From the NCBI GenBank assembly GCA_003281065.1, contig QCDA01000003.1, forward strand, positions 19,772-83,771: a stretch of DNA of 64,000 nt, in the 5' to 3' direction. The position numbers were made by a program, and so were the translations under genes. The notes under the pieces were generated by a model that saw only the letters and a list, made by a program, of their open reading frames with translations, did no database searches and had not been told where the DNA came from. The stretch is from Pelagibacteraceae bacterium AG-349-E10 (lineage in GTDB: Bacteria > Pseudomonadota > Alphaproteobacteria > HIMB59). This document shows, one piece after another, positions 1 through 64,000 of the stretch (positions are counted from its first letter, which is position 1; the number at the start of each line of letters is the position of its first letter).

Positions 1-1
1 C

Positions 2-733
2 ACAAAGGTTCTCTCTTTAACACACATGTCAAATGTAACTGGCCAAATACTTGATATTAAAAAGATTAAAAAATCAATTAATAAAGATACTTATGTTGCC
101 GTTGATGGTTGTCAATCAATAGCACACTTAAAAATTGACGTAAAAGATTTGGATTGTGATTTTTACTCTTTTTCATCTCATAAACTTTATGGTCCATCTG
201 GTATTGGAATTATGTATGGTAAAGAAGATATTTTAAATAAATTAAATCCTCCAACACTTGGAGGAGGGATGATCAATGAAGTTTCATCAAATGATTTTTC
301 CTATGCTATGTTACCTAATAAATTTGAACCGGGTACGCCTTCAATTGAGGCAGCAATTGGCTTCAAAACAGCTATGGAATATTTGAATAATAATAATTAC
401 CAAGACTATTTTCTGAATGAAAAAAAACTCAGATCTACATTAATTGAAGCTTTACGTGAATTCAAAGAAGTAGATATATATGGCTCTAATGAAGATGGAA
501 ATGCAACATCCATTGTTTCTTTTAATATTAAAAACCAAAATTTTAATGATATTGCCACTTTTCTTGACCAGTATGGAATTATGATTAGAGGAGGTCACCA
601 TTGTTGCCAACCATTTATGAAAAAGTTAGGTATCCCTGGTTCTTGCAGAGTCTCTTTTGGTATTTATAACGACCTTAATGATATTGATCATTTTATAGAC
701 TCTTTGAAAAAAACTCTAAAACTTCTTCAATAA
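2..733 (+). CDS. sufS: SufS-type cysteine desulfurase (5'-truncated by window edge)
   Basis: Frame open from position 2; SSHKLYGPSGIG PLP-lysine motif and RGGHHCCQP catalytic Cys motif of group II desulfurases; followed by other suf genes. Confidence 0.9.
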   Translation, partial: TKVLSLTHMSNVTGQILDIKKIKKSINKDTYVAVDGCQSIAHLKIDVKDLDCDFYSFSSHKLYGPSGIGIMYGKEDILNKLNPPTLGGGMINEVSSNDFSYAMLPNKFEPGTPSIEAAIGFKTAMEYLNNNNYQDYFLNEKKLRSTLIEALREFKEVDIYGSNEDGNATSIVSFNIKNQNFNDIATFLDQYGIMIRGGHHCCQPFMKKLGIPGSCRVSFGIYNDLNDIDHFIDSLKKTLKLLQ

Positions 734-736
734 GCT

Positions 737-1126
737 ATGGATAATAAAACACTCTCTGACTTTATGCCAAAAGTAAGTTCTGAAGGTGAGATTACTTACG
801 GAGAAAAATCGTCATCACAGTCAGTGACATTAACAAATGATCATATAATCAAAGTTCTCACAGATATAAAAGATCCTGAAATGGATATGAATATTTATGA
901 TCTTGGTTTAATTTACGACATATCAATAGATAATTTTAACAATATTAAAATTATCATGACACTGACAACAGTTAACTGTCCAGTTGCCGATAGTTTTCCA
1001 TTAGAGGTTGCTAAAAAAGTTCATGAACTAAATGATGTAGGACAAGTCAGTATAAAACTAACCTTTCAACCACCATGGAATAAAGATATGATGAGTGAAA
1101 ATGCAAAGTTAGCTTTAGGTTTTTAG
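737..1126 (+). CDS. DUF59/SufT-like Fe-S cluster assembly protein
   Basis: DPE...NIYDLGLIY, MTLT..NCP and F.PPW..DMMS motifs; suf context. Confidence 0.85.
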   Translation: MDNKTLSDFMPKVSSEGEITYGEKSSSQSVTLTNDHIIKVLTDIKDPEMDMNIYDLGLIYDISIDNFNNIKIIMTLTTVNCPVADSFPLEVAKKVHELNDVGQVSIKLTFQPPWNKDMMSENAKLALGF

Positions 1127-1127
1127 T

Positions 1128-1463
1128 ATGACCAGTCCTTTATTTTCATTATCCAAAACTGCTGAAGAACAAATTTCTAAATTATTAGTCAATAATAGTA
1201 ATGCTATTGGTTTAAAGATTGGCTTAAGCACTAAAGGTTGTGCAGGATTGAGTTATACAATGGAGTATGTGAGTAATGATAACATACAAGGTTGTGAGCT
1301 AGTCAATGATTACAAGTTTCCTCTTTATATTGAGGACAAAGCAGTTATGTATGTAATAGGCACAGAAATGGACTTTATTAAAGAAGAATTTGGAGAAAGG
1401 TTTATTTTTAAAAATCCTAATCAGACTAGTGAATGCGGTTGTGGTGAGAGTTTTCACGTTTAG
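1128..1463 (+). CDS. A-type Fe-S carrier (SufA/IscA/HesB family)
   Basis: GCAGLSY and C-terminal CGCGESF motifs. Confidence 0.9.
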   Translation: MTSPLFSLSKTAEEQISKLLVNNSNAIGLKIGLSTKGCAGLSYTMEYVSNDNIQGCELVNDYKFPLYIEDKAVMYVIGTEMDFIKEEFGERFIFKNPNQTSECGCGESFHV

Positions 1464-1475
1464 ATTTTAGTTATA

Positions 1476-2333
1476 TTGATGGCAATCTTATTGGGTATTC
1501 TCTCAGCTTTTAGTTTTGGTGTTGGAGATTTTTTAGCTAGATTTTCATCAAAGGAAGTTGGATTTAAAAATTCACTTTTTTGGATGCTGGTTGTTGGCTC
1601 AATATTTTATTTAATTTTATTCTATTTTTTTGGAAGTGGTCTTTCTCCAAACGCGATTGGTTTGAGTAATTGTTTCCTATCAGGAATATTAATAATGTTT
1701 GGACTTCTTTGTTTATACAGAGGTCTTCAAATGGGACCAGTATCAATTGTAGCCTCGATAACAGCGACCAACCCTTTTTTTGTTTTTGTCATAAGATTTT
1801 TTTTAGGAAGTGAACCCACACTGACTCAGTGGATTGCCACTCTTGTTGTAATATCCGGCGCTATATTTGTATCCATAAGTGCTGATAGTTTTAAAGAAAG
1901 CCTAGGTTTGTCAAAAAAACAGATAAAAGAATCTCTAATTGTGTCATTTATGGCAAGTGGTATGCTGGCTTTGGGTCTTATTTTTTCTCAAGAGGCCTCT
2001 AATTCTTTAGATCCAATTGAGGCTGTTATATATGTAAGATTTTTTAGCTTATTGGGTATTGCTTCCTTATTATTTTTTATGAAGTCTAAAATAACACTGA
2101 CAAAAAAAGCAGTTCCTATTTTATTTTTTCAAGGAATATTAGAAACTACAGGTTATTTTTGTTTGGTCTCTGCATATGCTTTTGACAAAGTGAGTATTGC
2201 AGTAGTCATTTCTTCAGGTTTTGGTCTTGTAACAGTTTTATTGGCTAGACTAGTTTTAAAAGAAAAAATATCTAAAATTCAAACTTTAGGTATCTCTTTA
2301 ACTTTCATTGGTGTTGTTGGTCTTACTATCTAA
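1476..2333 (+). CDS. EamA/DMT family transporter
   Basis: About 10 hydrophobic segments in two repeats; LKEKIS...G motif. Confidence 0.8.
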   Translation: MMAILLGILSAFSFGVGDFLARFSSKEVGFKNSLFWMLVVGSIFYLILFYFFGSGLSPNAIGLSNCFLSGILIMFGLLCLYRGLQMGPVSIVASITATNPFFVFVIRFFLGSEPTLTQWIATLVVISGAIFVSISADSFKESLGLSKKQIKESLIVSFMASGMLALGLIFSQEASNSLDPIEAVIYVRFFSLLGIASLLFFMKSKITLTKKAVPILFFQGILETTGYFCLVSAYAFDKVSIAVVISSGFGLVTVLLARLVLKEKISKIQTLGISLTFIGVVGLTI

Positions 2334-3222
2334 TTAAATTTTGAAGCCTCTTTTTATCAAAACGATATGAATTCATCGCGATAGCTAAGCAAATAATAAT
2401 TCCTCCTATAATTGTATTAATATCTGGTGTTTCATTGATACCCAGAATAGGTAGCCACGCCCAAAAAATTCCTCCAACTACTTCTAATAAAGATAGCATT
2501 GTTAGTTCTCCCGAGAGGAGTTGTTTTGAACCAATGCTAAACAGGATAAGCCCAGTTGCTACGATCAAACCGTGAGTCATACTCAACAAAATATTTCTGA
2601 AGGGTAAATAGATTTCTTGATTATTAAAAATCAACAAAAAGGTGGAAATAACTGCGCAAAAAATTCCTGCATAAATCAAAATATAAAATTTTTTAAAGTT
2701 ACTTTTGCTTCTTAAAGCAACCGTGAATGCTGCAAAGCCAAGACTTGATATAAAGCCCATAATTAGTCCATACAACGAACCACTAAAGGCACTTGCATAT
2801 ATCATTATTAAAGCACCAATAAACGCAATAATCATAGTTATAAAATTTTGTTTTGAGATTTTCTCTTGAATAAACACTAGGGCAATTAATGATGCTAAAA
2901 AAGGCATTAACGCCAACATAAATAGAGTAACTGCGGCAGTTGTATTGCTTATTGAATAAATAAAACCAACCATGGCTGTTGATAAACTAAGACCACCAAT
3001 CACAGAAACTTTATCTATTTTGATTAAATTCATAAAAAAATCTTTTTGCTCATTAAGAATAAGATATGTGGCGATGATAATTGCAACTGTAAGCCCTCTA
3101 ATCACAAGGTAGGGGAGTTGATAGATTTGAGGGTCTATCATATTTTTGACCACCAGTGGTCCAAAACTCCATATTAATCCACTTAAAACTACTATAATTA
3201 CTGCCTTTATGTGGTCGCTCAT
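2326..3222 (-). CDS. EamA/DMT family transporter
   Basis: About 10 TM segments; EKIS and E.P...TIIGG motifs. Confidence 0.8.
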   Translation of the reverse strand: MSDHIKAVIIVVLSGLIWSFGPLVVKNMIDPQIYQLPYLVIRGLTVAIIIATYLILNEQKDFFMNLIKIDKVSVIGGLSLSTAMVGFIYSISNTTAAVTLFMLALMPFLASLIALVFIQEKISKQNFITMIIAFIGALIMIYASAFSGSLYGLIMGFISSLGFAAFTVALRSKSNFKKFYILIYAGIFCAVISTFLLIFNNQEIYLPFRNILLSMTHGLIVATGLILFSIGSKQLLSGELTMLSLLEVVGGIFWAWLPILGINETPDINTIIGGIIICLAIAMNSYRFDKKRLQNLIR

Positions 3223-3263
3223 TTTAAGAAATTAACTTATTTTATAAATTAACTTTTTAATAG

Positions 3264-5048
3264 TTAATTACTGATAAAGAAATCCGAGAGAGTTTTAATA
3301 TTATCAAAAGAAGTATTCTTACCCTCATTGCTTCTTAGAGTAAATGAGTCTGACTCAATCTCTTTCTCACCCATTACTAGAGAATAGGGTATCTTTTTAG
3401 AAACAGAATTTCTTATTTTATAACCCAATTTGTTATCAGATCCATCAACAATTACTCTTACACCCAGTTTTTGAAGTTCCCCTTTAATTCGGTTACTATG
3501 ATCAACAAATTTTTCAGACACAGGGAGAATTGCAAGTTGTATAGGCGTAACAAATAAGGGAAGCCAGCCATTAGTGTTTTCAAGAATAATTGCTATAAAC
3601 CTTTCTAGAGATCCGACAACTGCTCGGTGTATCATAATTGGAACTTGATTTTTGTCATCTTTGTCTTTGTATTTTGCACCCAATCTATCAGGGAGATTGA
3701 AGTCAATTTGTATCGTTCCACATTGCCATTCTCGACCCAGTGAGTCCTCTAATGTAAATTCTATTTTTGGGCCATAGAATGCCCCTTCACCCTCTAAAAT
3801 ATTAAATTCTTTATTGTTGTCTTTTAAAACTTTTTTTAACTGATTTTCTGCATTGTCCCAGTTTTCTTGCGTACCAATACTTTTTTCTGGGCGAGTAGAA
3901 ATATTATATTTTATTTTTTCAAATCCAAACTTTTTATACACTCTCTCAATTAATAGGGTTGTCTCATTACAAACATCATATATTTGTTCAGCAGAACAAA
4001 ATATGTGGGCATCATCTTGAGTAAAACCTCTAACTCTAAATAATCCATTTAGAGCTCCAGAGGGTTCGTATCTATGACACTTACCAAACTCCGAGTATCT
4101 AAGTGGTAAATCTTTGTAAGTTATTAGTTGAGAGTTAAATAAAACAATATGACATGGACAATTCATAGGTTTTAGTGCAAATGTCTTGTTGTCAGTTTCT
4201 GATGTAAACATATTTTCTTTAAAATTGTCCCAATGACCAGACTTTATCCAAAGCTCATTTGATACTAGCTCAGGTGTTTTTACTTCAAAATAATTAAGTT
4301 TTTGTTGCTCAAAGCGAATATATTTTTCGATATTTTGATACAATGTTAAGCCTTTATCTTTCCAAAATACATTCCCTGCTGATAAATCAGTTAGAAGGAA
4401 CAAACCCATATCTGTGCCCAATCTTCTATGATTTCTTTCTTTAGCCTCTTCTAAATTTTTTAAATAAACTCGAAGTTCTTTCTCAGAATACCAAGCGGTT
4501 GCATAAATTCTTTGAAGCATTTTGTTAGTGCTAATACCTCTCCAATAAGCCCCTGATACATTTGTTATTTTAAAGCTGGCATTATAATCTTTTGTGCTTT
4601 TATGATGAGGACCTTTACAAAGGTCAGTAAAATTTTTTTGCTCATAGAGTGTTATTTCATCAGAATTATCTAAATTATTAATAAGCTCCAATTTATATTT
4701 ATTATCTTTAAATATTTCTGATGCCTCTTTTTTAGTTACAGCTCTCTTTAAAAAGTTTCTTCCCTCTAAAAGAATTTCTTTCATTTTTTTTTCTATATTA
4801 GCTAAGTCATCATCTGATAGAGTGCTTTCCATATCAAAGTCATAATAAAAACCGTTCTTTATGAAAGGACCAATAGTTGGTTTAGCATTTGGGAAAAGAG
4901 TAATTACAGCTTCAGCCAAAATATGAGCCATATCATGCCGCATTATATTTAATGCATCATCAGATTTAGGTTTAATGGGAGTGCTATTTTCAACTTCAGT
5001 GTCCCAATAATTATTATTCGAGTCTTTATATGCTATTATATCGCTCAT
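3264..5048 (-). CDS. thrS: Threonine--tRNA ligase (shortened N-terminal TGS region)
   Basis: RHDMAH and DLCKGPH editing motifs; KPMNCP, GLFRVRGFTQDDAH, GAFYGPK, IHRAVVGSLERF. Confidence 0.97.
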   Translation of the reverse strand: MSDIIAYKDSNNNYWDTEVENSTPIKPKSDDALNIMRHDMAHILAEAVITLFPNAKPTIGPFIKNGFYYDFDMESTLSDDDLANIEKKMKEILLEGRNFLKRAVTKKEASEIFKDNKYKLELINNLDNSDEITLYEQKNFTDLCKGPHHKSTKDYNASFKITNVSGAYWRGISTNKMLQRIYATAWYSEKELRVYLKNLEEAKERNHRRLGTDMGLFLLTDLSAGNVFWKDKGLTLYQNIEKYIRFEQQKLNYFEVKTPELVSNELWIKSGHWDNFKENMFTSETDNKTFALKPMNCPCHIVLFNSQLITYKDLPLRYSEFGKCHRYEPSGALNGLFRVRGFTQDDAHIFCSAEQIYDVCNETTLLIERVYKKFGFEKIKYNISTRPEKSIGTQENWDNAENQLKKVLKDNNKEFNILEGEGAFYGPKIEFTLEDSLGREWQCGTIQIDFNLPDRLGAKYKDKDDKNQVPIMIHRAVVGSLERFIAIILENTNGWLPLFVTPIQLAILPVSEKFVDHSNRIKGELQKLGVRVIVDGSDNKLGYKIRNSVSKKIPYSLVMGEKEIESDSFTLRSNEGKNTSFDNIKTLSDFFISN

Positions 5049-5377
5049 AATTCTAATTTTTTATAAAAACAACTTTTTTTACCCGTATGGCAAGCGCCAA
5101 TGCCTTCAAGCTCAACTTCATAAATCAAAGCGTCACTGTCACAATCAGTATAAATATTAATAATATTAAGTTTGTTGCCAGATGTTTCGCCTTTTAACCA
5201 TAATTTTTTTTTACTTCTACTCCAAAAGTGTGCTTTTTTTGTTTTTACTGTCATTTCAATAGAATTTTTATTTGAGTAGGCCATCATAAGAATTTCATTA
5301 GTTGACTTCTCTTGAGCAATCGTAGGTATTAGCCCATCAGAATTAAAAACTAGGTGATTTATGTTGAAATTTTCCAA
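5045..5377 (-). CDS. hisI: Phosphoribosyl-AMP cyclohydrolase
   Basis: WSRS...LW.KGETSG, DCD.D and ACHTG..SCF motifs. Confidence 0.93.
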   Translation of the reverse strand: MENFNINHLVFNSDGLIPTIAQEKSTNEILMMAYSNKNSIEMTVKTKKAHFWSRSKKKLWLKGETSGNKLNIINIYTDCDSDALIYEVELEGIGACHTGKKSCFYKKLEL

Positions 5378-5443
5378 TGTCTTGATTTTTAATGATTTTT
5401 ACTTTTATTAAAGTATTTTTCAATTATTAAAAGAATTTTTTCG

Positions 5444-6370
5444 ATGAATTATTATTTAGCACCAATGATGGGTTACACAGACTGCTATTTTAGAAGTTTA
5501 GTGGAAAACATTTATGGAAATAGTGTAACTACTTTTTCTGAAATGATAGTGGATAAAGCAATCATCCACAATGAGACCAAAACAATAACCAAGCATTTTT
5601 TAAAAAATAATAAAAGCGCCATTCAAATTGCAGGCTCAGATCCTGAAGAAATTAAAAGAACAATAAATATTTTGAATAAAGTAGATATTATTAAACATGT
5701 AAATTTCAATTTAGGGTGCCCAAGTTCTAGAGTTCAAGAAAATATGCTTGGTTTAGCTTTAACCCAAAAGTATGACTTAGTAAAAAAATGTTTATATGAA
5801 TTGATCAAATATAATAAAGATGTATCAGTAAAATGTAGACTTGGCTTAGGTATGTATGAGGATAAGAGTTATATTTTTGATTATCTTAAATTGTTTAATG
5901 AAATAGGAATTAAAAAAGTATTTATACATTGTAGAAATGGTGTTTTGAACTTAGATACCAAAAAAAATAGAACAATTCCGAAAATTAATTACAATTTATT
6001 TTTAGAGTGTTGTGATCAATTTCCTGAAATGGAACTTATCCCTAACGGTGAGGTTAATGATTTAGCAACCTTTAAATTTTTTCAGTCAAAAAATATTACT
6101 CAATTTATGATTGGTAGGCAATTTGCGAAAGATGCTTTTTTTTTAGAAAAATTAGATCTTGAGAATATCAAAAAGAAGACAACTTCAATAATTAATACAA
6201 TAAATGAATTAGAGCATTACAAATATTTAAATATTAATTTATTAAAAAAAAGTATATTCACTGCACTTAGTAACATATCAAATTCCAAAAAAGTAAAAAA
6301 AGAAATCTCAGTTATTGATAATTATAGTGGCTTACTAAATTATTTTGAGAGGAATGCTATTTGGAGTTAA
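5444..6370 (+). CDS. dusA: tRNA-dihydrouridine synthase (DusA-like)
   Basis: LAPMMGYTD, NFNLGCPSSRVQ, VSVKCRLG, NR.IP.I.Y, NGEV, MIGR. Confidence 0.8.
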   Translation: MNYYLAPMMGYTDCYFRSLVENIYGNSVTTFSEMIVDKAIIHNETKTITKHFLKNNKSAIQIAGSDPEEIKRTINILNKVDIIKHVNFNLGCPSSRVQENMLGLALTQKYDLVKKCLYELIKYNKDVSVKCRLGLGMYEDKSYIFDYLKLFNEIGIKKVFIHCRNGVLNLDTKKNRTIPKINYNLFLECCDQFPEMELIPNGEVNDLATFKFFQSKNITQFMIGRQFAKDAFFLEKLDLENIKKKTTSIINTINELEHYKYLNINLLKKSIFTALSNISNSKKVKKEISVIDNYSGLLNYFERNAIWS

Positions 6371-8685
6371 AGAGATTATATAAATCTTCCACTTTTTTAT
6401 CAAAATTTGAATATCTTAATAATTCTTATAATATTTCTAAGGTTGATGCACAATTAATACTTAACCACTACAAAAGCAATATAAAAAAATATTCTAATTC
6501 CTCTACAACTAACTTTTCAAATATATATAAACTTAAAAATGAGCTTATTTATTTAATTTTTATATCAATTCATCAAAATTTGATTTCTCAGTCTAATGGA
6601 TCAAGACTGTGGTCAATTTTATGCAAAAATATTTTAAGTAAAATCATTAATACCAATTTATACAGATCATTTAATAATAGTTTAAAAAAATATTATTTTA
6701 TTTTAGGTATGGGTAAAATTGGTGTAAGAGATTTAAATTTTGCCTCTGATATTGATATAATCATATTCTATGACTCCAAAAATAGTCCTATCTCTCTTCA
6801 AGATTTTAATAAATCTATAAAGAAAACCATTAGTGAAATTTCGAATATTTCTGAGTCTTTTTTTCATAAAATAGATTTAAGGTTACGACCAGATTTTGGT
6901 GATTCATTAATTATATCTGACATGGATCAAGCAATTAATTATTATACATCAGTTGGCAGAAACTGGGAGAGGTTGGCATTTCATAGATCTAGTTTTTTGT
7001 GTGGTAATATTCAAAAATATTTCTCATTTAAGGTGGCAATAAAAAGTTTTTTATTTAGAAGAACATTTGACTATTACGCTATAGATGAAATTAAAAAACT
7101 CTTTGCCTCCAATAATACTGAACAAAAGCTAGATATAAAAAATTCTTATGGCTTTATTCGATCTTGTGAAAATATAATACACTTTAATCAACTTCTTTGG
7201 TCTGGAAAAATAAACTCTCTTAAAGAGAGTAATATTCATAAATTACTCATAAATTTTAAAGAACATGAAAATATAATTCCAAAAAATGACTTAAAGAATA
7301 TAACAGAAGCATATTATTACTTCCGTAAAATTGAGAATTATTTACATATAAAAAAGAATACTTTTCAAAATATAATTGACTCTAATGAAAACTATTTAAA
7401 CTTAGTATTAAATAATTTTTCAAACAAATTAGAAAAGCATAAATCTGAAATTCAAACAATATACCAACGTTTATTTTTCCCCAAAATTAATACTGAAAGT
7501 TTACGACGAGAAAAATTTAATGAATCTAGCCAAAAAATCATAGATAGTCTTCTCAAAAGAGCTGAGAAAATCAATAGTTCAGATACAGTAAAAAATGATT
7601 ATTTAGAGTCTATTTCAAGCCTTATAAATATTTTATCAACACATAATAAAAGAGACGATCTAATTATAAAATTTGACTATTTAATTAATTATTATAAGTC
7701 CGGTGTCCATTTAACTGCTTTATATAAGTATAATAATAAAATTTTTTTAGAGTTAGTTTTTATATTTGAGAATTCTTCAAAATTAACAAATCTTATTTAC
7801 AAAAATAATTTTTTAATAGAGTCATTAGTCTATTTTTTTAATTATGGCATACCTACTTTTAAGCTTAGAGAATTTTCTGATAATTTTGATTTAGATTTAA
7901 AAAAATCAATCCAAGATATTTATGAAATTTTATTCTTATTAGATTATTTGTTACTTTCAAAAAAAATAACTAATACTGACTTCCTCAAAAAACGAAATAC
8001 CGCTGTAAGAAAGTTTATTTTTTATATTTTTGAACTAGTTAAAAATGAATACATTATCAATAGAAGTAATATTTTCTCCGACTTAACACCAATTTTATTT
8101 GGAAGTTACGGTGTTAAAATGGCTACGAATTTTTCTGATTTAGATATTTTTTTTATATATCAATCAAACAAAAATAATCACATAGATAATATTAAAATTG
8201 TAAGGAGATTTTACTCTATAATGAAACAATATATTGACCCAAATATTCTAATAATTGATGATAGAAATAAACCTTTTGATAGAGACTCTGATCAAGTTAT
8301 TAATATTGAAAATTTCTTCTCATTTTATTCTAAGACCAGTGAACCATTTCATAAATTATCCTTTATAAAGATAAGTCTTCTAACAAATAATCTAAAATTA
8401 TCTAAATATTTTATTAAAATAAAAAATCAAATTATTTCAAACTTTTCTAAAATTGATAATGAATACTTTTTAAAAATAGTAGATATAAAAAATCCTCTAA
8501 AAAATAATAAAGATCTTTTTCAACTTTATAAAATTCAAGAAGATATCAGCCACATAAATAACAAAGAATTTTTATATGGAGATGATATTGATTACTTAAG
8601 AGAGTTACTTATGTTTGAAGATTTAACTGGCAACCCGTCTAATGTAGATAATAAAAAATATTTAGACAGGTTGCTTTTAAATTAA
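6361..8685 (+). CDS. glnE: Glutamine synthetase adenylyltransferase GlnE, shortened and divergent
   Basis: Two nucleotidyltransferase motifs (GMGKIG..DLNFASDID and GSYG......SDLD), IDLRLRP, NWER; adjacent to glnA. Confidence 0.8.
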   Translation: MELKRLYKSSTFLSKFEYLNNSYNISKVDAQLILNHYKSNIKKYSNSSTTNFSNIYKLKNELIYLIFISIHQNLISQSNGSRLWSILCKNILSKIINTNLYRSFNNSLKKYYFILGMGKIGVRDLNFASDIDIIIFYDSKNSPISLQDFNKSIKKTISEISNISESFFHKIDLRLRPDFGDSLIISDMDQAINYYTSVGRNWERLAFHRSSFLCGNIQKYFSFKVAIKSFLFRRTFDYYAIDEIKKLFASNNTEQKLDIKNSYGFIRSCENIIHFNQLLWSGKINSLKESNIHKLLINFKEHENIIPKNDLKNITEAYYYFRKIENYLHIKKNTFQNIIDSNENYLNLVLNNFSNKLEKHKSEIQTIYQRLFFPKINTESLRREKFNESSQKIIDSLLKRAEKINSSDTVKNDYLESISSLINILSTHNKRDDLIIKFDYLINYYKSGVHLTALYKYNNKIFLELVFIFENSSKLTNLIYKNNFLIESLVYFFNYGIPTFKLREFSDNFDLDLKKSIQDIYEILFLLDYLLLSKKITNTDFLKKRNTAVRKFIFYIFELVKNEYIINRSNIFSDLTPILFGSYGVKMATNFSDLDIFFIYQSNKNNHIDNIKIVRRFYSIMKQYIDPNILIIDDRNKPFDRDSDQVINIENFFSFYSKTSEPFHKLSFIKISLLTNNLKLSKYFIKIKNQIISNFSKIDNEYFLKIVDIKNPLKNNKDLFQLYKIQEDISHINNKEFLYGDDIDYLRELLMFEDLTGNPSNVDNKKYLDRLLLN

Positions 8686-8686
8686 C

Positions 8687-10102
8687 TTAGTAATCGTAAT
8701 ACATGTCGAACTCTGCAGGTGTGACTAGCAGTTTATTTGGTTCGATTTCTTCTTCTCTTTTGTATTCGATATATGACTCGATTAAATCCTTAGTGAATAC
8801 ATTACCTTCTAAAAGAAAATCATGGTTTGATTCAAGATTGTTAATCGCTTCCTCAAGAGTACCAGGTACTTCTTTTACTTTAGATTGCTCTTCAGGAGGT
8901 AAATCATAAAGATTTTTATCCATTGGTTCACCAGGATCAATTCTATTCTTAATTCCATCTAAACCTGCCATAAGCATAGCTGAAAATGCTAAATAACCAT
9001 TTGCAGTTGCATCTGGACATCTAAACTCAACTCTTTTTGCTTTCGGAGATGGTGAGTATGCAGGGATTCTACATATAGCACTTCTATTTCTATTAGAGTA
9101 TGCAAGTTTTACCGGAGCCTCATAACCTGGAACTAATCTCTTATAAGAGTTAATAGTTGGATTTGTAAAGGCTAATAAAGATGGTGCATGCTTAAGCAAA
9201 CCACCAATATAAAATTTTGCTTCATCACTAAGATTGGCATATCCGCCTTCACCGTAAAATACTGGTTTACCGTTTGACCAAATACTTTGGTGACAATGCA
9301 TTCCTGAACCATTGTCGTTTGAAAGAGGTTTTGGCATAAAAGTAGCACTTAAACCATTACTTTTTGCTGTGTTTCTTACAACGTATTTATATTTTTGAAG
9401 ATCATCGGCCATCTTAACCAACGTGTCGAATTTTAAATCAATCTCACATTGACCAGCAGTAGCAACTTCGTGGTGTTGCGCTTCAACGCTCATACCAATA
9501 GCTACCATGTGATTTACCATTTCTGATCTAACATCTTGCATAGTGTCATGAGGTGGGCAGGGGAAATAGCCACCTTTATTTCTAACTTTATATCCTAGAT
9601 TTGGACCTTCATCTGTGCCTGTATTCCAAACAGCTTCACCTGAGTCGACAGAGAAAGAAGAGTGATGAGGGTGCGTGTTTATTTGAACGTTATTGAAAAG
9701 AAAAAATTCAGCTTCTGGTCCAAAGAAAATACTATCTCCAACTCCTGAAGTTTTAACGTATTCTTCTGCTTTTTTTGCAACGTATCTTGGATCTTTATCG
9801 TACTTTTGTCCAGTAATTGGATCTTGAATATCACATATCAGAACTAGAGTAGGATCTGTAAAAAAGGGATCTACAAATGCAGTCTCAATATCTGGGATTA
9901 ATATCATGTCACTAGCTTCAATTGACTGAAAACATCTAATTGAAGAGCCGTCGAAACCAATACCTTCTTCAAATACGTCCATTTCAAATGTATTAATATG
10001 GTTTGAAAAGTGCTGCCATGTTCCTAAAGGATCTGTAAATCTAAAATCAATATACTTAATACCATTTTCATCGATCATTTTTTGTAATGATTTTTTGTCC
10101 AT
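8687..10102 (-). CDS. glnA: Glutamine synthetase type I
   Basis: FDGSSI, HHEVA, ATFMPKP..NGSGMHCH, NRSA..RIP, NLYDLP adenylylation site. Confidence 0.98.
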   Translation of the reverse strand: MDKKSLQKMIDENGIKYIDFRFTDPLGTWQHFSNHINTFEMDVFEEGIGFDGSSIRCFQSIEASDMILIPDIETAFVDPFFTDPTLVLICDIQDPITGQKYDKDPRYVAKKAEEYVKTSGVGDSIFFGPEAEFFLFNNVQINTHPHHSSFSVDSGEAVWNTGTDEGPNLGYKVRNKGGYFPCPPHDTMQDVRSEMVNHMVAIGMSVEAQHHEVATAGQCEIDLKFDTLVKMADDLQKYKYVVRNTAKSNGLSATFMPKPLSNDNGSGMHCHQSIWSNGKPVFYGEGGYANLSDEAKFYIGGLLKHAPSLLAFTNPTINSYKRLVPGYEAPVKLAYSNRNRSAICRIPAYSPSPKAKRVEFRCPDATANGYLAFSAMLMAGLDGIKNRIDPGEPMDKNLYDLPPEEQSKVKEVPGTLEEAINNLESNHDFLLEGNVFTKDLIESYIEYKREEEIEPNKLLVTPAEFDMYYDY

Positions 10103-10142
10103 CTAATAACCTCCTGAGTTGTTAACTTGGTTTGTGTAAAAA

Positions 10143-10520
<378 letters not shown>

Positions 10521-10546
10521 CTATACTATAAATTAATTCAATTTTT

Positions 10547-10624
10547 GGCGGGTGTAGCTCAGTTGGTTAGAGCGCCGGTTTGTGGTACCGGAGGTCGGGG
10601 GTTCAAGTCCCCTTACTCGCCCCA
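10547..10624 (+). tRNA. tRNA-His(GTG) with G at the -1 position, C73 and encoded CCA
   Basis: Cloverleaf: GCGGGTG/TACTCGC acceptor stem, CCGGT-TTGTGGT-ACCGG anticodon arm, GGTTCAAGTCC T arm. Confidence 0.95.
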
Positions 10625-10630
10625 ATTTGT

Positions 10631-10712
10631 GCGCCAGTGGCGGAATGGTAGACGCGCTGGTCTTAGGAACCAGTGGGCAACCGTGGGGGTTCGAGTCCCT
10701 CCTGGCGCACCA
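10631..10712 (+). tRNA. tRNA-Leu(TAG)
   Basis: GCGCCAG/CTGGCGC acceptor stem, CTGGT-CTTAGGA-ACCAG anticodon arm, variable arm, GGTTCGAGTCC, CCA end. Confidence 0.95.
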
Positions 10713-10725
10713 GAATACAAGTAAT

Positions 10726-11952
10726 ATGGATTATAAAAACATAGAAAAAAAAAGTTACAAATCCTCTTTTGAGGTATCTTTAGATCAAAGCGCTATTGCT
10801 AAAATTATTGACGAAAAAATATCAGAAAAGCAACACACTTTTGAAATTGCAGGTTTTAGAAAGGGCAAAGTACCGGTAAGCATCATAAAGTCTAAAATTG
10901 GTCTTCAAATTGAAAACGAGGTATTAAATGAAGAGGTATCAAAAAATATAAATAAAATCAGTGAGGATGAAAAAATACAATCTCTAATACAACCTGAAGT
11001 TAATTTTAAAGATAATTATAATTTTACATTGGCTTTTTATTTAAAACCCGAAATAAAAATGGATGAGTTAAAAACAAGTGAAATAGAGAAAGTTACATCA
11101 GAGGTAACAAAAAAAGATATTGATGATTTTAGAGAAAAAGTAAGAAAAGAATACTATTCATTAGAGAGTATAGATATATCAGATGAAAATTCTGTTATAG
11201 ATTTTGAAATATTAAATTATGAAGATGAACAAAAAAAATTATTTTCTCAAAAAGAGGTAAGAGTAGACTTAAATACCCAAACTAAAGAAGAAGTATTTTT
11301 AGACTTAAAAAAAGCTCTTTTAAAAATTAAAAATAAATCTGATATTAATTTTTCTACAAAAGGAATAAAGATAAACGCTCAAATCAAAGATATAAATAAA
11401 AAGATCTATCCTAAGAATGATGACGAGTTGATTAAGATTTTAAAATTAAAATCTACTAAAGAATTAAATGACAAAATTGATAATAAACTCAATGAGGATA
11501 TGAATTATCTTCAAAAAGAGTTCTTTATTGAAGATTTACTTAAAGTCCTATCACAAAAGAAAAAGATTGATATCAATGAAGAGGTTGTGAATCTTGAGCT
11601 TAAAAGAAAATATCAAATTGATTTATCTAAAATGAAAGATGAGCACAAAGAAAGAATTGATAGTTTAAAAAAACTCACAAGTGAAAATATTCAAAAAGAT
11701 GTATTATTTTCTGAATTAGTAAAATTTTTAAAAGTAAAAGTTGAGCAGAAAGAACTACAAGAGTATATTCAAAAATATTATGGTGAAAAAATTGACCAAA
11801 GAACAGCAGAAACTGCTTACGGTACACTTCTCAGAAATAAAATAGCAGATGAGTCTATGAAAACTTTCAAAATCAAAGAAACTAAGTTAAGCTTAGAAAA
11901 GCTAATGAAAAAAGGATCTCAAAATAATGAATCTAGTACCCATAGTCATTGA
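10726..11952 (+). CDS. tig: Trigger factor (divergent)
   Basis: GFRKGKVP ribosome-binding signature; tRNA-Leu-tig-clpP-clpX synteny; start moved to ATG 10726 because the longer ORF runs through two tRNAs. Confidence 0.85.
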
Positions 11953-12517
11953 ACAATCTGGTAAAGGGGAGAGATCTTTTGATATTTTCTCCAGACTGCT
12001 CAGGGAAAGAATTATTTTTTTGACAGGCGCCATCAACGATGAGACTGCTTCTTTAATATGCGCTCAACTTTTATTTTTGGAATCTGAAAATCCCGATGAA
12101 CCCATTAACCTTTATATTAATTCACCTGGAGGCTTAGTTACAGCAGGTTTGGCAATGTATGATACCATGCAATATATCAAATGCCCCGTTCATACAGTTT
12201 GTATAGGACAAGCTGCCTCTGCAGGTTCATTGATACTTGCTGCAGGGAAAGAGGGCAATAGATACGCTTTACCTCACTCTAAAATAATGATTCATCAACC
12301 TTCTGGTGGTTTTTCAGGACAAGCTAGTGATATAAAAATTCATGCCGAAGAAATATTAAAAACAAAAAAAAGACTTAATGAAATCTATCAAAAGCATACT
12401 AAAATTAGTATTAGCGAAATTGAAAAGGCAATGGAAAGAGATAGATTCTTTGACCCTGAAGAGGCGAAAAAATTTGGTTTGATTGATAAAGTTATAACGA
12501 CTAGAATTGAAAAATAA
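11927..12517 (+). CDS. clpP: ATP-dependent Clp protease proteolytic subunit
   Basis: YINSPGG, GQAASAG, IMIHQP, ERD catalytic triad motifs. Confidence 0.97.
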
Positions 12518-12519
12518 CT

Positions 12520-13773
12520 ATGTCTGATGAAAAAATAATCTCTGCTAATAGCTCTGATAAAAAAATATCATGCTCTTTTTGTGGTAAAAGCCAAGAAGAG
12601 GTTAAAAAATTAATTGCTGGACCAAATGTTTATATTTGTAATGAGTGTGTAGTTTTATGTAAGGATATACTTGTTGAGGATGATAAAATTGACACAAAGA
12701 AAAAATTTGAGATACCAAAGCCAAGTGAGATCTATAATTATCTTGATGATCATATTATTGGTCAAGATCATGCAAAAAAAATATTATCTGTATCTGTTTA
12801 CAATCATTACAAGAGAGTTCAAAACCCCTCAAAAGATATAGAAATTTCGAAATCAAACATATTGTTAATTGGACCAACAGGTTGTGGTAAAACACTTTTA
12901 GCACAAACTCTAGCAAAATTTCTAAATGTCCCATTTACAATTGCTGATGCTACTACATTGACAGAGGCCGGATATGTTGGTGAAGATGTAGAAAATATTA
13001 TTTTAAGATTACTTCAGCAATGTGATTATGATGTTGCTTTGGCTCAAAAGGGTATCGTATATATTGATGAAATAGATAAAGTGGGAAGAAAAAGTGAAAA
13101 CCCTTCAATAACAAGAGATGTATCAGGTGAGGGAGTCCAACAAGCTTTACTTAAAATAATTGAGGGAACAACTGCAAGTGTGCCTCCTCAAGGTGGAAGA
13201 AAACATCCCCAACAAGAGTTTCTTCAAGTTGATACAAAAAATATATTGTTTGTTTGTGGAGGTGCTTTTGAAGGCATTGATAAAATCATAAAAAATAGAG
13301 TTAATAAAAAATCAATAGGTTTTAATAAATCAATTAATCAGGATCAACCAATGACATCGCAACTTGAGAATGACGATTTGATTAAATTTGGATTAATACC
13401 TGAACTAGTAGGAAGGCTCCCTGTGAGTGCTGGTCTAAATGAATTATCCTTAGAGGATTTAAAAGAGATAATTACCCGGCCAAAAAATGCGATTTCAAAA
13501 CAATATAAAGCTCTTTTCTCTTTCGAAGGGGTAGAATTTGAGATAACCGAGGATGGCAGGGAACAAATAGCTCAATTAGCAGTTGAAAAAAAAATTGGTG
13601 CACGAGGCCTAAGATCAATTATGGAAAAGCTACTTCTAGATTGCATGTATGATATTCCCGATAAGGATTCTGTGGATAAGGTTGTTTTGAGTAAAGAGTC
13701 AGTAATCTCAAATAGACCCATTATCGTATATAAAGAAAAAGCAAAATTAAAAAAAAAAGTGGGTGAAAATTAA
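12520..13773 (+). CDS. clpX: ATP-dependent Clp protease ATPase subunit
   Basis: CSFC..C..C zinc finger, [25 protein letters not shown] loop. Confidence 0.98.
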
Positions 13774-13796
13774 AAATTCCTCCCTATTTTAATAGT

Positions 13797-16214
13797 ATGG
13801 AAAATCAAATCATTGGACCTGTTTTACCTTTAAGGGACTTAGTTGTTTATCCCTCTATAACCTCACCTTTGTTTGTAGGCCGAGCTAAATCAATTGATGC
13901 AATTAATTTTGCTATGAATAACAACAATAAGATTATTTATTTATTTACGCAAAAAGAACCAACGACTGATGATCCTCAAGTTAACGATGTTTATTCTTAT
14001 GGTGTAAAATCAAAAATTATCCAGTTTCTTAAGTTGCCGGATAATACATATAAAGTTCTTACTGAAGGTTTAGAAATCGTAAAGATAAAGTCCGCTGTAA
14101 AAGCAAGTAATAACTTCCTTACAGCTAAAATTGAACCAGTAGCAATTAACAAAAAAAATTCAGTTGAATTAAAAGCCTCTTTGAGAGTCCTAAAAAATGA
14201 ATTTCAAAATTATATCCAAAATATAGGGAATAATAATGATATCCTTGAAGGTCTTTTAAATATTGAAGATCCATATCAGTTCATTGATAACATCTATTAC
14301 AACTTAAATGTTGGTATTGAAGATAAACAAAAAAATTTAGAAATTACTGACATCAATAAAAAAATTCAAAATCTACTCAATTTCTTTTCAAAAGAACTTA
14401 ACTTTTCTGCTCTTGAGAAAAAAATAAAAAATAGAGTAAAAAGACAAATGGAAAAAACTCAAAGAGAGTACTACTTAAATGAACAAATGAAAGCCATACA
14501 GAAAGAACTTGGTGATGGTGAAGACGGATCTAACGAATATTCTGAAATAGAGAAAAAAATTAATGAAGTAAAATTATCTAAAGAAGCTAGAGAAAAAGCT
14601 TTAAATGAATTTAAAAAATTAAAATCTATGAGCCCAATGTCTGCAGAAGCATCTGTTATTCGTAATTACCTCGAATGGATATTAGATATACCTTGGGAAA
14701 AATTCTCAAAAGAAGTCATAGACATAAAAGGTTCTGAAAAAATATTAAATGATGATCACTACGGTCTCGAAAAAGTTAAAGAGAGAATACTTGAATTCTT
14801 AGCAGTAAAAAAAAGATCAAAAAAAGCATCTGGCACTATTCTTTGTTTTGTAGGACCTCCAGGTGTAGGTAAAACTTCATTAGGTAAATCTATTGCGAGA
14901 GCCACTGGTAGAGAATTTGCTAAAATTTCTCTTGGTGGAATTAGAGATGAGGCCGAAATTAGAGGCCACAGAAGAACTTATATCGGCTCAATGCCTGGCC
15001 GTTTTATTCAAGCTATGAAGAAAACAAAAACATCTAATCCCATTATTTTATTAGATGAAATAGACAAGGTTGGTAGTGACTGGAGAGGGGATCCATCTTC
15101 TGCATTGCTAGAAGTTTTAGATCCTGAGCAAAATAATCAGTTTAATGATCATTATCTTGAAGTTGACTATGATCTATCTAACGTAATGTTCATTTGCACC
15201 GGTAATACTTACAATATACCCGGACCTCTTCTTGACAGGTTAGAGGTAATTGAAGTATCTGGCTATACAGAAAAAGAGAAAGTTGAAATTGCAAAAAAAT
15301 ATTTAATTCCAAGAAAAATGAATAAAAATATATTAAAAAATAGTGAATTTAAACTTGATAAATCATCTATTACAAAAATAGTAAGACACTACACTAGGGA
15401 GTCAGGTGTCAGAGGCCTCGAAAAAGTTTTTGATAAGCTATTTAGAAAGCTTGTTTTCCAATTAGAAAAAAATAAATCTAGATCTAAAAAGCCATTTGTC
15501 TTTGATGATAAAGCTATAAAAAACTTTTTAGGCCCAGATAAGTTCAAGGATAGCGTTATAGAAAAGAAAAATTTAGTTGGTATTACCAACGGACTTGCAT
15601 GGACTCAGGTTGGCGGAGATATCTTAAATATTGAGGTTAATTTATCTTCAGGTAAGGGAATGATTAATGCAACAGGTAAACTTGGTGATGTAATGAAAGA
15701 GTCTATTACTGCTGCTTTAGGTTACATTAAATCTAATTCCGTTGAGTTTGGAGTAAATCCGAAAGTATTTGATAAAATAGATATTCATTTACATGTGCCC
15801 GAAGGAGCTATACCTAAAGATGGTCCAAGTGCTGGTATTACAATATTTACCTCATTAATTTCATCTCTTACTGATATTAAAATTAAAAGAGACATTGCAA
15901 TGACTGGGGAAATCACATTAAAAGGAAGAGTACTTCCAATTGGTGGATTAAAAGAGAAATTATTGGCTGCGATAAGGTACGGTATTAAAACTGTTATAAT
16001 CCCTAAAGAAAATGAAAAGGACTTAGTTGAGATACAAAAAGATATTCAAAACAAATTGATAATTAAGAAAGTCGAGTTTGCAAAAGAGGTATTGGACTTA
16101 GCTCTCGATGGAAAAATTAGTAAAATCAACAAAAAATTGGATTGGAGACACTTAGTTACAGAGTCTATGAAGTCAAAAAACCAGCAAAATCAAGAAAAAA
16201 CATTCGTTAACTAG
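13797..16214 (+). CDS. lon: Lon protease
   Basis: PLRD N-domain, GPPGVGKT, DGPSAG catalytic Ser, GGLKEK. Confidence 0.98.
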   Translation: MENQIIGPVLPLRDLVVYPSITSPLFVGRAKSIDAINFAMNNNNKIIYLFTQKEPTTDDPQVNDVYSYGVKSKIIQFLKLPDNTYKVLTEGLEIVKIKSAVKASNNFLTAKIEPVAINKKNSVELKASLRVLKNEFQNYIQNIGNNNDILEGLLNIEDPYQFIDNIYYNLNVGIEDKQKNLEITDINKKIQNLLNFFSKELNFSALEKKIKNRVKRQMEKTQREYYLNEQMKAIQKELGDGEDGSNEYSEIEKKINEVKLSKEAREKALNEFKKLKSMSPMSAEASVIRNYLEWILDIPWEKFSKEVIDIKGSEKILNDDHYGLEKVKERILEFLAVKKRSKKASGTILCFVGPPGVGKTSLGKSIARATGREFAKISLGGIRDEAEIRGHRRTYIGSMPGRFIQAMKKTKTSNPIILLDEIDKVGSDWRGDPSSALLEVLDPEQNNQFNDHYLEVDYDLSNVMFICTGNTYNIPGPLLDRLEVIEVSGYTEKEKVEIAKKYLIPRKMNKNILKNSEFKLDKSSITKIVRHYTRESGVRGLEKVFDKLFRKLVFQLEKNKSRSKKPFVFDDKAIKNFLGPDKFKDSVIEKKNLVGITNGLAWTQVGGDILNIEVNLSSGKGMINATGKLGDVMKESITAALGYIKSNSVEFGVNPKVFDKIDIHLHVPEGAIPKDGPSAGITIFTSLISSLTDIKIKRDIAMTGEITLKGRVLPIGGLKEKLLAAIRYGIKTVIIPKENEKDLVEIQKDIQNKLIIKKVEFAKEVLDLALDGKISKINKKLDWRHLVTESMKSKNQQNQEKTFVN

Positions 16215-16224
16215 TATATTGTTG

Positions 16225-16254
16225 TTGATTTTCTTACCTTTTTCTTACTACAAT
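16225..16254 (+). promoter_or_regulatory. Putative sigma70 promoter for hupB
   Basis: TTGATT-N18-TACAAT upstream of AAGGAGG SD (16272-16278); weak evidence in AT-rich DNA. Confidence 0.35.
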
Positions 16255-16284
16255 TAACTAATAGAATCACTAAGGAGGTTCGGT

Positions 16285-16566
16285 ATGAACAAAAATGAAC
16301 TCATTGCTGAATATAGTACGAAAAATGGTGTTGGAAAATCAGATGCAACTAAGGCTGTAGAAAGTTTATTTGATATTATCACATCTACTTTGAAAGCAGG
16401 AGGGGATGTTAAGATTGCCGGTTTTGGTACTTTTAAGGTAGCTAATACAAAAGCTAAGACTGGAAGAAACCCAAGAACGGGAGAGTCAATCCAAATTCCT
16501 GCATCAAAAAAGCCAAAATTTCTTGCTGGAAAACAGCTAAAAGAACTAATAAAGTCCACAGTCTAA
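16285..16566 (+). CDS. hupB: DNA-binding protein HU
   Basis: MNK.ELI, GFGTF, GRNPRTGE; follows lon; strong SD. Confidence 0.93.
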   Translation: MNKNELIAEYSTKNGVGKSDATKAVESLFDIITSTLKAGGDVKIAGFGTFKVANTKAKTGRNPRTGESIQIPASKKPKFLAGKQLKELIKSTV

Positions 16567-16584
16567 TTTTTTGCAAATTAGATA

Positions 16585-16660
16585 GGGCGATTAGCTCAGT
16601 TGGTAGAGCATCTCGTTTACACCGAGAGGGTCGGCGGTTCGAGTCCGTCATCGCCCACCA
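16585..16660 (+). tRNA. tRNA-Val(TAC)
   Basis: GGGCGAT/ATCGCCC acceptor stem, TCTCG-TTTACAC-CGAGA anticodon arm, CCA end. Confidence 0.96.
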
Positions 16661-16673
16661 TTCGACAATTGTC

Positions 16674-16751
16674 GGGGGTGTAGTTCAGTTTGGTTAGAAC
16701 GCCTGCCTGTCACGCAGGAGGTCGCGGGTTCGAGTCCCGTCGCTCCCGCCA
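16674..16751 (+). tRNA. tRNA-Asp(GTC); integration target
   Basis: GGGGGTG/CGCTCCC acceptor stem, CCTGC-CTGTCAC-GCAGG anticodon arm, CCA end. Confidence 0.96.
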
Positions 16752-16950
16752 CAATAAGATAATCTTGGGTTATATATTTCCTAACTTTTTCAATACTTAT
16801 CTGTTCAACAAAAATTAATTGAATCAATAAACCATGTCGTCTAATTCCATAAAATTTCTTTCTAGTGGTGAACATATGGTGAGCAAAACCCCCCATGTAC
16901 TTTTAGACAATAACAATGGTAGTGATTTCAATGCAGAACAGATTTCCTTA
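16707..16950 (+). repeat. Left copy of 244-bp imperfect direct repeat (attL core plus element arm)
   Basis: Aligns without gaps to 22514-22757 at a constant offset of 5807. Confidence 0.93.
16867..16886 (+). promoter_or_regulatory. Putative integrase arm-type sites (tandem pair)
   Basis: GGTGAACATATGGTGAGCAA matches GGTGAACACTTGGTGAGCAA at 22434-22453 on the other arm. Confidence 0.65.
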
Positions 16951-16986
16951 TGGAATTTGATCCCTAAATCAAAGGATATTTTTCCA
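16951..16986. promoter_or_regulatory. 36-bp dyad operator-like site upstream of the integrase
   Basis: TGGAA-N4-ATCCC-N8-AGGAT-N4-TTCCA; second copy at 19339-19374. Confidence 0.65.
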
Positions 16987-17037
16987 ATTCATAAGATGTT
17001 GAATCCAATTAGTAACCATACGAAAGGATACAACACA

Positions 17038-18297
17038 ATGACTAAGATAAGATTTAATAAAACTAATATTGAAAGCCTTAAACCTAAGGAAAAAAGATAC
17101 AGAGTTTATTCTGATGAAGTTAAAGGTTTATATGTGGAAGTATTAACCTCTGGTCGTAAAGCGTTCAGAGTTTTGTACAAGGTCAACTATATAAGCTATA
17201 CCCACCAATTAGGGGTGTACCCCGTTATGACTCCGACCTATGCAGTCAAACGAGCTATGGAAGTTTTAACTTCTGTTTCTAAAGGAAACAATCCACAGTT
17301 AGACAAAATTAAGAAAAGAGAAGAACTTACTTTCAAAGAATATTTTATTGAAAGGTTTTTACCTCTTCAGTTAGATAGGCGTTTCAGTAAAGAAGAGTTT
17401 ACTATTAATGATGAAGGTAGGATTAAATGGCGTAAAGGCGTTCAGAAAAAGATCTATAATCTTACTGACGGATACAATGCTCACTTCAGGTTCGCTAAGT
17501 TTATCAATAAAAAAGTATCTGATATTACTGAAGAAGATGTAATTATTTTCTCTAAACAGATTACTAAAAGCCATATCCACAATAGATTAATGAAAGAACT
17601 TAGTAGGTTTTTCAATACTACTTCATTGAATATTAATCCTGTCAGAAGAGCGTTAGCTACTGATATTCAGTTAAGACCAACCAAAGCAAGAACAGTTAAA
17701 GCTAAACCTGAAGAAGTTAAGGCTATTGGTAAGGCATTAGAACTAATCAAAAGTGGCTATATGCAAGACAATGGCTTCTATTACCAACCACAACCACAAC
17801 AAGTAAACATTATAAAAATTCTTTTATTTGAAGGGTTAAGACCTAATGAAGTTTACAAAATGGAGTGGTCAATGGTCAATGAGTCGGGGGTATATGACAC
17901 CGATACTAAAACGGGTGAGAAAACTATTCCATTAACTAAACAATCTTTGAATATTCTTTCTACTATTGAAAAGAAATCAAAGTTTGTCTTTCCGTCGCCC
18001 ACGAACAACGATCAACACATCAAGAGCATTAGAAAGATATGGACTAAGGTCTTAGAACTATCTGGAGTTAATCCTGAACTAAGAATTTATGATTTAAGAA
18101 ATACTTTCAGTTCAAAAGCCTCAATGATGTTTGGAACTTGGGTATCATCTAAGTTAACTAATCACACAAACTCTAGAACAGTTGAGAAGCATTATTCTGA
18201 TTTAGATAGTGGGGAAAGAGTATCTAGAAAGAATGAAGTAGCAGAAACATTTGAAAACCTTTTGCAAGGTGGGGGGAAGGTTGTCCAGATCAAATAA
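17038..18297 (+). CDS. Tyrosine integrase with N-terminal arm-binding domain (P4-like architecture)
   Basis: GLYVEV..SG.K.F...Y arm domain; catalytic R (GLRPNE), K (TKTG), YDLR (HxxR variant), LTNH and Y (KHYS); start set at ATG 17038 after an AAAGGA SD. Confidence 0.92.
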   Translation: MTKIRFNKTNIESLKPKEKRYRVYSDEVKGLYVEVLTSGRKAFRVLYKVNYISYTHQLGVYPVMTPTYAVKRAMEVLTSVSKGNNPQLDKIKKREELTFKEYFIERFLPLQLDRRFSKEEFTINDEGRIKWRKGVQKKIYNLTDGYNAHFRFAKFINKKVSDITEEDVIIFSKQITKSHIHNRLMKELSRFFNTTSLNINPVRRALATDIQLRPTKARTVKAKPEEVKAIGKALELIKSGYMQDNGFYYQPQPQQVNIIKILLFEGLRPNEVYKMEWSMVNESGVYDTDTKTGEKTIPLTKQSLNILSTIEKKSKFVFPSPTNNDQHIKSIRKIWTKVLELSGVNPELRIYDLRNTFSSKASMMFGTWVSSKLTNHTNSRTVEKHYSDLDSGERVSRKNEVAETFENLLQGGGKVVQIK

Positions 18298-19348
18298 GTA
18301 TTTACATAAATTATTTGAGGAACATTGGAATAAAAACCAAATAAATCCCAAGGATTTTAAGCCTAGGAAAGACGGAAGCGTTAAACCTACGACTTACATC
18401 ATGAATGGTCAGTTGACTATTAACTATGGTCAAATGAGAAACTCCCACAAAGAAGTTACGATAAGACAAATCAAAAAATACAACATCAAATCAGCTTCAG
18501 AACTAATTGCTAAAGCTAGTGAAGGTATTCCTGAACATGTTCCAAAGGTTGGTATGAACCTAACAAAGAAACAAGAAAAGGAATATTTTAGATTGCAAGG
18601 TGTTGACGAAGCAGAAAACGAATTAGGTATTGCTAATACTTTGCAAGAGAGTGAGTGGAAACTCTATAAGTCTTTGCTTCCATTATATACCAAGGGTATG
18701 AACTATGTCGTTTACCAAATTAGGGTGTATGGGGTAAATAAAAAAAACCAATCTAAGTTTGATAAACTCTATAAAGATGTTGTGTCTTTCTTTCTATTGA
18801 TTGAAGGTCATCACAGAAGATACTTCAAAGAAGATCTTGATAAACTATCCAATGAATACCTAAGAGCTAAAACACATTTAGCAAAAGCAATAGAAGTTAT
18901 AGAAGATGATAAGTCTAAGAGTGCTGTTTATAGCATGAAATACGGAGTGGGTAGAGGTCGTATCTTTTCTATTAGAGTTATCGCTGAATTGTACAGACAG
19001 ATAGCGGTTATGGAAAAGTTAGTTAAACTGAATGATGAAGAGAAAACAATTAAATCCAGAGTTCCTAATGAAACAGAGGATCTACAATATTTTTATTATC
19101 TTTGTTGGGAAATGTATAAGTTGGTTGATGACAGTAAGTTCAAAACACCTAAATACAATAACCAAAAACTATTTGCACAGTTCGTGTATCATATTCAAAG
19201 CAGATTTACTTCTGTTGGTACGCTAAATAAAACATCAGAGTCTATTAGAAAGAAGCCAAAGTTTAAGAAGATGAAATTTCTAAACTTACAATCAATTAAA
19301 ACAGAAGTTACCTACAATAAAATATTCAAACAATTGTTTGGAAACTAA
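18281..19348 (+). CDS. Hypothetical protein (~355 aa) overlapping the integrase end
   Basis: Long ORF; probable TTG start at 18281 after a G-rich SD (track start 18251); no recognisable motif. Confidence 0.75.
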   Translation: MSRSNKYLHKLFEEHWNKNQINPKDFKPRKDGSVKPTTYIMNGQLTINYGQMRNSHKEVTIRQIKKYNIKSASELIAKASEGIPEHVPKVGMNLTKKQEKEYFRLQGVDEAENELGIANTLQESEWKLYKSLLPLYTKGMNYVVYQIRVYGVNKKNQSKFDKLYKDVVSFFLLIEGHHRRYFKEDLDKLSNEYLRAKTHLAKAIEVIEDDKSKSAVYSMKYGVGRGRIFSIRVIAELYRQIAVMEKLVKLNDEEKTIKSRVPNETEDLQYFYYLCWEMYKLVDDSKFKTPKYNNQKLFAQFVYHIQSRFTSVGTLNKTSESIRKKPKFKKMKFLNLQSIKTEVTYNKIFKQLFGN

Positions 19349-19374
19349 TCCTGAACTCATAGGATATTTTTCCA
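19339..19374. promoter_or_regulatory. Second 36-bp dyad operator-like site, upstream of HTH-primase-helicase genes
   Basis: TGGAA-N4-ATCCT-N8-AGGAT-N4-TTCCA. Confidence 0.65.
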
Positions 19375-19399
19375 TTTCTAGTTATTCCATATTATCTGT

Positions 19400-19633
19400 A
19401 TGGAAACACAAACCACACAAAGCGAAACATCAGAGTTACTAACTACTGATCAAGTAGCAAATCTCTATAAACAATTTTCAGCTAATGCTCTACGCATACA
19501 GCGTTATAGAGGTGAGTCGCCTTTTCCCTACATCAAGCTAGGAAAGAAGGTTTTTTACAACAAAGCAGACATAGAAAGAGTATTGAACAATCACACAGTT
19601 GACGAGTATGAAACCTATACTGATCAACGCTGA
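19400..19633 (+). CDS. Small HTH protein, AlpA/excisionase-like
   Basis: LLTTDQVA...L...R..G..P.PYIKLGKKVFY...DI pattern typical of HTH_17/excisionase proteins. Confidence 0.8.
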   Translation: METQTTQSETSELLTTDQVANLYKQFSANALRIQRYRGESPFPYIKLGKKVFYNKADIERVLNNHTVDEYETYTDQR

Positions 19634-20480
19634 ACGCTTCGTTTCAATGTATTTTCCTGACCATAAGATCAAGGAAAACGCCAAAGAAATCAGAATAGGG
19701 AACAAAGGTTCTAAGGTTGTTATGAAAGACGGATCGGGGTTCTTTGACCACGAAGAAGGAAACTTTACTTCCATGTTCAATGAAATCATGAGAAGAGAAA
19801 ACTTTTCTTATCCTGACGCATGTAAGTATTGCAAAGATAACAACTTATTTATTTCTGATCATGCTTTTAGATATCATAAAAAACCAATAGAAACTTTTAA
19901 GAGAGAAATCTTTGAAAAGAGTTTAATTCCTTTTGGGTTTACTAATGGTCATGAGTATCTGAAGAGAAGAGGTATTATTGATAGTGCCTACCCAGAGAAT
20001 ACATTGTATTGGAACGACGCAGAAAATTATCTTTGCCATAAGATTGTAGATATAAACCTACATACTATTGGTTATCAAAGGATATGGGTTAGTTCTGATT
20101 TCAAGAAGCTACCACCACCAAAGATCTATGGAACTTCTAAAGGTGGTAAGACTGTTATCAATATTCACGATTACGAAACAATTATTCTAGTTGAAGGACT
20201 AGAGGACGGACTGACACTTCACCAATCATACTTACTAAACAATGTTAAAAGAACTGTTTGGGTAATGACAGGAACATCTAATTTTCTAAATGTAGAAATA
20301 CCTGAAAGCACTAAGAGAGTTGTTATTGCTTTAGATAATGATGAAGCTGGTGAGAAGATGTTTGAAAAATGTAAAGAGCGTTTCAGTAATCTCAACAAAG
20401 CAGTATCCAGACTTCGACCAAAGCCTGAATACAAAGATTTTAATGATGAATTAAGAGGTATTAAATTTAATGCAAACTAA
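19608..20480 (+). CDS. TOPRIM-domain primase
   Basis: YL..RGI, LVEGLEDGLT, IALDND.AG and KDFND motifs. Confidence 0.85.
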   Translation: MKPILINAERFVSMYFPDHKIKENAKEIRIGNKGSKVVMKDGSGFFDHEEGNFTSMFNEIMRRENFSYPDACKYCKDNNLFISDHAFRYHKKPIETFKREIFEKSLIPFGFTNGHEYLKRRGIIDSAYPENTLYWNDAENYLCHKIVDINLHTIGYQRIWVSSDFKKLPPPKIYGTSKGGKTVINIHDYETIILVEGLEDGLTLHQSYLLNNVKRTVWVMTGTSNFLNVEIPESTKRVVIALDNDEAGEKMFEKCKERFSNLNKAVSRLRPKPEYKDFNDELRGIKFNAN

Positions 20481-21597
20481 CGGAAAAGCAATAGATCTTC
20501 CAACGGAAGAGATAGTAATTAAACAGAAAACATTCCCAAGTTGTACACTTGGTGAATTAGCAGTTATGGATATTCCAAAACGAAAAGCGATCATTGATCC
20601 GTTGATCATGGAAGGTTCTTCAATGGAAATAAATGGTGGAACAGGAATAGGTAAGACTTGGTTTACTCTTGAAATGTTATGTTCAATTGCAACGGGTGAA
20701 AAGTTTTTAGGAAAGTATGAAATAACTAATCCCAGACCTGTCTTATACATTGACGGGGAAATGCCTTTCGACTCGATTAGAGATAGAGTTACTATGATAA
20801 TGGCTAGGTATATTTATAAATACCAAGTTTCTAAAATACCCATTCATTTCAGTAATCCTTTTCTCTTTGAAAACAATTTTATCCCTAAGATTAACGATAC
20901 AAAGATCACTCAAACACTAATCAAAGACCAGATAAAACGCATATCAGACATACATAGTAGCCCGATATTTGTATGTTTTGATAACTTATCGTGCCTTACA
21001 GACTACAAAGAAAACGATAATGATGATTGGACTTCAATGTTGGATATGTACACATTCTTAAAACATGAAGGTCATTCAATCTGTCATGTACACCATGTTG
21101 GTAAGGGTGGTCAGCAACGAGGAGCTAGTAGAAAACACGACGCTCTAGATACTGTGATACACCTTAAAAGACCAGAAGAGTATGACGCTTCTGAAGGAGC
21201 TGTATTCAATGTTAGGTTTGATAAGCATAGACACTTCGCGGGTGAGTACGCTAGAAGTTTTAAATGTGCTATCAAAGTTGATGATAACAACAAAGTTTCT
21301 TGGGATATATCAGACTATAAAGATGTAGCCTCTGAAGAATTATTGACTGCTTATTGTGAAGGACTCCCTGATATTACTTACACCAAACTAGAGGAAGAGT
21401 TTGGAATATCTAAGAGTACTATTGGAAGGACAATCAAACAATGTGTTAAGAATGGACTCTACAAAATTAAAATGGAAGAGATCTATGGAGACGAATGGTT
21501 GAACTACGATAAGTTGATTAACAAACAAACAAAGAAGGGAGTAGCACTATCAAATACAAAAGAACAAACAGAAACAACACAGGAAATGCCATTTTGA
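20470..21597 (+). CDS. RepA-like AAA (AAA_25/SF4-like) replicative helicase with C-terminal HTH
   Basis: GGTGIGKT Walker A, VLYIDGEM, FDNLS, HH..K....RGAS; C-terminal LEEEFGISKSTIGR HTH-like segment. Confidence 0.85.
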   Translation: MQTNGKAIDLPTEEIVIKQKTFPSCTLGELAVMDIPKRKAIIDPLIMEGSSMEINGGTGIGKTWFTLEMLCSIATGEKFLGKYEITNPRPVLYIDGEMPFDSIRDRVTMIMARYIYKYQVSKIPIHFSNPFLFENNFIPKINDTKITQTLIKDQIKRISDIHSSPIFVCFDNLSCLTDYKENDNDDWTSMLDMYTFLKHEGHSICHVHHVGKGGQQRGASRKHDALDTVIHLKRPEEYDASEGAVFNVRFDKHRHFAGEYARSFKCAIKVDDNNKVSWDISDYKDVASEELLTAYCEGLPDITYTKLEEEFGISKSTIGRTIKQCVKNGLYKIKMEEIYGDEWLNYDKLINKQTKKGVALSNTKEQTETTQEMPF

Positions 21598-21599
21598 GA

Positions 21600-21639
21600 T
21601 TTCCCAATCCCATACCCTATAGCTTTGGGAAATGGGAAA
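21600..21639. other. Putative replication-origin palindrome
   Basis: TTTCCCA-ATCCCA...CTATAG...TGGGA-AA-TGGGAAA immediately after the helicase stop; no U-tract on either strand. Confidence 0.5.
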
Positions 21640-21737
21640 AGCCAAAGAAGGTTATCTGTATTGCTTCAGAAATTAGAAAGTCACTTGAAGAGAGTGATGA
21701 AAGAGAACTACATAAACTATTTTGGAAGAGAGCATAA

Positions 21738-21923
21738 ATGGATCGTTACTTATCGGACTATGAAAAACTACTTCTTGAATACGAAAGGATTGAGTCAAAA
21801 CTTAATAGCCTTTTTATTCAGACTGATCTATCAGAGTCAGCTAGAAAGAAGTTAGAAATAAGTTTGAAGAGAAGATTAAAAACACTACTACCTGAACTAA
21901 GAAAAAAAGAAACAGAAGTTTAA
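21738..21923 (+). CDS. Small hypothetical protein (61 aa, coiled-coil-like)
   Basis: ATG preceded by purine-rich GGAAGAGAG; charged helical sequence. Confidence 0.55.
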   Translation: MDRYLSDYEKLLLEYERIESKLNSLFIQTDLSESARKKLEISLKRRLKTLLPELRKKETEV

Positions 21924-22433
21924 TATCGTTTCTAGTTCATTCGTGTCGTTACTTAAATTCTTCCAAATTTGATGAATTTAATGCGAAATTAATCGAAATA
22001 CTTCTCTATACAAATAAAATACTCTCTCTAAGAGGGGGTTATTAGGGTTATTTTGTTAATGTTTTCAATTGTTGATACGGAGTTCTTAGTAGTTTTTCCG
22101 TATTTCTCGCATGGAACTCTCGTAGGTAATGTAACCTTTTGTTACCCTGAAATGTTTACTTTTGTTAACTTTAAAAGCTACGCATAGGGGGGGTTCAAAA
22201 TTACTAGAAGGTACACTTTAATACATGTTTAACACGCATTTTTGAATCGTAGGGTACGAAGTAAATGCTACCCCCGTAACAAGTTAACATGAGGCTAACA
22301 CCATGCTCTATGATTCCTAAAACAGCGTTTCGCGGTGCATGATCCATGGTCAAATATCAATGGATATTCTGTTCACCAATATTGGAATATTTGAATCATT
22401 ATTTCGTAAAATGTGGTAGTGTTTCACTAGAAA

Positions 22434-22453
22434 GGTGAACACTTGGTGAGCAA
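22434..22453 (+). promoter_or_regulatory. Putative integrase arm-type sites on the right arm
   Basis: GGTGAACACTTGGTGAGCAA; inverted copy TGTTCACCA at 22370-22378. Confidence 0.65.
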
Positions 22454-22513
22454 CTCTTATGGGTGTTTAAAAAGGCTTGGTAATATAGGCTTAAAACAAC
22501 CTAGGATTCCTTA

Positions 22514-22757
22514 CTGTCACGCAGGAGGTCGCGGGTTCGAGTCCCGTCGCTCCCGCCACTTTTATAAGGGAGTGGGTTATATTTTTCCTAACTTTTTCAA
22601 TAGTTATCTGTTCAACAAAAAAACATTGAATCAATAAACCATGTCGTCTAATTCCATAAAATTTCATTATGTGGGTGAACGAGGGGTGAACGAGAACCCC
22701 CATGTACATTTAGACAATAACAATGGAAGTGATTTCAATGCAGAACAGATTTCCTTA
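22514..22757 (+). repeat. Right copy of 244-bp direct repeat (tRNA-Asp 3' half plus left arm of a second element)
   Basis: Starts at the anticodon loop CTGTCAC; 46 bp identical to the tRNA end, then a diverged copy of 16753-16950. Confidence 0.93.
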
Positions 22758-22870
22758 ACTTCTCTGGGAGAGAGCGTAAATAGATCGTTACATATCAAAC
22801 TACGAGAAACTTCTTAATGAATAAAAATAATAATCATTTTTAAGTCAATTAATGATTATTTTATCAAAAT

Positions 22871-25800
22871 TCATTTCTTTGTATCATGATTATTTTTTTT
22901 ATTGAAAAATATGAGCGGGCCTTCCCATTTTTCTTTATAAACTGAATGTGGATTGGCGGGAAAACCATTTAAATTACCTTTCTTATAGTTCAATGACCAT
23001 TCATTTAAAGATTTTATATTTAATTTATGAGCTAGTTTCTTAGCCTTATCATAGGAGAATTTTTTTTTATCAATAAAATATGTTTTTTTTCTGTTTAAAA
23101 ATTTATCAATTCCATCATATTCCTCATAATAATTTAAATTAGTCGGATATCCATTAAGAAGACCTTTTTTGTATAATCTTTCCCAATGTCTAGAAGATGT
23201 AATTTTGAGTTTTTTAGCAATTTTTTTGGCTTGGCCATATGAAAAAATAATCTTAGAGTTTTTATATCTTATTCCTAAATAGTCTTCCCAACTCACCCAA
23301 CCTTTATTTTTGTATGCAATATCAGCTCCACTAGGTAGTTTGGTGTGGATTATTTTAAGATTTTTTTTATTTTGATATGAAGATCTTGTTTTAAATCCAT
23401 GTTTTTGTACAAGTTTTTTTGCCTTTGCAAATGGAAGCCATCTATCATCTGATAATAACAATTGTGATTTTTTCCCTAAAAAGTCTACCCAACCTTTCCA
23501 CCCATTATCTTTATAAATACGTTGTGGAGATGATGGTAAATTCTTAATTATACCCTTTTCAATTAATTCTTTATATTCTGTGTTAGATCTAATTTTGAAC
23601 TTTGAAATAATTTTTTTTGCCTTTTCAAAGGGCATTTTTTTAATATCAAACTTATACAACTTTTTTGTTCCAAGGAAATCTGACCAGCTAGTCCACTCAC
23701 TATAGTGTTTATCTGGTCTCAAGATAAAATTGGATGGCAACTTTCGCTCAGTATATAGCTTGAACCACTCGTGTGATGAATTTATTTTCTGCTTTTGGGC
23801 GTAATTTGAGAGAATTTTATAGGGAGTTTTGATTTTTTCTTCATGTGGAATCCTGCCAAAAAAATTATCTGAGTTAATCCAACCTTTATTTTTGTAAGTT
23901 ATAAATGGATATATTGGTATTGGATTTAAAGATGTCGAGTTATGTTGAGCATATTTTTTCCATTCATCTAAGCTATTAATATTATTCTCATAAGCTAACT
24001 TTTTAGCATCCAAATACGAAAGCTTTGTATTTTTGGTATACTTTATATTCAAAAACACATCCCATCCCTCCCACTCAGAATAAATTCTATCTGGAGTTCT
24101 TGGTAAATCTTTAGGTAGTTGATTATTCATAAATTTCATAGAATATTCATCTGCAGACTTTAATTTTATGGATTGAATAAATTTTTTAGCTAGTTCATAT
24201 GATCTCCAGTTTCCAAAAGCTACCCTATCCCAAATTTTAAGATTAATAGCATTTTCAAATTTCTTGTGATCAACATCTTTGAGTTTTTTTATTTTTATCA
24301 ATCCATCAATGGGAGAACCGCCCCTAGGAATATTGCCAGTTTCAAGCATTCTTAAATGATCAATTATTCTGCTATCTTGAGCCGCTAAAGCTTTTAAAGT
24401 AATTATTATTTCTCTAAAAGAATTATCCTTTTCAATTTGTTGAATATCTGAATTTTTAGGAATTATTATTGGAAGTAGTATGTATCCATATTTTTTTCCT
24501 TTTGATAGCCTCAACGCTCTTCCCGCTGCTTGAACAATATCTACTCTACTTTGTTTAGGGTCAGTGAAAACAACGCAATCAATTGCGGGTAAATCAACAC
24601 CTTCAGTTAAGCACCTAGCATTTGTCATAATACCTTTATGATTAGCAAATTCTCTCATTTGGAAAGTTCTTTTATTTGTTGGCATTTCACCAGAAACATG
24701 AAAGGTATTTAATTTTCCTAAATTTTCATCAAGTTCATTTATAATCATTTGTTGAACACTGAAACTCTCGGCTCTTTTGATTGATCTATGAAATGATATT
24801 GCATTTTTAATACTTAGTTTTTTGATAGCTTTTCTCAAAGCTAGAGCAGTTGCAAATTCTCTTGCAGTAATATTTTTTAGTTTATCCTTTATTTTTATGT
24901 ATTTGTTTTTTTGATATAGCTCATCTATTTCTGCTTCTTCAATATTAAAAGTTATAACTTTGTAATCAGAGATGATGGGTGGTTTCATTTCGATAGCTTC
25001 TTTAAAACTAAGAAAATAAATTATTTTTCCATAAATTCTTTCATCATCCATAGAAAAATAATCATCTTTATCGCCTCTAAAAACTCTTTCAGTAGCAGTC
25101 ATGAAAACTCTTTTTTTAATTCTAATATTCTTTTCATCTAGCAGATGAGCCATAAACTTTTCTTTTTGACCAACGGTTTTATGAGCTTCATCCATTATTC
25201 CCAGATCATAGCTATGGCCTTTTGAACCTAAAGAAGTAACCATTCCACTTTGATATGTTGTGAAAATAATTTTTGGGTTTTTACTTCTTTTTTTTAAAAA
25301 ACCTCTAATTTCATTACTGTCAGTTGTTACTCTAATTCCTATATCTGAGACATTTGTAATAAAATCATCTTGGTCTTTACTAACAGTTTTATCACTGCAA
25401 ACACAGAGCCATTCAGGCTTTACTCCATTAGCAAAATATTCTCTTGTCCATACTTTCAATGTTTGCTGAAGTAATGCTAAACTAGGTACTGCTACTAAAA
25501 TTGATTTAGATTTTAGCTCTTTAGATATCCAAAAAGCAGTCAAGCTTTTGCCTGTACCACAAGGCATAATGATCTTACCTCTATCGTTATTTAAAAAAAA
25601 TTTTGATGTTTCTTTTATTGCCTTTATTTGATGTTTTTTGGGCTTGAGAGGAGTAAATTTAAGATTTTTGTTATTGATTTTTGATAAAAGGTTTTTCCAA
25701 CCCTCATAATTATCATCATCTAATTTGAGAAAAGTTTCTAAAGTTTCGAAACCAACTTTGTCAATATATTTTACTTTTTTAGGTGGTTTTTGAACTGTGG

Positions 25801-26194
25801 TAAATACAATTCCGTGTTCAATATTTTTGCAATAATTAAAACTTAAGTCTGTAAAACTAGTTAAATCATTTCGTGTTAAGTTAGTATTATCTCCAGATCT
25901 ATATTTTGCTTGAATTGACCAAATTTTATCCTCACTAGTGATTGCAATTAAATCAATACCCTCATCTGAGATTGGCAAGTTTATTTTTAATCTTATCCGT
26001 TCCGGAACTTCATCTAAAAGATAAACTTCTTTTATTTTTGAAATATATTCAGGCGATGACTTAAGGTAATATTTAATAATATTTTCAAAAATATAACCTG
26101 CTTCTTTAGTTTTATTATTTCTAGTTAATTTTGATAAATTTAAGTCTATCTCCTTCCAAGATTTAGAGTTTTTTATGTAAGTATTTTCAATCAT
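22871..26194 (-). CDS. Mrr-like nuclease + SF2 (DEAH) helicase + seven C-terminal ~60-aa tandem repeats; candidate defence protein
   Basis: DEGIDL..IQAKY PD-(D/E)xK-type motif; MPCGTGKS, DEAH, MTAT, LTEGVDLP, QAAGRALR; repeats from about aa 663 (nt 24208) to the end. Confidence 0.85.
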   Translation of the reverse strand: MIENTYIKNSKSWKEIDLNLSKLTRNNKTKEAGYIFENIIKYYLKSSPEYISKIKEVYLLDEVPERIRLKINLPISDEGIDLIAITSEDKIWSIQAKYRSGDNTNLTRNDLTSFTDLSFNYCKNIEHGIVFTTVQKPPKKVKYIDKVGFETLETFLKLDDDNYEGWKNLLSKINNKNLKFTPLKPKKHQIKAIKETSKFFLNNDRGKIIMPCGTGKSLTAFWISKELKSKSILVAVPSLALLQQTLKVWTREYFANGVKPEWLCVCSDKTVSKDQDDFITNVSDIGIRVTTDSNEIRGFLKKRSKNPKIIFTTYQSGMVTSLGSKGHSYDLGIMDEAHKTVGQKEKFMAHLLDEKNIRIKKRVFMTATERVFRGDKDDYFSMDDERIYGKIIYFLSFKEAIEMKPPIISDYKVITFNIEEAEIDELYQKNKYIKIKDKLKNITAREFATALALRKAIKKLSIKNAISFHRSIKRAESFSVQQMIINELDENLGKLNTFHVSGEMPTNKRTFQMREFANHKGIMTNARCLTEGVDLPAIDCVVFTDPKQSRVDIVQAAGRALRLSKGKKYGYILLPIIIPKNSDIQQIEKDNSFREIIITLKALAAQDSRIIDHLRMLETGNIPRGGSPIDGLIKIKKLKDVDHKKFENAINLKIWDRVAFGNWRSYELAKKFIQSIKLKSADEYSMKFMNNQLPKDLPRTPDRIYSEWEGWDVFLNIKYTKNTKLSYLDAKKLAYENNINSLDEWKKYAQHNSTSLNPIPIYPFITYKNKGWINSDNFFGRIPHEEKIKTPYKILSNYAQKQKINSSHEWFKLYTERKLPSNFILRPDKHYSEWTSWSDFLGTKKLYKFDIKKMPFEKAKKIISKFKIRSNTEYKELIEKGIIKNLPSSPQRIYKDNGWKGWVDFLGKKSQLLLSDDRWLPFAKAKKLVQKHGFKTRSSYQNKKNLKIIHTKLPSGADIAYKNKGWVSWEDYLGIRYKNSKIIFSYGQAKKIAKKLKITSSRHWERLYKKGLLNGYPTNLNYYEEYDGIDKFLNRKKTYFIDKKKFSYDKAKKLAHKLNIKSLNEWSLNYKKGNLNGFPANPHSVYKEKWEGPLIFFNKKNNHDTKK

Positions 26195-26485
26195 GAATCA
26201 GATGGTTCTTCCTTCCAAATACACCTCAATTTATCTAATATTTCAAAAAATTCATGAGATGTATTAAATTATATTTGTAAAATTGAACTAAATTTAAACT
26301 AAGAATATTATCCTTTTATTAATTAGGTTATTTATAAAATAATATTAACAGAATTCCTTACTCATATAGCAAATCCACACATAAAATTGTAATATTTGTG
26401 TGTATAGTAAATGCGTCACTTTTATCGTCACTAAATACTTATTGTTTCTTATAATGTATTGCGTTACGGAAAATCAAAATTTTTA

Positions 26486-26845
26486 ATGTATAACCTAGAT
26501 TATATTTTCATAATGATATTCATCGTTATTGGAGCTGGAATGGCAATTGCTATGTATTTGCTCTCCAAAATATTATCACCTAGTTCCCCTGATGCTGAAA
26601 AACTATCAGCATATGAATGTGGTTTCGAGGCCTTTGATGATGCTCGATCAAAATTTGACGTTAAGTTTTATTTAGTATCAATACTATTTATTATATTTGA
26701 TTTAGAGATTGCGTTTTTATTTCCTTGGGCCGTGAGTCTTAGCAACATTGGTGCTCTGGGTTTTTATTCAATGATGTTTTTTTTATTTATCCTCACAGTA
26801 GGATTTATATATGAATGGAAAAATGGAGCACTAGATTGGGAGTAA
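26486..26845 (+). CDS. nuoA: NADH-quinone oxidoreductase subunit A
   Basis: YECGF, FDLE..FLFPW, EW..GALDW; start set at ATG 26486. Confidence 0.95.
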
Positions 26846-27345
26846 TTTTAGAAAAAGAAAAATCATTAAATATTGATGAGCTATTTGAAAAAAAAGGATT
26901 TGTAACAGCTTCATTTGAAAATTTAATTAATTGGGCGAGGTCAGGATCATTATGGCCTATGACTTTCGGTTTAGCGTGTTGTGGAGTTGAGATGATGCAC
27001 TCCTATATGAGTAGATACGATCTAGATCGTCTAGGTGTAATTCCAAGAGGCTCACCAAGACAATCAGATGTAATGATTGTTGCGGGAACTCTTACAAACA
27101 AAATGGCATCTGCTTTGAGAAAAGTTTACGATCAAATGCCTGAACCAAGATGGGTAATATCTATGGGCTCTTGTGCTAATGGAGGAGGATATTATCATTA
27201 CTCTTACTCTGTTGTTCGAGGATGCGATAGGATAGTGCCTGTAGATATTTATGTCCCCGGATGTCCACCTACCGCAGAAGCTCTTTTGTACGGCATTATG
27301 CAACTTCAAGATAAAATAAAAAAGAAAAAGAAGATTTATAGGTAA
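26836..27345 (+). CDS. nuoB: NADH-quinone oxidoreductase subunit B
   Basis: [23 protein letters not shown]; probable TTG start at 26836. Confidence 0.96.
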
Positions 27346-27350
27346 ATTTC

Positions 27351-27947
27351 TTGTCCCCAAATATTTTACAGAAATATTCAACCGGTAACTTCCATTTTCC
27401 AATAAAATCTGGAATAGACAATATTTTAGTTAACAAAGACTCCATACTAGAAGTAACACAAAAAATTAAAGAAGACGAAGATCTACTCTATGACCAGTTA
27501 ATTGATATTACTGTAACTGATAATATGCTATCTAAATCAAGTTATTCAAACGAGCGATTTACTCTAATCTACTCCTTTCTTAGTTTAAAATTTAATAAAA
27601 GATTATTTATTTTCACTAATATTTCCGAAGATAATTTAGATATTAATTCAATAACTCAAATTTTTGAGTCTGCTGATTGGTTTGAGAGAGAGTGTTACGA
27701 TCTTTTTGGTATAAACTTTGTTAACCACCCAAATCTTCAAAGAATAATGAATGACTATAACTTTCAAGGTCACCCTCTCAGAAAAGACTTTCCTCTGACG
27801 GGTTATGAGGAGGTTCGTTACGATGAAAACTTAAAAAAAGTTGTTTATGAACCAGTGACTTTAAAACAGGAGTTTCGAGATTTTGACAATGAAAGTCCTT
27901 GGGAGGGAATGAAAGAGACAATCAAAGAGGAGCTTGAAAAAAAGTAA
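27351..27947 (+). CDS. nuoC: NADH-quinone oxidoreductase subunit C
   Basis: [20 protein letters not shown]. Confidence 0.93.
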
Positions 27948-29122
27948 TGTCAGAGAATTTTAAACCTGTAACTCTTAACTTTGGACCCCAACATCCTGCT
28001 GCTCATGGAGTTCTTAGGCTACTTGTACAATTAGAAGGGGAGGTAGTTAATAAAGCCGAACCTCACATTGGACTTTTGCATAGAGGAACTGAAAAATTAA
28101 TTGAACAAAAAACATATACTCAAGCTATTCCATATTTTGATCGTCTTGATTATGTCTCACCAATGTGTCAAGAACATGCCTTTGCTTTAGCTGTTGAGAA
28201 TTTATTAAATATTGAAGCTCCTAAACGAGCTCAATATATCAGAGTTATGTTTGCAGAAGTTACTAGGATACTAAATCATTTATTAAATATTCCAGCATTT
28301 GCTATGGATATAGGTGCTGCTACTCCAATGCTGTGGGCTTTTGAAGAAAGAGAAAAAATGTTGGAGTTCCATGAAGCTGTATCTGGTGCAAGATTTCATG
28401 CAGCTTATTTTCGACCTGGTGGAGTTCACCAAGACTTGCCTGAAAATTTGTTAGAAAAAATGAAAAAGTATTTTACTAACTTTCCTAAATTTATAGATAC
28501 GCTTGAAGAACTACTTACTGAGAATAGAATATTTAAACAACGATCTGTTGATATAGGTATTTTAAAGAAAGACGATGCAATAAGACTAAGTTGCAGTGGC
28601 CCTGTTCTTCGTGCTAGTGGAGTAGCTTGGGATTTAAGAAAATCTCAACCTTATGATGTTTATGATGATTTAGATTTCGACATACCAGTTGGAAAAACTG
28701 GTGACACCTATGATAGATATTTGGTGAGAATGGAAGAGATGAGAGAGTCAGTTAAGATAATCTTACAATGTATTGAAAATATTCCAGAAGGACCCGTAAT
28801 GGTTGAGAATAATAAAATTACTCCACCTAAGAGATCAGAAATGAAAAATTCAATGGAAGCTATTATTCATCATTTTAAATTATTTACCGAGGGTTATAGG
28901 GTTCCTGAAGGTATCACATACAAAAGCGTAGAGGCACCAAAAGGAGAATTTGGTGTTGTATTAGTTTCAGATGGAAGTTCCAAACCATATCGATGCAAGT
29001 TGAGAGCACCAGGCTTTGTCCATTTACAGGCACTACATTTTTTATCAAAGGGCCACCAACTAGCTGACGTACCATCAATTTTAGGAAGCCTAGACATAGT
29101 ATTTGGAGAGGTAGACAGATGA
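27947..29122 (+). CDS. nuoD: NADH-quinone oxidoreductase subunit D
   Basis: [29 protein letters not shown]. Confidence 0.97.
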
Positions 29123-29706
29123 GCGGCAATCATCCAGGTTTATCAAATAATTTTTCTAGATCGGGCGAAAAATTTTCTTGGTCTAAAGATAATCTGAGGT
29201 CAATTAAAAATATAATTTCTAAATATCCTAAAGGCAGAGAACAAAGCGCAGTTATGCCTCTTCTCTATCTGGCTCAAGAGCAAAACAATAATTGGATAAG
29301 TATCGAATGTATAGAAACAATCGCTGAAACATTAAATATGCCTAAAATAAGAGTCACAGAAGTGGCCTCATTTTATTCAATGTATAATACTAGACCTGTT
29401 GGAGAAAATCTTGTTCAGATTTGTAGAACCTCTCCTTGTTGGCTTAGAGGTTCAAATAAGATTACAAAAACTATTTGTAGGGAAACAAAATGTGAAATTA
29501 ATGATACCAGTGATGATAATAAATTTACAGTTGTTGAAGTAGAGTGTTTAGGTGCTTGCTCAAATGGACCTATGATACAAATCAATAATGATTTCTTTGA
29601 GGATTTAGATGAAGAGTCTACAAAAAAAATTATAGACAATATTAAAGAGGGAAAACCAAATGTCATTGGCTCTCAAAAAGGTAGGAGAAGTTCAGAAAAT
29701 GCTTAA
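29119..29706 (+). CDS. nuoE: NADH-quinone oxidoreductase subunit E
   Basis: C....C and ECLGAC [2Fe-2S] ligands. Confidence 0.95.
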
Positions 29707-30970
29707 TGAAAAAGATAAAGTTTTTCAAAACCTTCATGGTTTTCAAGAACCTTTCATAGAGGGAGCTTTAAAAAGAGGCTCCTGGTCAAACACAAAAGAA
29801 ATTTTGTCTAAAGATCAAAATGATATTATCGAATTAGTTAAATCCAGTCAGTTAAGAGGAAGAGGTGGAGCTGGATTTTCTACAGGTCTTAAATGGTCAT
29901 TCATGCCAAAGAATACTGGTAAACAGCATTATTTGGTTGTAAATGCTGATGAGTCAGAACCTGGTACTTGCAAAGATAGAGAAATTATTAGAAATGACCC
30001 GCATACTCTTGTAGAGGGGTGTTTGATAGCTTCATACGCAATTCAAGCCACTAAATGTTACATATACATAAGGGGCGAATACCATCACGAATATGTCCAA
30101 TTAGAAAAGGCAATTGAAGAGGCATACGAACGAGGCTTTATCGGAAAAAATGCTTGTGGTAGCGGATTTAATTTTGATCTTTATGTTCACAGAGGTGCCG
30201 GAGCTTACATATGTGGAGAAGAGACAGCTCTTTTAGAGAGTTTAGAAGGAAAAAAAGGACAACCAAGATTAAAACCACCTTTTCCTGCCGGTGTAGGTTT
30301 GTATGGTATGCCGACAACTATTAACAATGTGGAGTCAATTGCAGTAGTTCCAACTATTTTAAGAAGAGGCCCGGATTGGTTTAAGTCAATTGGCGCTGAA
30401 AATAATACAGGTACAAAAATTTTTTGCATATCTGGTAATGTTAATAAGCCATGCACAATAGAAGAGGAAATGGGAATACCACTTAAAGAATTAGTAGAAA
30501 AGCATTGTGATGGAGTTGAAGGAGGTTGGGATAATTTAAAGGCAATAGTACCAGGAGGTTCTAGTACCCCAATGCTTCCAAAAAATATTTGTGAGTCAGT
30601 TCTAATGAATTTTGATGATCTAAAAGCTAATGGCTCAGGATTAGGTACAGCAGGAGTGATTGTTGTTAACAAGAATAATGATATTGCTGAGGTGATTGAG
30701 AGATTTGCTCACTTTTACAAACATGAAAGTTGTGGTCAATGTACACCTTGTAGAGAGGGAACAGGCTGGATGCATAGAATGATGCAGAGATTAGTTAGAG
30801 GAGAGATATCTCCTGAACAAATAGAGCTTTTAGAAAATGTTACAAAGCAAGTAGAGGGTCATACTATCTGCGCTTTAGGAGATGCAGCAGCTTGGCCTAT
30901 ACAAGGACTCATTAAAAATTTTAAATCAGAGTTAATAAGTAAATATAATAAAAAGTTAAAAGCTTCATGA
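29699..30970 (+). CDS. nuoF: NADH-quinone oxidoreductase subunit F
   Basis: [38 protein letters not shown]; start set at ATG 29699 after an AGGAG SD. Confidence 0.97.
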
Positions 30971-33000
30971 GTGACGATCTAATAAATATTAAAGTTAATC
31001 AAAAAGAAATTCAGGTAGATAAAAATCTGACTGTGATGCAAGCCTGCGAAATCGCTGGTGAAGAAATTCCAAGATTTTGCTATCACGACAAACTCTCTAT
31101 AGCTGGTAACTGTAGAATGTGTTTAGTAGAAATTGAAAAAGCTCCAAAATTAGTATCTTCTTGCACTATGCCTCTAATGGAGGGCATGTCGATAATCACC
31201 AATTCTGAAAAAGTAAACGCAGGTAGAAAAGGTGTAATGGAGTTTTTACTAATTAATCACCCATTAGATTGCCCAATATGCGATCAAGGTGGAGAATGCG
31301 ATTTACAGGATCAGGCCATGTACTACGGTTTCGACAAATCTAGATATAAAGAGAATAAAAGGGCTGTAGATAATAAAAATATGGGACCTTTGGTAAACAC
31401 TATAATGACTAGATGCATCCATTGCACTAGGTGTGTAAGATTTGCCACTGAAGTAGCCGGAGTTCCAGAATTAGGTATGTTAGGTAGGGGAGAGAATGCA
31501 GAAATTACCACTTACCTTGAACAATCAATTACTTCAGAGCTTTCAGGTAACGTCATTGATTTATGCCCTGTAGGAGCACTTACGAGTAAGCCATATCAAT
31601 TTAAAGCACGTCCTTGGGAGCTAAAACGTACTGACTCAATCGATATCTTCGATAGTGTTGGTTCTAATATCAGAGTCGATAGTAGAGCGGAGGAGATTTT
31701 AAGAGTTACACCAAGAACAAATGAATACATAAATGAAGAGTGGATTTCAGATAAAGTTCGATTTAACTATGATGGTTACTACCAACAAAGAATAGACACA
31801 CCCTACATTAAAGAAAACCAAAAATTATCAATATCAAATTGGGAAGAATCATTAAAAGTTTTAAAAGATAAATTAAAAACTCTAAAACCATTAGCTTTGA
31901 TTGGTGAGCACGTAGATTTAGAAACCGGATATGCAATCAAAAAATTTATGTCAAATTATGGTAAAGACAATGTGGAGTGCCGAACTGATAATCATGCTAT
32001 TCTAGAAAGCTTAGATAGTTATCGTTTTAACACACCTTTGAACGATATAGAAAATTCAGATTTAATTATACTTTTAGGAACAAACCCAAAAATAGAAACA
32101 CCAATTATAAATCATAAGATATTTAAAGCTTACAATAATGACGCAAAAGTATTTAACATTGGTGAAAATATATCTTTGAACTATAAAACAGAGTATCTAG
32201 GAGAGAATTTATCAAGTTTAAATAATGAAAATCTAATCAAAGCATTAAAAAAATCTACAAACCCTCTAATAATTATTGGCTCTGCGTTTTTAAATAAAAT
32301 TAAAAATATTAAAACTTTAAAATCTATTTTTTCATATGCTGATAAATACAAAGTTATTACAAAAGAAAAAAATAATCTAAATTTTTTAAATCCATATGCC
32401 TCACGTGTTGGCCAATTGATTATAGGTAATACTACTAATAACCTTTGTGAGCCGTTTTCTAATTTAAAAAAAGATAATTTTGAATTGGTTCTTTCTTTTG
32501 GCTCAGAACATATTGCCGACGAGCAGTTCAATAATTGTTTTAAAGTTTATTTTGGCCATCATGGTGATGATGGAGCGATGGGTTCTGATATTGTTTTGCC
32601 AACACCTCTTTATACAGAGAAAAATGGTACTTTTGTAAATATTGAAGGCAGACCTCAAGAAGCAAAAAAATGCCATAATCCAATTGGATCCGCCAAAGAA
32701 GAGTGGTCGATATTAAAAAAACTATCTGATGAATTATCTTTTGATTTTATCCCAAATACATTTGATCAATTAAGATCTGAGTTATTTGACAAACACCCAA
32801 TTCTTTCTGATTATCATGAAATCATTGCTGTTGAAAATTCAACTTCAATTACACCAGATATTGAATTTGAAGATTGTAAGGCAGAATATCCTGTAAGTAA
32901 TTTTTATATGTCAGATGTGATTTCAAAAAATTCTGTCACCATGGCCAAATGTGTTGATGAAATAATTTCAACTCCATCTCTTTTGGAGAAATCAGCATAA
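30967..33000 (+). CDS. nuoG: NADH-quinone oxidoreductase subunit G
   Basis: [34 protein letters not shown]. Confidence 0.97.
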
Positions 33001-33998
33001 TGACAAGTTTATCATTTGAGTTAACAATTGGTATTTTAAAAATATTTAGTTTTGTTGTCCCTGTACTAGTTTCTGTTGCATTATTAGTGTACTTAGAAAG
33101 AAAAGTGCTTGGTGCTGTTCAATTAAGAAAAGGCCCAAACGTTGTTGGACCATTCGGAATACTACAGAGTTTTGCTGATGTATTAAAATTACTCACTAAG
33201 GAGAATTTACTTCCCTCTAGCTCAAACAAGTTCCTTTTTATCTTTGCGCCTATGCTTACTTTAATATTAAGTTTAATAGCTTGGGCTGTTATCCCAATTA
33301 GCTCAACTTATGTTATAGCAAATATTAATATAGGTATTCTATATTTGTTCGCTGTGTCATCGTTTGGTGTTTATGGAGTCATTATCGCTGGTTGGGCTAG
33401 TAATTCTAAGTATCCATTTTTAGGTGCATTGAGATCAGCAGCTCAGATGATTTCTTATGAAGTATCAATAGGTTTTGTAATCATAACAGTTTTGATTTGT
33501 GTCGGCTCATTAAATTTAATTGATATTGTAGAGAGTCAAAAGAATATGTGGTTTGCTATACCACTGTTACCTATGTTTGTTATATTTATTATTTCAGCAT
33601 TAGCTGAAACAAATAGACTCCCATTTGATCTACCTGAAGATGAAGCCACATTAGTTGCAGGTTTTTTTACCGAATACTCATCAATATCATTTGGCTTATT
33701 TTTTTTAGCAGAATACGCCAATATGATTTTAATGAGCTCTCTAACTGTAATTCTATTTTTAGGAGGTTGGTACCCTCCAATAGATATATTCCCTTTAAAC
33801 GCAATACCTGGAATATTTTGGTTTGTAATTAAAGTATTTTTAATTCTTTTTGTGTTTTTATGGGTCAGAGCAACTTTTCCGAGATATAGGTATGACCAAC
33901 TAATGCGACTTGGCTGGAAAATCTTTCTACCTTTTACCTTGATTTGGGTAGTTATTACATCAGCATTTTTATTTTACTTTGGACTATTACCTAACTAA
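33000..33998 (+). CDS. nuoH: NADH-quinone oxidoreductase subunit H
   Basis: ERK.....[22 protein letters not shown]. Confidence 0.97.
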
Positions 33999-34000
33999 CA

Positions 34001-34489
34001 ATGACAACACTAATTAAATACATTAAATCCTTTACTCTTTTCGAATTAATGAAAGGTTTGAAATTAACGATAACTTATTTTTTTAAGCCAAAAGTCACTC
34101 TTAATTACCCTAATCAAAAGGGTCCTATTAGTCCTCGCTTTAGGGGGGAACATGCTTTGAGAAGGTATCCGAATGGTGAGGAAAGATGTATTGCGTGTAA
34201 GTTATGTGAAGCAGTTTGCCCTGCGCAAGCTATAACTATTGAAGCAGAACCAAAACCTGATGGGAGTAGAAGAACTACCCGATATGATATTGATATGACT
34301 AAGTGTATTTATTGTGGTTTATGCGAAGAGGCATGTCCAGTAGATGCAATTGTTGAAGGACCCAATTTTGAATACGCTACTGAAACTAGAGAAGAATTGC
34401 TTTATGACAAGAAAAAGCTTTTACGAAACGGTGATATTTGGGAAAAACAAATTAGTGAAAATTTAAAAAGAGACAGTAAATATAGATAA
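34001..34489 (+). CDS. nuoI: NADH-quinone oxidoreductase subunit I
   Basis: Two CxxCxxCxxxCP ferredoxin motifs. Confidence 0.97.
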
Positions 34490-35088
34490 TGTTTCTTGTT
34501 GGCTCTTTTTTTTTGTTTGCAGCATTTTTGATCACCACATGTATATTTGTTATATTTTCAAAAAATCCAGTTAACTCTGTACTCTTTCTTGTATTAGCTT
34601 TTCTAAATTCAACATTTCTTTTTATTCTTATTGGTGCAGAGTTCGTTGGTATTATTCTTGCGATCGTTTATATAGGAGCAGTAGCTATATTATTTCTTTT
34701 TGTTGTGATGATGCTCGATATTCAAATCACAACTTTAATGTTCAACATAAAAAGATATATACCCCTTGCGTTACTTTTTGCTGGTATTATTTTAGCTGAA
34801 ATAATCTATTTAACTGTATTTAAAACTTCAAAAGAAAATTTAGACACTTTCATTAGATCTAAAAATAATACTGAGCAAATTGGAGATGTGCTTTACACAG
34901 AGTATTTTATTGATTTCCAGTTAAGCGGTATCGTTTTGTTACTTGCTATGATTGGTGCAATTGTTTTAACACATGTGTATAGACCAACTATCAAAAGACA
35001 AAACATAGAAAGTCAAAACTCTACTACAGCCGAAGATAGAGTAAAACTAGTAAAAATTAAGTCTGGTGAAGGTATTAAAGATGACTAG
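34489..35088 (+). CDS. nuoJ: NADH-quinone oxidoreductase subunit J
   Basis: VYIGAVAILFLFVVMM motif; operon position. Confidence 0.95.
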   Translation: MFLVGSFFLFAAFLITTCIFVIFSKNPVNSVLFLVLAFLNSTFLFILIGAEFVGIILAIVYIGAVAILFLFVVMMLDIQITTLMFNIKRYIPLALLFAGIILAEIIYLTVFKTSKENLDTFIRSKNNTEQIGDVLYTEYFIDFQLSGIVLLLAMIGAIVLTHVYRPTIKRQNIESQNSTTAEDRVKLVKIKSGEGIKDD

Positions 35089-35392
35089 CCTTACGTATAA
35101 TCATTTCTTCATACTTTCTTTAATTGTTTTTATTATTGGGTGCTTCGGATTATTTTTAAATAGAAGAAATATGATTCTAATTTTAATGTGTATTGAAATT
35201 ATATTATTGGCAGCAAATATTAATTTTGTATCAGCTTCGGTATTCCTAAATGATATTAATGGTCAGGTATTCTCCATTTTTATTTTAACTATTGCCGCTG
35301 CAGAAGCAGCCATTGGTTTAGCTATATTGGTTATTTATTTCAGAAATAAGGGAGAGATTGATATTACTCAAATCAATCAACTAAAAGATTAA
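35081..35392 (+). CDS. nuoK: NADH-quinone oxidoreductase subunit K
   Basis: AAAEAAIGLA motif; start set at ATG 35081. Confidence 0.95.
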   Translation: MTSLTYNHFFILSLIVFIIGCFGLFLNRRNMILILMCIEIILLAANINFVSASVFLNDINGQVFSIFILTIAAAEAAIGLAILVIYFRNKGEIDITQINQLKD

Positions 35393-37308
35393 TGTTAAGT
35401 TATAAATTACTTTTTTTTCTTCCTCTAATTTCAACTATTTTTACATATCCTTTTGGAGTGTTATTAGGTGAAAAAACTGCCCAATATTTCTCTTCTACTC
35501 TAATATCTATAGCAGCTATTTTAAGTTGGTTCTTATTTATTAGTTTTTCTAGTTCTTCATCTTCTGAAATTATAATTCCTGTCCTAGAGTGGTTTTTTGT
35601 TTCTGGTCAGTTCTTTAATTGGGGAATTTCTGTAAATTCTCTTACTCTTTTGATGTTAACACTTGTTCTTACAGTTTCTGCATTGGTTCATATTTATTCA
35701 ATTGAGTACATGTCTCATGATAACTCAAAAGTAAGGTTCATGACTTATTTGAGTTTATTTACCTTTTGTATGGTTGCATTAGTTGTAAGTGATAATTTAA
35801 TTCAATTATTTTTTGGATGGGAGGGTGTTGGTCTAGCCTCTTATTTATTGATAGGTTTCTGGCATCATAAGAAGTCTGCAAATTTAGCTGCAATGAAAGC
35901 TTTTTTAGTAAACAGAGTTGCAGACTTTGGATTTCTCATCGGTATTGCAACTCTCTATATATTTTTAGACACATTATCTATTAATGAAATAATTGCAGGG
36001 AAAGAGAAATTATCTAGCTATCAAATTAATTTTTTAGGATTTGAAATTAATGCTTTAATTTTTTCTTGTTTTTTCCTTTTCATAGGTGCTATGGGAAAAT
36101 CTGCCCAGTTTGGCTTTCATACATGGTTACCTGATGCTATGGAGGGACCTACACCTGTCTCAGCATTAATTCATGCAGCAACAATGGTAACAGCTGGAGT
36201 TTTCTTGACTGTAAGATTTTCAGAATTAATGGTCATGTCTGACTTCATAATGACTTTTGTTTTAATAATAGGTCTATTAACAGCATTCTTCGCTGCATCA
36301 GTGGGCTTTTTTCAAAAAGATATAAAAAAGGTAATAGCTTATTCAACTTGTAGTCAGTTGGGATTCATGTTTGTGGCTTGTGGTTTGGGCGCATTTAATA
36401 TCGCAATTTTTCATTTAATAACACATGGTTATTTTAAGGCATTACTCTTTTTATCTTCAGGATCTGTTATTCATGGTGTTCAAGATGAGCAAGACATGGA
36501 TAAAATGGGAAATCTTTTTTCAAAGATGAAAATCACTGCAGTAATGATGTGGATAGGTACACTAGCTATTATAGGTTTTCCATATTCTTCAGGTTACTTT
36601 TCAAAAGATCTAATTTTAAGTTCATCATTTAACTTAATTACTTTAGGCCCATTGGTTTATGTAATTTTAGCTATAGTCTCTGCCATGACCGCATTTTACT
36701 CGTTCAGGCTCATATTTAAGGTGTTTCATGGAAATTATAATGGATCTTATGATTATGAAAAAATTCATGAATCCGGTCCTTTCATGTTAGTTCCATTATT
36801 ATTACTTTCTGTAGGAGCAATTCTAGCAGGCTTCTTCTTAAACGATTTATTAGCGGGATATAATTCAAAAAATTTTTGGAATGGAATAATATTTTTTAGT
36901 CAAGATAAGCAATATTACTCCTCTTTTTATCCAATTTTATCAAAATCTTTGGTAGCTTTTGGTGTAGGGCTGGCAGTTTATTATTATGGTTATAATTTAA
37001 ATAAACTTGCTGACTTAAAAAAACGTTTTCACTCAATCTATAATTTTATTTTGAACAAATGGTATTTCGATGAACTTTATAACAAAATTTTTGTTTTACC
37101 ACTTTACAATTTAGGTAAGTTTTTATGGACTAAAATAGACCAAGGTATAATCGATAAGTATTTACCAAATGGGAGCGCATCGATAGTTTCTACAATTTCA
37201 AAAGCATTCAAAAGGATACAAACAGGGTATATTTTCGATTACACTTTTATAATAATTTCTGGTTTTACACTCTTTATAACTATCATTTTTTATATAACCA
37301 TAACCTAA
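35392..37308 (+). CDS. nuoL: NADH-quinone oxidoreductase subunit L
   Basis: WEGVG, KSAQ..HTWLPDAMEGPTPVSALIHAATMV. Confidence 0.97.
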   Translation: MLSYKLLFFLPLISTIFTYPFGVLLGEKTAQYFSSTLISIAAILSWFLFISFSSSSSSEIIIPVLEWFFVSGQFFNWGISVNSLTLLMLTLVLTVSALVHIYSIEYMSHDNSKVRFMTYLSLFTFCMVALVVSDNLIQLFFGWEGVGLASYLLIGFWHHKKSANLAAMKAFLVNRVADFGFLIGIATLYIFLDTLSINEIIAGKEKLSSYQINFLGFEINALIFSCFFLFIGAMGKSAQFGFHTWLPDAMEGPTPVSALIHAATMVTAGVFLTVRFSELMVMSDFIMTFVLIIGLLTAFFAASVGFFQKDIKKVIAYSTCSQLGFMFVACGLGAFNIAIFHLITHGYFKALLFLSSGSVIHGVQDEQDMDKMGNLFSKMKITAVMMWIGTLAIIGFPYSSGYFSKDLILSSSFNLITLGPLVYVILAIVSAMTAFYSFRLIFKVFHGNYNGSYDYEKIHESGPFMLVPLLLLSVGAILAGFFLNDLLAGYNSKNFWNGIIFFSQDKQYYSSFYPILSKSLVAFGVGLAVYYYGYNLNKLADLKKRFHSIYNFILNKWYFDELYNKIFVLPLYNLGKFLWTKIDQGIIDKYLPNGSASIVSTISKAFKRIQTGYIFDYTFIIISGFTLFITIIFYITIT

Positions 37309-37309
37309 G

Positions 37310-38764
37310 ATGAGTTTCCCAATACTATCACTATTAATTCTAACGCCTATTATAGGAGCGCTAACACTCTCACTTTCAAGTAGCACGCAACTTAAAAATA
37401 AAACTATTTTTCTATCAGGTTTATGGATAACAACAGGTGAATTTCTTCTAAGTTTATTATTGCCAATTTTTTATGATAAATCAAAAAATGGTTATCAATT
37501 TATAGAGTTTCACACTTGGTTTGATAAGTTTGATATAAATTACTATGTCGGTGTTGATGGTGTTTCAATACCACTTATATTATTGACTACATTCTTAGTC
37601 CCTATTTGTTTATTGTGTTCTATTAACTCTATTCAAAATAGAGCCAAAGAATTTGTTATTTATTTTTTATTGCTTGAGAGTTTTATTATAGGAGTATTTG
37701 TTAGTATTGATCTTGTAATTTTTTACGTATTCTTTGAAGCTGTTTTAATCCCGATGTTTTTGATAATTGGGATTTGGGGAGGAGAAAACAGGCTTTATGC
37801 TACCTTCAAATTCTTTCTCTACACACTAGCAGGATCTGTTTTAATGTTACTTGCGATTATTTATATTATTTCTAAAGTGAAATCAGGCAATATTGAGTTA
37901 ATTTCAGACTTTACATTTGATCAGCAAATTGAGTTGGTTCTCTTTTTATGTTTTTTTGCATCTTTTGCAGTAAAAGTACCAATGTTTCCTTTTCATACAT
38001 GGTTACCTGATGCACACGTTCAAGCGCCCACGAGCGGATCAGTAATTTTGGCTGGTGTGCTTCTTAAATTAGGTGCATACGGTTTTATAAGACTATCTTT
38101 ACCTTTTTTTGAGTATGCCTCAATTTATTTTCAACCAATGATTTTTGCACTAAGTTGTGTAGCTATTGTTTACACTTCAATCGTAGCTCTAAGACAACTA
38201 GATATGAAAAAAATGATTGCCTATTCCTCTGTAGCTCATATGGGATTTGTCACAATTGGCATTTTCACTTTAACTCAAGATGGAATTAATGGTGCTTATT
38301 TTCAGATGATAAGTCATGGAATTGTTTCTGCAGCATTATTTTTAATAGTTGGTGTGGTATACGAAAGACATCACACTAGAATGATATCTGATTATAGTGG
38401 TGTAACAAATGTAATGCCTAAATATTCATTCTTTTTTATGGTTTTTATGCTTTCATCTGTGGGTCTTCCTGGAACTAGTGGTTTTGTTGGTGAGTTTTTA
38501 GTAATAATGTCAACTATAAGCGTTAGTGTTTATCTCACTTTTTTTACCGCTATTGGAGTAATCTTAGGAGCTTCATACATGCTCTTATTGTACAAAAATA
38601 TTAATTTTGGAGATTTAAAATCAGATATTAAGCAATTAGCTGATTTAACAAATATTGAAATTTTCTACTTCTCCTGTTTAGCATTTCTCACAATGCTTTT
38701 AGGAATTTATCCAAAACTTTTATTTGAAATGATAAACAAGAGCATTTCCTTAAGCATTATATAA
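37310..38764 (+). CDS. nuoM: NADH-quinone oxidoreductase subunit M
   Basis: KVPMFPFHTWLPDAHVQAP, IAYSSVAHMG. Confidence 0.97.
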   Translation: MSFPILSLLILTPIIGALTLSLSSSTQLKNKTIFLSGLWITTGEFLLSLLLPIFYDKSKNGYQFIEFHTWFDKFDINYYVGVDGVSIPLILLTTFLVPICLLCSINSIQNRAKEFVIYFLLLESFIIGVFVSIDLVIFYVFFEAVLIPMFLIIGIWGGENRLYATFKFFLYTLAGSVLMLLAIIYIISKVKSGNIELISDFTFDQQIELVLFLCFFASFAVKVPMFPFHTWLPDAHVQAPTSGSVILAGVLLKLGAYGFIRLSLPFFEYASIYFQPMIFALSCVAIVYTSIVALRQLDMKKMIAYSSVAHMGFVTIGIFTLTQDGINGAYFQMISHGIVSAALFLIVGVVYERHHTRMISDYSGVTNVMPKYSFFFMVFMLSSVGLPGTSGFVGEFLVIMSTISVSVYLTFFTAIGVILGASYMLLLYKNINFGDLKSDIKQLADLTNIEIFYFSCLAFLTMLLGIYPKLLFEMINKSISLSII

Positions 38765-40152
38765 TGATTAATTTATATCAATTCATACCAGAAATTTTTA
38801 TCTTATCTTTGATTTTAATAACTTTATGTTTTGGATTATTCAATAAGGACAGGGCTATATCTTTAAATGCTTTAGGTTTCATTTTGTTGAGTATTTTGCT
38901 TTTAAATTATGGAAAAGATTTTTATAGCTCCACACAATTGTCACTTAATACGATTAATTTATTTGTTTTATCTAAGATTATTTTATCTATTGGCTCAATC
39001 GTATTCATTTTATTGTTAAAAAGACCATTGAAGAATGAAAATTTATATAGATACGAATATGTGTTATTTATACTCTTTGCTATTCTTGGCTCATTTGTTC
39101 TTATTTCAAGTAATAATTTTTTAACAGCTTTTATTGGTTTAGAGCTACAATCTTTATCCTTGTACTTGATGGCTGCATTTAATACTAAAAATTTATCTTC
39201 AAATGAAGCAGGTATAAAATATTTTTCTCTTGGTGCTTTGTCTTCAGGATTTCTTCTATTTGGTATTTCAATGATTTATTACGATACTGGGTCTTTTAGT
39301 TTACAAAACTTAGATAATTTCACTGCAATAAGTGAAATAGGATTATCATTAGTTCTTATTTCTTTATTCTTTAAAGTTTCCGCTGCTCCATTTCATATTT
39401 GGACACCTGATGTGTACGAAGGATCTCCAACTATATCTACACTCTTTTTTGCAACTTTACCTAAATTTGCATCATTAATATTTTTATTCAGGGTTTATCA
39501 AGAACTTAACATTTCTGATATTAAATCTCTTAATTACATTTTTCAAATGGTATGTGCTATTTCATTATTAGTAGGAGTATATGGAGCCATTACACAAAAA
39601 GTTATTAAAAGACTTCTAGCCTTCAGCTCTATCAACCACATTGGTTTTATGCTTCTCGGAATAATGAGTTATCAATTTATGTCTGAGGGTACATTATTTT
39701 TTTACTTGATTATTTATTTGATTACTACGTTTGGTATTTTTGCTGTTTTATTGAACTTGAGAACTGCAAATGGAGAATTCATAAAAATATCCCAACTCAA
39801 TGGTTTAAGATTTGCCTCAAATTCAAAATCCATAAGCATGTTGGTGTTTTTCTTTTCTCTCGCAGGAATACCACCTTTTGCAGGGTTCTTTGCAAAATTC
39901 TTCATTCTTTCAGCTTCTATAAACGATGGATTTATTTTTTTATCAATTATTGCTGTTTTAAGTTCAGTAATTGCCGCATTCTATTACTTAACAATTATTA
40001 AGAATATGTTTTTCAATAAATTAGAAATAGAGTTATTAGATGATAATAACAAAACAGGCAAAGTTATATTTATAGCATCTGGATTAATTATAACTTTATT
40101 TTTCATCTATCCAGACCCTTTAATAAATTTAGTAGATAATCTTTTCAAATAA
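38764..40152 (+). CDS. nuoN: NADH-quinone oxidoreductase subunit N
   Basis: EAGIKYF, FK..AAPFH.W.PDVYEG.P, LAGIPP. Confidence 0.96.
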   Translation: MINLYQFIPEIFILSLILITLCFGLFNKDRAISLNALGFILLSILLLNYGKDFYSSTQLSLNTINLFVLSKIILSIGSIVFILLLKRPLKNENLYRYEYVLFILFAILGSFVLISSNNFLTAFIGLELQSLSLYLMAAFNTKNLSSNEAGIKYFSLGALSSGFLLFGISMIYYDTGSFSLQNLDNFTAISEIGLSLVLISLFFKVSAAPFHIWTPDVYEGSPTISTLFFATLPKFASLIFLFRVYQELNISDIKSLNYIFQMVCAISLLVGVYGAITQKVIKRLLAFSSINHIGFMLLGIMSYQFMSEGTLFFYLIIYLITTFGIFAVLLNLRTANGEFIKISQLNGLRFASNSKSISMLVFFFSLAGIPPFAGFFAKFFILSASINDGFIFLSIIAVLSSVIAAFYYLTIIKNMFFNKLEIELLDDNNKTGKVIFIASGLIITLFFIYPDPLINLVDNLFK

Positions 40153-40154
40153 AA

Positions 40155-40841
40155 TTGTATAAAGTTATCTTCGATTCGATTAATTCTACACAAGATGAAA
40201 TTATCAGCTTTAACAATTATAAAAAAATTTTAAAAAATAATAATTTATATATTCAATCTTTTAGGCAAATTAAAGGCACTGGAAGGGGTAAAAAAAAATG
40301 GTTAAGCCCTTTAGGTAATATTTATTTAACAATTAATCAAAAATTAAAAGCTTCATATGCTTTAAGAAATAACTTTTATATTTGTTACATAATCCACAAA
40401 TTTTTCAAAATTAATTTAAATATTAACCTAGATTACAAATGGCCAAATGATTTGTTTTTTAAAAATAAAAAAATAGTTGGTGTTGTTGTCAAATCAACTA
40501 TCTTAGGTAAAAAATCATATCTAAAAACGGGTATAGGAATAAATATAAACAATTCTCCAATAGTCGACTCAGTTTCTTTATTTAGCATTATTAATGAAAA
40601 ATCAAATATTATCGATTTATCAAATATAATTATTGATTTTATTGAACATAATTTAACAAAAAAAATATCTAATAAGAAATTAGTGAGATATCTTAATAAA
40701 TATATGCTCATGGACTTTAAATTAAACCATCCAATTTTTGGAGAAAATATTATTGAAATATTAACAGTAAATGAAGATTTATCTTTAAAGATAAAAATAG
40801 ATGGCGTAACTAAAAATATTTTCTTTGGAGAACTAATTTGA
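40155..40841 (+). CDS. birA: Biotin--[acetyl-CoA carboxylase] ligase (divergent, no HTH)
   Basis: Q..G.GRG..W.SP.G, KWPND, KI.G, GIGIN; nuoN-birA synteny. Confidence 0.85.
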   Translation: MYKVIFDSINSTQDEIISFNNYKKILKNNNLYIQSFRQIKGTGRGKKKWLSPLGNIYLTINQKLKASYALRNNFYICYIIHKFFKINLNINLDYKWPNDLFFKNKKIVGVVVKSTILGKKSYLKTGIGININNSPIVDSVSLFSIINEKSNIIDLSNIIIDFIEHNLTKKISNKKLVRYLNKYMLMDFKLNHPIFGENIIEILTVNEDLSLKIKIDGVTKNIFFGELI

Positions 40842-41596
40842 ATTTATTAGTTGATATTGGAAATACATCTATAAAATTTTCATCATTTGTTGATAAGAAT
40901 TTAAAAAAAATCTCTCAAATTAGATACTCAAAGAAAGATTTGAAATCAGTTACTCTTTTTTTTAAGAACAAACTTAAAACTCATACTAAAATTTATATTT
41001 GCTCTGTTGTCTCAGAAGTAGACAAAGTTATAATTAAAAATTTAAAGTCATATCGAAATCGTTTATTTTTCATTAATAAAAAAAAATTATCTCTTTTGGT
41101 TCATAAAACAGTTAATTTACGCCAGCTAGGTAATGATAGGATTATTAATGTTTTATCCGCAATAAATATTTATCCAAAATCTAAATTCTTTATCATCGTT
41201 GATTTAGGTACTGCCACTACATTAGATATCATTATTAATAAGAAATATTACGGAGGTGTAATTTTACCTGGTCTCACCACCTCTTATGAAAATCTAATTT
41301 CTTTAGCTTCTGGTATAAAGAATATGAAATTTTCAGATAAATCTAGCATAATAGGTAAAAATACTAATCAAGCTCTAATGTCAGGATTTAATGTAGGTTA
41401 CAAAATAATGATAGAGTCTTACATAAAATTAATCAAAACTACCTATAAAAGAAATTTTAAAGTGATTTTCACTGGTGGATATGCTACCTCTATCGACTAT
41501 AAAAAAACTAATTTTATTTATAGAGAAGATTTAACTCTTTTAGGTATTTTTTTTTATCATATTTTTTTAAATGAAAAACTTAGAATTATTAAATAA
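40838..41596 (+). CDS. coaX: Type III pantothenate kinase
   Basis: LVDIGNT, LG.DR, VDLGTATT.D, GGVILPG, TGG. Confidence 0.9.
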   Translation: MNLLVDIGNTSIKFSSFVDKNLKKISQIRYSKKDLKSVTLFFKNKLKTHTKIYICSVVSEVDKVIIKNLKSYRNRLFFINKKKLSLLVHKTVNLRQLGNDRIINVLSAINIYPKSKFFIIVDLGTATTLDIIINKKYYGGVILPGLTTSYENLISLASGIKNMKFSDKSSIIGKNTNQALMSGFNVGYKIMIESYIKLIKTTYKRNFKVIFTGGYATSIDYKKTNFIYREDLTLLGIFFYHIFLNEKLRIIK

Positions 41597-43229
41597 TAAA
41601 AATAACAATTATTTTTTGCCCATTGGAGGAATAGGCGAAATAGGGGGTAATAACTATTTATACTCCTTTAAAGGAGAACAAATAATAGTTGATGGTGGTA
41701 TTTCATTTGCTGATGAAAATCTCCCCGGTGTAGATATAACTATTCCTGATCCGTATATTTTTTTGAATACATCCATTAAACCTAAAGCAATGATACTAAC
41801 TCACGCTCATGAAGATCATGTTGGAGGATTAGAGTATTACTTTGATAAGATTGATTTTCCAATCTATTGCAATCAATTTACCTTTTCCTATATAAAGCAT
41901 AAATTCAATAAAAAAAATGATTTTGAGAAAAAATTTGTAATAGTTGAGGACTTCCAAGAAGTAGAGTTTGAGAACTTTTCATTTCAATTAATTCCGACAA
42001 CACACTCTATACCCGATCCCACAGGTATATTTTTTAAAACATTGGAAGGAAATATTTATCATACAGGTGATTGGAAAATAGATAAAAATCCAGTTACTGG
42101 CTCACCTTTTGATTACAAAAATTATCAGTTATTAAAAGATGAAAATATCGACTTACTTATAGGTGACTCAACGAACGCAGGTGTAAACGAGATATCACGC
42201 TCAGAGTCCGAGTTAGACCCATCATTTGACAATTTATTTAATAAACTTGAAGGTAGAATTATAGTTACTTGTTTTTCCTCAAATATTGCAAGACTAAAAA
42301 CCATTATTTCAAATGCAATTAAGCATGATAAAAAAATATTTGTTGTAGGAAGAAGTATTAAAAGAGCAATTAATACTGCTATAGAAGAAAAGTTAATTGA
42401 AAATTTTGAAATACTTAATGAAAAAAAATTTCAGGATTACAATAAAGATAAAGTTCTTTTGATTTGCACAGGTAGCCAAGGTGAGAAAAACTCTGCTCTT
42501 TGGAAGATTGCGAATAATACACATAATCAAATTAAATTAAGTGCAAAAGATAATATTATTTTTTCATCAAAAGAAATTCCGGGTAACGAAAAATCAATTT
42601 CATATTTAAAAAATTCTTTTAGCTACTTAGGCTTAAATATTATCTCTGATGAAGAGGAATTTGTTCATGTTTCAGGTCATCCAGGAAAAAATGAAATAAA
42701 AGAATTTTACTCTTTCATTCAACCTAAGTCTTTAATTCCTATGCATGGAGAATATCTTCATTTAAAAAAACATTTAGAAATAGCTAAAAGCTTAAAAATT
42801 GAAAAAACAAATCTTCTTTTAAGTGGAGATTTGTGCCAATTAGATTTAGTAAATAAAAATCATAAATTAATTGATCAATTTGTTATAAAAAAACTACCTG
42901 TTGTTCAAAATCTAATTATTGAAGAGGATAATTTTATAAATGAAAGGGGAAAAATTCTTCATAATGGTGTAGTTAGTATTAATTTAATTCTAAACAAAAA
43001 ATTTGAAATTATTAAATTTCAAATATCTGATAAGGGCTTCCCTTTTTCCTACAATAAAGAAATAATTCAAGATGAAATCAAAGATATCTTACTTAATAAA
43101 ATATTGTTCATTAAGGAGGAAATTGATGAAAATTCATTAAGAGAGTTAGTAGAGGAAGTTTCAAGAAAAACTTATAATAGAAATTTTTCATTAAAGCCTG
43201 AATTGTTAATACACATATCTTTGATATGA
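41571..43229 (+). CDS. rnj: Ribonuclease J
   Basis: GG.GEIG.N, THAHEDH, HTGDWK, HVSGH, P.HGE. Confidence 0.93.
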   Translation: MKNLELLNNKNNNYFLPIGGIGEIGGNNYLYSFKGEQIIVDGGISFADENLPGVDITIPDPYIFLNTSIKPKAMILTHAHEDHVGGLEYYFDKIDFPIYCNQFTFSYIKHKFNKKNDFEKKFVIVEDFQEVEFENFSFQLIPTTHSIPDPTGIFFKTLEGNIYHTGDWKIDKNPVTGSPFDYKNYQLLKDENIDLLIGDSTNAGVNEISRSESELDPSFDNLFNKLEGRIIVTCFSSNIARLKTIISNAIKHDKKIFVVGRSIKRAINTAIEEKLIENFEILNEKKFQDYNKDKVLLICTGSQGEKNSALWKIANNTHNQIKLSAKDNIIFSSKEIPGNEKSISYLKNSFSYLGLNIISDEEEFVHVSGHPGKNEIKEFYSFIQPKSLIPMHGEYLHLKKHLEIAKSLKIEKTNLLLSGDLCQLDLVNKNHKLIDQFVIKKLPVVQNLIIEEDNFINERGKILHNGVVSINLILNKKFEIIKFQISDKGFPFSYNKEIIQDEIKDILLNKILFIKEEIDENSLRELVEEVSRKTYNRNFSLKPELLIHISLI

Positions 43230-43426
43230 AGTTTTTATTCTTACTTTTTATTATTTGGTGGGTTATTTTTATGACAATATTACCTATCAAAAGATCTGAA
43301 TTTGAGGAGGGTATGCCAAGAAAGTCTTATTTAGGAATAAAATTTTTAGTTTCATTTGCCCTATCAATGATCGTATCTTTTTTTATAATAAAATATGAAA
43401 ATAATATATTTGAATACTTTAAATGA
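43226..43426 (+). CDS. Small membrane protein, DUF1467-like
   Basis: IIWW..F...LP motif; position between rnj and proS as in other alphaproteobacteria. Confidence 0.6.
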   Translation: MKFLFLLFIIWWVIFMTILPIKRSEFEEGMPRKSYLGIKFLVSFALSMIVSFFIIKYENNIFEYFK

Positions 43427-44697
43427 AACTTTCAAACCTTTTATTTAACTCATTAAAAGAGTCACCAAAAGAAGCTAAAATTATTTCTCATCAATTAATG
43501 TTGCGTTCATCGATGATTAGGCAACATACCTCGGGAATATACACCTGGTTACCATTAGGTTTTAAAGTTTTAAAAAATATTGAAAATATAATTCGAAATA
43601 ATCAAGACGAAATAGGCTGTAATGAAATGTTAATGTCTACTATTCAATCTTCAGAATTATGGAAAAAAAGCGGCAGATATGCAGACTATGGAAAAGAGAT
43701 GTTAAGAATTACTGACAGACATGATAATGATTTATTATATGGACCAACTAATGAAGAGGTCATTACAGATTTATTTTCAGATTATGTTAATTCTTATAAA
43801 GGCCTTCCTAAATATTTGTACCATATTCAATGGAAATTTAGAGATGAAATTAGACCTCGGTTTGGTGTAATGCGAGGTAGAGAATTTTTAATGAAAGATG
43901 CATATAGCTTTGACTTAACTGAAGATGCTGCATTTGAAACCTATAAAAAGTTTTTTAGAAGTTATTTGAAAACTTTTCTAGATTTAGGCTTACAACCTAT
44001 ACCTGTAAAAGCTGCTACTGGTGCTATTGGTGGAGATTTATCTCATGAGTTTCAAATACTAGCTAATACCGGTGAAAGCGAACTTGCTTATGATTCTAAA
44101 TTAGTTGATTCAAATTTATACGAAAAAAGTTATGAAGAAATTACAGCAATGTATTCTGCATCTGACGAAATGATTGATAAATCAAAATCTGATGTGATAA
44201 TTGGAAGAGGTATTGAAGTCGGGCACATATTTAATTTTGGCACTAAATATACTAAGCCATTAGAATGCTTTGTGCTAAATCAAGATGGAAAAAGAATAAC
44301 ACCATATATGGGATCCTATGGAATAGGAGTTTCCAGATTAACAGCAGCAATAATAGAGGCATTCCACGATGATAAAGGTATCAAATGGCCTATTAATATT
44401 TCACCATTTAAGATAAACATCATAATGCAACCGAACTCTGATTATATATCAGATGTGGAGAGTATTTATAATCTGCTTATCACTAAATATGATAAAGTTA
44501 GTTTAGATGATAGAGATTTAAGTATAGGTAGAAAAATTAAAGACTCTGAATTGATTGGAATACCTTGGACATTGATTATCGGGAATAATTTTAAAGAAAA
44601 AGGTCAAATTGAACTGATTAGTAGGTCTAACAGTGATAAGATATTCTTAAGTAAACAAGAAATTGAGAATTTTGAATTTGAACAATACACTCCATAA
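43423..44697 (+). CDS. proS: Proline--tRNA ligase (short form without editing insertion)
   Basis: PTNEE, FRDEIRPRFGVMRGREF.MKDAYSF, IEVGHIF, SYGIGVSR. Confidence 0.96.
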   Translation: MKLSNLLFNSLKESPKEAKIISHQLMLRSSMIRQHTSGIYTWLPLGFKVLKNIENIIRNNQDEIGCNEMLMSTIQSSELWKKSGRYADYGKEMLRITDRHDNDLLYGPTNEEVITDLFSDYVNSYKGLPKYLYHIQWKFRDEIRPRFGVMRGREFLMKDAYSFDLTEDAAFETYKKFFRSYLKTFLDLGLQPIPVKAATGAIGGDLSHEFQILANTGESELAYDSKLVDSNLYEKSYEEITAMYSASDEMIDKSKSDVIIGRGIEVGHIFNFGTKYTKPLECFVLNQDGKRITPYMGSYGIGVSRLTAAIIEAFHDDKGIKWPINISPFKINIIMQPNSDYISDVESIYNLLITKYDKVSLDDRDLSIGRKIKDSELIGIPWTLIIGNNFKEKGQIELISRSNSDKIFLSKQEIENFEFEQYTP

Positions 44698-45850
44698 ACT
44701 ATCTTTCTCCTACATATTTAATTTCAAAAAAGATAAAGCATTCTCAGTATCAACAATTTTATCATCACTAGCTTTAATATTAGGTATTTCAATTTTAATA
44801 ACAGTAATGTCAGTTATGAATGGTTTTAGAGAGCAATTAGTTGAGTCATTAAGTGGTGTGAATGGAGATATTACTATTTATGATGCTAACAAAGATAAAA
44901 TCAAAAAAATACAAGAAAAAAATCCTTCAATATCTTTTGTTGAAAATATTCAAACTAGAGTAATCACTAGTAATGTAAATGGTATAGAGGGCCTATTAAT
45001 GAAATCCCTCAACAAAGAAGACATCTATAAAATACCTAAAATTAATCAAAATATATTTGAAATAGAAAAAAATATCGACAATTGGGTTTTCATTGGAGTT
45101 GAACTAGCGAGGTCTTTAAATTTAAAAGTAGGGATGCCTATTCAAATTAATATTCCTGGAAATTCTATGACAATTTTAGGCCCTGTTCTAAATTCAAGAC
45201 AATTAATCATTAAAGGAATATTTAATACAGGGGTATATGACTTTGATAAATATTTTATTTTTAGCAATATCGATCAGTTTAATAATAACATAAGTAATAG
45301 AGTTATAGATGTTTATTTGAATAATAAAAACTTTGATTATAGGGATTTAGATGACCTAAACTACTCAACATGGGAGGATCAAAACCAAACTTTAGCTCAA
45401 GCATTATCTGCTGAAAAAAATGTTATGTTTGTTATTCTATTTTTTATTATTGTAATTTCTTCCTTTACAATAATTTCAAATCAAATTTTTTTTATTAAAG
45501 AAAAGTATAAAGATATTATTTTGCTAAAAGCATTGGGTATAAAGCAATCAAAAATTTGTTTTATATTTTTTTTGAATTCTTTCTTCATATCGTTTTTCTC
45601 TATTATTATTGGCACTTGTTTAGGATTACTTTTATCTACAAATATAGACTCTGTCGAAAACTTTTTATCATATTTATTAAATTTTGAACTTTGGAATAAT
45701 GAAATAAGATATTTAACATCAATGCCTTATAGTATTAAATTAAACGACATAGTGTTTATTGTAAGTATTTCTCTGTTTTCAAGTTTAGTTGCTTCTTACA
45801 TTCCAATATTGAGAATATTTAGAATTAAACCAAATTTAATACTAAGATGA
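44663..45850 (+). CDS. Lipoprotein-releasing ABC transporter permease (LolC/E)
   Basis: VMSVMNGF, EK.VM, LKALG motifs; upstream of a lolD-like ATPase; exact start uncertain. Confidence 0.85.
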   Translation: MRILNLNNTLHKLSFSYIFNFKKDKAFSVSTILSSLALILGISILITVMSVMNGFREQLVESLSGVNGDITIYDANKDKIKKIQEKNPSISFVENIQTRVITSNVNGIEGLLMKSLNKEDIYKIPKINQNIFEIEKNIDNWVFIGVELARSLNLKVGMPIQINIPGNSMTILGPVLNSRQLIIKGIFNTGVYDFDKYFIFSNIDQFNNNISNRVIDVYLNNKNFDYRDLDDLNYSTWEDQNQTLAQALSAEKNVMFVILFFIIVISSFTIISNQIFFIKEKYKDIILLKALGIKQSKICFIFFLNSFFISFFSIIIGTCLGLLLSTNIDSVENFLSYLLNFELWNNEIRYLTSMPYSIKLNDIVFIVSISLFSSLVASYIPILRIFRIKPNLILR

Positions 45851-46482
45851 GTTTATTAGAATTAAAAAATATTTCTAAATCATATCTATCAAAGGTAGGA
45901 AATTTTCAAGTAATAAAAAAATTAAATTTATCAGTAGATCATAATCAAAATATTTTTTTATTTGGTCCATCAGGATGTGGTAAGTCAACTTTATTAAACT
46001 TAATATCAGGATTAGATAGTTCAGACTCTGGAGAAATTTACTTCGATGGTAAATTAGTAAAAAACCATTTTGATCTTTTGAAAGACGATATAGGTATTAT
46101 ATTTCAGGACCACTATCTGATATCTGAATTGAACATATTCGATAACATTAAATTAAAAAGTAACGATACAAGAAAAGTTGAAAAAATCTTAACCTATTTT
46201 AATTTGAGCAAATTTAAATTTAAATACCCCAATCAATTATCAAATGGACAAAAACAAAGAGTTTGTGTTGCAAGATCCCTAGTGAATAGTCCTAAACTAT
46301 TAATAGCTGATGAACCTACAAGTTATTTAGATAAAGAAAATGCAAATTTGGTAATTGATCTTATATTAAATAGTTCTAAAAAATTCAATTTATCAACAAT
46401 AATAGCAAGTCATGATATTTCATTTCGTCCACTTTTTGATAAGTCTTATACAATTGAAGATAAATTGATAAAAGAATGCTAA
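45847..46482 (+). CDS. lolD: Lipoprotein-releasing ABC transporter ATPase
   Basis: GPSGCGKST, LSNGQKQR, ADEPT..LD, SHD. Confidence 0.82.
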   Translation: MSLLELKNISKSYLSKVGNFQVIKKLNLSVDHNQNIFLFGPSGCGKSTLLNLISGLDSSDSGEIYFDGKLVKNHFDLLKDDIGIIFQDHYLISELNIFDNIKLKSNDTRKVEKILTYFNLSKFKFKYPNQLSNGQKQRVCVARSLVNSPKLLIADEPTSYLDKENANLVIDLILNSSKKFNLSTIIASHDISFRPLFDKSYTIEDKLIKEC

Positions 46483-49400
46483 TACCTCTAAGAAACTATT
46501 CAAATTATTCTATTTGCGAGTCCAATATTAAAATTGAGGATCTTGTAAATTTTGCTGATAAGGAAAAATTACCTGCAATGGCATTAACAGATTATAAACT
46601 ATTATCAGGAGCTCTTGAATTTTCAACAAAATGTAAAAACAAGGGTATTCAACCGATTATAGGATTGGATGTTGATTATATTTCAAAATTAAACCACAAA
46701 TCGCGACTTACTTTTCTATGCAAAAATGAAATTGGTTTTAAAAATCTTAATATATTATCTACAAAAATTAATACTGAAAATGAATTTCATTTATCTTTAA
46801 ATAATATTAATAATTTTTCTGAAGGTAACATTTTAATTTTAGGTGGGTTATTTAGTTATTTCCAGGATTTAAATATAAATACAAATAATTTAAAAATCAT
46901 TATTCACGAAATCACTGCTCTAAAAAATTTCTTTAAAAATGATGTTTTTTTTGAATTTGATGAAAATTTAGATAATAAACCATTAAATGAAATATCTAAA
47001 AAATCTAAAATTAATTCATTTCTATCTTCATTTAGTTTTTACAAACAAGATAAAGATTACGATGCTATAAAAATACTTCATTGTTTAAAGAATGGTGAAT
47101 ATTTACAAAATACTTCGTTTAATATAAAAAATAATTATTCTTTAGCTAATATCAATCAAGAAAATAATAACTTAACCCCACTAATACAAAATTCAAATTT
47201 AATAGCAAATAAAATTAATTTTCTAATTGAAGAAAAGCCTATTACATTGCCAAATTTTAAATCAGATTTTGACTCCGATGAAGATAAAGAAATTATTCAA
47301 CAATCTAGAAGTGGCTTAGATTTAAGATTAAAAAAAATACTTTCAAACAGAACTATTGAAGAATTTAACAGTCAATCAAAAATATATAGGGATCGTTTAG
47401 AATATGAATTAAATGTTATTATAAAAATGAAATTCTCTGGATATTTTCTTATAGTTAGTGATTTTATTAGATGGGCTAAGTCAAATTCAATTCCTGTTGG
47501 TCCTGGAAGAGGATCGGGTGCTGGATCAATTGTTGCATGGTCTTTATTAATCACAGATGTAGATCCAATCCAATATGGTTTGCTTTTTGAAAGATTTTTA
47601 AACCCAGATAGAGTATCAATGCCTGACTTCGATATCGATTTTTGTAAATCAAGAAGAGATGAAGTTATTGAGTATGTTCAAAAAAAGTATGGTTACCAGA
47701 ATGTTGCACAAATAATTACCTTTGGATCGATGATTTCGAGGGGAATATTAAAGGATATTGGTAGAGTAGAAGGTGTTCCATATTCTGAAGTAGAAAGAAT
47801 GGTAAATAAAATACCTTATAATCCAGTTCATCCATTAAGTATTAGTGAGTTGAAAGCTAATCATTTTGATCAATTAGGTGATTTAGCTGATTCTCCAATG
47901 ATGGATAAAGCAGAGTCAATGGAAGGTGCACTAAGAAATGTATCTACACATGCTGCAGGAATAATCATTTCTTCTGATAAGCTATATGGAAATATTCCTT
48001 TGTTTAAAGATGATGACTCAGAAATAATGGCTACTCAATACAATATGAAAGATTGCGAGAAAGCAGGTTTATTAAAATTTGATTTTCTTGGGCTAGCTAA
48101 TCTCACCATAATTGATGAAACTCTTAAATTAATAAAAGCGAAAAATCAGATTTCTATTGATTTAAATGAAATTCCTTTTAACGATAAAAAAACTTTTAAA
48201 TTGTTAAGTGATGGATATACGTGTGGAGTGTTTCAAGTTGAAAGTGCTGCAATGGTAGATACTTTGGTCAAACTTAAACCAACCAGCATAGAGGAAGTTA
48301 TAGCAGTCTTAGCTTTGAATAGACCTGGTCCAATGCAATTTATTGATAGCTTTATTAAAAGAAAAAAAGGAGAGGAAAAAATTATATATGATCATCCCTT
48401 ACTTGAACCAATTTTGAGAGAAACTTATGGAATAATTGTTTATCAAGAACAAATTATGAAAATAGCTCAAGTAATATCAGGATACACTTTAGGTCAAGCA
48501 GATTTATTGAGAAGAGCCATTGGCAAAAAAATTAAAGCTGAATTAATGAATCAAAAGGATAATTTTATTAAAGGCGCTGTAAATAAAAAGGTTAGATCTA
48601 AAGATGCTGAAAAACTATTTTCCTTGATTGAAAAATTTGCAGAATATGGATTTAATAAAAGTCATGCAGCTGCATATGCTTTTATTACTTACTATACAGC
48701 ATATCTAAAAGCACATTTTCCATTAGAATTCTATTGTGAACTTCTAAATAATTCATTGAACAATACAGACAAAATTTTTGTAATACTAAATGAAATGTAT
48801 GATCAAGATTTAAAAATATTACCACCTAATATAAATTATTCAGATTATAAATTTATAGTACATGAAGATAAGATAATTTATGGTTTAGCTGCACTGAAGG
48901 GCGTAGGTGAAGAGTCAATGAAAGAACTAGTCACCGAAAGAAACAAATTTGGTAAATTTAAATCTCTATCAGATTTTAATGATAGATTATCCAGATCTGT
49001 ATTAAATAAAAGACAAATAGAAAAACTAATCTTATCAAATTCTTTAAATTCACTTAATACGAGTATCTCAAAACTTTTTGCTAATGTAGAAAACATTATA
49101 CATAAAAAATCTGGAGCAGCATTATTTAAAGACTTATCTGATGATCAGTTTTTTTTAAATAAAAATTATACCACAGTTGATCCAATAAAAGCTGAATTTG
49201 AAAGTTATGGATTTCTTTACTCTCAAAAAAAACAAACAAAAATACTAACAAACCTTAATCAATCATCTTTTAAAGAAAAAATTAATAGTAAACTTGAATT
49301 TTTTGAAGATTTTTATTTTTATGTTGTTAAAGCACAATATAAAACTACTAGAAATGGTAAAAGATATATTCTCTTAAATGTCATAAATGAAAGTGGTTTT

Positions 49401-49661
49401 TTTGATTTGAGACTTTTTGATGATAAGTTTGACGTAAGATCACTTCACGCACAATACATAAAAGCTAAAATTAAATCATCTATTAAAAATGATTTTTATA
49501 ATGTTAATATTGATAATTTACTCATTATTAAGGATGATGATTTAGTAAATAAGATAAACCATATTTCTTATGAGGAATTACTAGGATTAGATAAAGTTAA
49601 TAAATCCAGCAATATAAGAGTCTATAATGATAACAAAATACTAAATATTTCACTGAATTAA
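46476..49661 (+). CDS. dnaE: DNA polymerase III alpha subunit
   Basis: GPGRGSGAGS, PDFDIDF, LLKFDFLGL, YGFNKSH. Confidence 0.96.
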   Translation: MLIPLRNYSNYSICESNIKIEDLVNFADKEKLPAMALTDYKLLSGALEFSTKCKNKGIQPIIGLDVDYISKLNHKSRLTFLCKNEIGFKNLNILSTKINTENEFHLSLNNINNFSEGNILILGGLFSYFQDLNINTNNLKIIIHEITALKNFFKNDVFFEFDENLDNKPLNEISKKSKINSFLSSFSFYKQDKDYDAIKILHCLKNGEYLQNTSFNIKNNYSLANINQENNNLTPLIQNSNLIANKINFLIEEKPITLPNFKSDFDSDEDKEIIQQSRSGLDLRLKKILSNRTIEEFNSQSKIYRDRLEYELNVIIKMKFSGYFLIVSDFIRWAKSNSIPVGPGRGSGAGSIVAWSLLITDVDPIQYGLLFERFLNPDRVSMPDFDIDFCKSRRDEVIEYVQKKYGYQNVAQIITFGSMISRGILKDIGRVEGVPYSEVERMVNKIPYNPVHPLSISELKANHFDQLGDLADSPMMDKAESMEGALRNVSTHAAGIIISSDKLYGNIPLFKDDDSEIMATQYNMKDCEKAGLLKFDFLGLANLTIIDETLKLIKAKNQISIDLNEIPFNDKKTFKLLSDGYTCGVFQVESAAMVDTLVKLKPTSIEEVIAVLALNRPGPMQFIDSFIKRKKGEEKIIYDHPLLEPILRETYGIIVYQEQIMKIAQVISGYTLGQADLLRRAIGKKIKAELMNQKDNFIKGAVNKKVRSKDAEKLFSLIEKFAEYGFNKSHAAAYAFITYYTAYLKAHFPLEFYCELLNNSLNNTDKIFVILNEMYDQDLKILPPNINYSDYKFIVHEDKIIYGLAALKGVGEESMKELVTERNKFGKFKSLSDFNDRLSRSVLNKRQIEKLILSNSLNSLNTSISKLFANVENIIHKKSGAALFKDLSDDQFFLNKNYTTVDPIKAEFESYGFLYSQKKQTKILTNLNQSSFKEKINSKLEFFEDFYFYVVKAQYKTTRNGKRYILLNVINESGFFDLRLFDDKFDVRSLHAQYIKAKIKSSIKNDFYNVNIDNLLIIKDDDLVNKINHISYEELLGLDKVNKSSNIRVYNDNKILNISLN

Positions 49662-49704
49662 TTCTTGATTATTACGATTTATCCTTTAAAACATCAAAAA
49701 AAAA

Positions 49705-49771
49705 CAGGTTAATAGACATCCGGTGCCTTAAAGGTTTCCCTTCTATTAACTAAAGCTTAACCGGAGGCAAA
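49705..49771 (+). promoter_or_regulatory. rpsB 5' leader (S2 autoregulatory-type structure)
   Basis: GTTAATAGA(49708-16)/TCTATTAAC(49742-50) stem; TCCGGT(49719-24) complementary to ACCGGA(49760-65), which overlaps the GGAGG SD. Confidence 0.6.
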
Positions 49772-50479
49772 ATGGACATTGAAATATCACTCGAAGAACT
49801 TTTAAAGAACGGCTCTCACTTTGGCCATAACAAAAAAAGATGGAACCCGAAAATGGAAAAGTACATTTATGGGGAAAAAAATGGCACACATATTCTAGAC
49901 TTAAGAAAGTCACTTCCTTTGATCGAAAATGCATTGAAATTTGCATATGAATCTTCAAAAAATAATAAAAAATTTTTATTTGTTTCAACTAAAAAACAAC
50001 ATAGTGAAATTGTTGAAACTATAGCGAAAGAGACGGGTAATTATTTTGTTAATTTTAGATGGCTAGGTGGAATGATTACTAATTGGAATACTGTCAAAAA
50101 TTCTATTAATACACTAAATAATTATGAAAATATATTGAGTTCTGATGATACAGTTTTTACCAAAAAAGAACTATCAGATATAGAAAAAAAGAAAATTAGA
50201 TTAGATAAAACTCTTGGAGGCATTGTTGAAATGAAGTCAACTCCTGACGTAATTTTCATCATAGATACCAATAGAGAACACATCGCAGTCTTAGAGGCTA
50301 AAAAATTAGGAATACCAATAATTGGTATTGTTGATACTAACTGTGATCCCGATATTATTGATTTTCCAATACCTGCAAACGATGATGGTGTTAAATCTGT
50401 TCAATTTATACTTGATAATTTTAAAAAGGTTTTAGTTGCAAATGATGATACTCTGTCAGATGAGAGTAATAAAAAATGA
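49772..50479 (+). CDS. rpsB: 30S ribosomal protein S2
   Basis: HFGH...WNPKM, RWLGGM.TN, DTN.DP, P.NDD. Confidence 0.97.
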   Translation: MDIEISLEELLKNGSHFGHNKKRWNPKMEKYIYGEKNGTHILDLRKSLPLIENALKFAYESSKNNKKFLFVSTKKQHSEIVETIAKETGNYFVNFRWLGGMITNWNTVKNSINTLNNYENILSSDDTVFTKKELSDIEKKKIRLDKTLGGIVEMKSTPDVIFIIDTNREHIAVLEAKKLGIPIIGIVDTNCDPDIIDFPIPANDDGVKSVQFILDNFKKVLVANDDTLSDESNKK

Positions 50480-51348
50480 TTAGTATGGAATTAATCAAAA
50501 AACTTAGAGACTCTACTGGTAGTGGTATTGTAGATTGTAAAAAAGCATTATCTGAAAATAATAATGATGTTGATGCAGCAGTAAAATGGCTAAGAGAAAA
50601 AGGAATTCTTAAAGCCCAAAAAAAACAAGATAGAGAAACTAATGAGGGTGTAGTTTCTTTTTATAATAACTCATCAAATACTAAGTTTACTGTTTGTAAA
50701 ATTAAATGCGAAACTGATTTTGTTGCTAAAAATAATGATTTTTTAGATTTCGCTCAAACACTCTCTAAAGCTATTCATGAAAAGGATGATATAAATGATC
50801 ATGGGACAGATCAAGAATTAGCTAGTTTAACTATTAATGACAAACCAATGAACGATTGCCTTACAGACCTAATTTCAAAAATTGGTGAAAACATACAAAT
50901 AGTTTCTTACAAAAAGTATTCTTCAGAAACATCAATTTTTATTACATATCTTCATAATAAATATAATTCCAATTGTTCTAAAATTGGCTCAGTAGTTGAA
51001 ATTTCAACCGATAATGTAGACTCGGCATTAAAATTAATTGATGAATTAAAAGTAATTGCTATGCAAGTTTCTGCAATGAAACCAATGGGTATTGATGAAA
51101 ATTCTATAAATTCAAAAATTATTAAAGATGAAAAAGATATAATTTTAAAGCAATTGGATAAAGTACCTGATGATAAAAAAGATCAAATTATTCAAGGAAA
51201 ATTAAATAAATTTTTGAAAGAAAATACACTTTTAGGCCAAGCATTAATTACAGACCCAAAGAAGAGCGTAAGTTCCTTTTTGAGTGAAATATCAAAAAAT
51301 AATAATATTAGTCTTAACATCACATCTATGGATTTATATACTATTTAA
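50476..51348 (+). CDS. tsf: Elongation factor Ts
   Basis: IK.LR..TG....DCKKAL, CETDFVA, IGENI. Confidence 0.95.
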   Translation: MISMELIKKLRDSTGSGIVDCKKALSENNNDVDAAVKWLREKGILKAQKKQDRETNEGVVSFYNNSSNTKFTVCKIKCETDFVAKNNDFLDFAQTLSKAIHEKDDINDHGTDQELASLTINDKPMNDCLTDLISKIGENIQIVSYKKYSSETSIFITYLHNKYNSNCSKIGSVVEISTDNVDSALKLIDELKVIAMQVSAMKPMGIDENSINSKIIKDEKDIILKQLDKVPDDKKDQIIQGKLNKFLKENTLLGQALITDPKKSVSSFLSEISKNNNISLNITSMDLYTI

Positions 51349-51349
51349 T

Positions 51350-52060
51350 ATGTATAAAAATATCATGCTAAAGATTTCAGGAGAGTCTTTAGCAGGATCG
51401 AATGAACAAGGCTTTGATTTTGATATTTTGAATGATCTTTCTAATAGTATAAAAAGACTTTTATCTAAAAATCTTAAAATTTCCATCGTAATAGGAGGTG
51501 GTAATTTTATTAGGGGCTCTTCTTTTTCAAATGGCGTAGTAGACAGAGTCACCTCAGATTATATGGGTATGTTAGGTACAGTAATAAACTCTTTGGCTTT
51601 ACAATCAAACCTTAAAAAAATTGGAATTGAGTCGAGAGTTATGACTGCAATAAGTATAAATAGAGTTGCTGAGCCGTACATTAAAAACAAAGCCTCTAAT
51701 CACCTTGACAAAAATCGAGTTGTTATTTTTGCATCTGGCACAGGCAATCCTTTTTTTTCAACAGATACAGCTGCAGTTCTCAGAGCTTCAGAAATGAAGT
51801 CTGATGTTATATTTAAAGGTACAAAAGTAGATGGTATTTACGATAAAGATCCTGTCAGTAATAAAGATGCAAAAAAAATATCAGAAATCTCATATTCAGA
51901 GTATTTAAACAAGGAAATTAAGGTCATGGATGCTACAGCAATTAGTTTAGCTAAAGATAGTTCTTTACCAATAATAATTTTTTCAATTTCAAAAAGTTCA
52001 AATATAATTGATATAATTGAGGGAAAAGGTTCCTATTCAATTATAAAAGAAACTGAATAA
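51350..52060 (+). CDS. pyrH: UMP kinase
   Basis: LKISGE, GGGNF.RG, D.MGM.GT..N, GNPFFSTD; start set at ATG 51350. Confidence 0.96.
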   Translation: MYKNIMLKISGESLAGSNEQGFDFDILNDLSNSIKRLLSKNLKISIVIGGGNFIRGSSFSNGVVDRVTSDYMGMLGTVINSLALQSNLKKIGIESRVMTAISINRVAEPYIKNKASNHLDKNRVVIFASGTGNPFFSTDTAAVLRASEMKSDVIFKGTKVDGIYDKDPVSNKDAKKISEISYSEYLNKEIKVMDATAISLAKDSSLPIIIFSISKSSNIIDIIEGKGSYSIIKETE

Positions 52061-52611
52061 TGTTTAATAAGGAAAATTGCTTTTCAGAAATGCAGTCAAG
52101 TATAAATGCATTTTCTATCGAATTAAAAAATATTAGAACTGGTAGAGTTTCCCCTGATATTCTTAAAACAATAGTTGTTGATAGTTATGGGTCAAAGACT
52201 CCTTTAACTCAACTATCAAATATAAATAATTTAGACAACATGACTTTAAATGTTAATGTTTGGGATTCATCACTTGTAAAAGCTATAGAAAAATCCATTT
52301 TAGACTCAAATCTTGGAGTTACCCCACAAACAGATGGATCTAATTTGCTATTAAAATTTCCTGAGTTAAGCGCGGAAAGAAGAAAAGAGTTGGTAAAAAT
52401 CATTTCAGAAATATCTGAAAAGTTTAAAATCTCTATTAGAGGTATTAGAAGAAAATTTCTTGATGAAATAAAAAATTTAGAAAAAAATAAATCAATTTCT
52501 ATAGACGAAAGTAAAAAATTTCATGATGAAATTCAAAAGATAACTGACTCTTCAATAAGTGAAATTGAAAATTTAACTAATTCTAAACAATCTGAAATCT
52601 TAAAAGTTTAA
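52060..52611 (+). CDS. frr: Ribosome recycling factor
   Basis: IRTGR, YG...PL, P.LS.ERRKELVK, IQK.TD. Confidence 0.95.
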   Translation: MFNKENCFSEMQSSINAFSIELKNIRTGRVSPDILKTIVVDSYGSKTPLTQLSNINNLDNMTLNVNVWDSSLVKAIEKSILDSNLGVTPQTDGSNLLLKFPELSAERRKELVKIISEISEKFKISIRGIRRKFLDEIKNLEKNKSISIDESKKFHDEIQKITDSSISEIENLTNSKQSEILKV

Positions 52612-52613
52612 TT

Positions 52614-53291
52614 TTGACAAATAAATTAAATCACGTTGCATTTATTATGGATGGGAATAATAGATGGTCCAAAAAAAATAAAACTAACAAGTATGATGGT
52701 TATAAAAAGGGCGCTAATACAATTATTAAATTGTCCAATTATATTTTTAACAATACTCACGCAAAATACGTATCTGCTTTTGCTTTATCTAAAAATAATT
52801 TAAGCAGATCTAGTAACTTAATATTAACTCTTAAGAAAATTCTTTTAGAATTTCTAAACAAAGTCATTGAAGATGAAATATCATTTCAATTTAATATAAG
52901 ATTTATTGGTAATAGAAATTTTTTGAGCGGTGAGATAAAGAAAAAAATTAATCAATTAGAAAAGCAAAAAAAAAATAATAAGAAAACTTTATTAATTTAT
53001 ATCAATTATAGTGGTAAGAATGATATTGAGCAGGCAGCTCTTAAATATCATCAAAATTTTAAAAATAGTAATATTAATAAATTAAATAATTATCTTTTGA
53101 CTTCTGGCATACCAGATCCAGATATACTTATAAGAACTGGTGGTTTTAATAGATTAAGTGATTTTTTAATATACCAGTCGTCATTCACAGAATTATTTTT
53201 TTTAAAAAAATTATGGCCAGATTTAAATAAAAATGATGTATCAAAAATTTTTGCAAAATATAATTTATTAGAGAGAAAATTTGGTCTCTAG
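52614..53291 (+). CDS. uppS: Undecaprenyl diphosphate synthase (divergent)
   Basis: HVAFIMDGNNRW, S..N..R, PDILIRTGG..RLS.F..YQ, LWPD, R.FG. Confidence 0.88.
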   Translation: MTNKLNHVAFIMDGNNRWSKKNKTNKYDGYKKGANTIIKLSNYIFNNTHAKYVSAFALSKNNLSRSSNLILTLKKILLEFLNKVIEDEISFQFNIRFIGNRNFLSGEIKKKINQLEKQKKNNKKTLLIYINYSGKNDIEQAALKYHQNFKNSNINKLNNYLLTSGIPDPDILIRTGGFNRLSDFLIYQSSFTELFFLKKLWPDLNKNDVSKIFAKYNLLERKFGL

Positions 53292-53997
53292 TTATATAAG
53301 TAGATTAGTTATAGGTTTAATTATAATAGCAGTAGTTTTATTTTTTTTTCTGACTAATCTTGATCTTTTATTTCTATTTTTATTGTTAACTCTAATAAGT
53401 TATGAATTTTTATATTTAAAAATTATAAACAAATTTATTTTATTTCTTTTTATTTTTTTAACTACAATATCTATTTTATTTGTTCCCTATGAATTATTTG
53501 AGAATATATTCATTTTACAGTTAATATGCTTATTTTGTATTTTTCTTTTTGGAAGATACAAAAAAGAGTTATTTGTCATCTCAATTTATTTTTTTTCTAT
53601 AATTCTTTTTTATTTAATTAACATAGATAGAAATTTTTTTTATCTATTATTTTTGATTTCATTTCTCAATGATACAATAGCTTATATATTTGGTAAATCT
53701 TTGCGTGGCCCTCTTATTATACCAAAAATTAGTCCTAACAAAACATGGTCTGGTACATCTATATCCTTTTTTTCCACTACTTTACTCTTAATTTTAATGA
53801 ATTTTAATATTCTCATATCCATGCTTGTTTCTATTTTATTATTTATTGGGGATATTTTCTTTTCTTACATTAAAAGATCTCTAAATATTAAAGACTTTTC
53901 ACCACTATTAGGTAGTCATGGAGGTATCCTTGATCGGTTGGATAGTATTTTTTTAATTTCTATATTTTTTCATATTAATTTATTTTATTTAGCGTGA
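53281..53997 (+). CDS. cdsA: Phosphatidate cytidylyltransferase
   Basis: DT.AY.FG, ISPNKTW.G, KR...IKD...LGSHGGILDRLDS. Confidence 0.92.
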   Translation: MVSSYISRLVIGLIIIAVVLFFFLTNLDLLFLFLLLTLISYEFLYLKIINKFILFLFIFLTTISILFVPYELFENIFILQLICLFCIFLFGRYKKELFVISIYFFSIILFYLINIDRNFFYLLFLISFLNDTIAYIFGKSLRGPLIIPKISPNKTWSGTSISFFSTTLLLILMNFNILISMLVSILLFIGDIFFSYIKRSLNIKDFSPLLGSHGGILDRLDSIFLISIFFHINLFYLA

Positions 53998-55085
53998 GTA
54001 TTAAGATAGTTATAGTTGGCTCTACTGGTAAACTTGGTACCATGCTTTTAAATTATACTTATAAAAATTCAATAAAAATTTATGGTATCACTTGCTACAA
54101 AAATAATAAAAAATTAGAAAATCAAAAAAAAAGATACAATATTAATAAATCATATGTCTTAAGTGATATTGATGATAGAAAAAATTTTTTTAATTTACTT
54201 GAAAAAAAAATAAATATTATATATTTCTTAGATTTTGGTAGTTATTCACTTACTTATATAAATCATTTTCTTAAATTTAATAAAAGATCAATCATCGCTG
54301 TCGCGAATAAAGAGATAATTATTGCTGGTGGCCATTTACTTCAACTTAAAATTAAAAAAACTAAAAATATTTTTATACCATTGGATTCCGAACATTTTTC
54401 TTTATTAAATTCAAATATAAATAAAGATAATGTAAGAAAAATATTTATTACAGCTTCTGGTGGCCCATTTTATTTTAATAAAAAAATAAATCTAAATAAC
54501 GTAAATTCTAAATTAGTATTATCCCACCCTAAGTGGAAGATGGGCAAAAATAACTTAATTGACTCATCAAATTTTGTTAATAAAATTTTAGAGATTTATG
54601 AACTTTCCTACATTTATAATATCCCTTTAAATAAAATTGATTTTCTTGTCTCCAGGGAGGCCTATATTCATAGTATTATTCATTACAATGATAATACTTT
54701 ATCATTTAATTGTTTTTTAAATGATATGATCATAACATTATCAAAACCTTTAAGTTTTTTTTATGAAATTAAACCAATGACAATGAATCAGAACTATTTT
54801 CATAATTATAATTTAAATATCGAAAAACCAATCGATAAAAGATTTTCAATATTTAATTACCGAAAACAATTATTCAAATTAAATCATTCTGAGCAAATAA
54901 GATTAATGATAATAAATAATTTCGCACATAAACTTTATTTATCTAACAAACTCCAATATAGTAATATAGTTAAATATATAATGAGTGAAATAAAAAGAAA
55001 TTCAATGACTGTAAATTTGAATACATTTAATTCAATTTTACGTTTTATATCTTCACTGAATAAAAAATACAAAACAAATGTTTAA
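53994..55085 (+). CDS. dxr: 1-deoxy-D-xylulose 5-phosphate reductoisomerase, strongly divergent
   Basis: GSTG, ANKE, P.DSEH, TASGGPF, HP.W.MG, NK..E..E; synteny after cdsA. Confidence 0.8.
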   Translation: MSIKIVIVGSTGKLGTMLLNYTYKNSIKIYGITCYKNNKKLENQKKRYNINKSYVLSDIDDRKNFFNLLEKKINIIYFLDFGSYSLTYINHFLKFNKRSIIAVANKEIIIAGGHLLQLKIKKTKNIFIPLDSEHFSLLNSNINKDNVRKIFITASGGPFYFNKKINLNNVNSKLVLSHPKWKMGKNNLIDSSNFVNKILEIYELSYIYNIPLNKIDFLVSREAYIHSIIHYNDNTLSFNCFLNDMIITLSKPLSFFYEIKPMTMNQNYFHNYNLNIEKPIDKRFSIFNYRKQLFKLNHSEQIRLMIINNFAHKLYLSNKLQYSNIVKYIMSEIKRNSMTVNLNTFNSILRFISSLNKKYKTNV

Positions 55086-57309
55086 AAATTTTTTTCTAGT
55101 AATTTTTTTTTATTTTATATCACAGAATTTATTTTCAAAGTCTGTTATTTTTGAGGGTTTATCCAAATTTTCTGTAGATGATATACAATCCATTACTTCT
55201 TTAGACATCTTTAGCGAAAATTTAGAAACTAATGATATTAATAAAATAATAAAAGAATTATCTTCATCTGATTTAATTTATGAGATTTCTTACAAGGAGA
55301 TTGATAATTTTTTTACTTTAACAATTAATGAAGCTGATATTATAGAAAATATATATATTAATAATAATGTTTGGGTCAGAGATGACTTAATTATTCAAAA
55401 TTTACTATCAAAAAATAATAGTTTTTTGACTAAAAATAATATTCAAAAAGATATTAAAATTTTAAAAAATATTTATAAATCAAAAGGCTTTAGAGATGTA
55501 TCTATAATCGCTAAAGTTGAAAAATATTCACTGGATAGAGTGAATCTTATATATGAGGTTGAAGAAAATAAACAACAAAAAATCAATATTATTAAATTTA
55601 TTGGTAATAACTTTTTTTCAAATAATTATTTAAATTCAAAAATTAACTCTCAAAGTATTAAATTTTATAATCTTTTTAAATCAGGAAGTAATTTGAATTT
55701 TTCAACTTTTGAATTTGATAAAAATAAAATAATTTCTCTTTATAGAGACGAGGGTTTTGTCGATGTAAAAGTTTCATATATACTTGAAAAGTCATCTTTA
55801 AATAACAACATACTTTATTTTTATATAAAAGAAGGCAAAAGGATTAAAATTCAAAATGTTGATTTTAAATATAAAGATGATGCAGCAGAAATATTAAATA
55901 AAATTTCATCAGAATTTACTAAAAAACTAAAAAATAATAATAACTATTATAGTAAGTCATTAATTGATGAATATCTTGATTTGTATAATACAAATTTGGT
56001 CTCAAATAATATTCATAACATATATATTGATAGCTTTGTCAATGACAACGATCAAGATTTAGATCTTACTTTCGAGACAATTAAAAAAGACCCAATAGTT
56101 ATAAATAAAATCAATATTAGTGGTAACTCAATAACAAAAAATCAAACAATCAGATCAAAATTATCTATAGAACCAGGAGAATATTTTAATAATTTTCTTT
56201 TGGAAAAATCTATAAAAAATCTCAAAAGGTATCCTTATATAAAAGATATAAACACGTCTACAAAGATAGATAGCCAGCTTGTCGATATAACTATAGATGT
56301 AGATGAAGAAACTAAAACTGGTAATATTCTTTTAGCTGGAACTTTTAATGCTGATACTGGAGCAGGTGTAAACTTTGGAATAGAGGATAAAAATATTTTT
56401 GGGTCTGGAAATAGTATAAATTCAAATTTTTCAGTTAATTCTGAGGATCTTAAATTTTCTTTAAATTTTAAACAGTATCCAATTTTAAATCCGGACCTCA
56501 CTAATACTTATACTATTTTCAATCAAGATAATGACTATACGGGTTCATTTGGCTATAAAGCATCAACAAGAGGAATAGGTTATAATATAAACTTCAAGCA
56601 AAATGAAAAATTAAGTTATGGTGCTGGTCTTAGTTATCAAGCTTTTAAAGGGCACTCTGCAATAAACAATACATCAACCTCTATCAATGACAATATTGGA
56701 AATTTTGATAATTATAAATTAAATCTTTCTGCCAAATATGACACTACAAATAATTATTTTTATCCTACTAATGGCCAATTAAATAAAATTAACTTTACTT
56801 TATCTCCAGAGAATATTTCAGATAATGCCTTTTATAAAGTTTCTATAACAAATAATAATTATCTTAAACTACCAAAATCCGAAAATTATATATTTTTAAA
56901 TAATAATTATGGTTATGCTGAGTCTTTGAATTCAAAATTAAAAACTATAGATGCATTTGGTCTTGGGGGATTAAATTTTAAAGGTTTTGATTACAAAGGA
57001 ATTGGTCCGTACGACGGTAATGTTTATTTAGGTGGTAACGAATATTTTACATCAACTATTGGATATGGTAGCTCATTTATTTTTGATGAAAAAGACAATA
57101 TAAATATAAAGTTTTTTCTCACAACAGGTTCTATTTGGAATAGCGACTATACAAACTCTTCAGATATAGATTTAAGAGCTTCATTAGGAACCTCTCTAGA
57201 TTTTATTACACCAATAGGGCCTTTATCATTCTCTTATGCTGAACCATTTGAGAAAAATAATTCTGATAAAACTAGATCTTTTAATTTTTCTATTGGCACT
57301 TCATTTTGA
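55078..57309 (+). CDS. bamA: Outer membrane protein assembly factor BamA
   Basis: POTRA-like repeats, FKGF (VRGF-equivalent), TPIGPL..SYA and terminal F. Confidence 0.9.
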   Translation: MFKNFFLVIFFYFISQNLFSKSVIFEGLSKFSVDDIQSITSLDIFSENLETNDINKIIKELSSSDLIYEISYKEIDNFFTLTINEADIIENIYINNNVWVRDDLIIQNLLSKNNSFLTKNNIQKDIKILKNIYKSKGFRDVSIIAKVEKYSLDRVNLIYEVEENKQQKINIIKFIGNNFFSNNYLNSKINSQSIKFYNLFKSGSNLNFSTFEFDKNKIISLYRDEGFVDVKVSYILEKSSLNNNILYFYIKEGKRIKIQNVDFKYKDDAAEILNKISSEFTKKLKNNNNYYSKSLIDEYLDLYNTNLVSNNIHNIYIDSFVNDNDQDLDLTFETIKKDPIVINKINISGNSITKNQTIRSKLSIEPGEYFNNFLLEKSIKNLKRYPYIKDINTSTKIDSQLVDITIDVDEETKTGNILLAGTFNADTGAGVNFGIEDKNIFGSGNSINSNFSVNSEDLKFSLNFKQYPILNPDLTNTYTIFNQDNDYTGSFGYKASTRGIGYNINFKQNEKLSYGAGLSYQAFKGHSAINNTSTSINDNIGNFDNYKLNLSAKYDTTNNYFYPTNGQLNKINFTLSPENISDNAFYKVSITNNNYLKLPKSENYIFLNNNYGYAESLNSKLKTIDAFGLGGLNFKGFDYKGIGPYDGNVYLGGNEYFTSTIGYGSSFIFDEKDNINIKFFLTTGSIWNSDYTNSSDIDLRASLGTSLDFITPIGPLSFSYAEPFEKNNSDKTRSFNFSIGTSF

Positions 57310-57320
57310 AAATTTAAATA

Positions 57321-58295
57321 ATGAATTTTATTAGATCAAATTTTTTTCCATATAAAAATAAATATGATTTGAAAAAATTGGCTGAATTATTAAAAAATGA
57401 GATCTTATATATTGAGTATTTAAAAAATTTTGAAATTAAAGACATTTCTTCCTTATCTAGTCTTAGAGATAATTCTCTTTTATTTTTGGAAACTAATTTA
57501 AAAATATCGCAAATTAACAAAAAAAATATTCATATCATTTCAAATATTGAAGAGAATAAAAATTATTATAAAAATGTTACAATTATTAAAAATTTAAATT
57601 ATTGTTACAACTTAATCTGTAATGAATTATTCTTTCATGAAGACCAATTAGGTTTTTTAGATGACTATGAATACTTAAATGGCTCTTTTATTTCAAAATT
57701 TTCAAAAATTAATAAATCTGCCGAAATTGGTAAAAATTGTATAATTTCTAGAGGTGTAGAAATTGGAAAAAATACAATTATAAAAAATAATGTTGTCATA
57801 AAAAACTCTTTACTTGGAAATAATATTATTGTCTGTGATAACACATCTATTGGCACTTCAGGTTTCGGTTTTGATTATAAAAAAAGAGGATCTTTACATT
57901 TAAACCCACAATTAGGAATAACAATTATTGATGATAATGTTCACATTGGCGCTTCTTGTACCATTGATAGGGGAAAAATAGACATCACATATATCGGTAA
58001 AAATTCAATGATTGATAATATGGTGCATATAGCTCATAACGTTATTATTGGTAAAAATGCATGTATAGCAGCACAAACAGGTATATCTGGAAGCGTTAAA
58101 ATAGGAGATAATGTTACTATTGGAGGGCAAGTAGGATTTGCAGGGCATATATCAATTGGTGAAAATGTAGTTGTTGCTGCTAAAAGTGGCGTTACAAAAA
58201 ATATAAAAGATAATTCAGTAGTTGCTGGTTTTCCTGCAATTGATATGAAAGAATGGAAAAAGGCTTTAATTAGGCAGAGAAAATATGGACATTAA
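57321..58295 (+). CDS. lpxD: UDP-3-O-acylglucosamine N-acyltransferase
   Basis: GFGF, IGA..TIDRG, IDN.VHIAHNV hexapeptide repeats. Confidence 0.92.
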
Positions 58296-58731
58296 TGAAA
58301 TTCAAAAAATATTACCTCATAGGTATCCTTTTCTACTTATTGATAAAATTATTGAATTTGAACCAGATATTTCTGCACATGCAATTAAATGTGTGACAAT
58401 TAATGAACCTTTTTTTCAAGGTCATTTTCCAGGAAGACCACTTATGCCTGGTGTTTTGGTTATTGAAGCAATAGTTCAGGCTGCATGTTTTACAGTTGCA
58501 ATGAAGCTCAAAGACTCAATGAAAAACCCTGGTGTTTCATTTATGACCATTGATAAATGTAAATTTAGAAAACCTATAGTACCTGGTGATGTTTTAAATT
58601 TAAAGGTTAATCGCTTAAATAAAGTTAAAAATGTTTACAAATTTGAAGGCAAATGCCTTGTAAATGATGTTATACATGCACAATGTATATTTTCAGCGAT
58701 GATACATGACGTCCCTGATTCATCCAAGTAG
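58285..58731 (+). CDS. fabZ: 3-hydroxyacyl-ACP dehydratase
   Basis: [27 protein letters not shown]. Confidence 0.96.
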
Positions 58732-59464
58732 CACAATTAGTGCCTCAGTTCTAATAGGTGAAAATGTTATAGTTGGTCCATATTGTAATATAGAGGGAAA
58801 TATTTCTATTGGTGATGGTACAGAATTAAAATCTCATGTATCAATAACTGGAAACACAACTATAGGAAATAATAATATTTTTTACCCATTTTCAAATATA
58901 GGATGTGATCCACAAGATTTAAAATACTCTGGAGAAGAAAGTTTTTTAAAAATTGGAAACTCTAATACTTTTAGAGAAAATGTTACTATTAGTAAAGGAA
59001 CTAAGGATGGAGGAATGACGACTAGCATAAAAGATAATAATCTTTTTATGACAGGTGTACATATCGCACATGACTGTAAAATTAATAATAATAACATATT
59101 TGTAAATCAAGTCACACTTGGCGGACATGTAAATATTCTTAACAATGTTGTTATAGGTGGATTGTCTGCGGTTATACAATTTGTAACAATAGGCTCTTAT
59201 TCAATGATAGGTGGAATGAGCGGAATAGATAAAAACGTATTACCATTTAGTTTAGCTATTGGTAATAGGGCAAAATTAAGAGGTTTAAATTTAGTTGGAA
59301 TAAGAAGAAATAATTTCAACAAAGATGAGATAAATAAAATTAACTCAATTCACGAAGGTTTTATTAATAAAAAAATAAACCTTTCACCTAGTGATAAAGT
59401 CGAAGGTATATTTCATGAATATAAATCAATTTTGAATGAAAAACTTGGCCATATTCAAAAATGA
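58706..59464 (+). CDS. lpxA: UDP-N-acetylglucosamine acyltransferase
   Basis: PQDLKY, HIAHDC, LGGHV, GLNLVG.RR. Confidence 0.93.
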   Translation: MTSLIHPSSTISASVLIGENVIVGPYCNIEGNISIGDGTELKSHVSITGNTTIGNNNIFYPFSNIGCDPQDLKYSGEESFLKIGNSNTFRENVTISKGTKDGGMTTSIKDNNLFMTGVHIAHDCKINNNNIFVNQVTLGGHVNILNNVVIGGLSAVIQFVTIGSYSMIGGMSGIDKNVLPFSLAIGNRAKLRGLNLVGIRRNNFNKDEINKINSIHEGFINKKINLSPSDKVEGIFHEYKSILNEKLGHIQK

Positions 59465-60260
59465 AATCTGCCTCATAGCTGGATCAGGTTCTTTTGTTTA
59501 CGAAGTTGCAAATTTTTTAGATAATAAAAATTTATTAAATCAAGTTATTTTAATTAATGAAAATAGTCTTATAAAAAAAAAATTTAAGGATAAATGTAAG
59601 TTTTTCAAAATTAAAGATATAGAAAAAATTACAACATTTATAAAGTCTAAAAAATTTAAGAAAATCATGATTATTGGATATGTTGAGCTTCCTTCTATTG
59701 ATAAGATTAATTTATCAATTAAATCTAAGCTTTTAATATCAAAGGATATTTTCCTTAATAATATTAATGATCAATCAAAAATTTTAAAAAGGTATTTATA
59801 TAACAATAAACTCACACTTCTCTCTCAAAAAAAAATATTAAAAAAAATGCTAGTTTCTTATCAAGATGAGTATCTTCACAATGAAAATAAAAAAAATATT
59901 AGTAAATTAAAAATTAAAAAAAGCTTTTTAAAAAAAATATTCTCTATGAATATAGCACAATCATTTATTTTAAATGGCGATAGAGTACTAGCTATGGAGG
60001 ATATATTTGGTACAAACGACATGATTAATAAAATTGGTAAAATAAGTACTAAATTCAATGACTTGATTTTTGTAAAATCTAAAAAATCAAATCAAATTGA
60101 TGAAATTGATTTTCCTATAATAGGCATGGAAACACTTAAGTTACTTATTAAATATAAATTTCGTGTAATTTGTTTATTCAATAATAATATTTTAATTTCG
60201 GAAAAAGATAATTTTTTAAAAAAAATACGAGCAAATAATATTTCTTTAATTGTATTATAA
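59436..60260 (+). CDS. lpxI: LpxI-family UDP-2,3-diacylglucosamine hydrolase (divergent)
   Basis: LIAGSG, Q......VLA.E..GT..M, K..K..Q....D.P.IG..T; lies between lpxA and lpxB. Confidence 0.75.
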   Translation: MKNLAIFKNEICLIAGSGSFVYEVANFLDNKNLLNQVILINENSLIKKKFKDKCKFFKIKDIEKITTFIKSKKFKKIMIIGYVELPSIDKINLSIKSKLLISKDIFLNNINDQSKILKRYLYNNKLTLLSQKKILKKMLVSYQDEYLHNENKKNISKLKIKKSFLKKIFSMNIAQSFILNGDRVLAMEDIFGTNDMINKIGKISTKFNDLIFVKSKKSNQIDEIDFPIIGMETLKLLIKYKFRVICLFNNNILISEKDNFLKKIRANNISLIVL

Positions 60261-60261
60261 G

Positions 60262-61347
60262 ATGAAGATTTTATTCATAACTCTTGAGCAATCTGGAAGG
60301 CAAATTGTTAAAACAATACTTGATGATAATTTTTTTAAAATTAATAAAAATCAAATATTTACTTTTGGTATAGATGAGGGCTTCTTAGAATTTAATGATT
60401 TAACAAATATTAAAATTAACCCTATTATGGGATTTGTAGATATTGTTCGCAATTTAAAATATCTTTTTAATCTCAGAATTAAAATTAAAGAAATTATTGA
60501 TACACATTTATTTACTCATATTTTTTTTGTAGATTCATTTGATTTTTCAAAATTTTACATTCAAAAATTTAAGTCTAATAACGTAAAATATTGTCAAATT
60601 ATTGGACCATCAGTTTTTATTTGGAAATCAAGCAAAGCAAAATTTATTAATAGGAATTTTGATAGGATTTTTTCAATATTTAGTATTGAAAAAAGTTATT
60701 ACAACTCAGATATCTACGATTATATTGGCCATCCATTAAAGAACAAAACTTATTACTCTAATAATAATAATGAAATCAGTAATATTGGTATTTTTTTGGG
60801 AAGTAGACAACAAGAAATATATAAAAATATTCTTATAATTAAGAAATTACTTTTAAATCTTAAAAAATATAAAGAACTTGTTTTTAATTTTTTTGTTACA
60901 AAAGAATATTATGAATTTATAAAAAACTACTTTAAAGATAACACTAATATACAAATACACTTGAATGATCACTCCTACTATAAAAAAATATCTAAACTAG
61001 ATTTTGCTTTTGCTTGTTCAGGCACTGTTCATTTAGAATTATGTTTTTCAAATATACCACACTTAATTTTTTATAAAGCGAATATTATAAATTATTCTAT
61101 CTTTAAATTGTTCGTTAGATCTAAATACTTATCATTAGTTAACATCTTTAATAAAAAAGAAATTGTAAAAGAGTTTATTCAAAATGATTTTACAGCTACT
61201 AACTTGTCAAATTTTTTCACAATTTTAAAATTTAATAAAGATAAGCTTTATAATTATCGAAAAAATATGTTTGATGGAATTAAAAGTTGCAATTTTGAGA
61301 ACTTTCGTTCAAGCATAATTACTGATTATTTAGAAAAGTCTTCTTAA
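60262..61347 (+). CDS. lpxB: Lipid-A-disaccharide synthase (divergent)
   Basis: E.SG, MGF, PSV..W, IGHPL, GSR..E, SGT..LE, E.IQ; start set at ATG 60262. Confidence 0.85.
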
Positions 61348-62674
61348 GCCATAATAAATTAAATATTGATTTTTTCTCTCTATCAGGCACTTTTTTATAG
61401 GACTTATCTTTATCTCCAGTAAATAACTGTCTGGGTCTTGTTATTTTAAATTCTTTATCTTCTATCATTTCTTTCCATTGTGATAGCCAGCCTACTGTTC
61501 TTCCAACTGCAAAAATTGGTGTAAACATTGTAGTAGGTATATTCAGCGCTTTTAAAAGAATTCCTGAGTAAAAATCAACATTTGGGTATAGATTTTTTTC
61601 TTTAAAATATGAGTCGTTTAAAGCTAACTCTTCAATTTCTTTAGCTATTTCGAGTTCTTTTGATTTAATTTTTAAATCCTTGAATAAGTCTTCTGTACTT
61701 TTCTTTAAAACTTTAGCTCTAGGGTCATAACTTTTATAAACTCTATGTCCAAAACCCATCAATCTTATTTTATTTTTTTTATTTTTTACCTCTTCTATAA
61801 AGTTTTTAGGTTTTAAATCATTTAAAACTATTTCATCAATCATATCTATTACAGCTTCATTTGCACCACCATGAGATTTTCCCCAAAGTGATGAAATACC
61901 AGCTGATAAGCAAGCATATGGGTTTGCTAGGGATGAGCCAGCAGTTCTTACAGTCGACGTTGAAGCATTTTGTTCATGATCAGCATGAAGAATGAAGATT
62001 TGATCCATTATTTTTGAAAAAAGAGGATTTATTTCATATTCTTTTGTTGGTGTTGCAAAGCACATATGTAAAAAATTATCTGCGTAATTAAGTTTATTAA
62101 CAGGATAAACAAAAGGTTGACCTACAGAGTATTTATAAGCCATTGCGGCTATGGTTGGCATCTTTGCTAAAATTCTATGAGACGCAATCATTCTATGTTC
62201 AGGATCTTCAATATTTAAAGAGTCATGATAAAATGATGATAAAGCACCAACAATTCCAATCATCATGGCCATAGGGTGTGCATCTCTTCTAAAACCTCTA
62301 TAAAATTGAATAATTTGTTCATTTAGCAATGTGTGGTTTTTAATTATTTCCTCAAATTCATTTTTATCACTCTCTGATGGCAACTCTCCATGCATAAGTA
62401 AATAACAAACTTCTAAATGGGAACTATTATTAGCAAGTTCCTCAATAGGATAACCTCTATATTGAAGAATACCTTTTTCGCCATCAATGTATGTTATTTT
62501 AGAGTTACAAGCTGCAGTTGATGTAAAACCAGGGTCATATGTAAATAAACCTGTCTTCTTATAAAGAGATGATATGTTAATTACATCTGGCCCAATAGAC
62601 CCTTTGATCCCATCGAATTCATACTCTTTACCAGTTTTAGTATCGACTAATTTAAATCGTTTTTCATCAATCAT
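61319..62674 (-). CDS. gltA: Citrate synthase (type II)
   Basis: [45 protein letters not shown]. Confidence 0.97.
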
Positions 62675-63902
62675 ATAAGTATAATAATAACTTTTCTTTC
62701 ACTTTTTCAATACCAAAGAATAAAAAAATTTTTTCAATTGGTATTTTGGACTCAAAATTTACCGTAATTTTTCTAATAATCTTTCCTATTTTCTTAAGAG
62801 GTAAGTCATTTTTTTCAAGCATTAATAAAGCATTATCATTATCATGCAAACTATTAATAATTGAATAAATTCTTTTAATTAAATCTTTTTCATTTTCATC
62901 AATTTCAAGGGCAATGTTTTTTTCAAAAAAATTCAATAGTTTTGATACTTCTATATTTATATCAGTATATTTATTACATCTTTCTAATATATCTATGTAA
63001 ACAAGTTCCAACTTAAAATTAGATACTTTTTTTTCTATGTCCTTCTCTAAAAAATTTTTAAATTCTATAAAAGATAATTTATTTAGATAATGACGATTAA
63101 TAAAATCTAACTTTTCAATATCAAATTTAGCTGGTGATAAAACTGTTTTAGATAAATTAAAATTTTCAATTGCATCTTCAATGTCTAAATATTCAATATC
63201 ATTGAAATTATTACCTAATTTAATGATAAAATTAAATATGGAGTCAGATAGGTAACCTTTACTCAAATAATCATTTACATTAGTAATATTATTTCTTTTT
63301 GATAGCTTTTTGCCATTGATATCGTGTATTAGGGGTATATGAGCATATTTTATATCTTTAAAATTTAAAGCATCGGATATCATAATTTGTTTGATTGAAT
63401 TAGTAGTATGATCGTTTCCGCGAATGACATTAGTCACATTCTCTAAATTATCGTCAATTAAGTTTGATAATATAAAAGTTGGACTTTTGTCAGATCTTGC
63501 AATTGAAAAATCTTCTATAGTATTAGATGGGATTTTAATTTTCCCTAAAATTAAATCATCATACTCAAAAAATTCAGTATCTCTATTCACTCTGAACTTA
63601 TAAGGCCCATCCTTTGAATGATATGCCATATCATTTGATATGAGTTTTTCTAAATATTCTTGATGAATACTTAAATTTTTAGATTGATAACTAAGTTTGT
63701 CATATTGAAGTTTAAAAATATTAAATATCTTTAAGATTTCTTCTTCATAAACCTTTTTTGATCTCTCTTTATCTGTATCTTCTATTCTCAATAGAAAATT
63801 TCCTTTATTTTTTTTTGCAAATAAAAAATTGTAAATTGCAGTCCTCAAACTGCCCATGTGAAAATTTCCAGTAGGAGAGGGAGCAAATCTAGTTACAATC
63901 AT
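62667..63902 (-). CDS. gltX: Glutamate--tRNA ligase (compact form)
   Basis: [29 protein letters not shown]. Confidence 0.88.
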
Positions 63903-64000
63903 TAATATTTTCTGACTAAATTAATCATCTTACCCAATATTTTTATCCTATCTTTTCTATATTTAATTGATGAAAAATTTTTATGGTCGCCAAATATTTC

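What the first reader, a model, noticed from the sequence alone, without database searches (positions are those of the whole stretch)
16707..22559. 5.8-kb minimalist phage-satellite-like element in a streamlined alphaproteobacterium
Seen: a 5,807-bp unit bounded by tRNA-Asp 3' duplications, with all genes on one strand (integrase, orphan, HTH, TOPRIM primase, AAA helicase, small ORF). There is no recognisable capsid, terminase, relaxase or conjugation gene, and the reading frames look intact. Known: int + alpA-like + primase with no packaging genes at about 6 kb is the layout of Vibrio PICMIs, and tRNA-targeting marine elements (tycheposons, virion-encapsidated elements) use similar modules. 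Inference: an autonomously replicating, helper-phage- or vesicle-mobilised satellite, possibly a family not yet described in this host group.
Basis: partly seen in the sequence, partly recalled or inferred. Interest (0 to 1): 0.75.

Follow-up and report, generated by a model that had tools for sequence, protein, structure and literature searches.

The report
Minimal phage-satellite-like element in HIMB59 bacteria
An intact 5.8-kb mobile element sits in a tRNA gene of an ocean bacterium, and seawater DNA assemblies also show it with its two ends joined; it likely copies itself and likely travels inside phage particles like known marine phage satellites, and gutted cargo-carrying copies likely depend on it to spread.

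Summary
Observation confirmed. The element is a 5,807-bp unit between identical 46-bp tRNA-Asp cores. It carries six co-oriented genes under purifying selection: tyrosine integrase, an integrase-overlapping orphan, Xis/AlpA-like HTH, DnaG/T7-type primase, AAA_25 helicase and a small ORF. The host is HIMB59 family. The predicted joint (22513→16707) is bridged by contigs in 3 of 8 seawater runs laid (2 studies), and two homologous contigs are circularly permuted. Relatives show the empty site (4 of 20 loci), the full element (2 of 71 genomes) and an internally deleted cargo-carrying mini form (7 of 71) that is more alike between hosts than the flanks are. New cis features are paired arm-type repeats and a palindrome before both operons. 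It works like a PICMI but fails membership: tRNA rather than fis, and a different primase. It best fits the broad VEIME class, which already includes alphaproteobacterial elements. Phage packaging, the helper and concatemers were not shown; vesicle transfer or tandem arrays remain possible. The scan earlier described the mini form on another genome (e1-5192915). New member of a known kind; interest 0.47.

The parts
16674..16751 (+). Host tRNA-Asp(gtc), intact; integration target (attL side)
16707..16752 (+). 46-bp att core, left copy; begins at the 7-nt anticodon loop
16867..16884 (+). Pair of 7-bp direct repeats (GGTGARC, 11-bp period); predicted integrase arm-type sites, left arm
   Evidence: 3 matches in the window vs 0.01 expected; 3 in the whole genome, conserved in variants and minis
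16951..16986 (.). 36-bp imperfect palindrome before int; predicted operator or hairpin, copy 1
   Evidence: present in 5 of 5 full-length variants tested
17038..18297 (+). Tyrosine integrase, 419 aa (Arm-DNA-bind_3 + Phage_integrase; R268, R354, H376, Y386 invariant; YxxR in place of HxxR); frame open upstream from ATG 16834
   Evidence: dN/dS 0.13-0.14
18269..19348 (+). Integrase-overlapping orphan (orf2), 359 aa, mostly helical, fast-evolving; positional analogue of PICMI iolg
   Evidence: no Pfam/PHROG/PADLOC/NCBIfam hit; 18 homologues; start from alignment; dN/dS 0.27-0.59
19339..19374 (.). Palindrome copy 2, before the HTH-primase-helicase run
19400..19633 (+). 77-aa HTH_17 protein; predicted excisionase (Xis/AlpA-like)
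   Evidence: PF12728 E 6e-5, below its cut-off; phrog_66
19599..20480 (+). Toprim primase, DnaG/T7 gp4 fold (start TTG 19599 or ATG 19608)
   Evidence: PF13362; model pLDDT 88; Foldseek 2au3 E 5.6e-10, also Twinkle and T7 gp4
20470..21597 (+). AAA_25 helicase, 375 aa, Walker A at residues 56-63, C-terminal HTH-like stretch
21600..21639 (+). Conserved hairpin right after the helicase stop; kept in the mini form; candidate terminator or origin element
   Evidence: z -2.4
21738..21923 (+). orf6, 61 aa, unknown function, conserved and kept in the mini form
   Evidence: dN/dS 0.23
21955..21999 (.). 45-bp site duplicated on both sides of the cargo gene in mini elements
22434..22451 (+). Right-arm pair of GGTGARC repeats; predicted arm-type sites
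22514..22559 (+). 46-bp att core, right copy (attR)
   Evidence: joint 22513->16707
22560..22823 (+). Relic of a second related element: left arm (with arm repeats at 22674-22691) fused at 22757 to an orf6-start fragment; outside the 5,807-bp unit

Best explanation
It is an intact tRNA-Asp-integrating mobile element that also occurs with its ends joined, and it likely behaves as a minimalist phage satellite that excises, replicates with its own primase and helicase, and is packed into a helper phage's unmodified capsids. Shown: boundaries, gene set, purifying selection, the joined-end form and empty sites in kin. Inferred: the integrase binds the paired arm repeats and recombines at the anticodon-loop core; the HTH protein is the excisionase; orf2, as with PICMI iolg, helps control excision and may act at the two palindromes. 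Also inferred: infection by a lytic phage switches on the HTH-primase-helicase run, and head-to-tail copies are packaged by a cis signal in the non-coding right end, since no terminase or capsid gene is encoded. Deleted mini forms that keep the arms would be moved in trans by the full element.
For: A single contig bridges 22513->16707, with 255 or more letters on each side, in 3 of 8 runs laid: X1 and X5 of study P1, X2 of P2. Homologous contigs L054 (6,081 bp) and L059 (6,463 bp, 623-bp perfect end repeat) read through the core from right end to left end and lack the tRNA 5' half. 13 of 23 listed runs, from 6 studies dated 2014-2025, hold 0.93 or more of the element's words (one could be the window's source). 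The empty site (81-106 bp from core to nuoA) is seen in 4 of 20 loci; the full element in 2 of 71 genus genomes. dN/dS is 0.13-0.24 for int, HTH, primase, helicase and orf6. The order int, overlapping orphan, alpA-like, primase at about 6 kb matches PICMI115, shown experimentally to be packaged as concatemers by a virulent phage (PMC10803314). VEIMEs of similar size without capsid genes are reported from Alphaproteobacteria (PMC9618062). No T4SS coupling protein (PF02534) is over cut-off in 0 of 71 genus genomes, many of them incomplete. Minis are 96.4-99.8% alike against 83.8-97.5% for the lon flank, higher in 21 of 21 pairs (pairs not independent). In G011 vs G054 identity rises from about 80% to 97-100% at the tRNAs.
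Against: Nothing here shows DNA inside a capsid, a concatemer or a helper phage. The joined form would also come from a simple excised circle or from tandem copies in a chromosome: L049 reads as two variants head to tail, and the window itself holds an element followed by a relic. In 5 of 8 runs no contig bridged the joint. No close relative was found in IMG/VR or INPHARED. The HTH is below the Pfam cut-off. The orf2 role rests on position alone. The spread of minis could also be by homologous recombination through the tRNA pair.
Confidence: 0.64

Rival explanations
1. An integrative, self-replicating element induced by host stress and spread in extracellular vesicles or as free DNA (tycheposon-like), with no specific helper phage.
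For: The same genes and the same joined form are expected. Tycheposon hallmark genes are enriched in vesicles (10.1101/2020.12.28.424599). A Pelagibacter element was seen as monomers in vesicles and as concatemers in virions (PMC11876622). No terminase family PF03237 in 0 of 71 genomes and no PF03354 or PF05065 in G000, so no resident helper prophage was found.
Against: The full element carries no cargo that would benefit the host. A fast-evolving, swapped orf2 allele fits conflict with a phage. Lack of a prophage also fits a lytic helper, as for PICMI.
Confidence: 0.22
2. The joined-end contigs come from tandem chromosomal arrays of the element, which still moves by integrase but need not replicate outside the chromosome.
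For: Element plus relic in tandem in the window; L049 with two variants head to tail.
Against: The three bridging contigs run unbranched through the 46-bp core, whereas in the other five runs the listed pieces stop at it. G013 holds one copy. The primase and helicase are under purifying selection.
Confidence: 0.09
3. A decayed prophage or ICE/IME fragment that is no longer autonomous.
For: Integrase and primase-helicase modules resemble phage families in PHROGs.
Against: Both att sites and all ORFs are intact; the same gene order occurs in variants about 80% alike in DNA; the nearest phage or plasmid proteins are 22-36% identical; there is no trbJ/trbL or relaxase.
Confidence: 0.05

Closest known systems
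PICMI (phage-inducible chromosomal minimalist islands, Vibrionaceae; PMC10803314)
   Same: About 6 kb; order int, integrase-overlapping unknown gene, AlpA/Xis-like HTH, primase; no capsid, terminase or capsid-remodelling genes.
   Different: Integrates in tRNA-Asp rather than at fis; 46-bp rather than 17-bp repeat; Toprim primase plus a separate AAA_25 helicase rather than DUF3987/DUF5906; orf2 overlap 29 nt rather than 1-13 nt; host HIMB59; non-autonomous minis.
VEIMEs (virion-encapsidated integrative mobile elements; PMC9618062)
   Same: Marine, tyrosine integrase, excisionase-like and primase/helicase genes, no capsid genes, size within the reported range, alphaproteobacterial host. Dataset S3 lists VEIME_1360 (5,811 bp, GC 32.9, tyrosine integrase, 60-kb read); the G013 copy is 5,811 bp, GC 33.8. 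This is a size and GC likeness only.
   Different: VEIMEs are defined by concatemers in purified virions, which could not be tested. No sequence comparison with VEIMEs was possible. 'HIMB59' does not occur in the 7 readable supplements; the SI appendix PDF could not be read.
Tycheposons (Prochlorococcus; 10.1101/2020.12.28.424599)
   Same: tRNA-targeting tyrosine recombinase, excisionase, replication genes, partial tRNA repeat; the sister tRNA-Arg family and the minis carry cargo.
   Different: The full element has neither cargo nor terS/MCP, the two described types; other host; tycheposon HMMs not available.
PIMEs / IMEs (10.64898/2026.01.12.698999)
   Same: Integrase, alpA-like gene and a replication gene.
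   Different: No trbJ, trbL or relaxase; about 6 kb rather than about 20 kb; no coupling protein found in the genus.

Membership tests
PICMI | Integrase PF00589/PF00239/PF07508 | tested here: met
   PF00589 42.5 bits, cut-off 27.1; model definition
PICMI | AlpA PF05930 or PF12728 | tested here: inconclusive
   PF12728 E 6.2e-5, 23.6 bits, under the cut-off of 27
PICMI | Primase DUF3987 (PF13148) or DUF5906 (PF19263) | tested here: not met
   Toprim_3 and AAA_25 instead; neither DUF hit
PICMI | Integration at fis | tested here: not met
   Integrated in tRNA-Asp; the only PF02954 hit in G000 is on another contig
PICMI | Unknown gene overlapping int (iolg; in 21 of 35 subfamilies) | tested here: met
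   orf2 overlaps int by 29 nt; met by position only, homology to iolg families not tested
PICMI | Induced by a virulent phage and packaged as a concatemer | not testable with these tools
   needs culture or virion long reads
VEIME | Concatemeric repeats in purified virion DNA | not testable with these tools
   only short-read contigs were available; they show the joint, not copy number or particle type
VEIME | Integrase, no major capsid gene, monomer up to 16.8 kb, also integrated in bacterioplankton genomes | tested here: met
   definition
PICI / P4-like / cf-PICI | Packaging-redirection or capsid genes (terS, sid, ppi, capsid) | tested here: not met
   no such family among the six ORFs in Pfam, PHROGs or NCBIfam; orf2 and orf6 are unannotated, so a novel one is not excluded
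Tycheposon | tRNA-targeting tyrosine recombinase with replication genes | tested here: met
Tycheposon | Cargo module or terS/MCP | tested here: not met
   absent from the full element; present only in minis and the sister family
Tycheposon | Hallmark-gene profiles and integrase clade | not testable with these tools
   the profiles are not held
PIME / IME | trbJ and trbL (and often a relaxase) | tested here: not met

The most novel reading that the evidence does not exclude
A distinct family of minimalist satellites of HIMB59 (SAR11 clade V) bacteria, using a split T7/Twinkle-type primase-helicase and a new fast-evolving integrase-overlapping protein that senses the helper phage and acts at two palindromic operators. 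It is itself parasitised by 2.7-kb non-autonomous cargo-carrying minis that borrow its integrase, replisome and the phage capsid (a satellite of a satellite) and outnumber it 7 to 2 in sampled genomes.
Probability: 0.28. Interest if true: 0.72.

Novelty: new member of a known kind. Interest (0 to 1): 0.47.

Why it matters
Marine satellites without packaging genes are known in bulk (VEIMEs) but are understood mechanistically only in Vibrio PICMI. This element gives a precisely bounded, recurrent example in an abundant streamlined clade. Its att sites, candidate arm sites, candidate operators and natural deletion derivatives point to the cis sequences needed for excision and packaging. If the minis are mobilised in trans, it offers a route by which genes move at a tRNA hotspot in a clade where no conjugation coupling protein was found.

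Tried and rejected
Flank cover: in 4 of 8 runs laid (X1, X2, X5, X8) the element was covered end to end at depth about 11-33, while the lon/clpX and nuo flanks had 0-1.8. This would fit a cell-free fraction, but the library type is not on record and lack of cover proves nothing, so it is not counted as evidence. The joint was not bridged in X3, X4, X8, X11 or X12; no joint for the mini deletion was listed.

Int-orf2 complex prediction gave no answer, score 0.00: no evidence either way. orf2 fold: model pLDDT 68.7, no Foldseek PDB hit at E<=0.001, and only generic helical hairpins at Z<=8.4. Atlas neighbours were unnamed; the profile search found 16 proteins and no known family. orf2 against the overlapping gene of the tRNA-Arg sister family: probability 0.8%, homology not shown.

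IMG/VR scans with orf2, int and the right-end joint found nothing. The arm-motif scan gave 2 chance hits in GC-rich phage genes, dropped. The promoter scan was below chance (14 vs 22.5). Rfam found only the two tRNAs. The helicase had no PDB sequence hit. VEIME_1519 is exactly 5,807 bp but GC 36.8 with 10 genes against 34.0 here, so it is treated as a coincidence. The 'int' rows used an off-frame query and were redone. PICMI, PIME and prophage-remnant membership were rejected as above.
Full report
Observation. The host order is clpX, lon, HU, tRNA-Val, tRNA-Asp (16674-16751), element, relic, a 1,107-aa Mrr/SF2-helicase gene, then nuoA. The last 45 nt of tRNA-Asp plus one base (16707-16752) recur exactly at 22514-22559, spacing 5,807. 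The core starts at the anticodon loop, a common crossover site for tRNA-targeting tyrosine integrases (recalled). Element GC is 34.0% against 30.3% for the genome. There is no other copy in the 903-kb, 68%-complete genome. Six + strand ORFs are intact.

Genes. Int (ATG 17038, 419 aa) hits PF13356 and PF00589, and its catalytic-region residues are invariant in 7 homologues. orf2 starts at GTG 18269 by alignment with 11 of its 18 homologues, overlaps int by 29 nt, and matches nothing in four libraries. The 77-aa HTH hits PF12728 below cut-off and the excisionase family phrog_66. The primase is Toprim_3, and its confident model matches DnaG, Twinkle and T7 gp4 primase domains. The helicase is AAA_25 with matches to DnaB-like and primase-helicase PHROGs. 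Against two variants about 80% alike in DNA, dN/dS is 0.13-0.24 for five genes and 0.27-0.59 for orf2. orf2 is also swapped between lineages: L054 has an integrase 95% like the window's but an orf2 55% like it and 86% like L055's (a chimeric assembly is not excluded).

Cis sites. A pair of 7-bp direct repeats with an 11-bp period occurs exactly three times in the genome: left arm, right arm and relic, against 0.01 expected in window shuffles. I infer these are arm-type integrase sites. A 36-bp palindrome occurs twice, before int and before the HTH gene, and is kept in all 5 full-length variants tested. I infer an operator or hairpin that couples the two units. A conserved hairpin follows the helicase stop.

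Host and distribution. Named record L061 has lon and nuo flanks 92% and 96% identical to the window. It is listed as f_HIMB59 in the supplement of PMC10734472, so the host is HIMB59 family (AEGEAN-169). Among 71 genus genomes, one per species and many incomplete, the full element is in 2; a primase profile finds the same 2 among 187 order genomes. The left arm is in 16 of 71. Of 20 loci measured, 4 have tRNA-Asp within 81-106 bp of nuoA, the empty site. A more distant host (L055-L058, 78% DNA identity) has a relative integrated at the same tRNA.

Joined-end form. 13 of 23 listed runs, from 6 studies, hold at least 0.93 of the element's words. I laid 8 of these 13. In the other 5 the listed pieces stop at or near the core. 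Of 12 loci found with orf2 in metagenome assemblies, L054 and L059 are permuted through the core with terminal repeats and no tRNA 5' half. This shows a circle, a concatemer or a tandem array; contigs cannot tell which, nor the particle type.

Mini forms. 7 of 71 genomes carry a derivative fused at an 8-bp microhomology (16940-16947 to 21597-21604) that removes int through helicase. It keeps the left arm, the hairpin and orf6, and carries a secreted dienelactone-hydrolase-like gene (PF01738) between 45-bp repeats. Four of the 7 keep both att cores (2,673 bp in G009); three lost the right end. They are more alike than their lon flanks in 21 of 21 pairs. In G011, whose flank is 84% identical, the mini sits in an otherwise empty site and is 96-98% identical. 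Recent horizontal spread is therefore well supported; mobilisation in trans by the full element is inferred. An earlier scan note (e1-5192915) had described this mini and its 5.8-kb parent; I had found both before reading it and checked the spread myself.

Mechanism. Shown: an intact, selected, mobile element with a joined-end form. Inferred from PICMI genetics (PMC10803314: int, iolg and alpA needed for excision, prim for replication, concatemers in full-size capsids of a virulent phage): Int with the HTH and orf2 excises it, primase and helicase amplify it, and a helper phage packages it by a cis signal. No coupling protein and no Terminase_6N were over cut-off in 71 genomes, which weakens conjugation and points to a lytic rather than resident helper, or to vesicles. 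I put the phage-satellite reading at 0.64, vesicle or helper-free transfer at 0.22, tandem arrays only at 0.09 and a decayed remnant at 0.05.

Comparison. It works like a PICMI but is not one: 2 of the 4 mandatory model genes (primase family, fis) are not met and one (AlpA) is inconclusive. It meets the testable VEIME features; the defining one is untestable here. VEIMEs from Pelagibacter and other Alphaproteobacteria are already reported, and VEIME_1360 resembles the G013 copy in size and GC, so the family may be in that dataset unnamed. Paper searches showed no report of a satellite in HIMB59; the library lacks most subscription papers.

Papers seen. PMC10803314: parts 1-4 of 9 and passages. 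PMC9618062: parts 1-3 of 7, Dataset S3 rows, term searches in 7 supplements and part 1 of Dataset S7; its SI appendix, which holds the host maps, could not be read. PMC10734472: passages and supplement rows. PMC11876622, PMC11389934, 10.1101/2020.12.28.424599 and 10.64898/2026.01.12.698999: passages only.

Verdict. A real, active-looking minimalist integrative element, most likely a marine phage satellite. New member of a known kind, with useful extras (candidate cis sites, a swappable orphan, spreading minis). Interest 0.47.

Noticed in passing
window 22560-22823: Relic of a second related element directly after attR; its deletion breaks 3 bp from where the minis of other genomes break, just before the palindrome at 16951, although joined to a different downstream point.
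   Followed up: partly
window 22871-26194 (-): 1,107-aa Mrr_cat_2 + SF2 helicase fusion with C-terminal repeats (PADLOC type IIG/I REase hits over the N-terminal 600 aa) fills the variable slot before nuoA; close relatives have a 311-aa ORF or other DNA there. Probably anti-phage cargo outside the element.
   Followed up: partly
window 16834-17037: The int frame is open for 68 codons upstream, across the left arm repeats, in all variants examined (dN/dS 0.4-0.5 with low synonymous change). Either DNA-level constraint or a real N-terminal extension; unresolved.
   Followed up: partly
L063-L067, L021-L023 (tRNA-Arg tct): Sister family in 6 of 71 genomes: integrase about 45% identical, overlapping orphan, a variable run of small cassette genes many sharing one signal peptide, a 40%-identical HTH and a DUF1376 replication-type gene; about 8-10 kb between 46-61-bp att repeats. 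One copy carries the same hydrolase cargo and 45-bp site as the minis.
   Followed up: partly
L097 3900-9400 (G050) and L105 (G017): Truncated integrase N-termini next to tRNA-Lys(ttt); in G050 followed by formate dehydrogenase, alternative oxidase and other genes up to a partial tRNA repeat.
   Followed up: no
L049: 8.6-kb contig reading as two variants of the element head to tail with different orf2 alleles; it contains 54 N and may be a mixed assembly of a circle.
   Followed up: partly

Follow-up and report, generated by a model that had tools for sequence, protein, structure and literature searches.

Restriction enzymes usually leave host DNA uncut because they methylate the recognition site or act on modified DNA alone. 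The Type ISP enzymes LlaBIII and LlaGI (PDB 4xqk and 5ffj) place an Mrr nuclease and an SF2 ATPase in one chain, which also carries a methyltransferase and a TRD. SauUSI (nuclease-helicase-SRA) likewise combines a nuclease, an ATPase and a C-terminal reader, and it is methylase-free (PMC12707154); its nuclease is of the PLD type and its reader is one SRA domain. Here, we analysed a window of 64,000 nucleotides from Pelagibacteraceae bacterium AG-349-E10 (the whole stretch of DNA studied, to which all positions refer), which encodes a protein with the Type ISP nuclease and ATPase but neither methyltransferase nor TRD. Unlike SauUSI, it has an Mrr nuclease and a variable repeat array, with no Pfam SRA/PUA match. 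No PADLOC 2.0 model covers this architecture, the only matches being to the N-terminal parts of IIG/I REase-MTases and, weakly, to the PbeA helicase. We found no description of it in the literature; a screen of 100 repeat proteins (PMC11417379) may include proteins with its repeat, INT_rpt.

The ORF (22871..26194, minus strand) encodes 1107 amino acids and is present as a single copy in the source genome. The sequence-only reading had recognised an N-terminal nuclease motif, a complete set of SF2 helicase motifs and seven repeats from about residue 663, and we located all of them. DEGIDL and IQAKY start at residues 77 and 94, while MPCGTGKS, DEAH, TAT, EGVDLP and QAAGR start at residues 210, 335, 366, 531 and 555. 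Pfam placed Mrr_cat_2 (46-140), ResIII (183-368) and Helicase_C (452-563) over cut-off. The protein comprises an Mrr-family PD-(D/E)XK nuclease, defined by Pfam and the LlaBIII alignment (aa 1-170; 25685..26194, minus), an SF2 ATPase core of the Type ISP type with motifs I-VI all there (aa 183-620; 24335..25648, minus) and a linker of about 42 residues and near-constant length leading to repeat 1 (24209..24334, minus).

Seven repeats follow, all on the minus strand: aa 663-715 (24050..24208; 58.1 bits), 725-780 (23855..24022; 35.2 bits), 790-842 (23669..23827; 42.0 bits), 854-907 (23474..23635; 55.2 bits), 919-974 (23273..23440; 36.9 bits), 984-1033 (23096..23245; 23.7 bits, the most degenerate of the seven) and 1046-1097 (22904..23059; 42.7 bits). 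A profile built from the homologues' repeats only found exactly these units, and the top domain score in 500 shuffled tails was 10.3 bits. Plain self-BLAST of the tail gave zero internal matches; the units are therefore divergent, and the best within-protein identity among them is 32-46%. Repeat 3 shares 59% identity with repeat 3 of the homologue P0004, and six of the seven variable columns defined below are the same. The resemblance to the integrase repeat unit INT_rpt (PF14882, formerly PHINT_rpt), first suggested from the sequence, was borne out. The Pfam match is weak in the query (18.3 bits, E 0.0028; cut-off 26.5) and exceeds the cut-off in three relatives (L040, L062 and L106), and 28 of 30 matches in an Atlas feature search with the tail of homologue P0007 carry INT_rpt. 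In one paper on INT_rpt, the repeat appears solely in a modelling table; here it is borne by a nuclease-ATPase.

The proposed kinship of the N-terminal half with Type ISP enzymes also held. The LlaBIII alignment reaches E 1e-56 across aa 19-622, the top Foldseek match has E 4e-17, and BLAST similarity to ISP enzymes stops at about residues 609-628. Residues E37, D77, D81, Q95 and K97 align with E38, D74, D78, Q92 and K94 of LlaGI, to which PMC2790908 assigns catalytic roles. All 53 sequences in the family alignment have these residues and the ATPase motifs unchanged, and the arginine of motif V is kept as well. In a quick, unrooted tree the family forms its own branch, separate from the ISP enzymes. 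Thus, the earlier wording that the repeats stand in place of a methyltransferase is correct as architecture, but loss of a methyltransferase is not demonstrated by an unrooted tree.

The family departs from Type ISP in the hairpin after motif III. This segment measures 20 residues in all six ISP enzymes. In the family it is 12 residues long, a length shared by 49 of 53 aligned rows and by 119 of 120 homologues, so that the loop is eight residues shorter family-wide. In LlaBIII, a comparable deletion abolishes translocation and cleavage (PMC7049714). Because of this shortened loop, ISP-style translocation, which the sequence-only reading had assumed, appears doubtful, and ATP-gated nicking or cutting that stays local, or movement over a short range, is at least as likely as long-range translocation. 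In addition, ISP cleavage requires two head-to-head sites, so a very long single site would be hard to reconcile with it. The full-length model is poor over aa 368-414 and 560-660, at the hairpin and the linker (mean pLDDT 69).

As had been noted from the sequence, the protein is without FxGxG or NPPY-type motifs; it also lacks a DPxxGxG motif, and no DNA methyltransferase gene was found among the window ORFs at 10-40 kb or in the five island proteins scanned. Methyltransferase motifs were found in none of 127 target ORFs in one set and none of 80 in another, and the single motif match among 120 homologues is positioned inside the repeats. Pfam identified one DNA methylase among 148 neighbours, adjoining a target cut before its tail. 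A search of loci L001-L088 with methylase profiles made for this analysis matched only L017 and, weakly, L062, and the same search of 80 metagenome loci gave none; at L035, an N6-type gene lies about 7 kb off. In a sister clade with a different tail, eight loci have adjacent methylases, and the screen is therefore able to detect them. On this sequence evidence, homologues are not consistently linked to a methyltransferase and no conserved partner of this kind was detected for the family. One match to PF01555 (357 aa) and none to PF00145 or PF02086 occur in a complete Pelagibacter chromosome whose copy of the gene is intact and has eight repeats. As the source genome has a completeness of 68%, it may hold a methylase at some distance. 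CcrM methylation as a self mark was rejected by inference, because the family reaches phyla outside Alphaproteobacteria.

The family is large and stand-alone, occurs in SAR11 and several other phyla, and mostly has 4-11 repeats. It was found by an alignment-based search of genome contigs, where a single-protein search gave nothing. Another 44 homologues are shorter and include fusions of the repeat to GIY-YIG (P0159), LAGLIDADG (P0152), DUF559 (P0140) and, in P0141, a PHROG homing-endonuclease domain (E 5e-29). The same Mrr-ATPase chassis also bears HA repeats (PF03457), described as DNA-binding in PMC12191111. These HA forms share the chassis, a variable repeat tail and the lack of a methylase motif, and are spread over several tree branches; comparing the profile of the HA unit with that of the INT unit by hhalign revealed no similarity (probability 2.6%; a doubled profile was also negative).

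The units, of about 55 residues, are predicted to be helical and were modelled as separately confident beads with no solenoid (pLDDT 86.5, pTM 0.43). Foldseek of the repeat model against solved structures (PDB) gave no match at E 0.001 or better, a VIA fold search reached a best Z of 4.8 with weak HTH-like rows, and a further fold search gave two viral matches at E 0.001 or better. From these model-based searches, the fold can be called neither known nor new. The array has a net charge of +0.108 per residue, reached by 1.2% of 412 genome ORFs, and arrays are net basic in 200 of 200 proteins. Seven variable columns map to the start of helix 2 (19/20/23) and ahead of the short third helix (37/38/40/41). 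At five of them R/Q/N/H make up 36% versus 17%, and K 8% versus 34%. No 19/20/23 triplet is found in more than 12 of 815 repeats, and covariation among the variable columns is weak. A TALE-like code of one repeat per base was rejected: the repeats are not near-identical (mean identity within proteins 0.42), there are at least seven high-entropy columns, and there is no small di-residue set.

The sequence-only reading had also asked whether arrays shuffle while the nuclease-helicase stays conserved, and they do. In 456 pairs with cores 95-98% identical (185 proteins), the median array identity is 0.44 and repeat number is unequal in 76%. Even where cores are at least 98% identical, arrays are unrelated in 5 of 12 pairs. 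Some repeats are at least 80% identical and others unrelated in 23 protein pairs, at shifted positions in 11 of these, indicating from the sequences that arrays are exchanged in blocks. When we asked if orthologous repeats retain their variable columns, these came out among the least conserved. We then estimated dN/dS from pairwise counts on related sequences. In 55 within-protein duplicates, the seven variable columns reached 0.90 (0.70-1.15) versus 0.37 at eleven other variable columns, a ratio of 2.4 (CI 1.8-3.3); in 59 between-protein pairs there was no clear excess (0.51 versus 0.41; ratio 1.24, CI 0.83-1.68). At loci outside the column choice, the ratios were 2.8 (1.9-4.7) within proteins and 1.43 (0.95-2.28) between proteins. 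Since dN/dS is never above 1, relaxed constraint on exposed positions may lie behind the fast columns.

Three ligands had been proposed for the array: DNA sequence, modified bases or a phage protein. The way in which the variable columns and arrays evolve favours a combinatorially read DNA sequence over one modified base. On balance, we think it somewhat more likely than not that the protein is a sequence-specific, methylase-free nuclease directed against phage or other mobile DNA, with the host protected by target absence. In our model, the C-terminal array would read a long DNA sequence one unit after another, each unit probably touching a few base pairs via columns 19/20/23 and 37/38/40/41. 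Four to eleven units would then specify a site long enough to be absent from a genome of 1-1.5 Mb. Target binding would turn on the ATPase, as in LlaBIII, and the Mrr active site would thereby be licensed to cut any invading DNA, phage or mobile, that contains the target; the host would be spared because its DNA lacks the site. Duplication and recombination would supply new arrays, with purging or inactivation of any that hit the host. Zinc-finger arrays have a fixed scaffold with a few fast columns. C2H2 zinc fingers, TALE repeats and STAR repeats, the last described as tandem units of this kind in PMC11417379, provide a functional analogy; no homology is demonstrated, and the INT arrays have no metal ligands and no small code. 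We would expect a reading mode that uses many residues, like that of zinc fingers, and no two-residue TALE code.

Alternatively, the protein could be a Type IV-like, modification-dependent enzyme whose repeats bind a modified phage base, as SRA does in SauUSI, so that self-methylation is unneeded. The missing methylase would then have a known precedent, sensors including HA domains are swapped among nucleases (PMC12191111), and conserved W/Y/F residues are plentiful in the repeats. However, a base-binding pocket should persist after duplication, yet this is when the variable columns change fastest, and the diversity of mostly unrelated arrays on near-identical cores seems beyond the known modifications. 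The repeat is also found on homing-type nucleases, and the LlaGI Mrr domain, of the same class, is not methyl-directed. On these grounds we consider modification-dependent cutting unlikely. Among known readers (SRA, PUA/EVE, winged helix and iEndoIII), the query gave no Pfam match and no clear fold match.

Hypervariable surface columns and block shuffling are typical of protein-binding immune repeats. Both are seen here, so the array might instead be a variable protein sensor, like LRR/TPR immune receptors, that responds to a phage protein with non-specific DNA degradation and abortive infection. Moreover, 10 of 67 loci (those cut by contig ends left out) are split or otherwise not one intact ORF, as for a costly gene. 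Against this, the units fold as beads and form no solenoid, the arrays are uniformly basic and the partners identified in fusions are enzymes that act on DNA, all of which makes a protein sensor rather improbable.

The genomic setting, which the earlier note lacked, bears on a third possibility. A tRNA-Asp (16674..16751, plus strand) is the integration site anchoring a variable slot. It is followed by a phage-satellite-like element (16752..22559, plus), which encodes a tyrosine integrase (16834-18297), an excisionase-like gene (19400-19633), a TOPRIM primase (19599-20480), an AAA_25 helicase (20470-21597) and a 365-aa ORF w/o assigned function; none of six proteins scanned was a structural phage protein. 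The element is closed by an att repeat, an exact copy of the tRNA-Asp 3' part (22514..22559, plus). The nuclease gene lies outside, its stop about 310 bp from the element's end. Between them is a remnant of a second, deleted element (22573..22823, plus), made of a 185-nt left-end copy (89% to 16766-16950) and 67 nt similar to 21715-21781 (79%); in relatives' mini-elements, this type of junction stands before the cargo gene. A divergent nuoA-like core ORF, named from its translation, bounds the slot (26459..26845, plus). Elsewhere, the gene lies between a tRNA and its duplicate in 15 of 30 tRNA-bearing loci, a raw count with no background control; six of the 15, not counting L007, are related to one another and share a single tRNA-Thr site. 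Among 80 short metagenome loci, tRNAs occur in six and att pairs in none. Among 80 neighbours chosen by hand, 14 matched PADLOC models, Gabija included; they come from 9 of 45 loci, again a raw count with no background control.

This setting could suggest a selfish or satellite-serving nuclease that cuts rival elements, helper-phage DNA or an empty site and thereby spreads the cassette it belongs to, from which the cell gains little. The gene lies within or beside satellite-like elements at the source locus and at L002, L084, L085, L087 and L088, it forms integrase-less att-flanked cassettes, and its repeat is present on homing-type nucleases. Copies at the same site should then share arrays, yet among six copies at one tRNA-Thr site of SAR11 the core identity is 88-96% and the array identity 35-44%, and two alleles at the tRNA-Asp slot have arrays 34% identical; recognition of the gene's own insertion site was rejected on these differences. 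Cutting of helpers or rivals would be the mechanism that we favour with a different beneficiary, and we give a selfish role little credence. A helicase-nuclease for DNA repair or housekeeping, with repeats that bind DNA non-specifically, is very improbable, and so is a Type ISP relic in decay: the protein weakly resembles RadD, XPB and Hef and public annotation calls it a generic helicase, but only 2 of 70 congeners have a match (one of them an HA form) and it was not found in the other 68, including 11 of 11 near-complete ones, the gene occupies variable slots, purifying selection on the core columns of the repeat is strong (dN/dS about 0.03) and the family branches apart from the ISP enzymes.

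Returning to target absence as the means of self-protection, we tentatively raise a broader possibility from the sequence comparisons: a widespread, undescribed restriction class in which a recombining array of small DNA-reading modules encodes long targets with no methylase, giving streamlined marine bacteria, SAR11 among them, a library of specificities spread over the population, in one 3-kb tRNA-linked cassette, with INT_rpt as a new programmable DNA-binding module. If true, an enzyme whose long sites are set by shuffling its repeat array would protect its host by a third route, fitting the ocean's most streamlined cells, which have few recognised defence systems (50 occurrences, in 46 of 321 genomes; PMC13712998). 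Natural arrays on cores that are almost the same number in the hundreds, and could reveal both what is targeted and the recognition code of this so far uncharacterised Pfam repeat.

A promoter scan of the locus was at chance level (16 versus 22.5). A search of sequencing runs listed no RNA runs with the gene; DNA contigs of four runs from three studies contain it in pieces, none spanning, and the best one may be the source sample. Intact copies are carried by cultured Pelagibacter strains (L002 and L024).

The open reading frame at window positions 22871-26194 on the minus strand encodes a protein of 1107 aa. All the nuclease and helicase motifs quoted in the sequence-only reading were found in it, and a motif scan of the 1107 aa revealed no methyltransferase motif, in agreement with that reading. 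Mrr_cat_2, ResIII and Helicase_C scored above the Pfam cut-off, and the proposed likeness of the C-terminal units to INT_rpt held in part: a Pfam match was present, with a score under the cut-off. The count of seven repeats was confirmed using a profile built from 200 homologue repeats, as the units scored 23.7-58.1 bits and the maximum over 500 shuffles was 10.3. The N-terminal half had been likened to Type ISP enzymes, and LlaBIII and LlaGI were its closest solved relatives; the query shares their nuclease-ATPase part, but the resemblance stops after the first 620-680 residues. The nuclease residues of the query line up with the motif described for LlaGI (PMC2790908), and they are unchanged across all 53 aligned sequences. 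PADLOC, a check proposed earlier, has no model for the whole architecture, nor does NCBIfam, and we found no published description of it in the open literature. The query is not a Type ISP member, and apparently represents a methylase-free variant without a name so far.

The architecture is real and widespread. A protein search scored 7990 candidates and returned 2284 matches. The top 120 of these 2284, in a ranking by score that favours long arrays, carry 4-10 repeats and come from Pelagibacterales wherever a taxon is named. Of 80 genome loci from SAR11, Verrucomicrobiota, Bacteroidota, Campylobacterota, Planctomycetota and others, 57 hold an intact single nuclease-ATPase-repeat ORF with 1-11 repeats (four or more in 55), 13 end at a contig edge, and in 10 the ORF is split or irregular in some other way. 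The repeats lie inside the helicase ORF in 75 of 80 metagenome loci. One family member (L069:669-4862) has a DUF4238 domain fused behind six repeats.

A quick, unrooted maximum-likelihood tree was built from 87 ATPase cores. It places 51 of the 53 repeat-type rows on one branch (SH-aLRT 98) and all six ISP enzymes on another (SH-aLRT 100), with the HA-repeat (PF03457) forms and a clade bearing other tails elsewhere. Because the tree has no root, it does not demonstrate methylase loss; together with the HA-repeat and other-tail forms, it points to a nuclease-ATPase chassis that combines with several C-terminal readers. A congener genome (G003) encodes an HA-repeat version of the enzyme (L129:448-3483), and both reader types thus occur in one genus. 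Mrr-helicase-HA proteins are also encoded on viral contigs, a number of which bear the label of giant-virus MAGs (L089, L092, L097, L100-L102, L105, L119). These proteins branch beside the repeat family, a placement of modest support (84), and helicases of Klosneuvirus and Bodo saltans virus are among the BFVD matches. L106, L110 and L111 encode long-branched viral helicases with 4-7 INT-type repeats and no nuclease domain.

In line with the earlier observation that no methylase gene lies nearby, the family showed no conserved methylase partner. When the 148 nearest neighbours were scanned with Pfam, one DNA methylase appeared, next to a target truncated ahead of its tail; methylase profile scans added one weak match in L001-L088, where 43 of 80 repeat-bearing loci have 3 kb of flank to the left and to the right. 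The 80 short metagenome loci gave no such match. In L035, an N6-type methylase gene lies ~7 kb from the target. The screen works, because it detected adjacent methylases in 8 loci of the other-tail clade. Clustering of neighbours revealed no conserved non-core neighbour. The query genome (68% complete) has one CcrM-like methylase match, at 492 bits and under the NCBIfam cut-off, its other matches being only weak; one PF01555 match was likewise obtained on a complete Pelagibacter chromosome that carries an intact copy. On viral contigs (L103, L113-L116, L118, L122, L125), the same chassis carries a ~300-aa tail without a Pfam match, winged-helix-like by eye, with adjoining methylase genes, mostly two. 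The arrangement resembles an R-M type in which the methylases are separate.

We compared 2117 non-independent pairs whose cores share at least 88% identity, and the expected shuffling of arrays on a conserved core was evident. Median array identity is 44% in the 456 pairs with 95-98% identical cores, and repeat number differs in 76% of them; arrays are unrelated in 5 of 12 pairs with cores above 98%. Shared repeat blocks stand beside unrelated repeats in 23 pairs, at shifted positions in 11 (35 of 200 proteins involved). The scaffold is fixed across 1063 distinct repeats, among which alignment columns 19, 20, 23, 37, 38, 40 and 41 rank among the most variable. After within-array duplication, dN/dS is 0.90 in these seven columns and 0.37 in eleven other variable columns; the corresponding between-protein values are 0.51 and 0.41. 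Loci outside the column choice keep the contrast (ratios 2.8 within arrays and 1.43 between proteins), which does not prove positive selection on the seven columns. When orthologous repeats were compared, the variable columns ranked with the least conserved ones. No small recognition code was apparent in the repeat columns. By its behaviour, the array resembles a specificity module that diversifies rapidly, a predicted function.

In our model, the array would stand in for the methylase-TRD as target reader, and a long site missing from the host would take over the role of methylation. In LlaBIII (PMC7049714), the ATPase is activated by target binding, cutting is by two converging enzymes, and translocation is coupled to ATP through a hairpin loop. 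In nearly the whole query family, this loop is 8 residues shorter than in ISP enzymes, a shortening close to a deletion that inactivates LlaBIII. Because of this shortening, local ATP-gated cutting would be as plausible as translocation, and is an equal candidate.

DNA can be argued to be the ligand of the array, as arrays are net basic in all 200 proteins, five variable columns prefer R/Q/N/H to K, and the 44 shorter homologues include fusions of the repeat to GIY-YIG, LAGLIDADG, DUF559 and homing-endonuclease-like domains. That the repeats read DNA modification is unlikely; a protein sensor and a selfish or satellite-serving nuclease are somewhat more so, and a DNA repair enzyme or relic is very improbable. 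AlphaFold confidently predicts two helices and two further, short ones in each unit (pLDDT 86.5), and the units pack loosely against one another (pTM 0.43); no clear match to the repeat model was found among solved structures. The repeat is present in two jumbo-phage records. A hypothetical protein of the jumbo phage XacN1 (ORF338; L157:2276-3205) has two apparent units and an unassigned C-terminal domain. P0146 joins a eukaryote-like ribosomal L7/L30 N-terminus to four repeats and may be a gene-calling artefact. P0121, P0122, P0124 and P0125 (438-577 aa) consist solely of 7-9 repeats. Their contigs extend beyond the gene, and they would be either stand-alone arrays or split tails.

Of the 30 genome loci showing a tRNA, 15 have the gene between the tRNA and a partial duplicate of it, a count without background control in which seven cases are kin at one tRNA-Thr site and two matches span just 21 nt. 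At seven of the 15, the interval exceeds gene length by less than 700 bp. The pattern occurs in none of 80 metagenome loci (6 with a tRNA). Satellite-like genes adjoin several copies, and marine satellites are reported to carry restriction genes (PMC9618062). PADLOC matches, Gabija included, account for 14 of 80 hand-picked neighbours at 9 of 45 loci (a descriptive count). Six copies at one site, all with unrelated arrays, speak against insertion-site recognition.

In the query genome (68% complete, low GC), whose close relatives are marine alphaproteobacteria, the gene is single-copy, with tRNA-Asp on one side and a nuoA-like gene on the other. It sits outside a 5.8-kb satellite-like element (16752-22559) that adjoins tRNA-Asp, encodes an integrase, an excisionase-like gene, a primase and an AAA_25 helicase, and is closed by an exact copy of the tRNA 3' part (22514-22559). 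Before the gene, in window order, stands a remnant that combines a copy of the left end with a stretch from beyond the helicase gene. Since the identical junction comes before an unrelated cargo gene in congeners L136 and L139, within a mini-element whose right end is complete, we infer that the gene is cargo of a decayed element. Across 20 congeners, out of ~50 with a strong nuoA match, the slot ranges from 68 bp to 4.3 kb with varied content, and one holds a homologue. At the L023 locus, DNA identity is 86-99% in the flanks and about 30-70% in the gene; protein identity to the query is 51% in the core and 34% in the array. Of 70 congeners, two matched the core, and one of these two matches is an HA-repeat form at another place in the genome.

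The element at 16752-22559 looks complete and has no evident cargo. Congeners L135, L136 and L139 hold internally deleted versions with ends 93-99% identical, which carry a 475-aa secreted-looking protein and are possibly mobilised in trans. Where the AAA_25 gene ends, there is a near-perfect 23-bp inverted repeat (21592-21640), which coincides with the junction used in the deleted mini-elements. Farther along, window positions 52000-62000 contain low-GC stretches of 20-23%.
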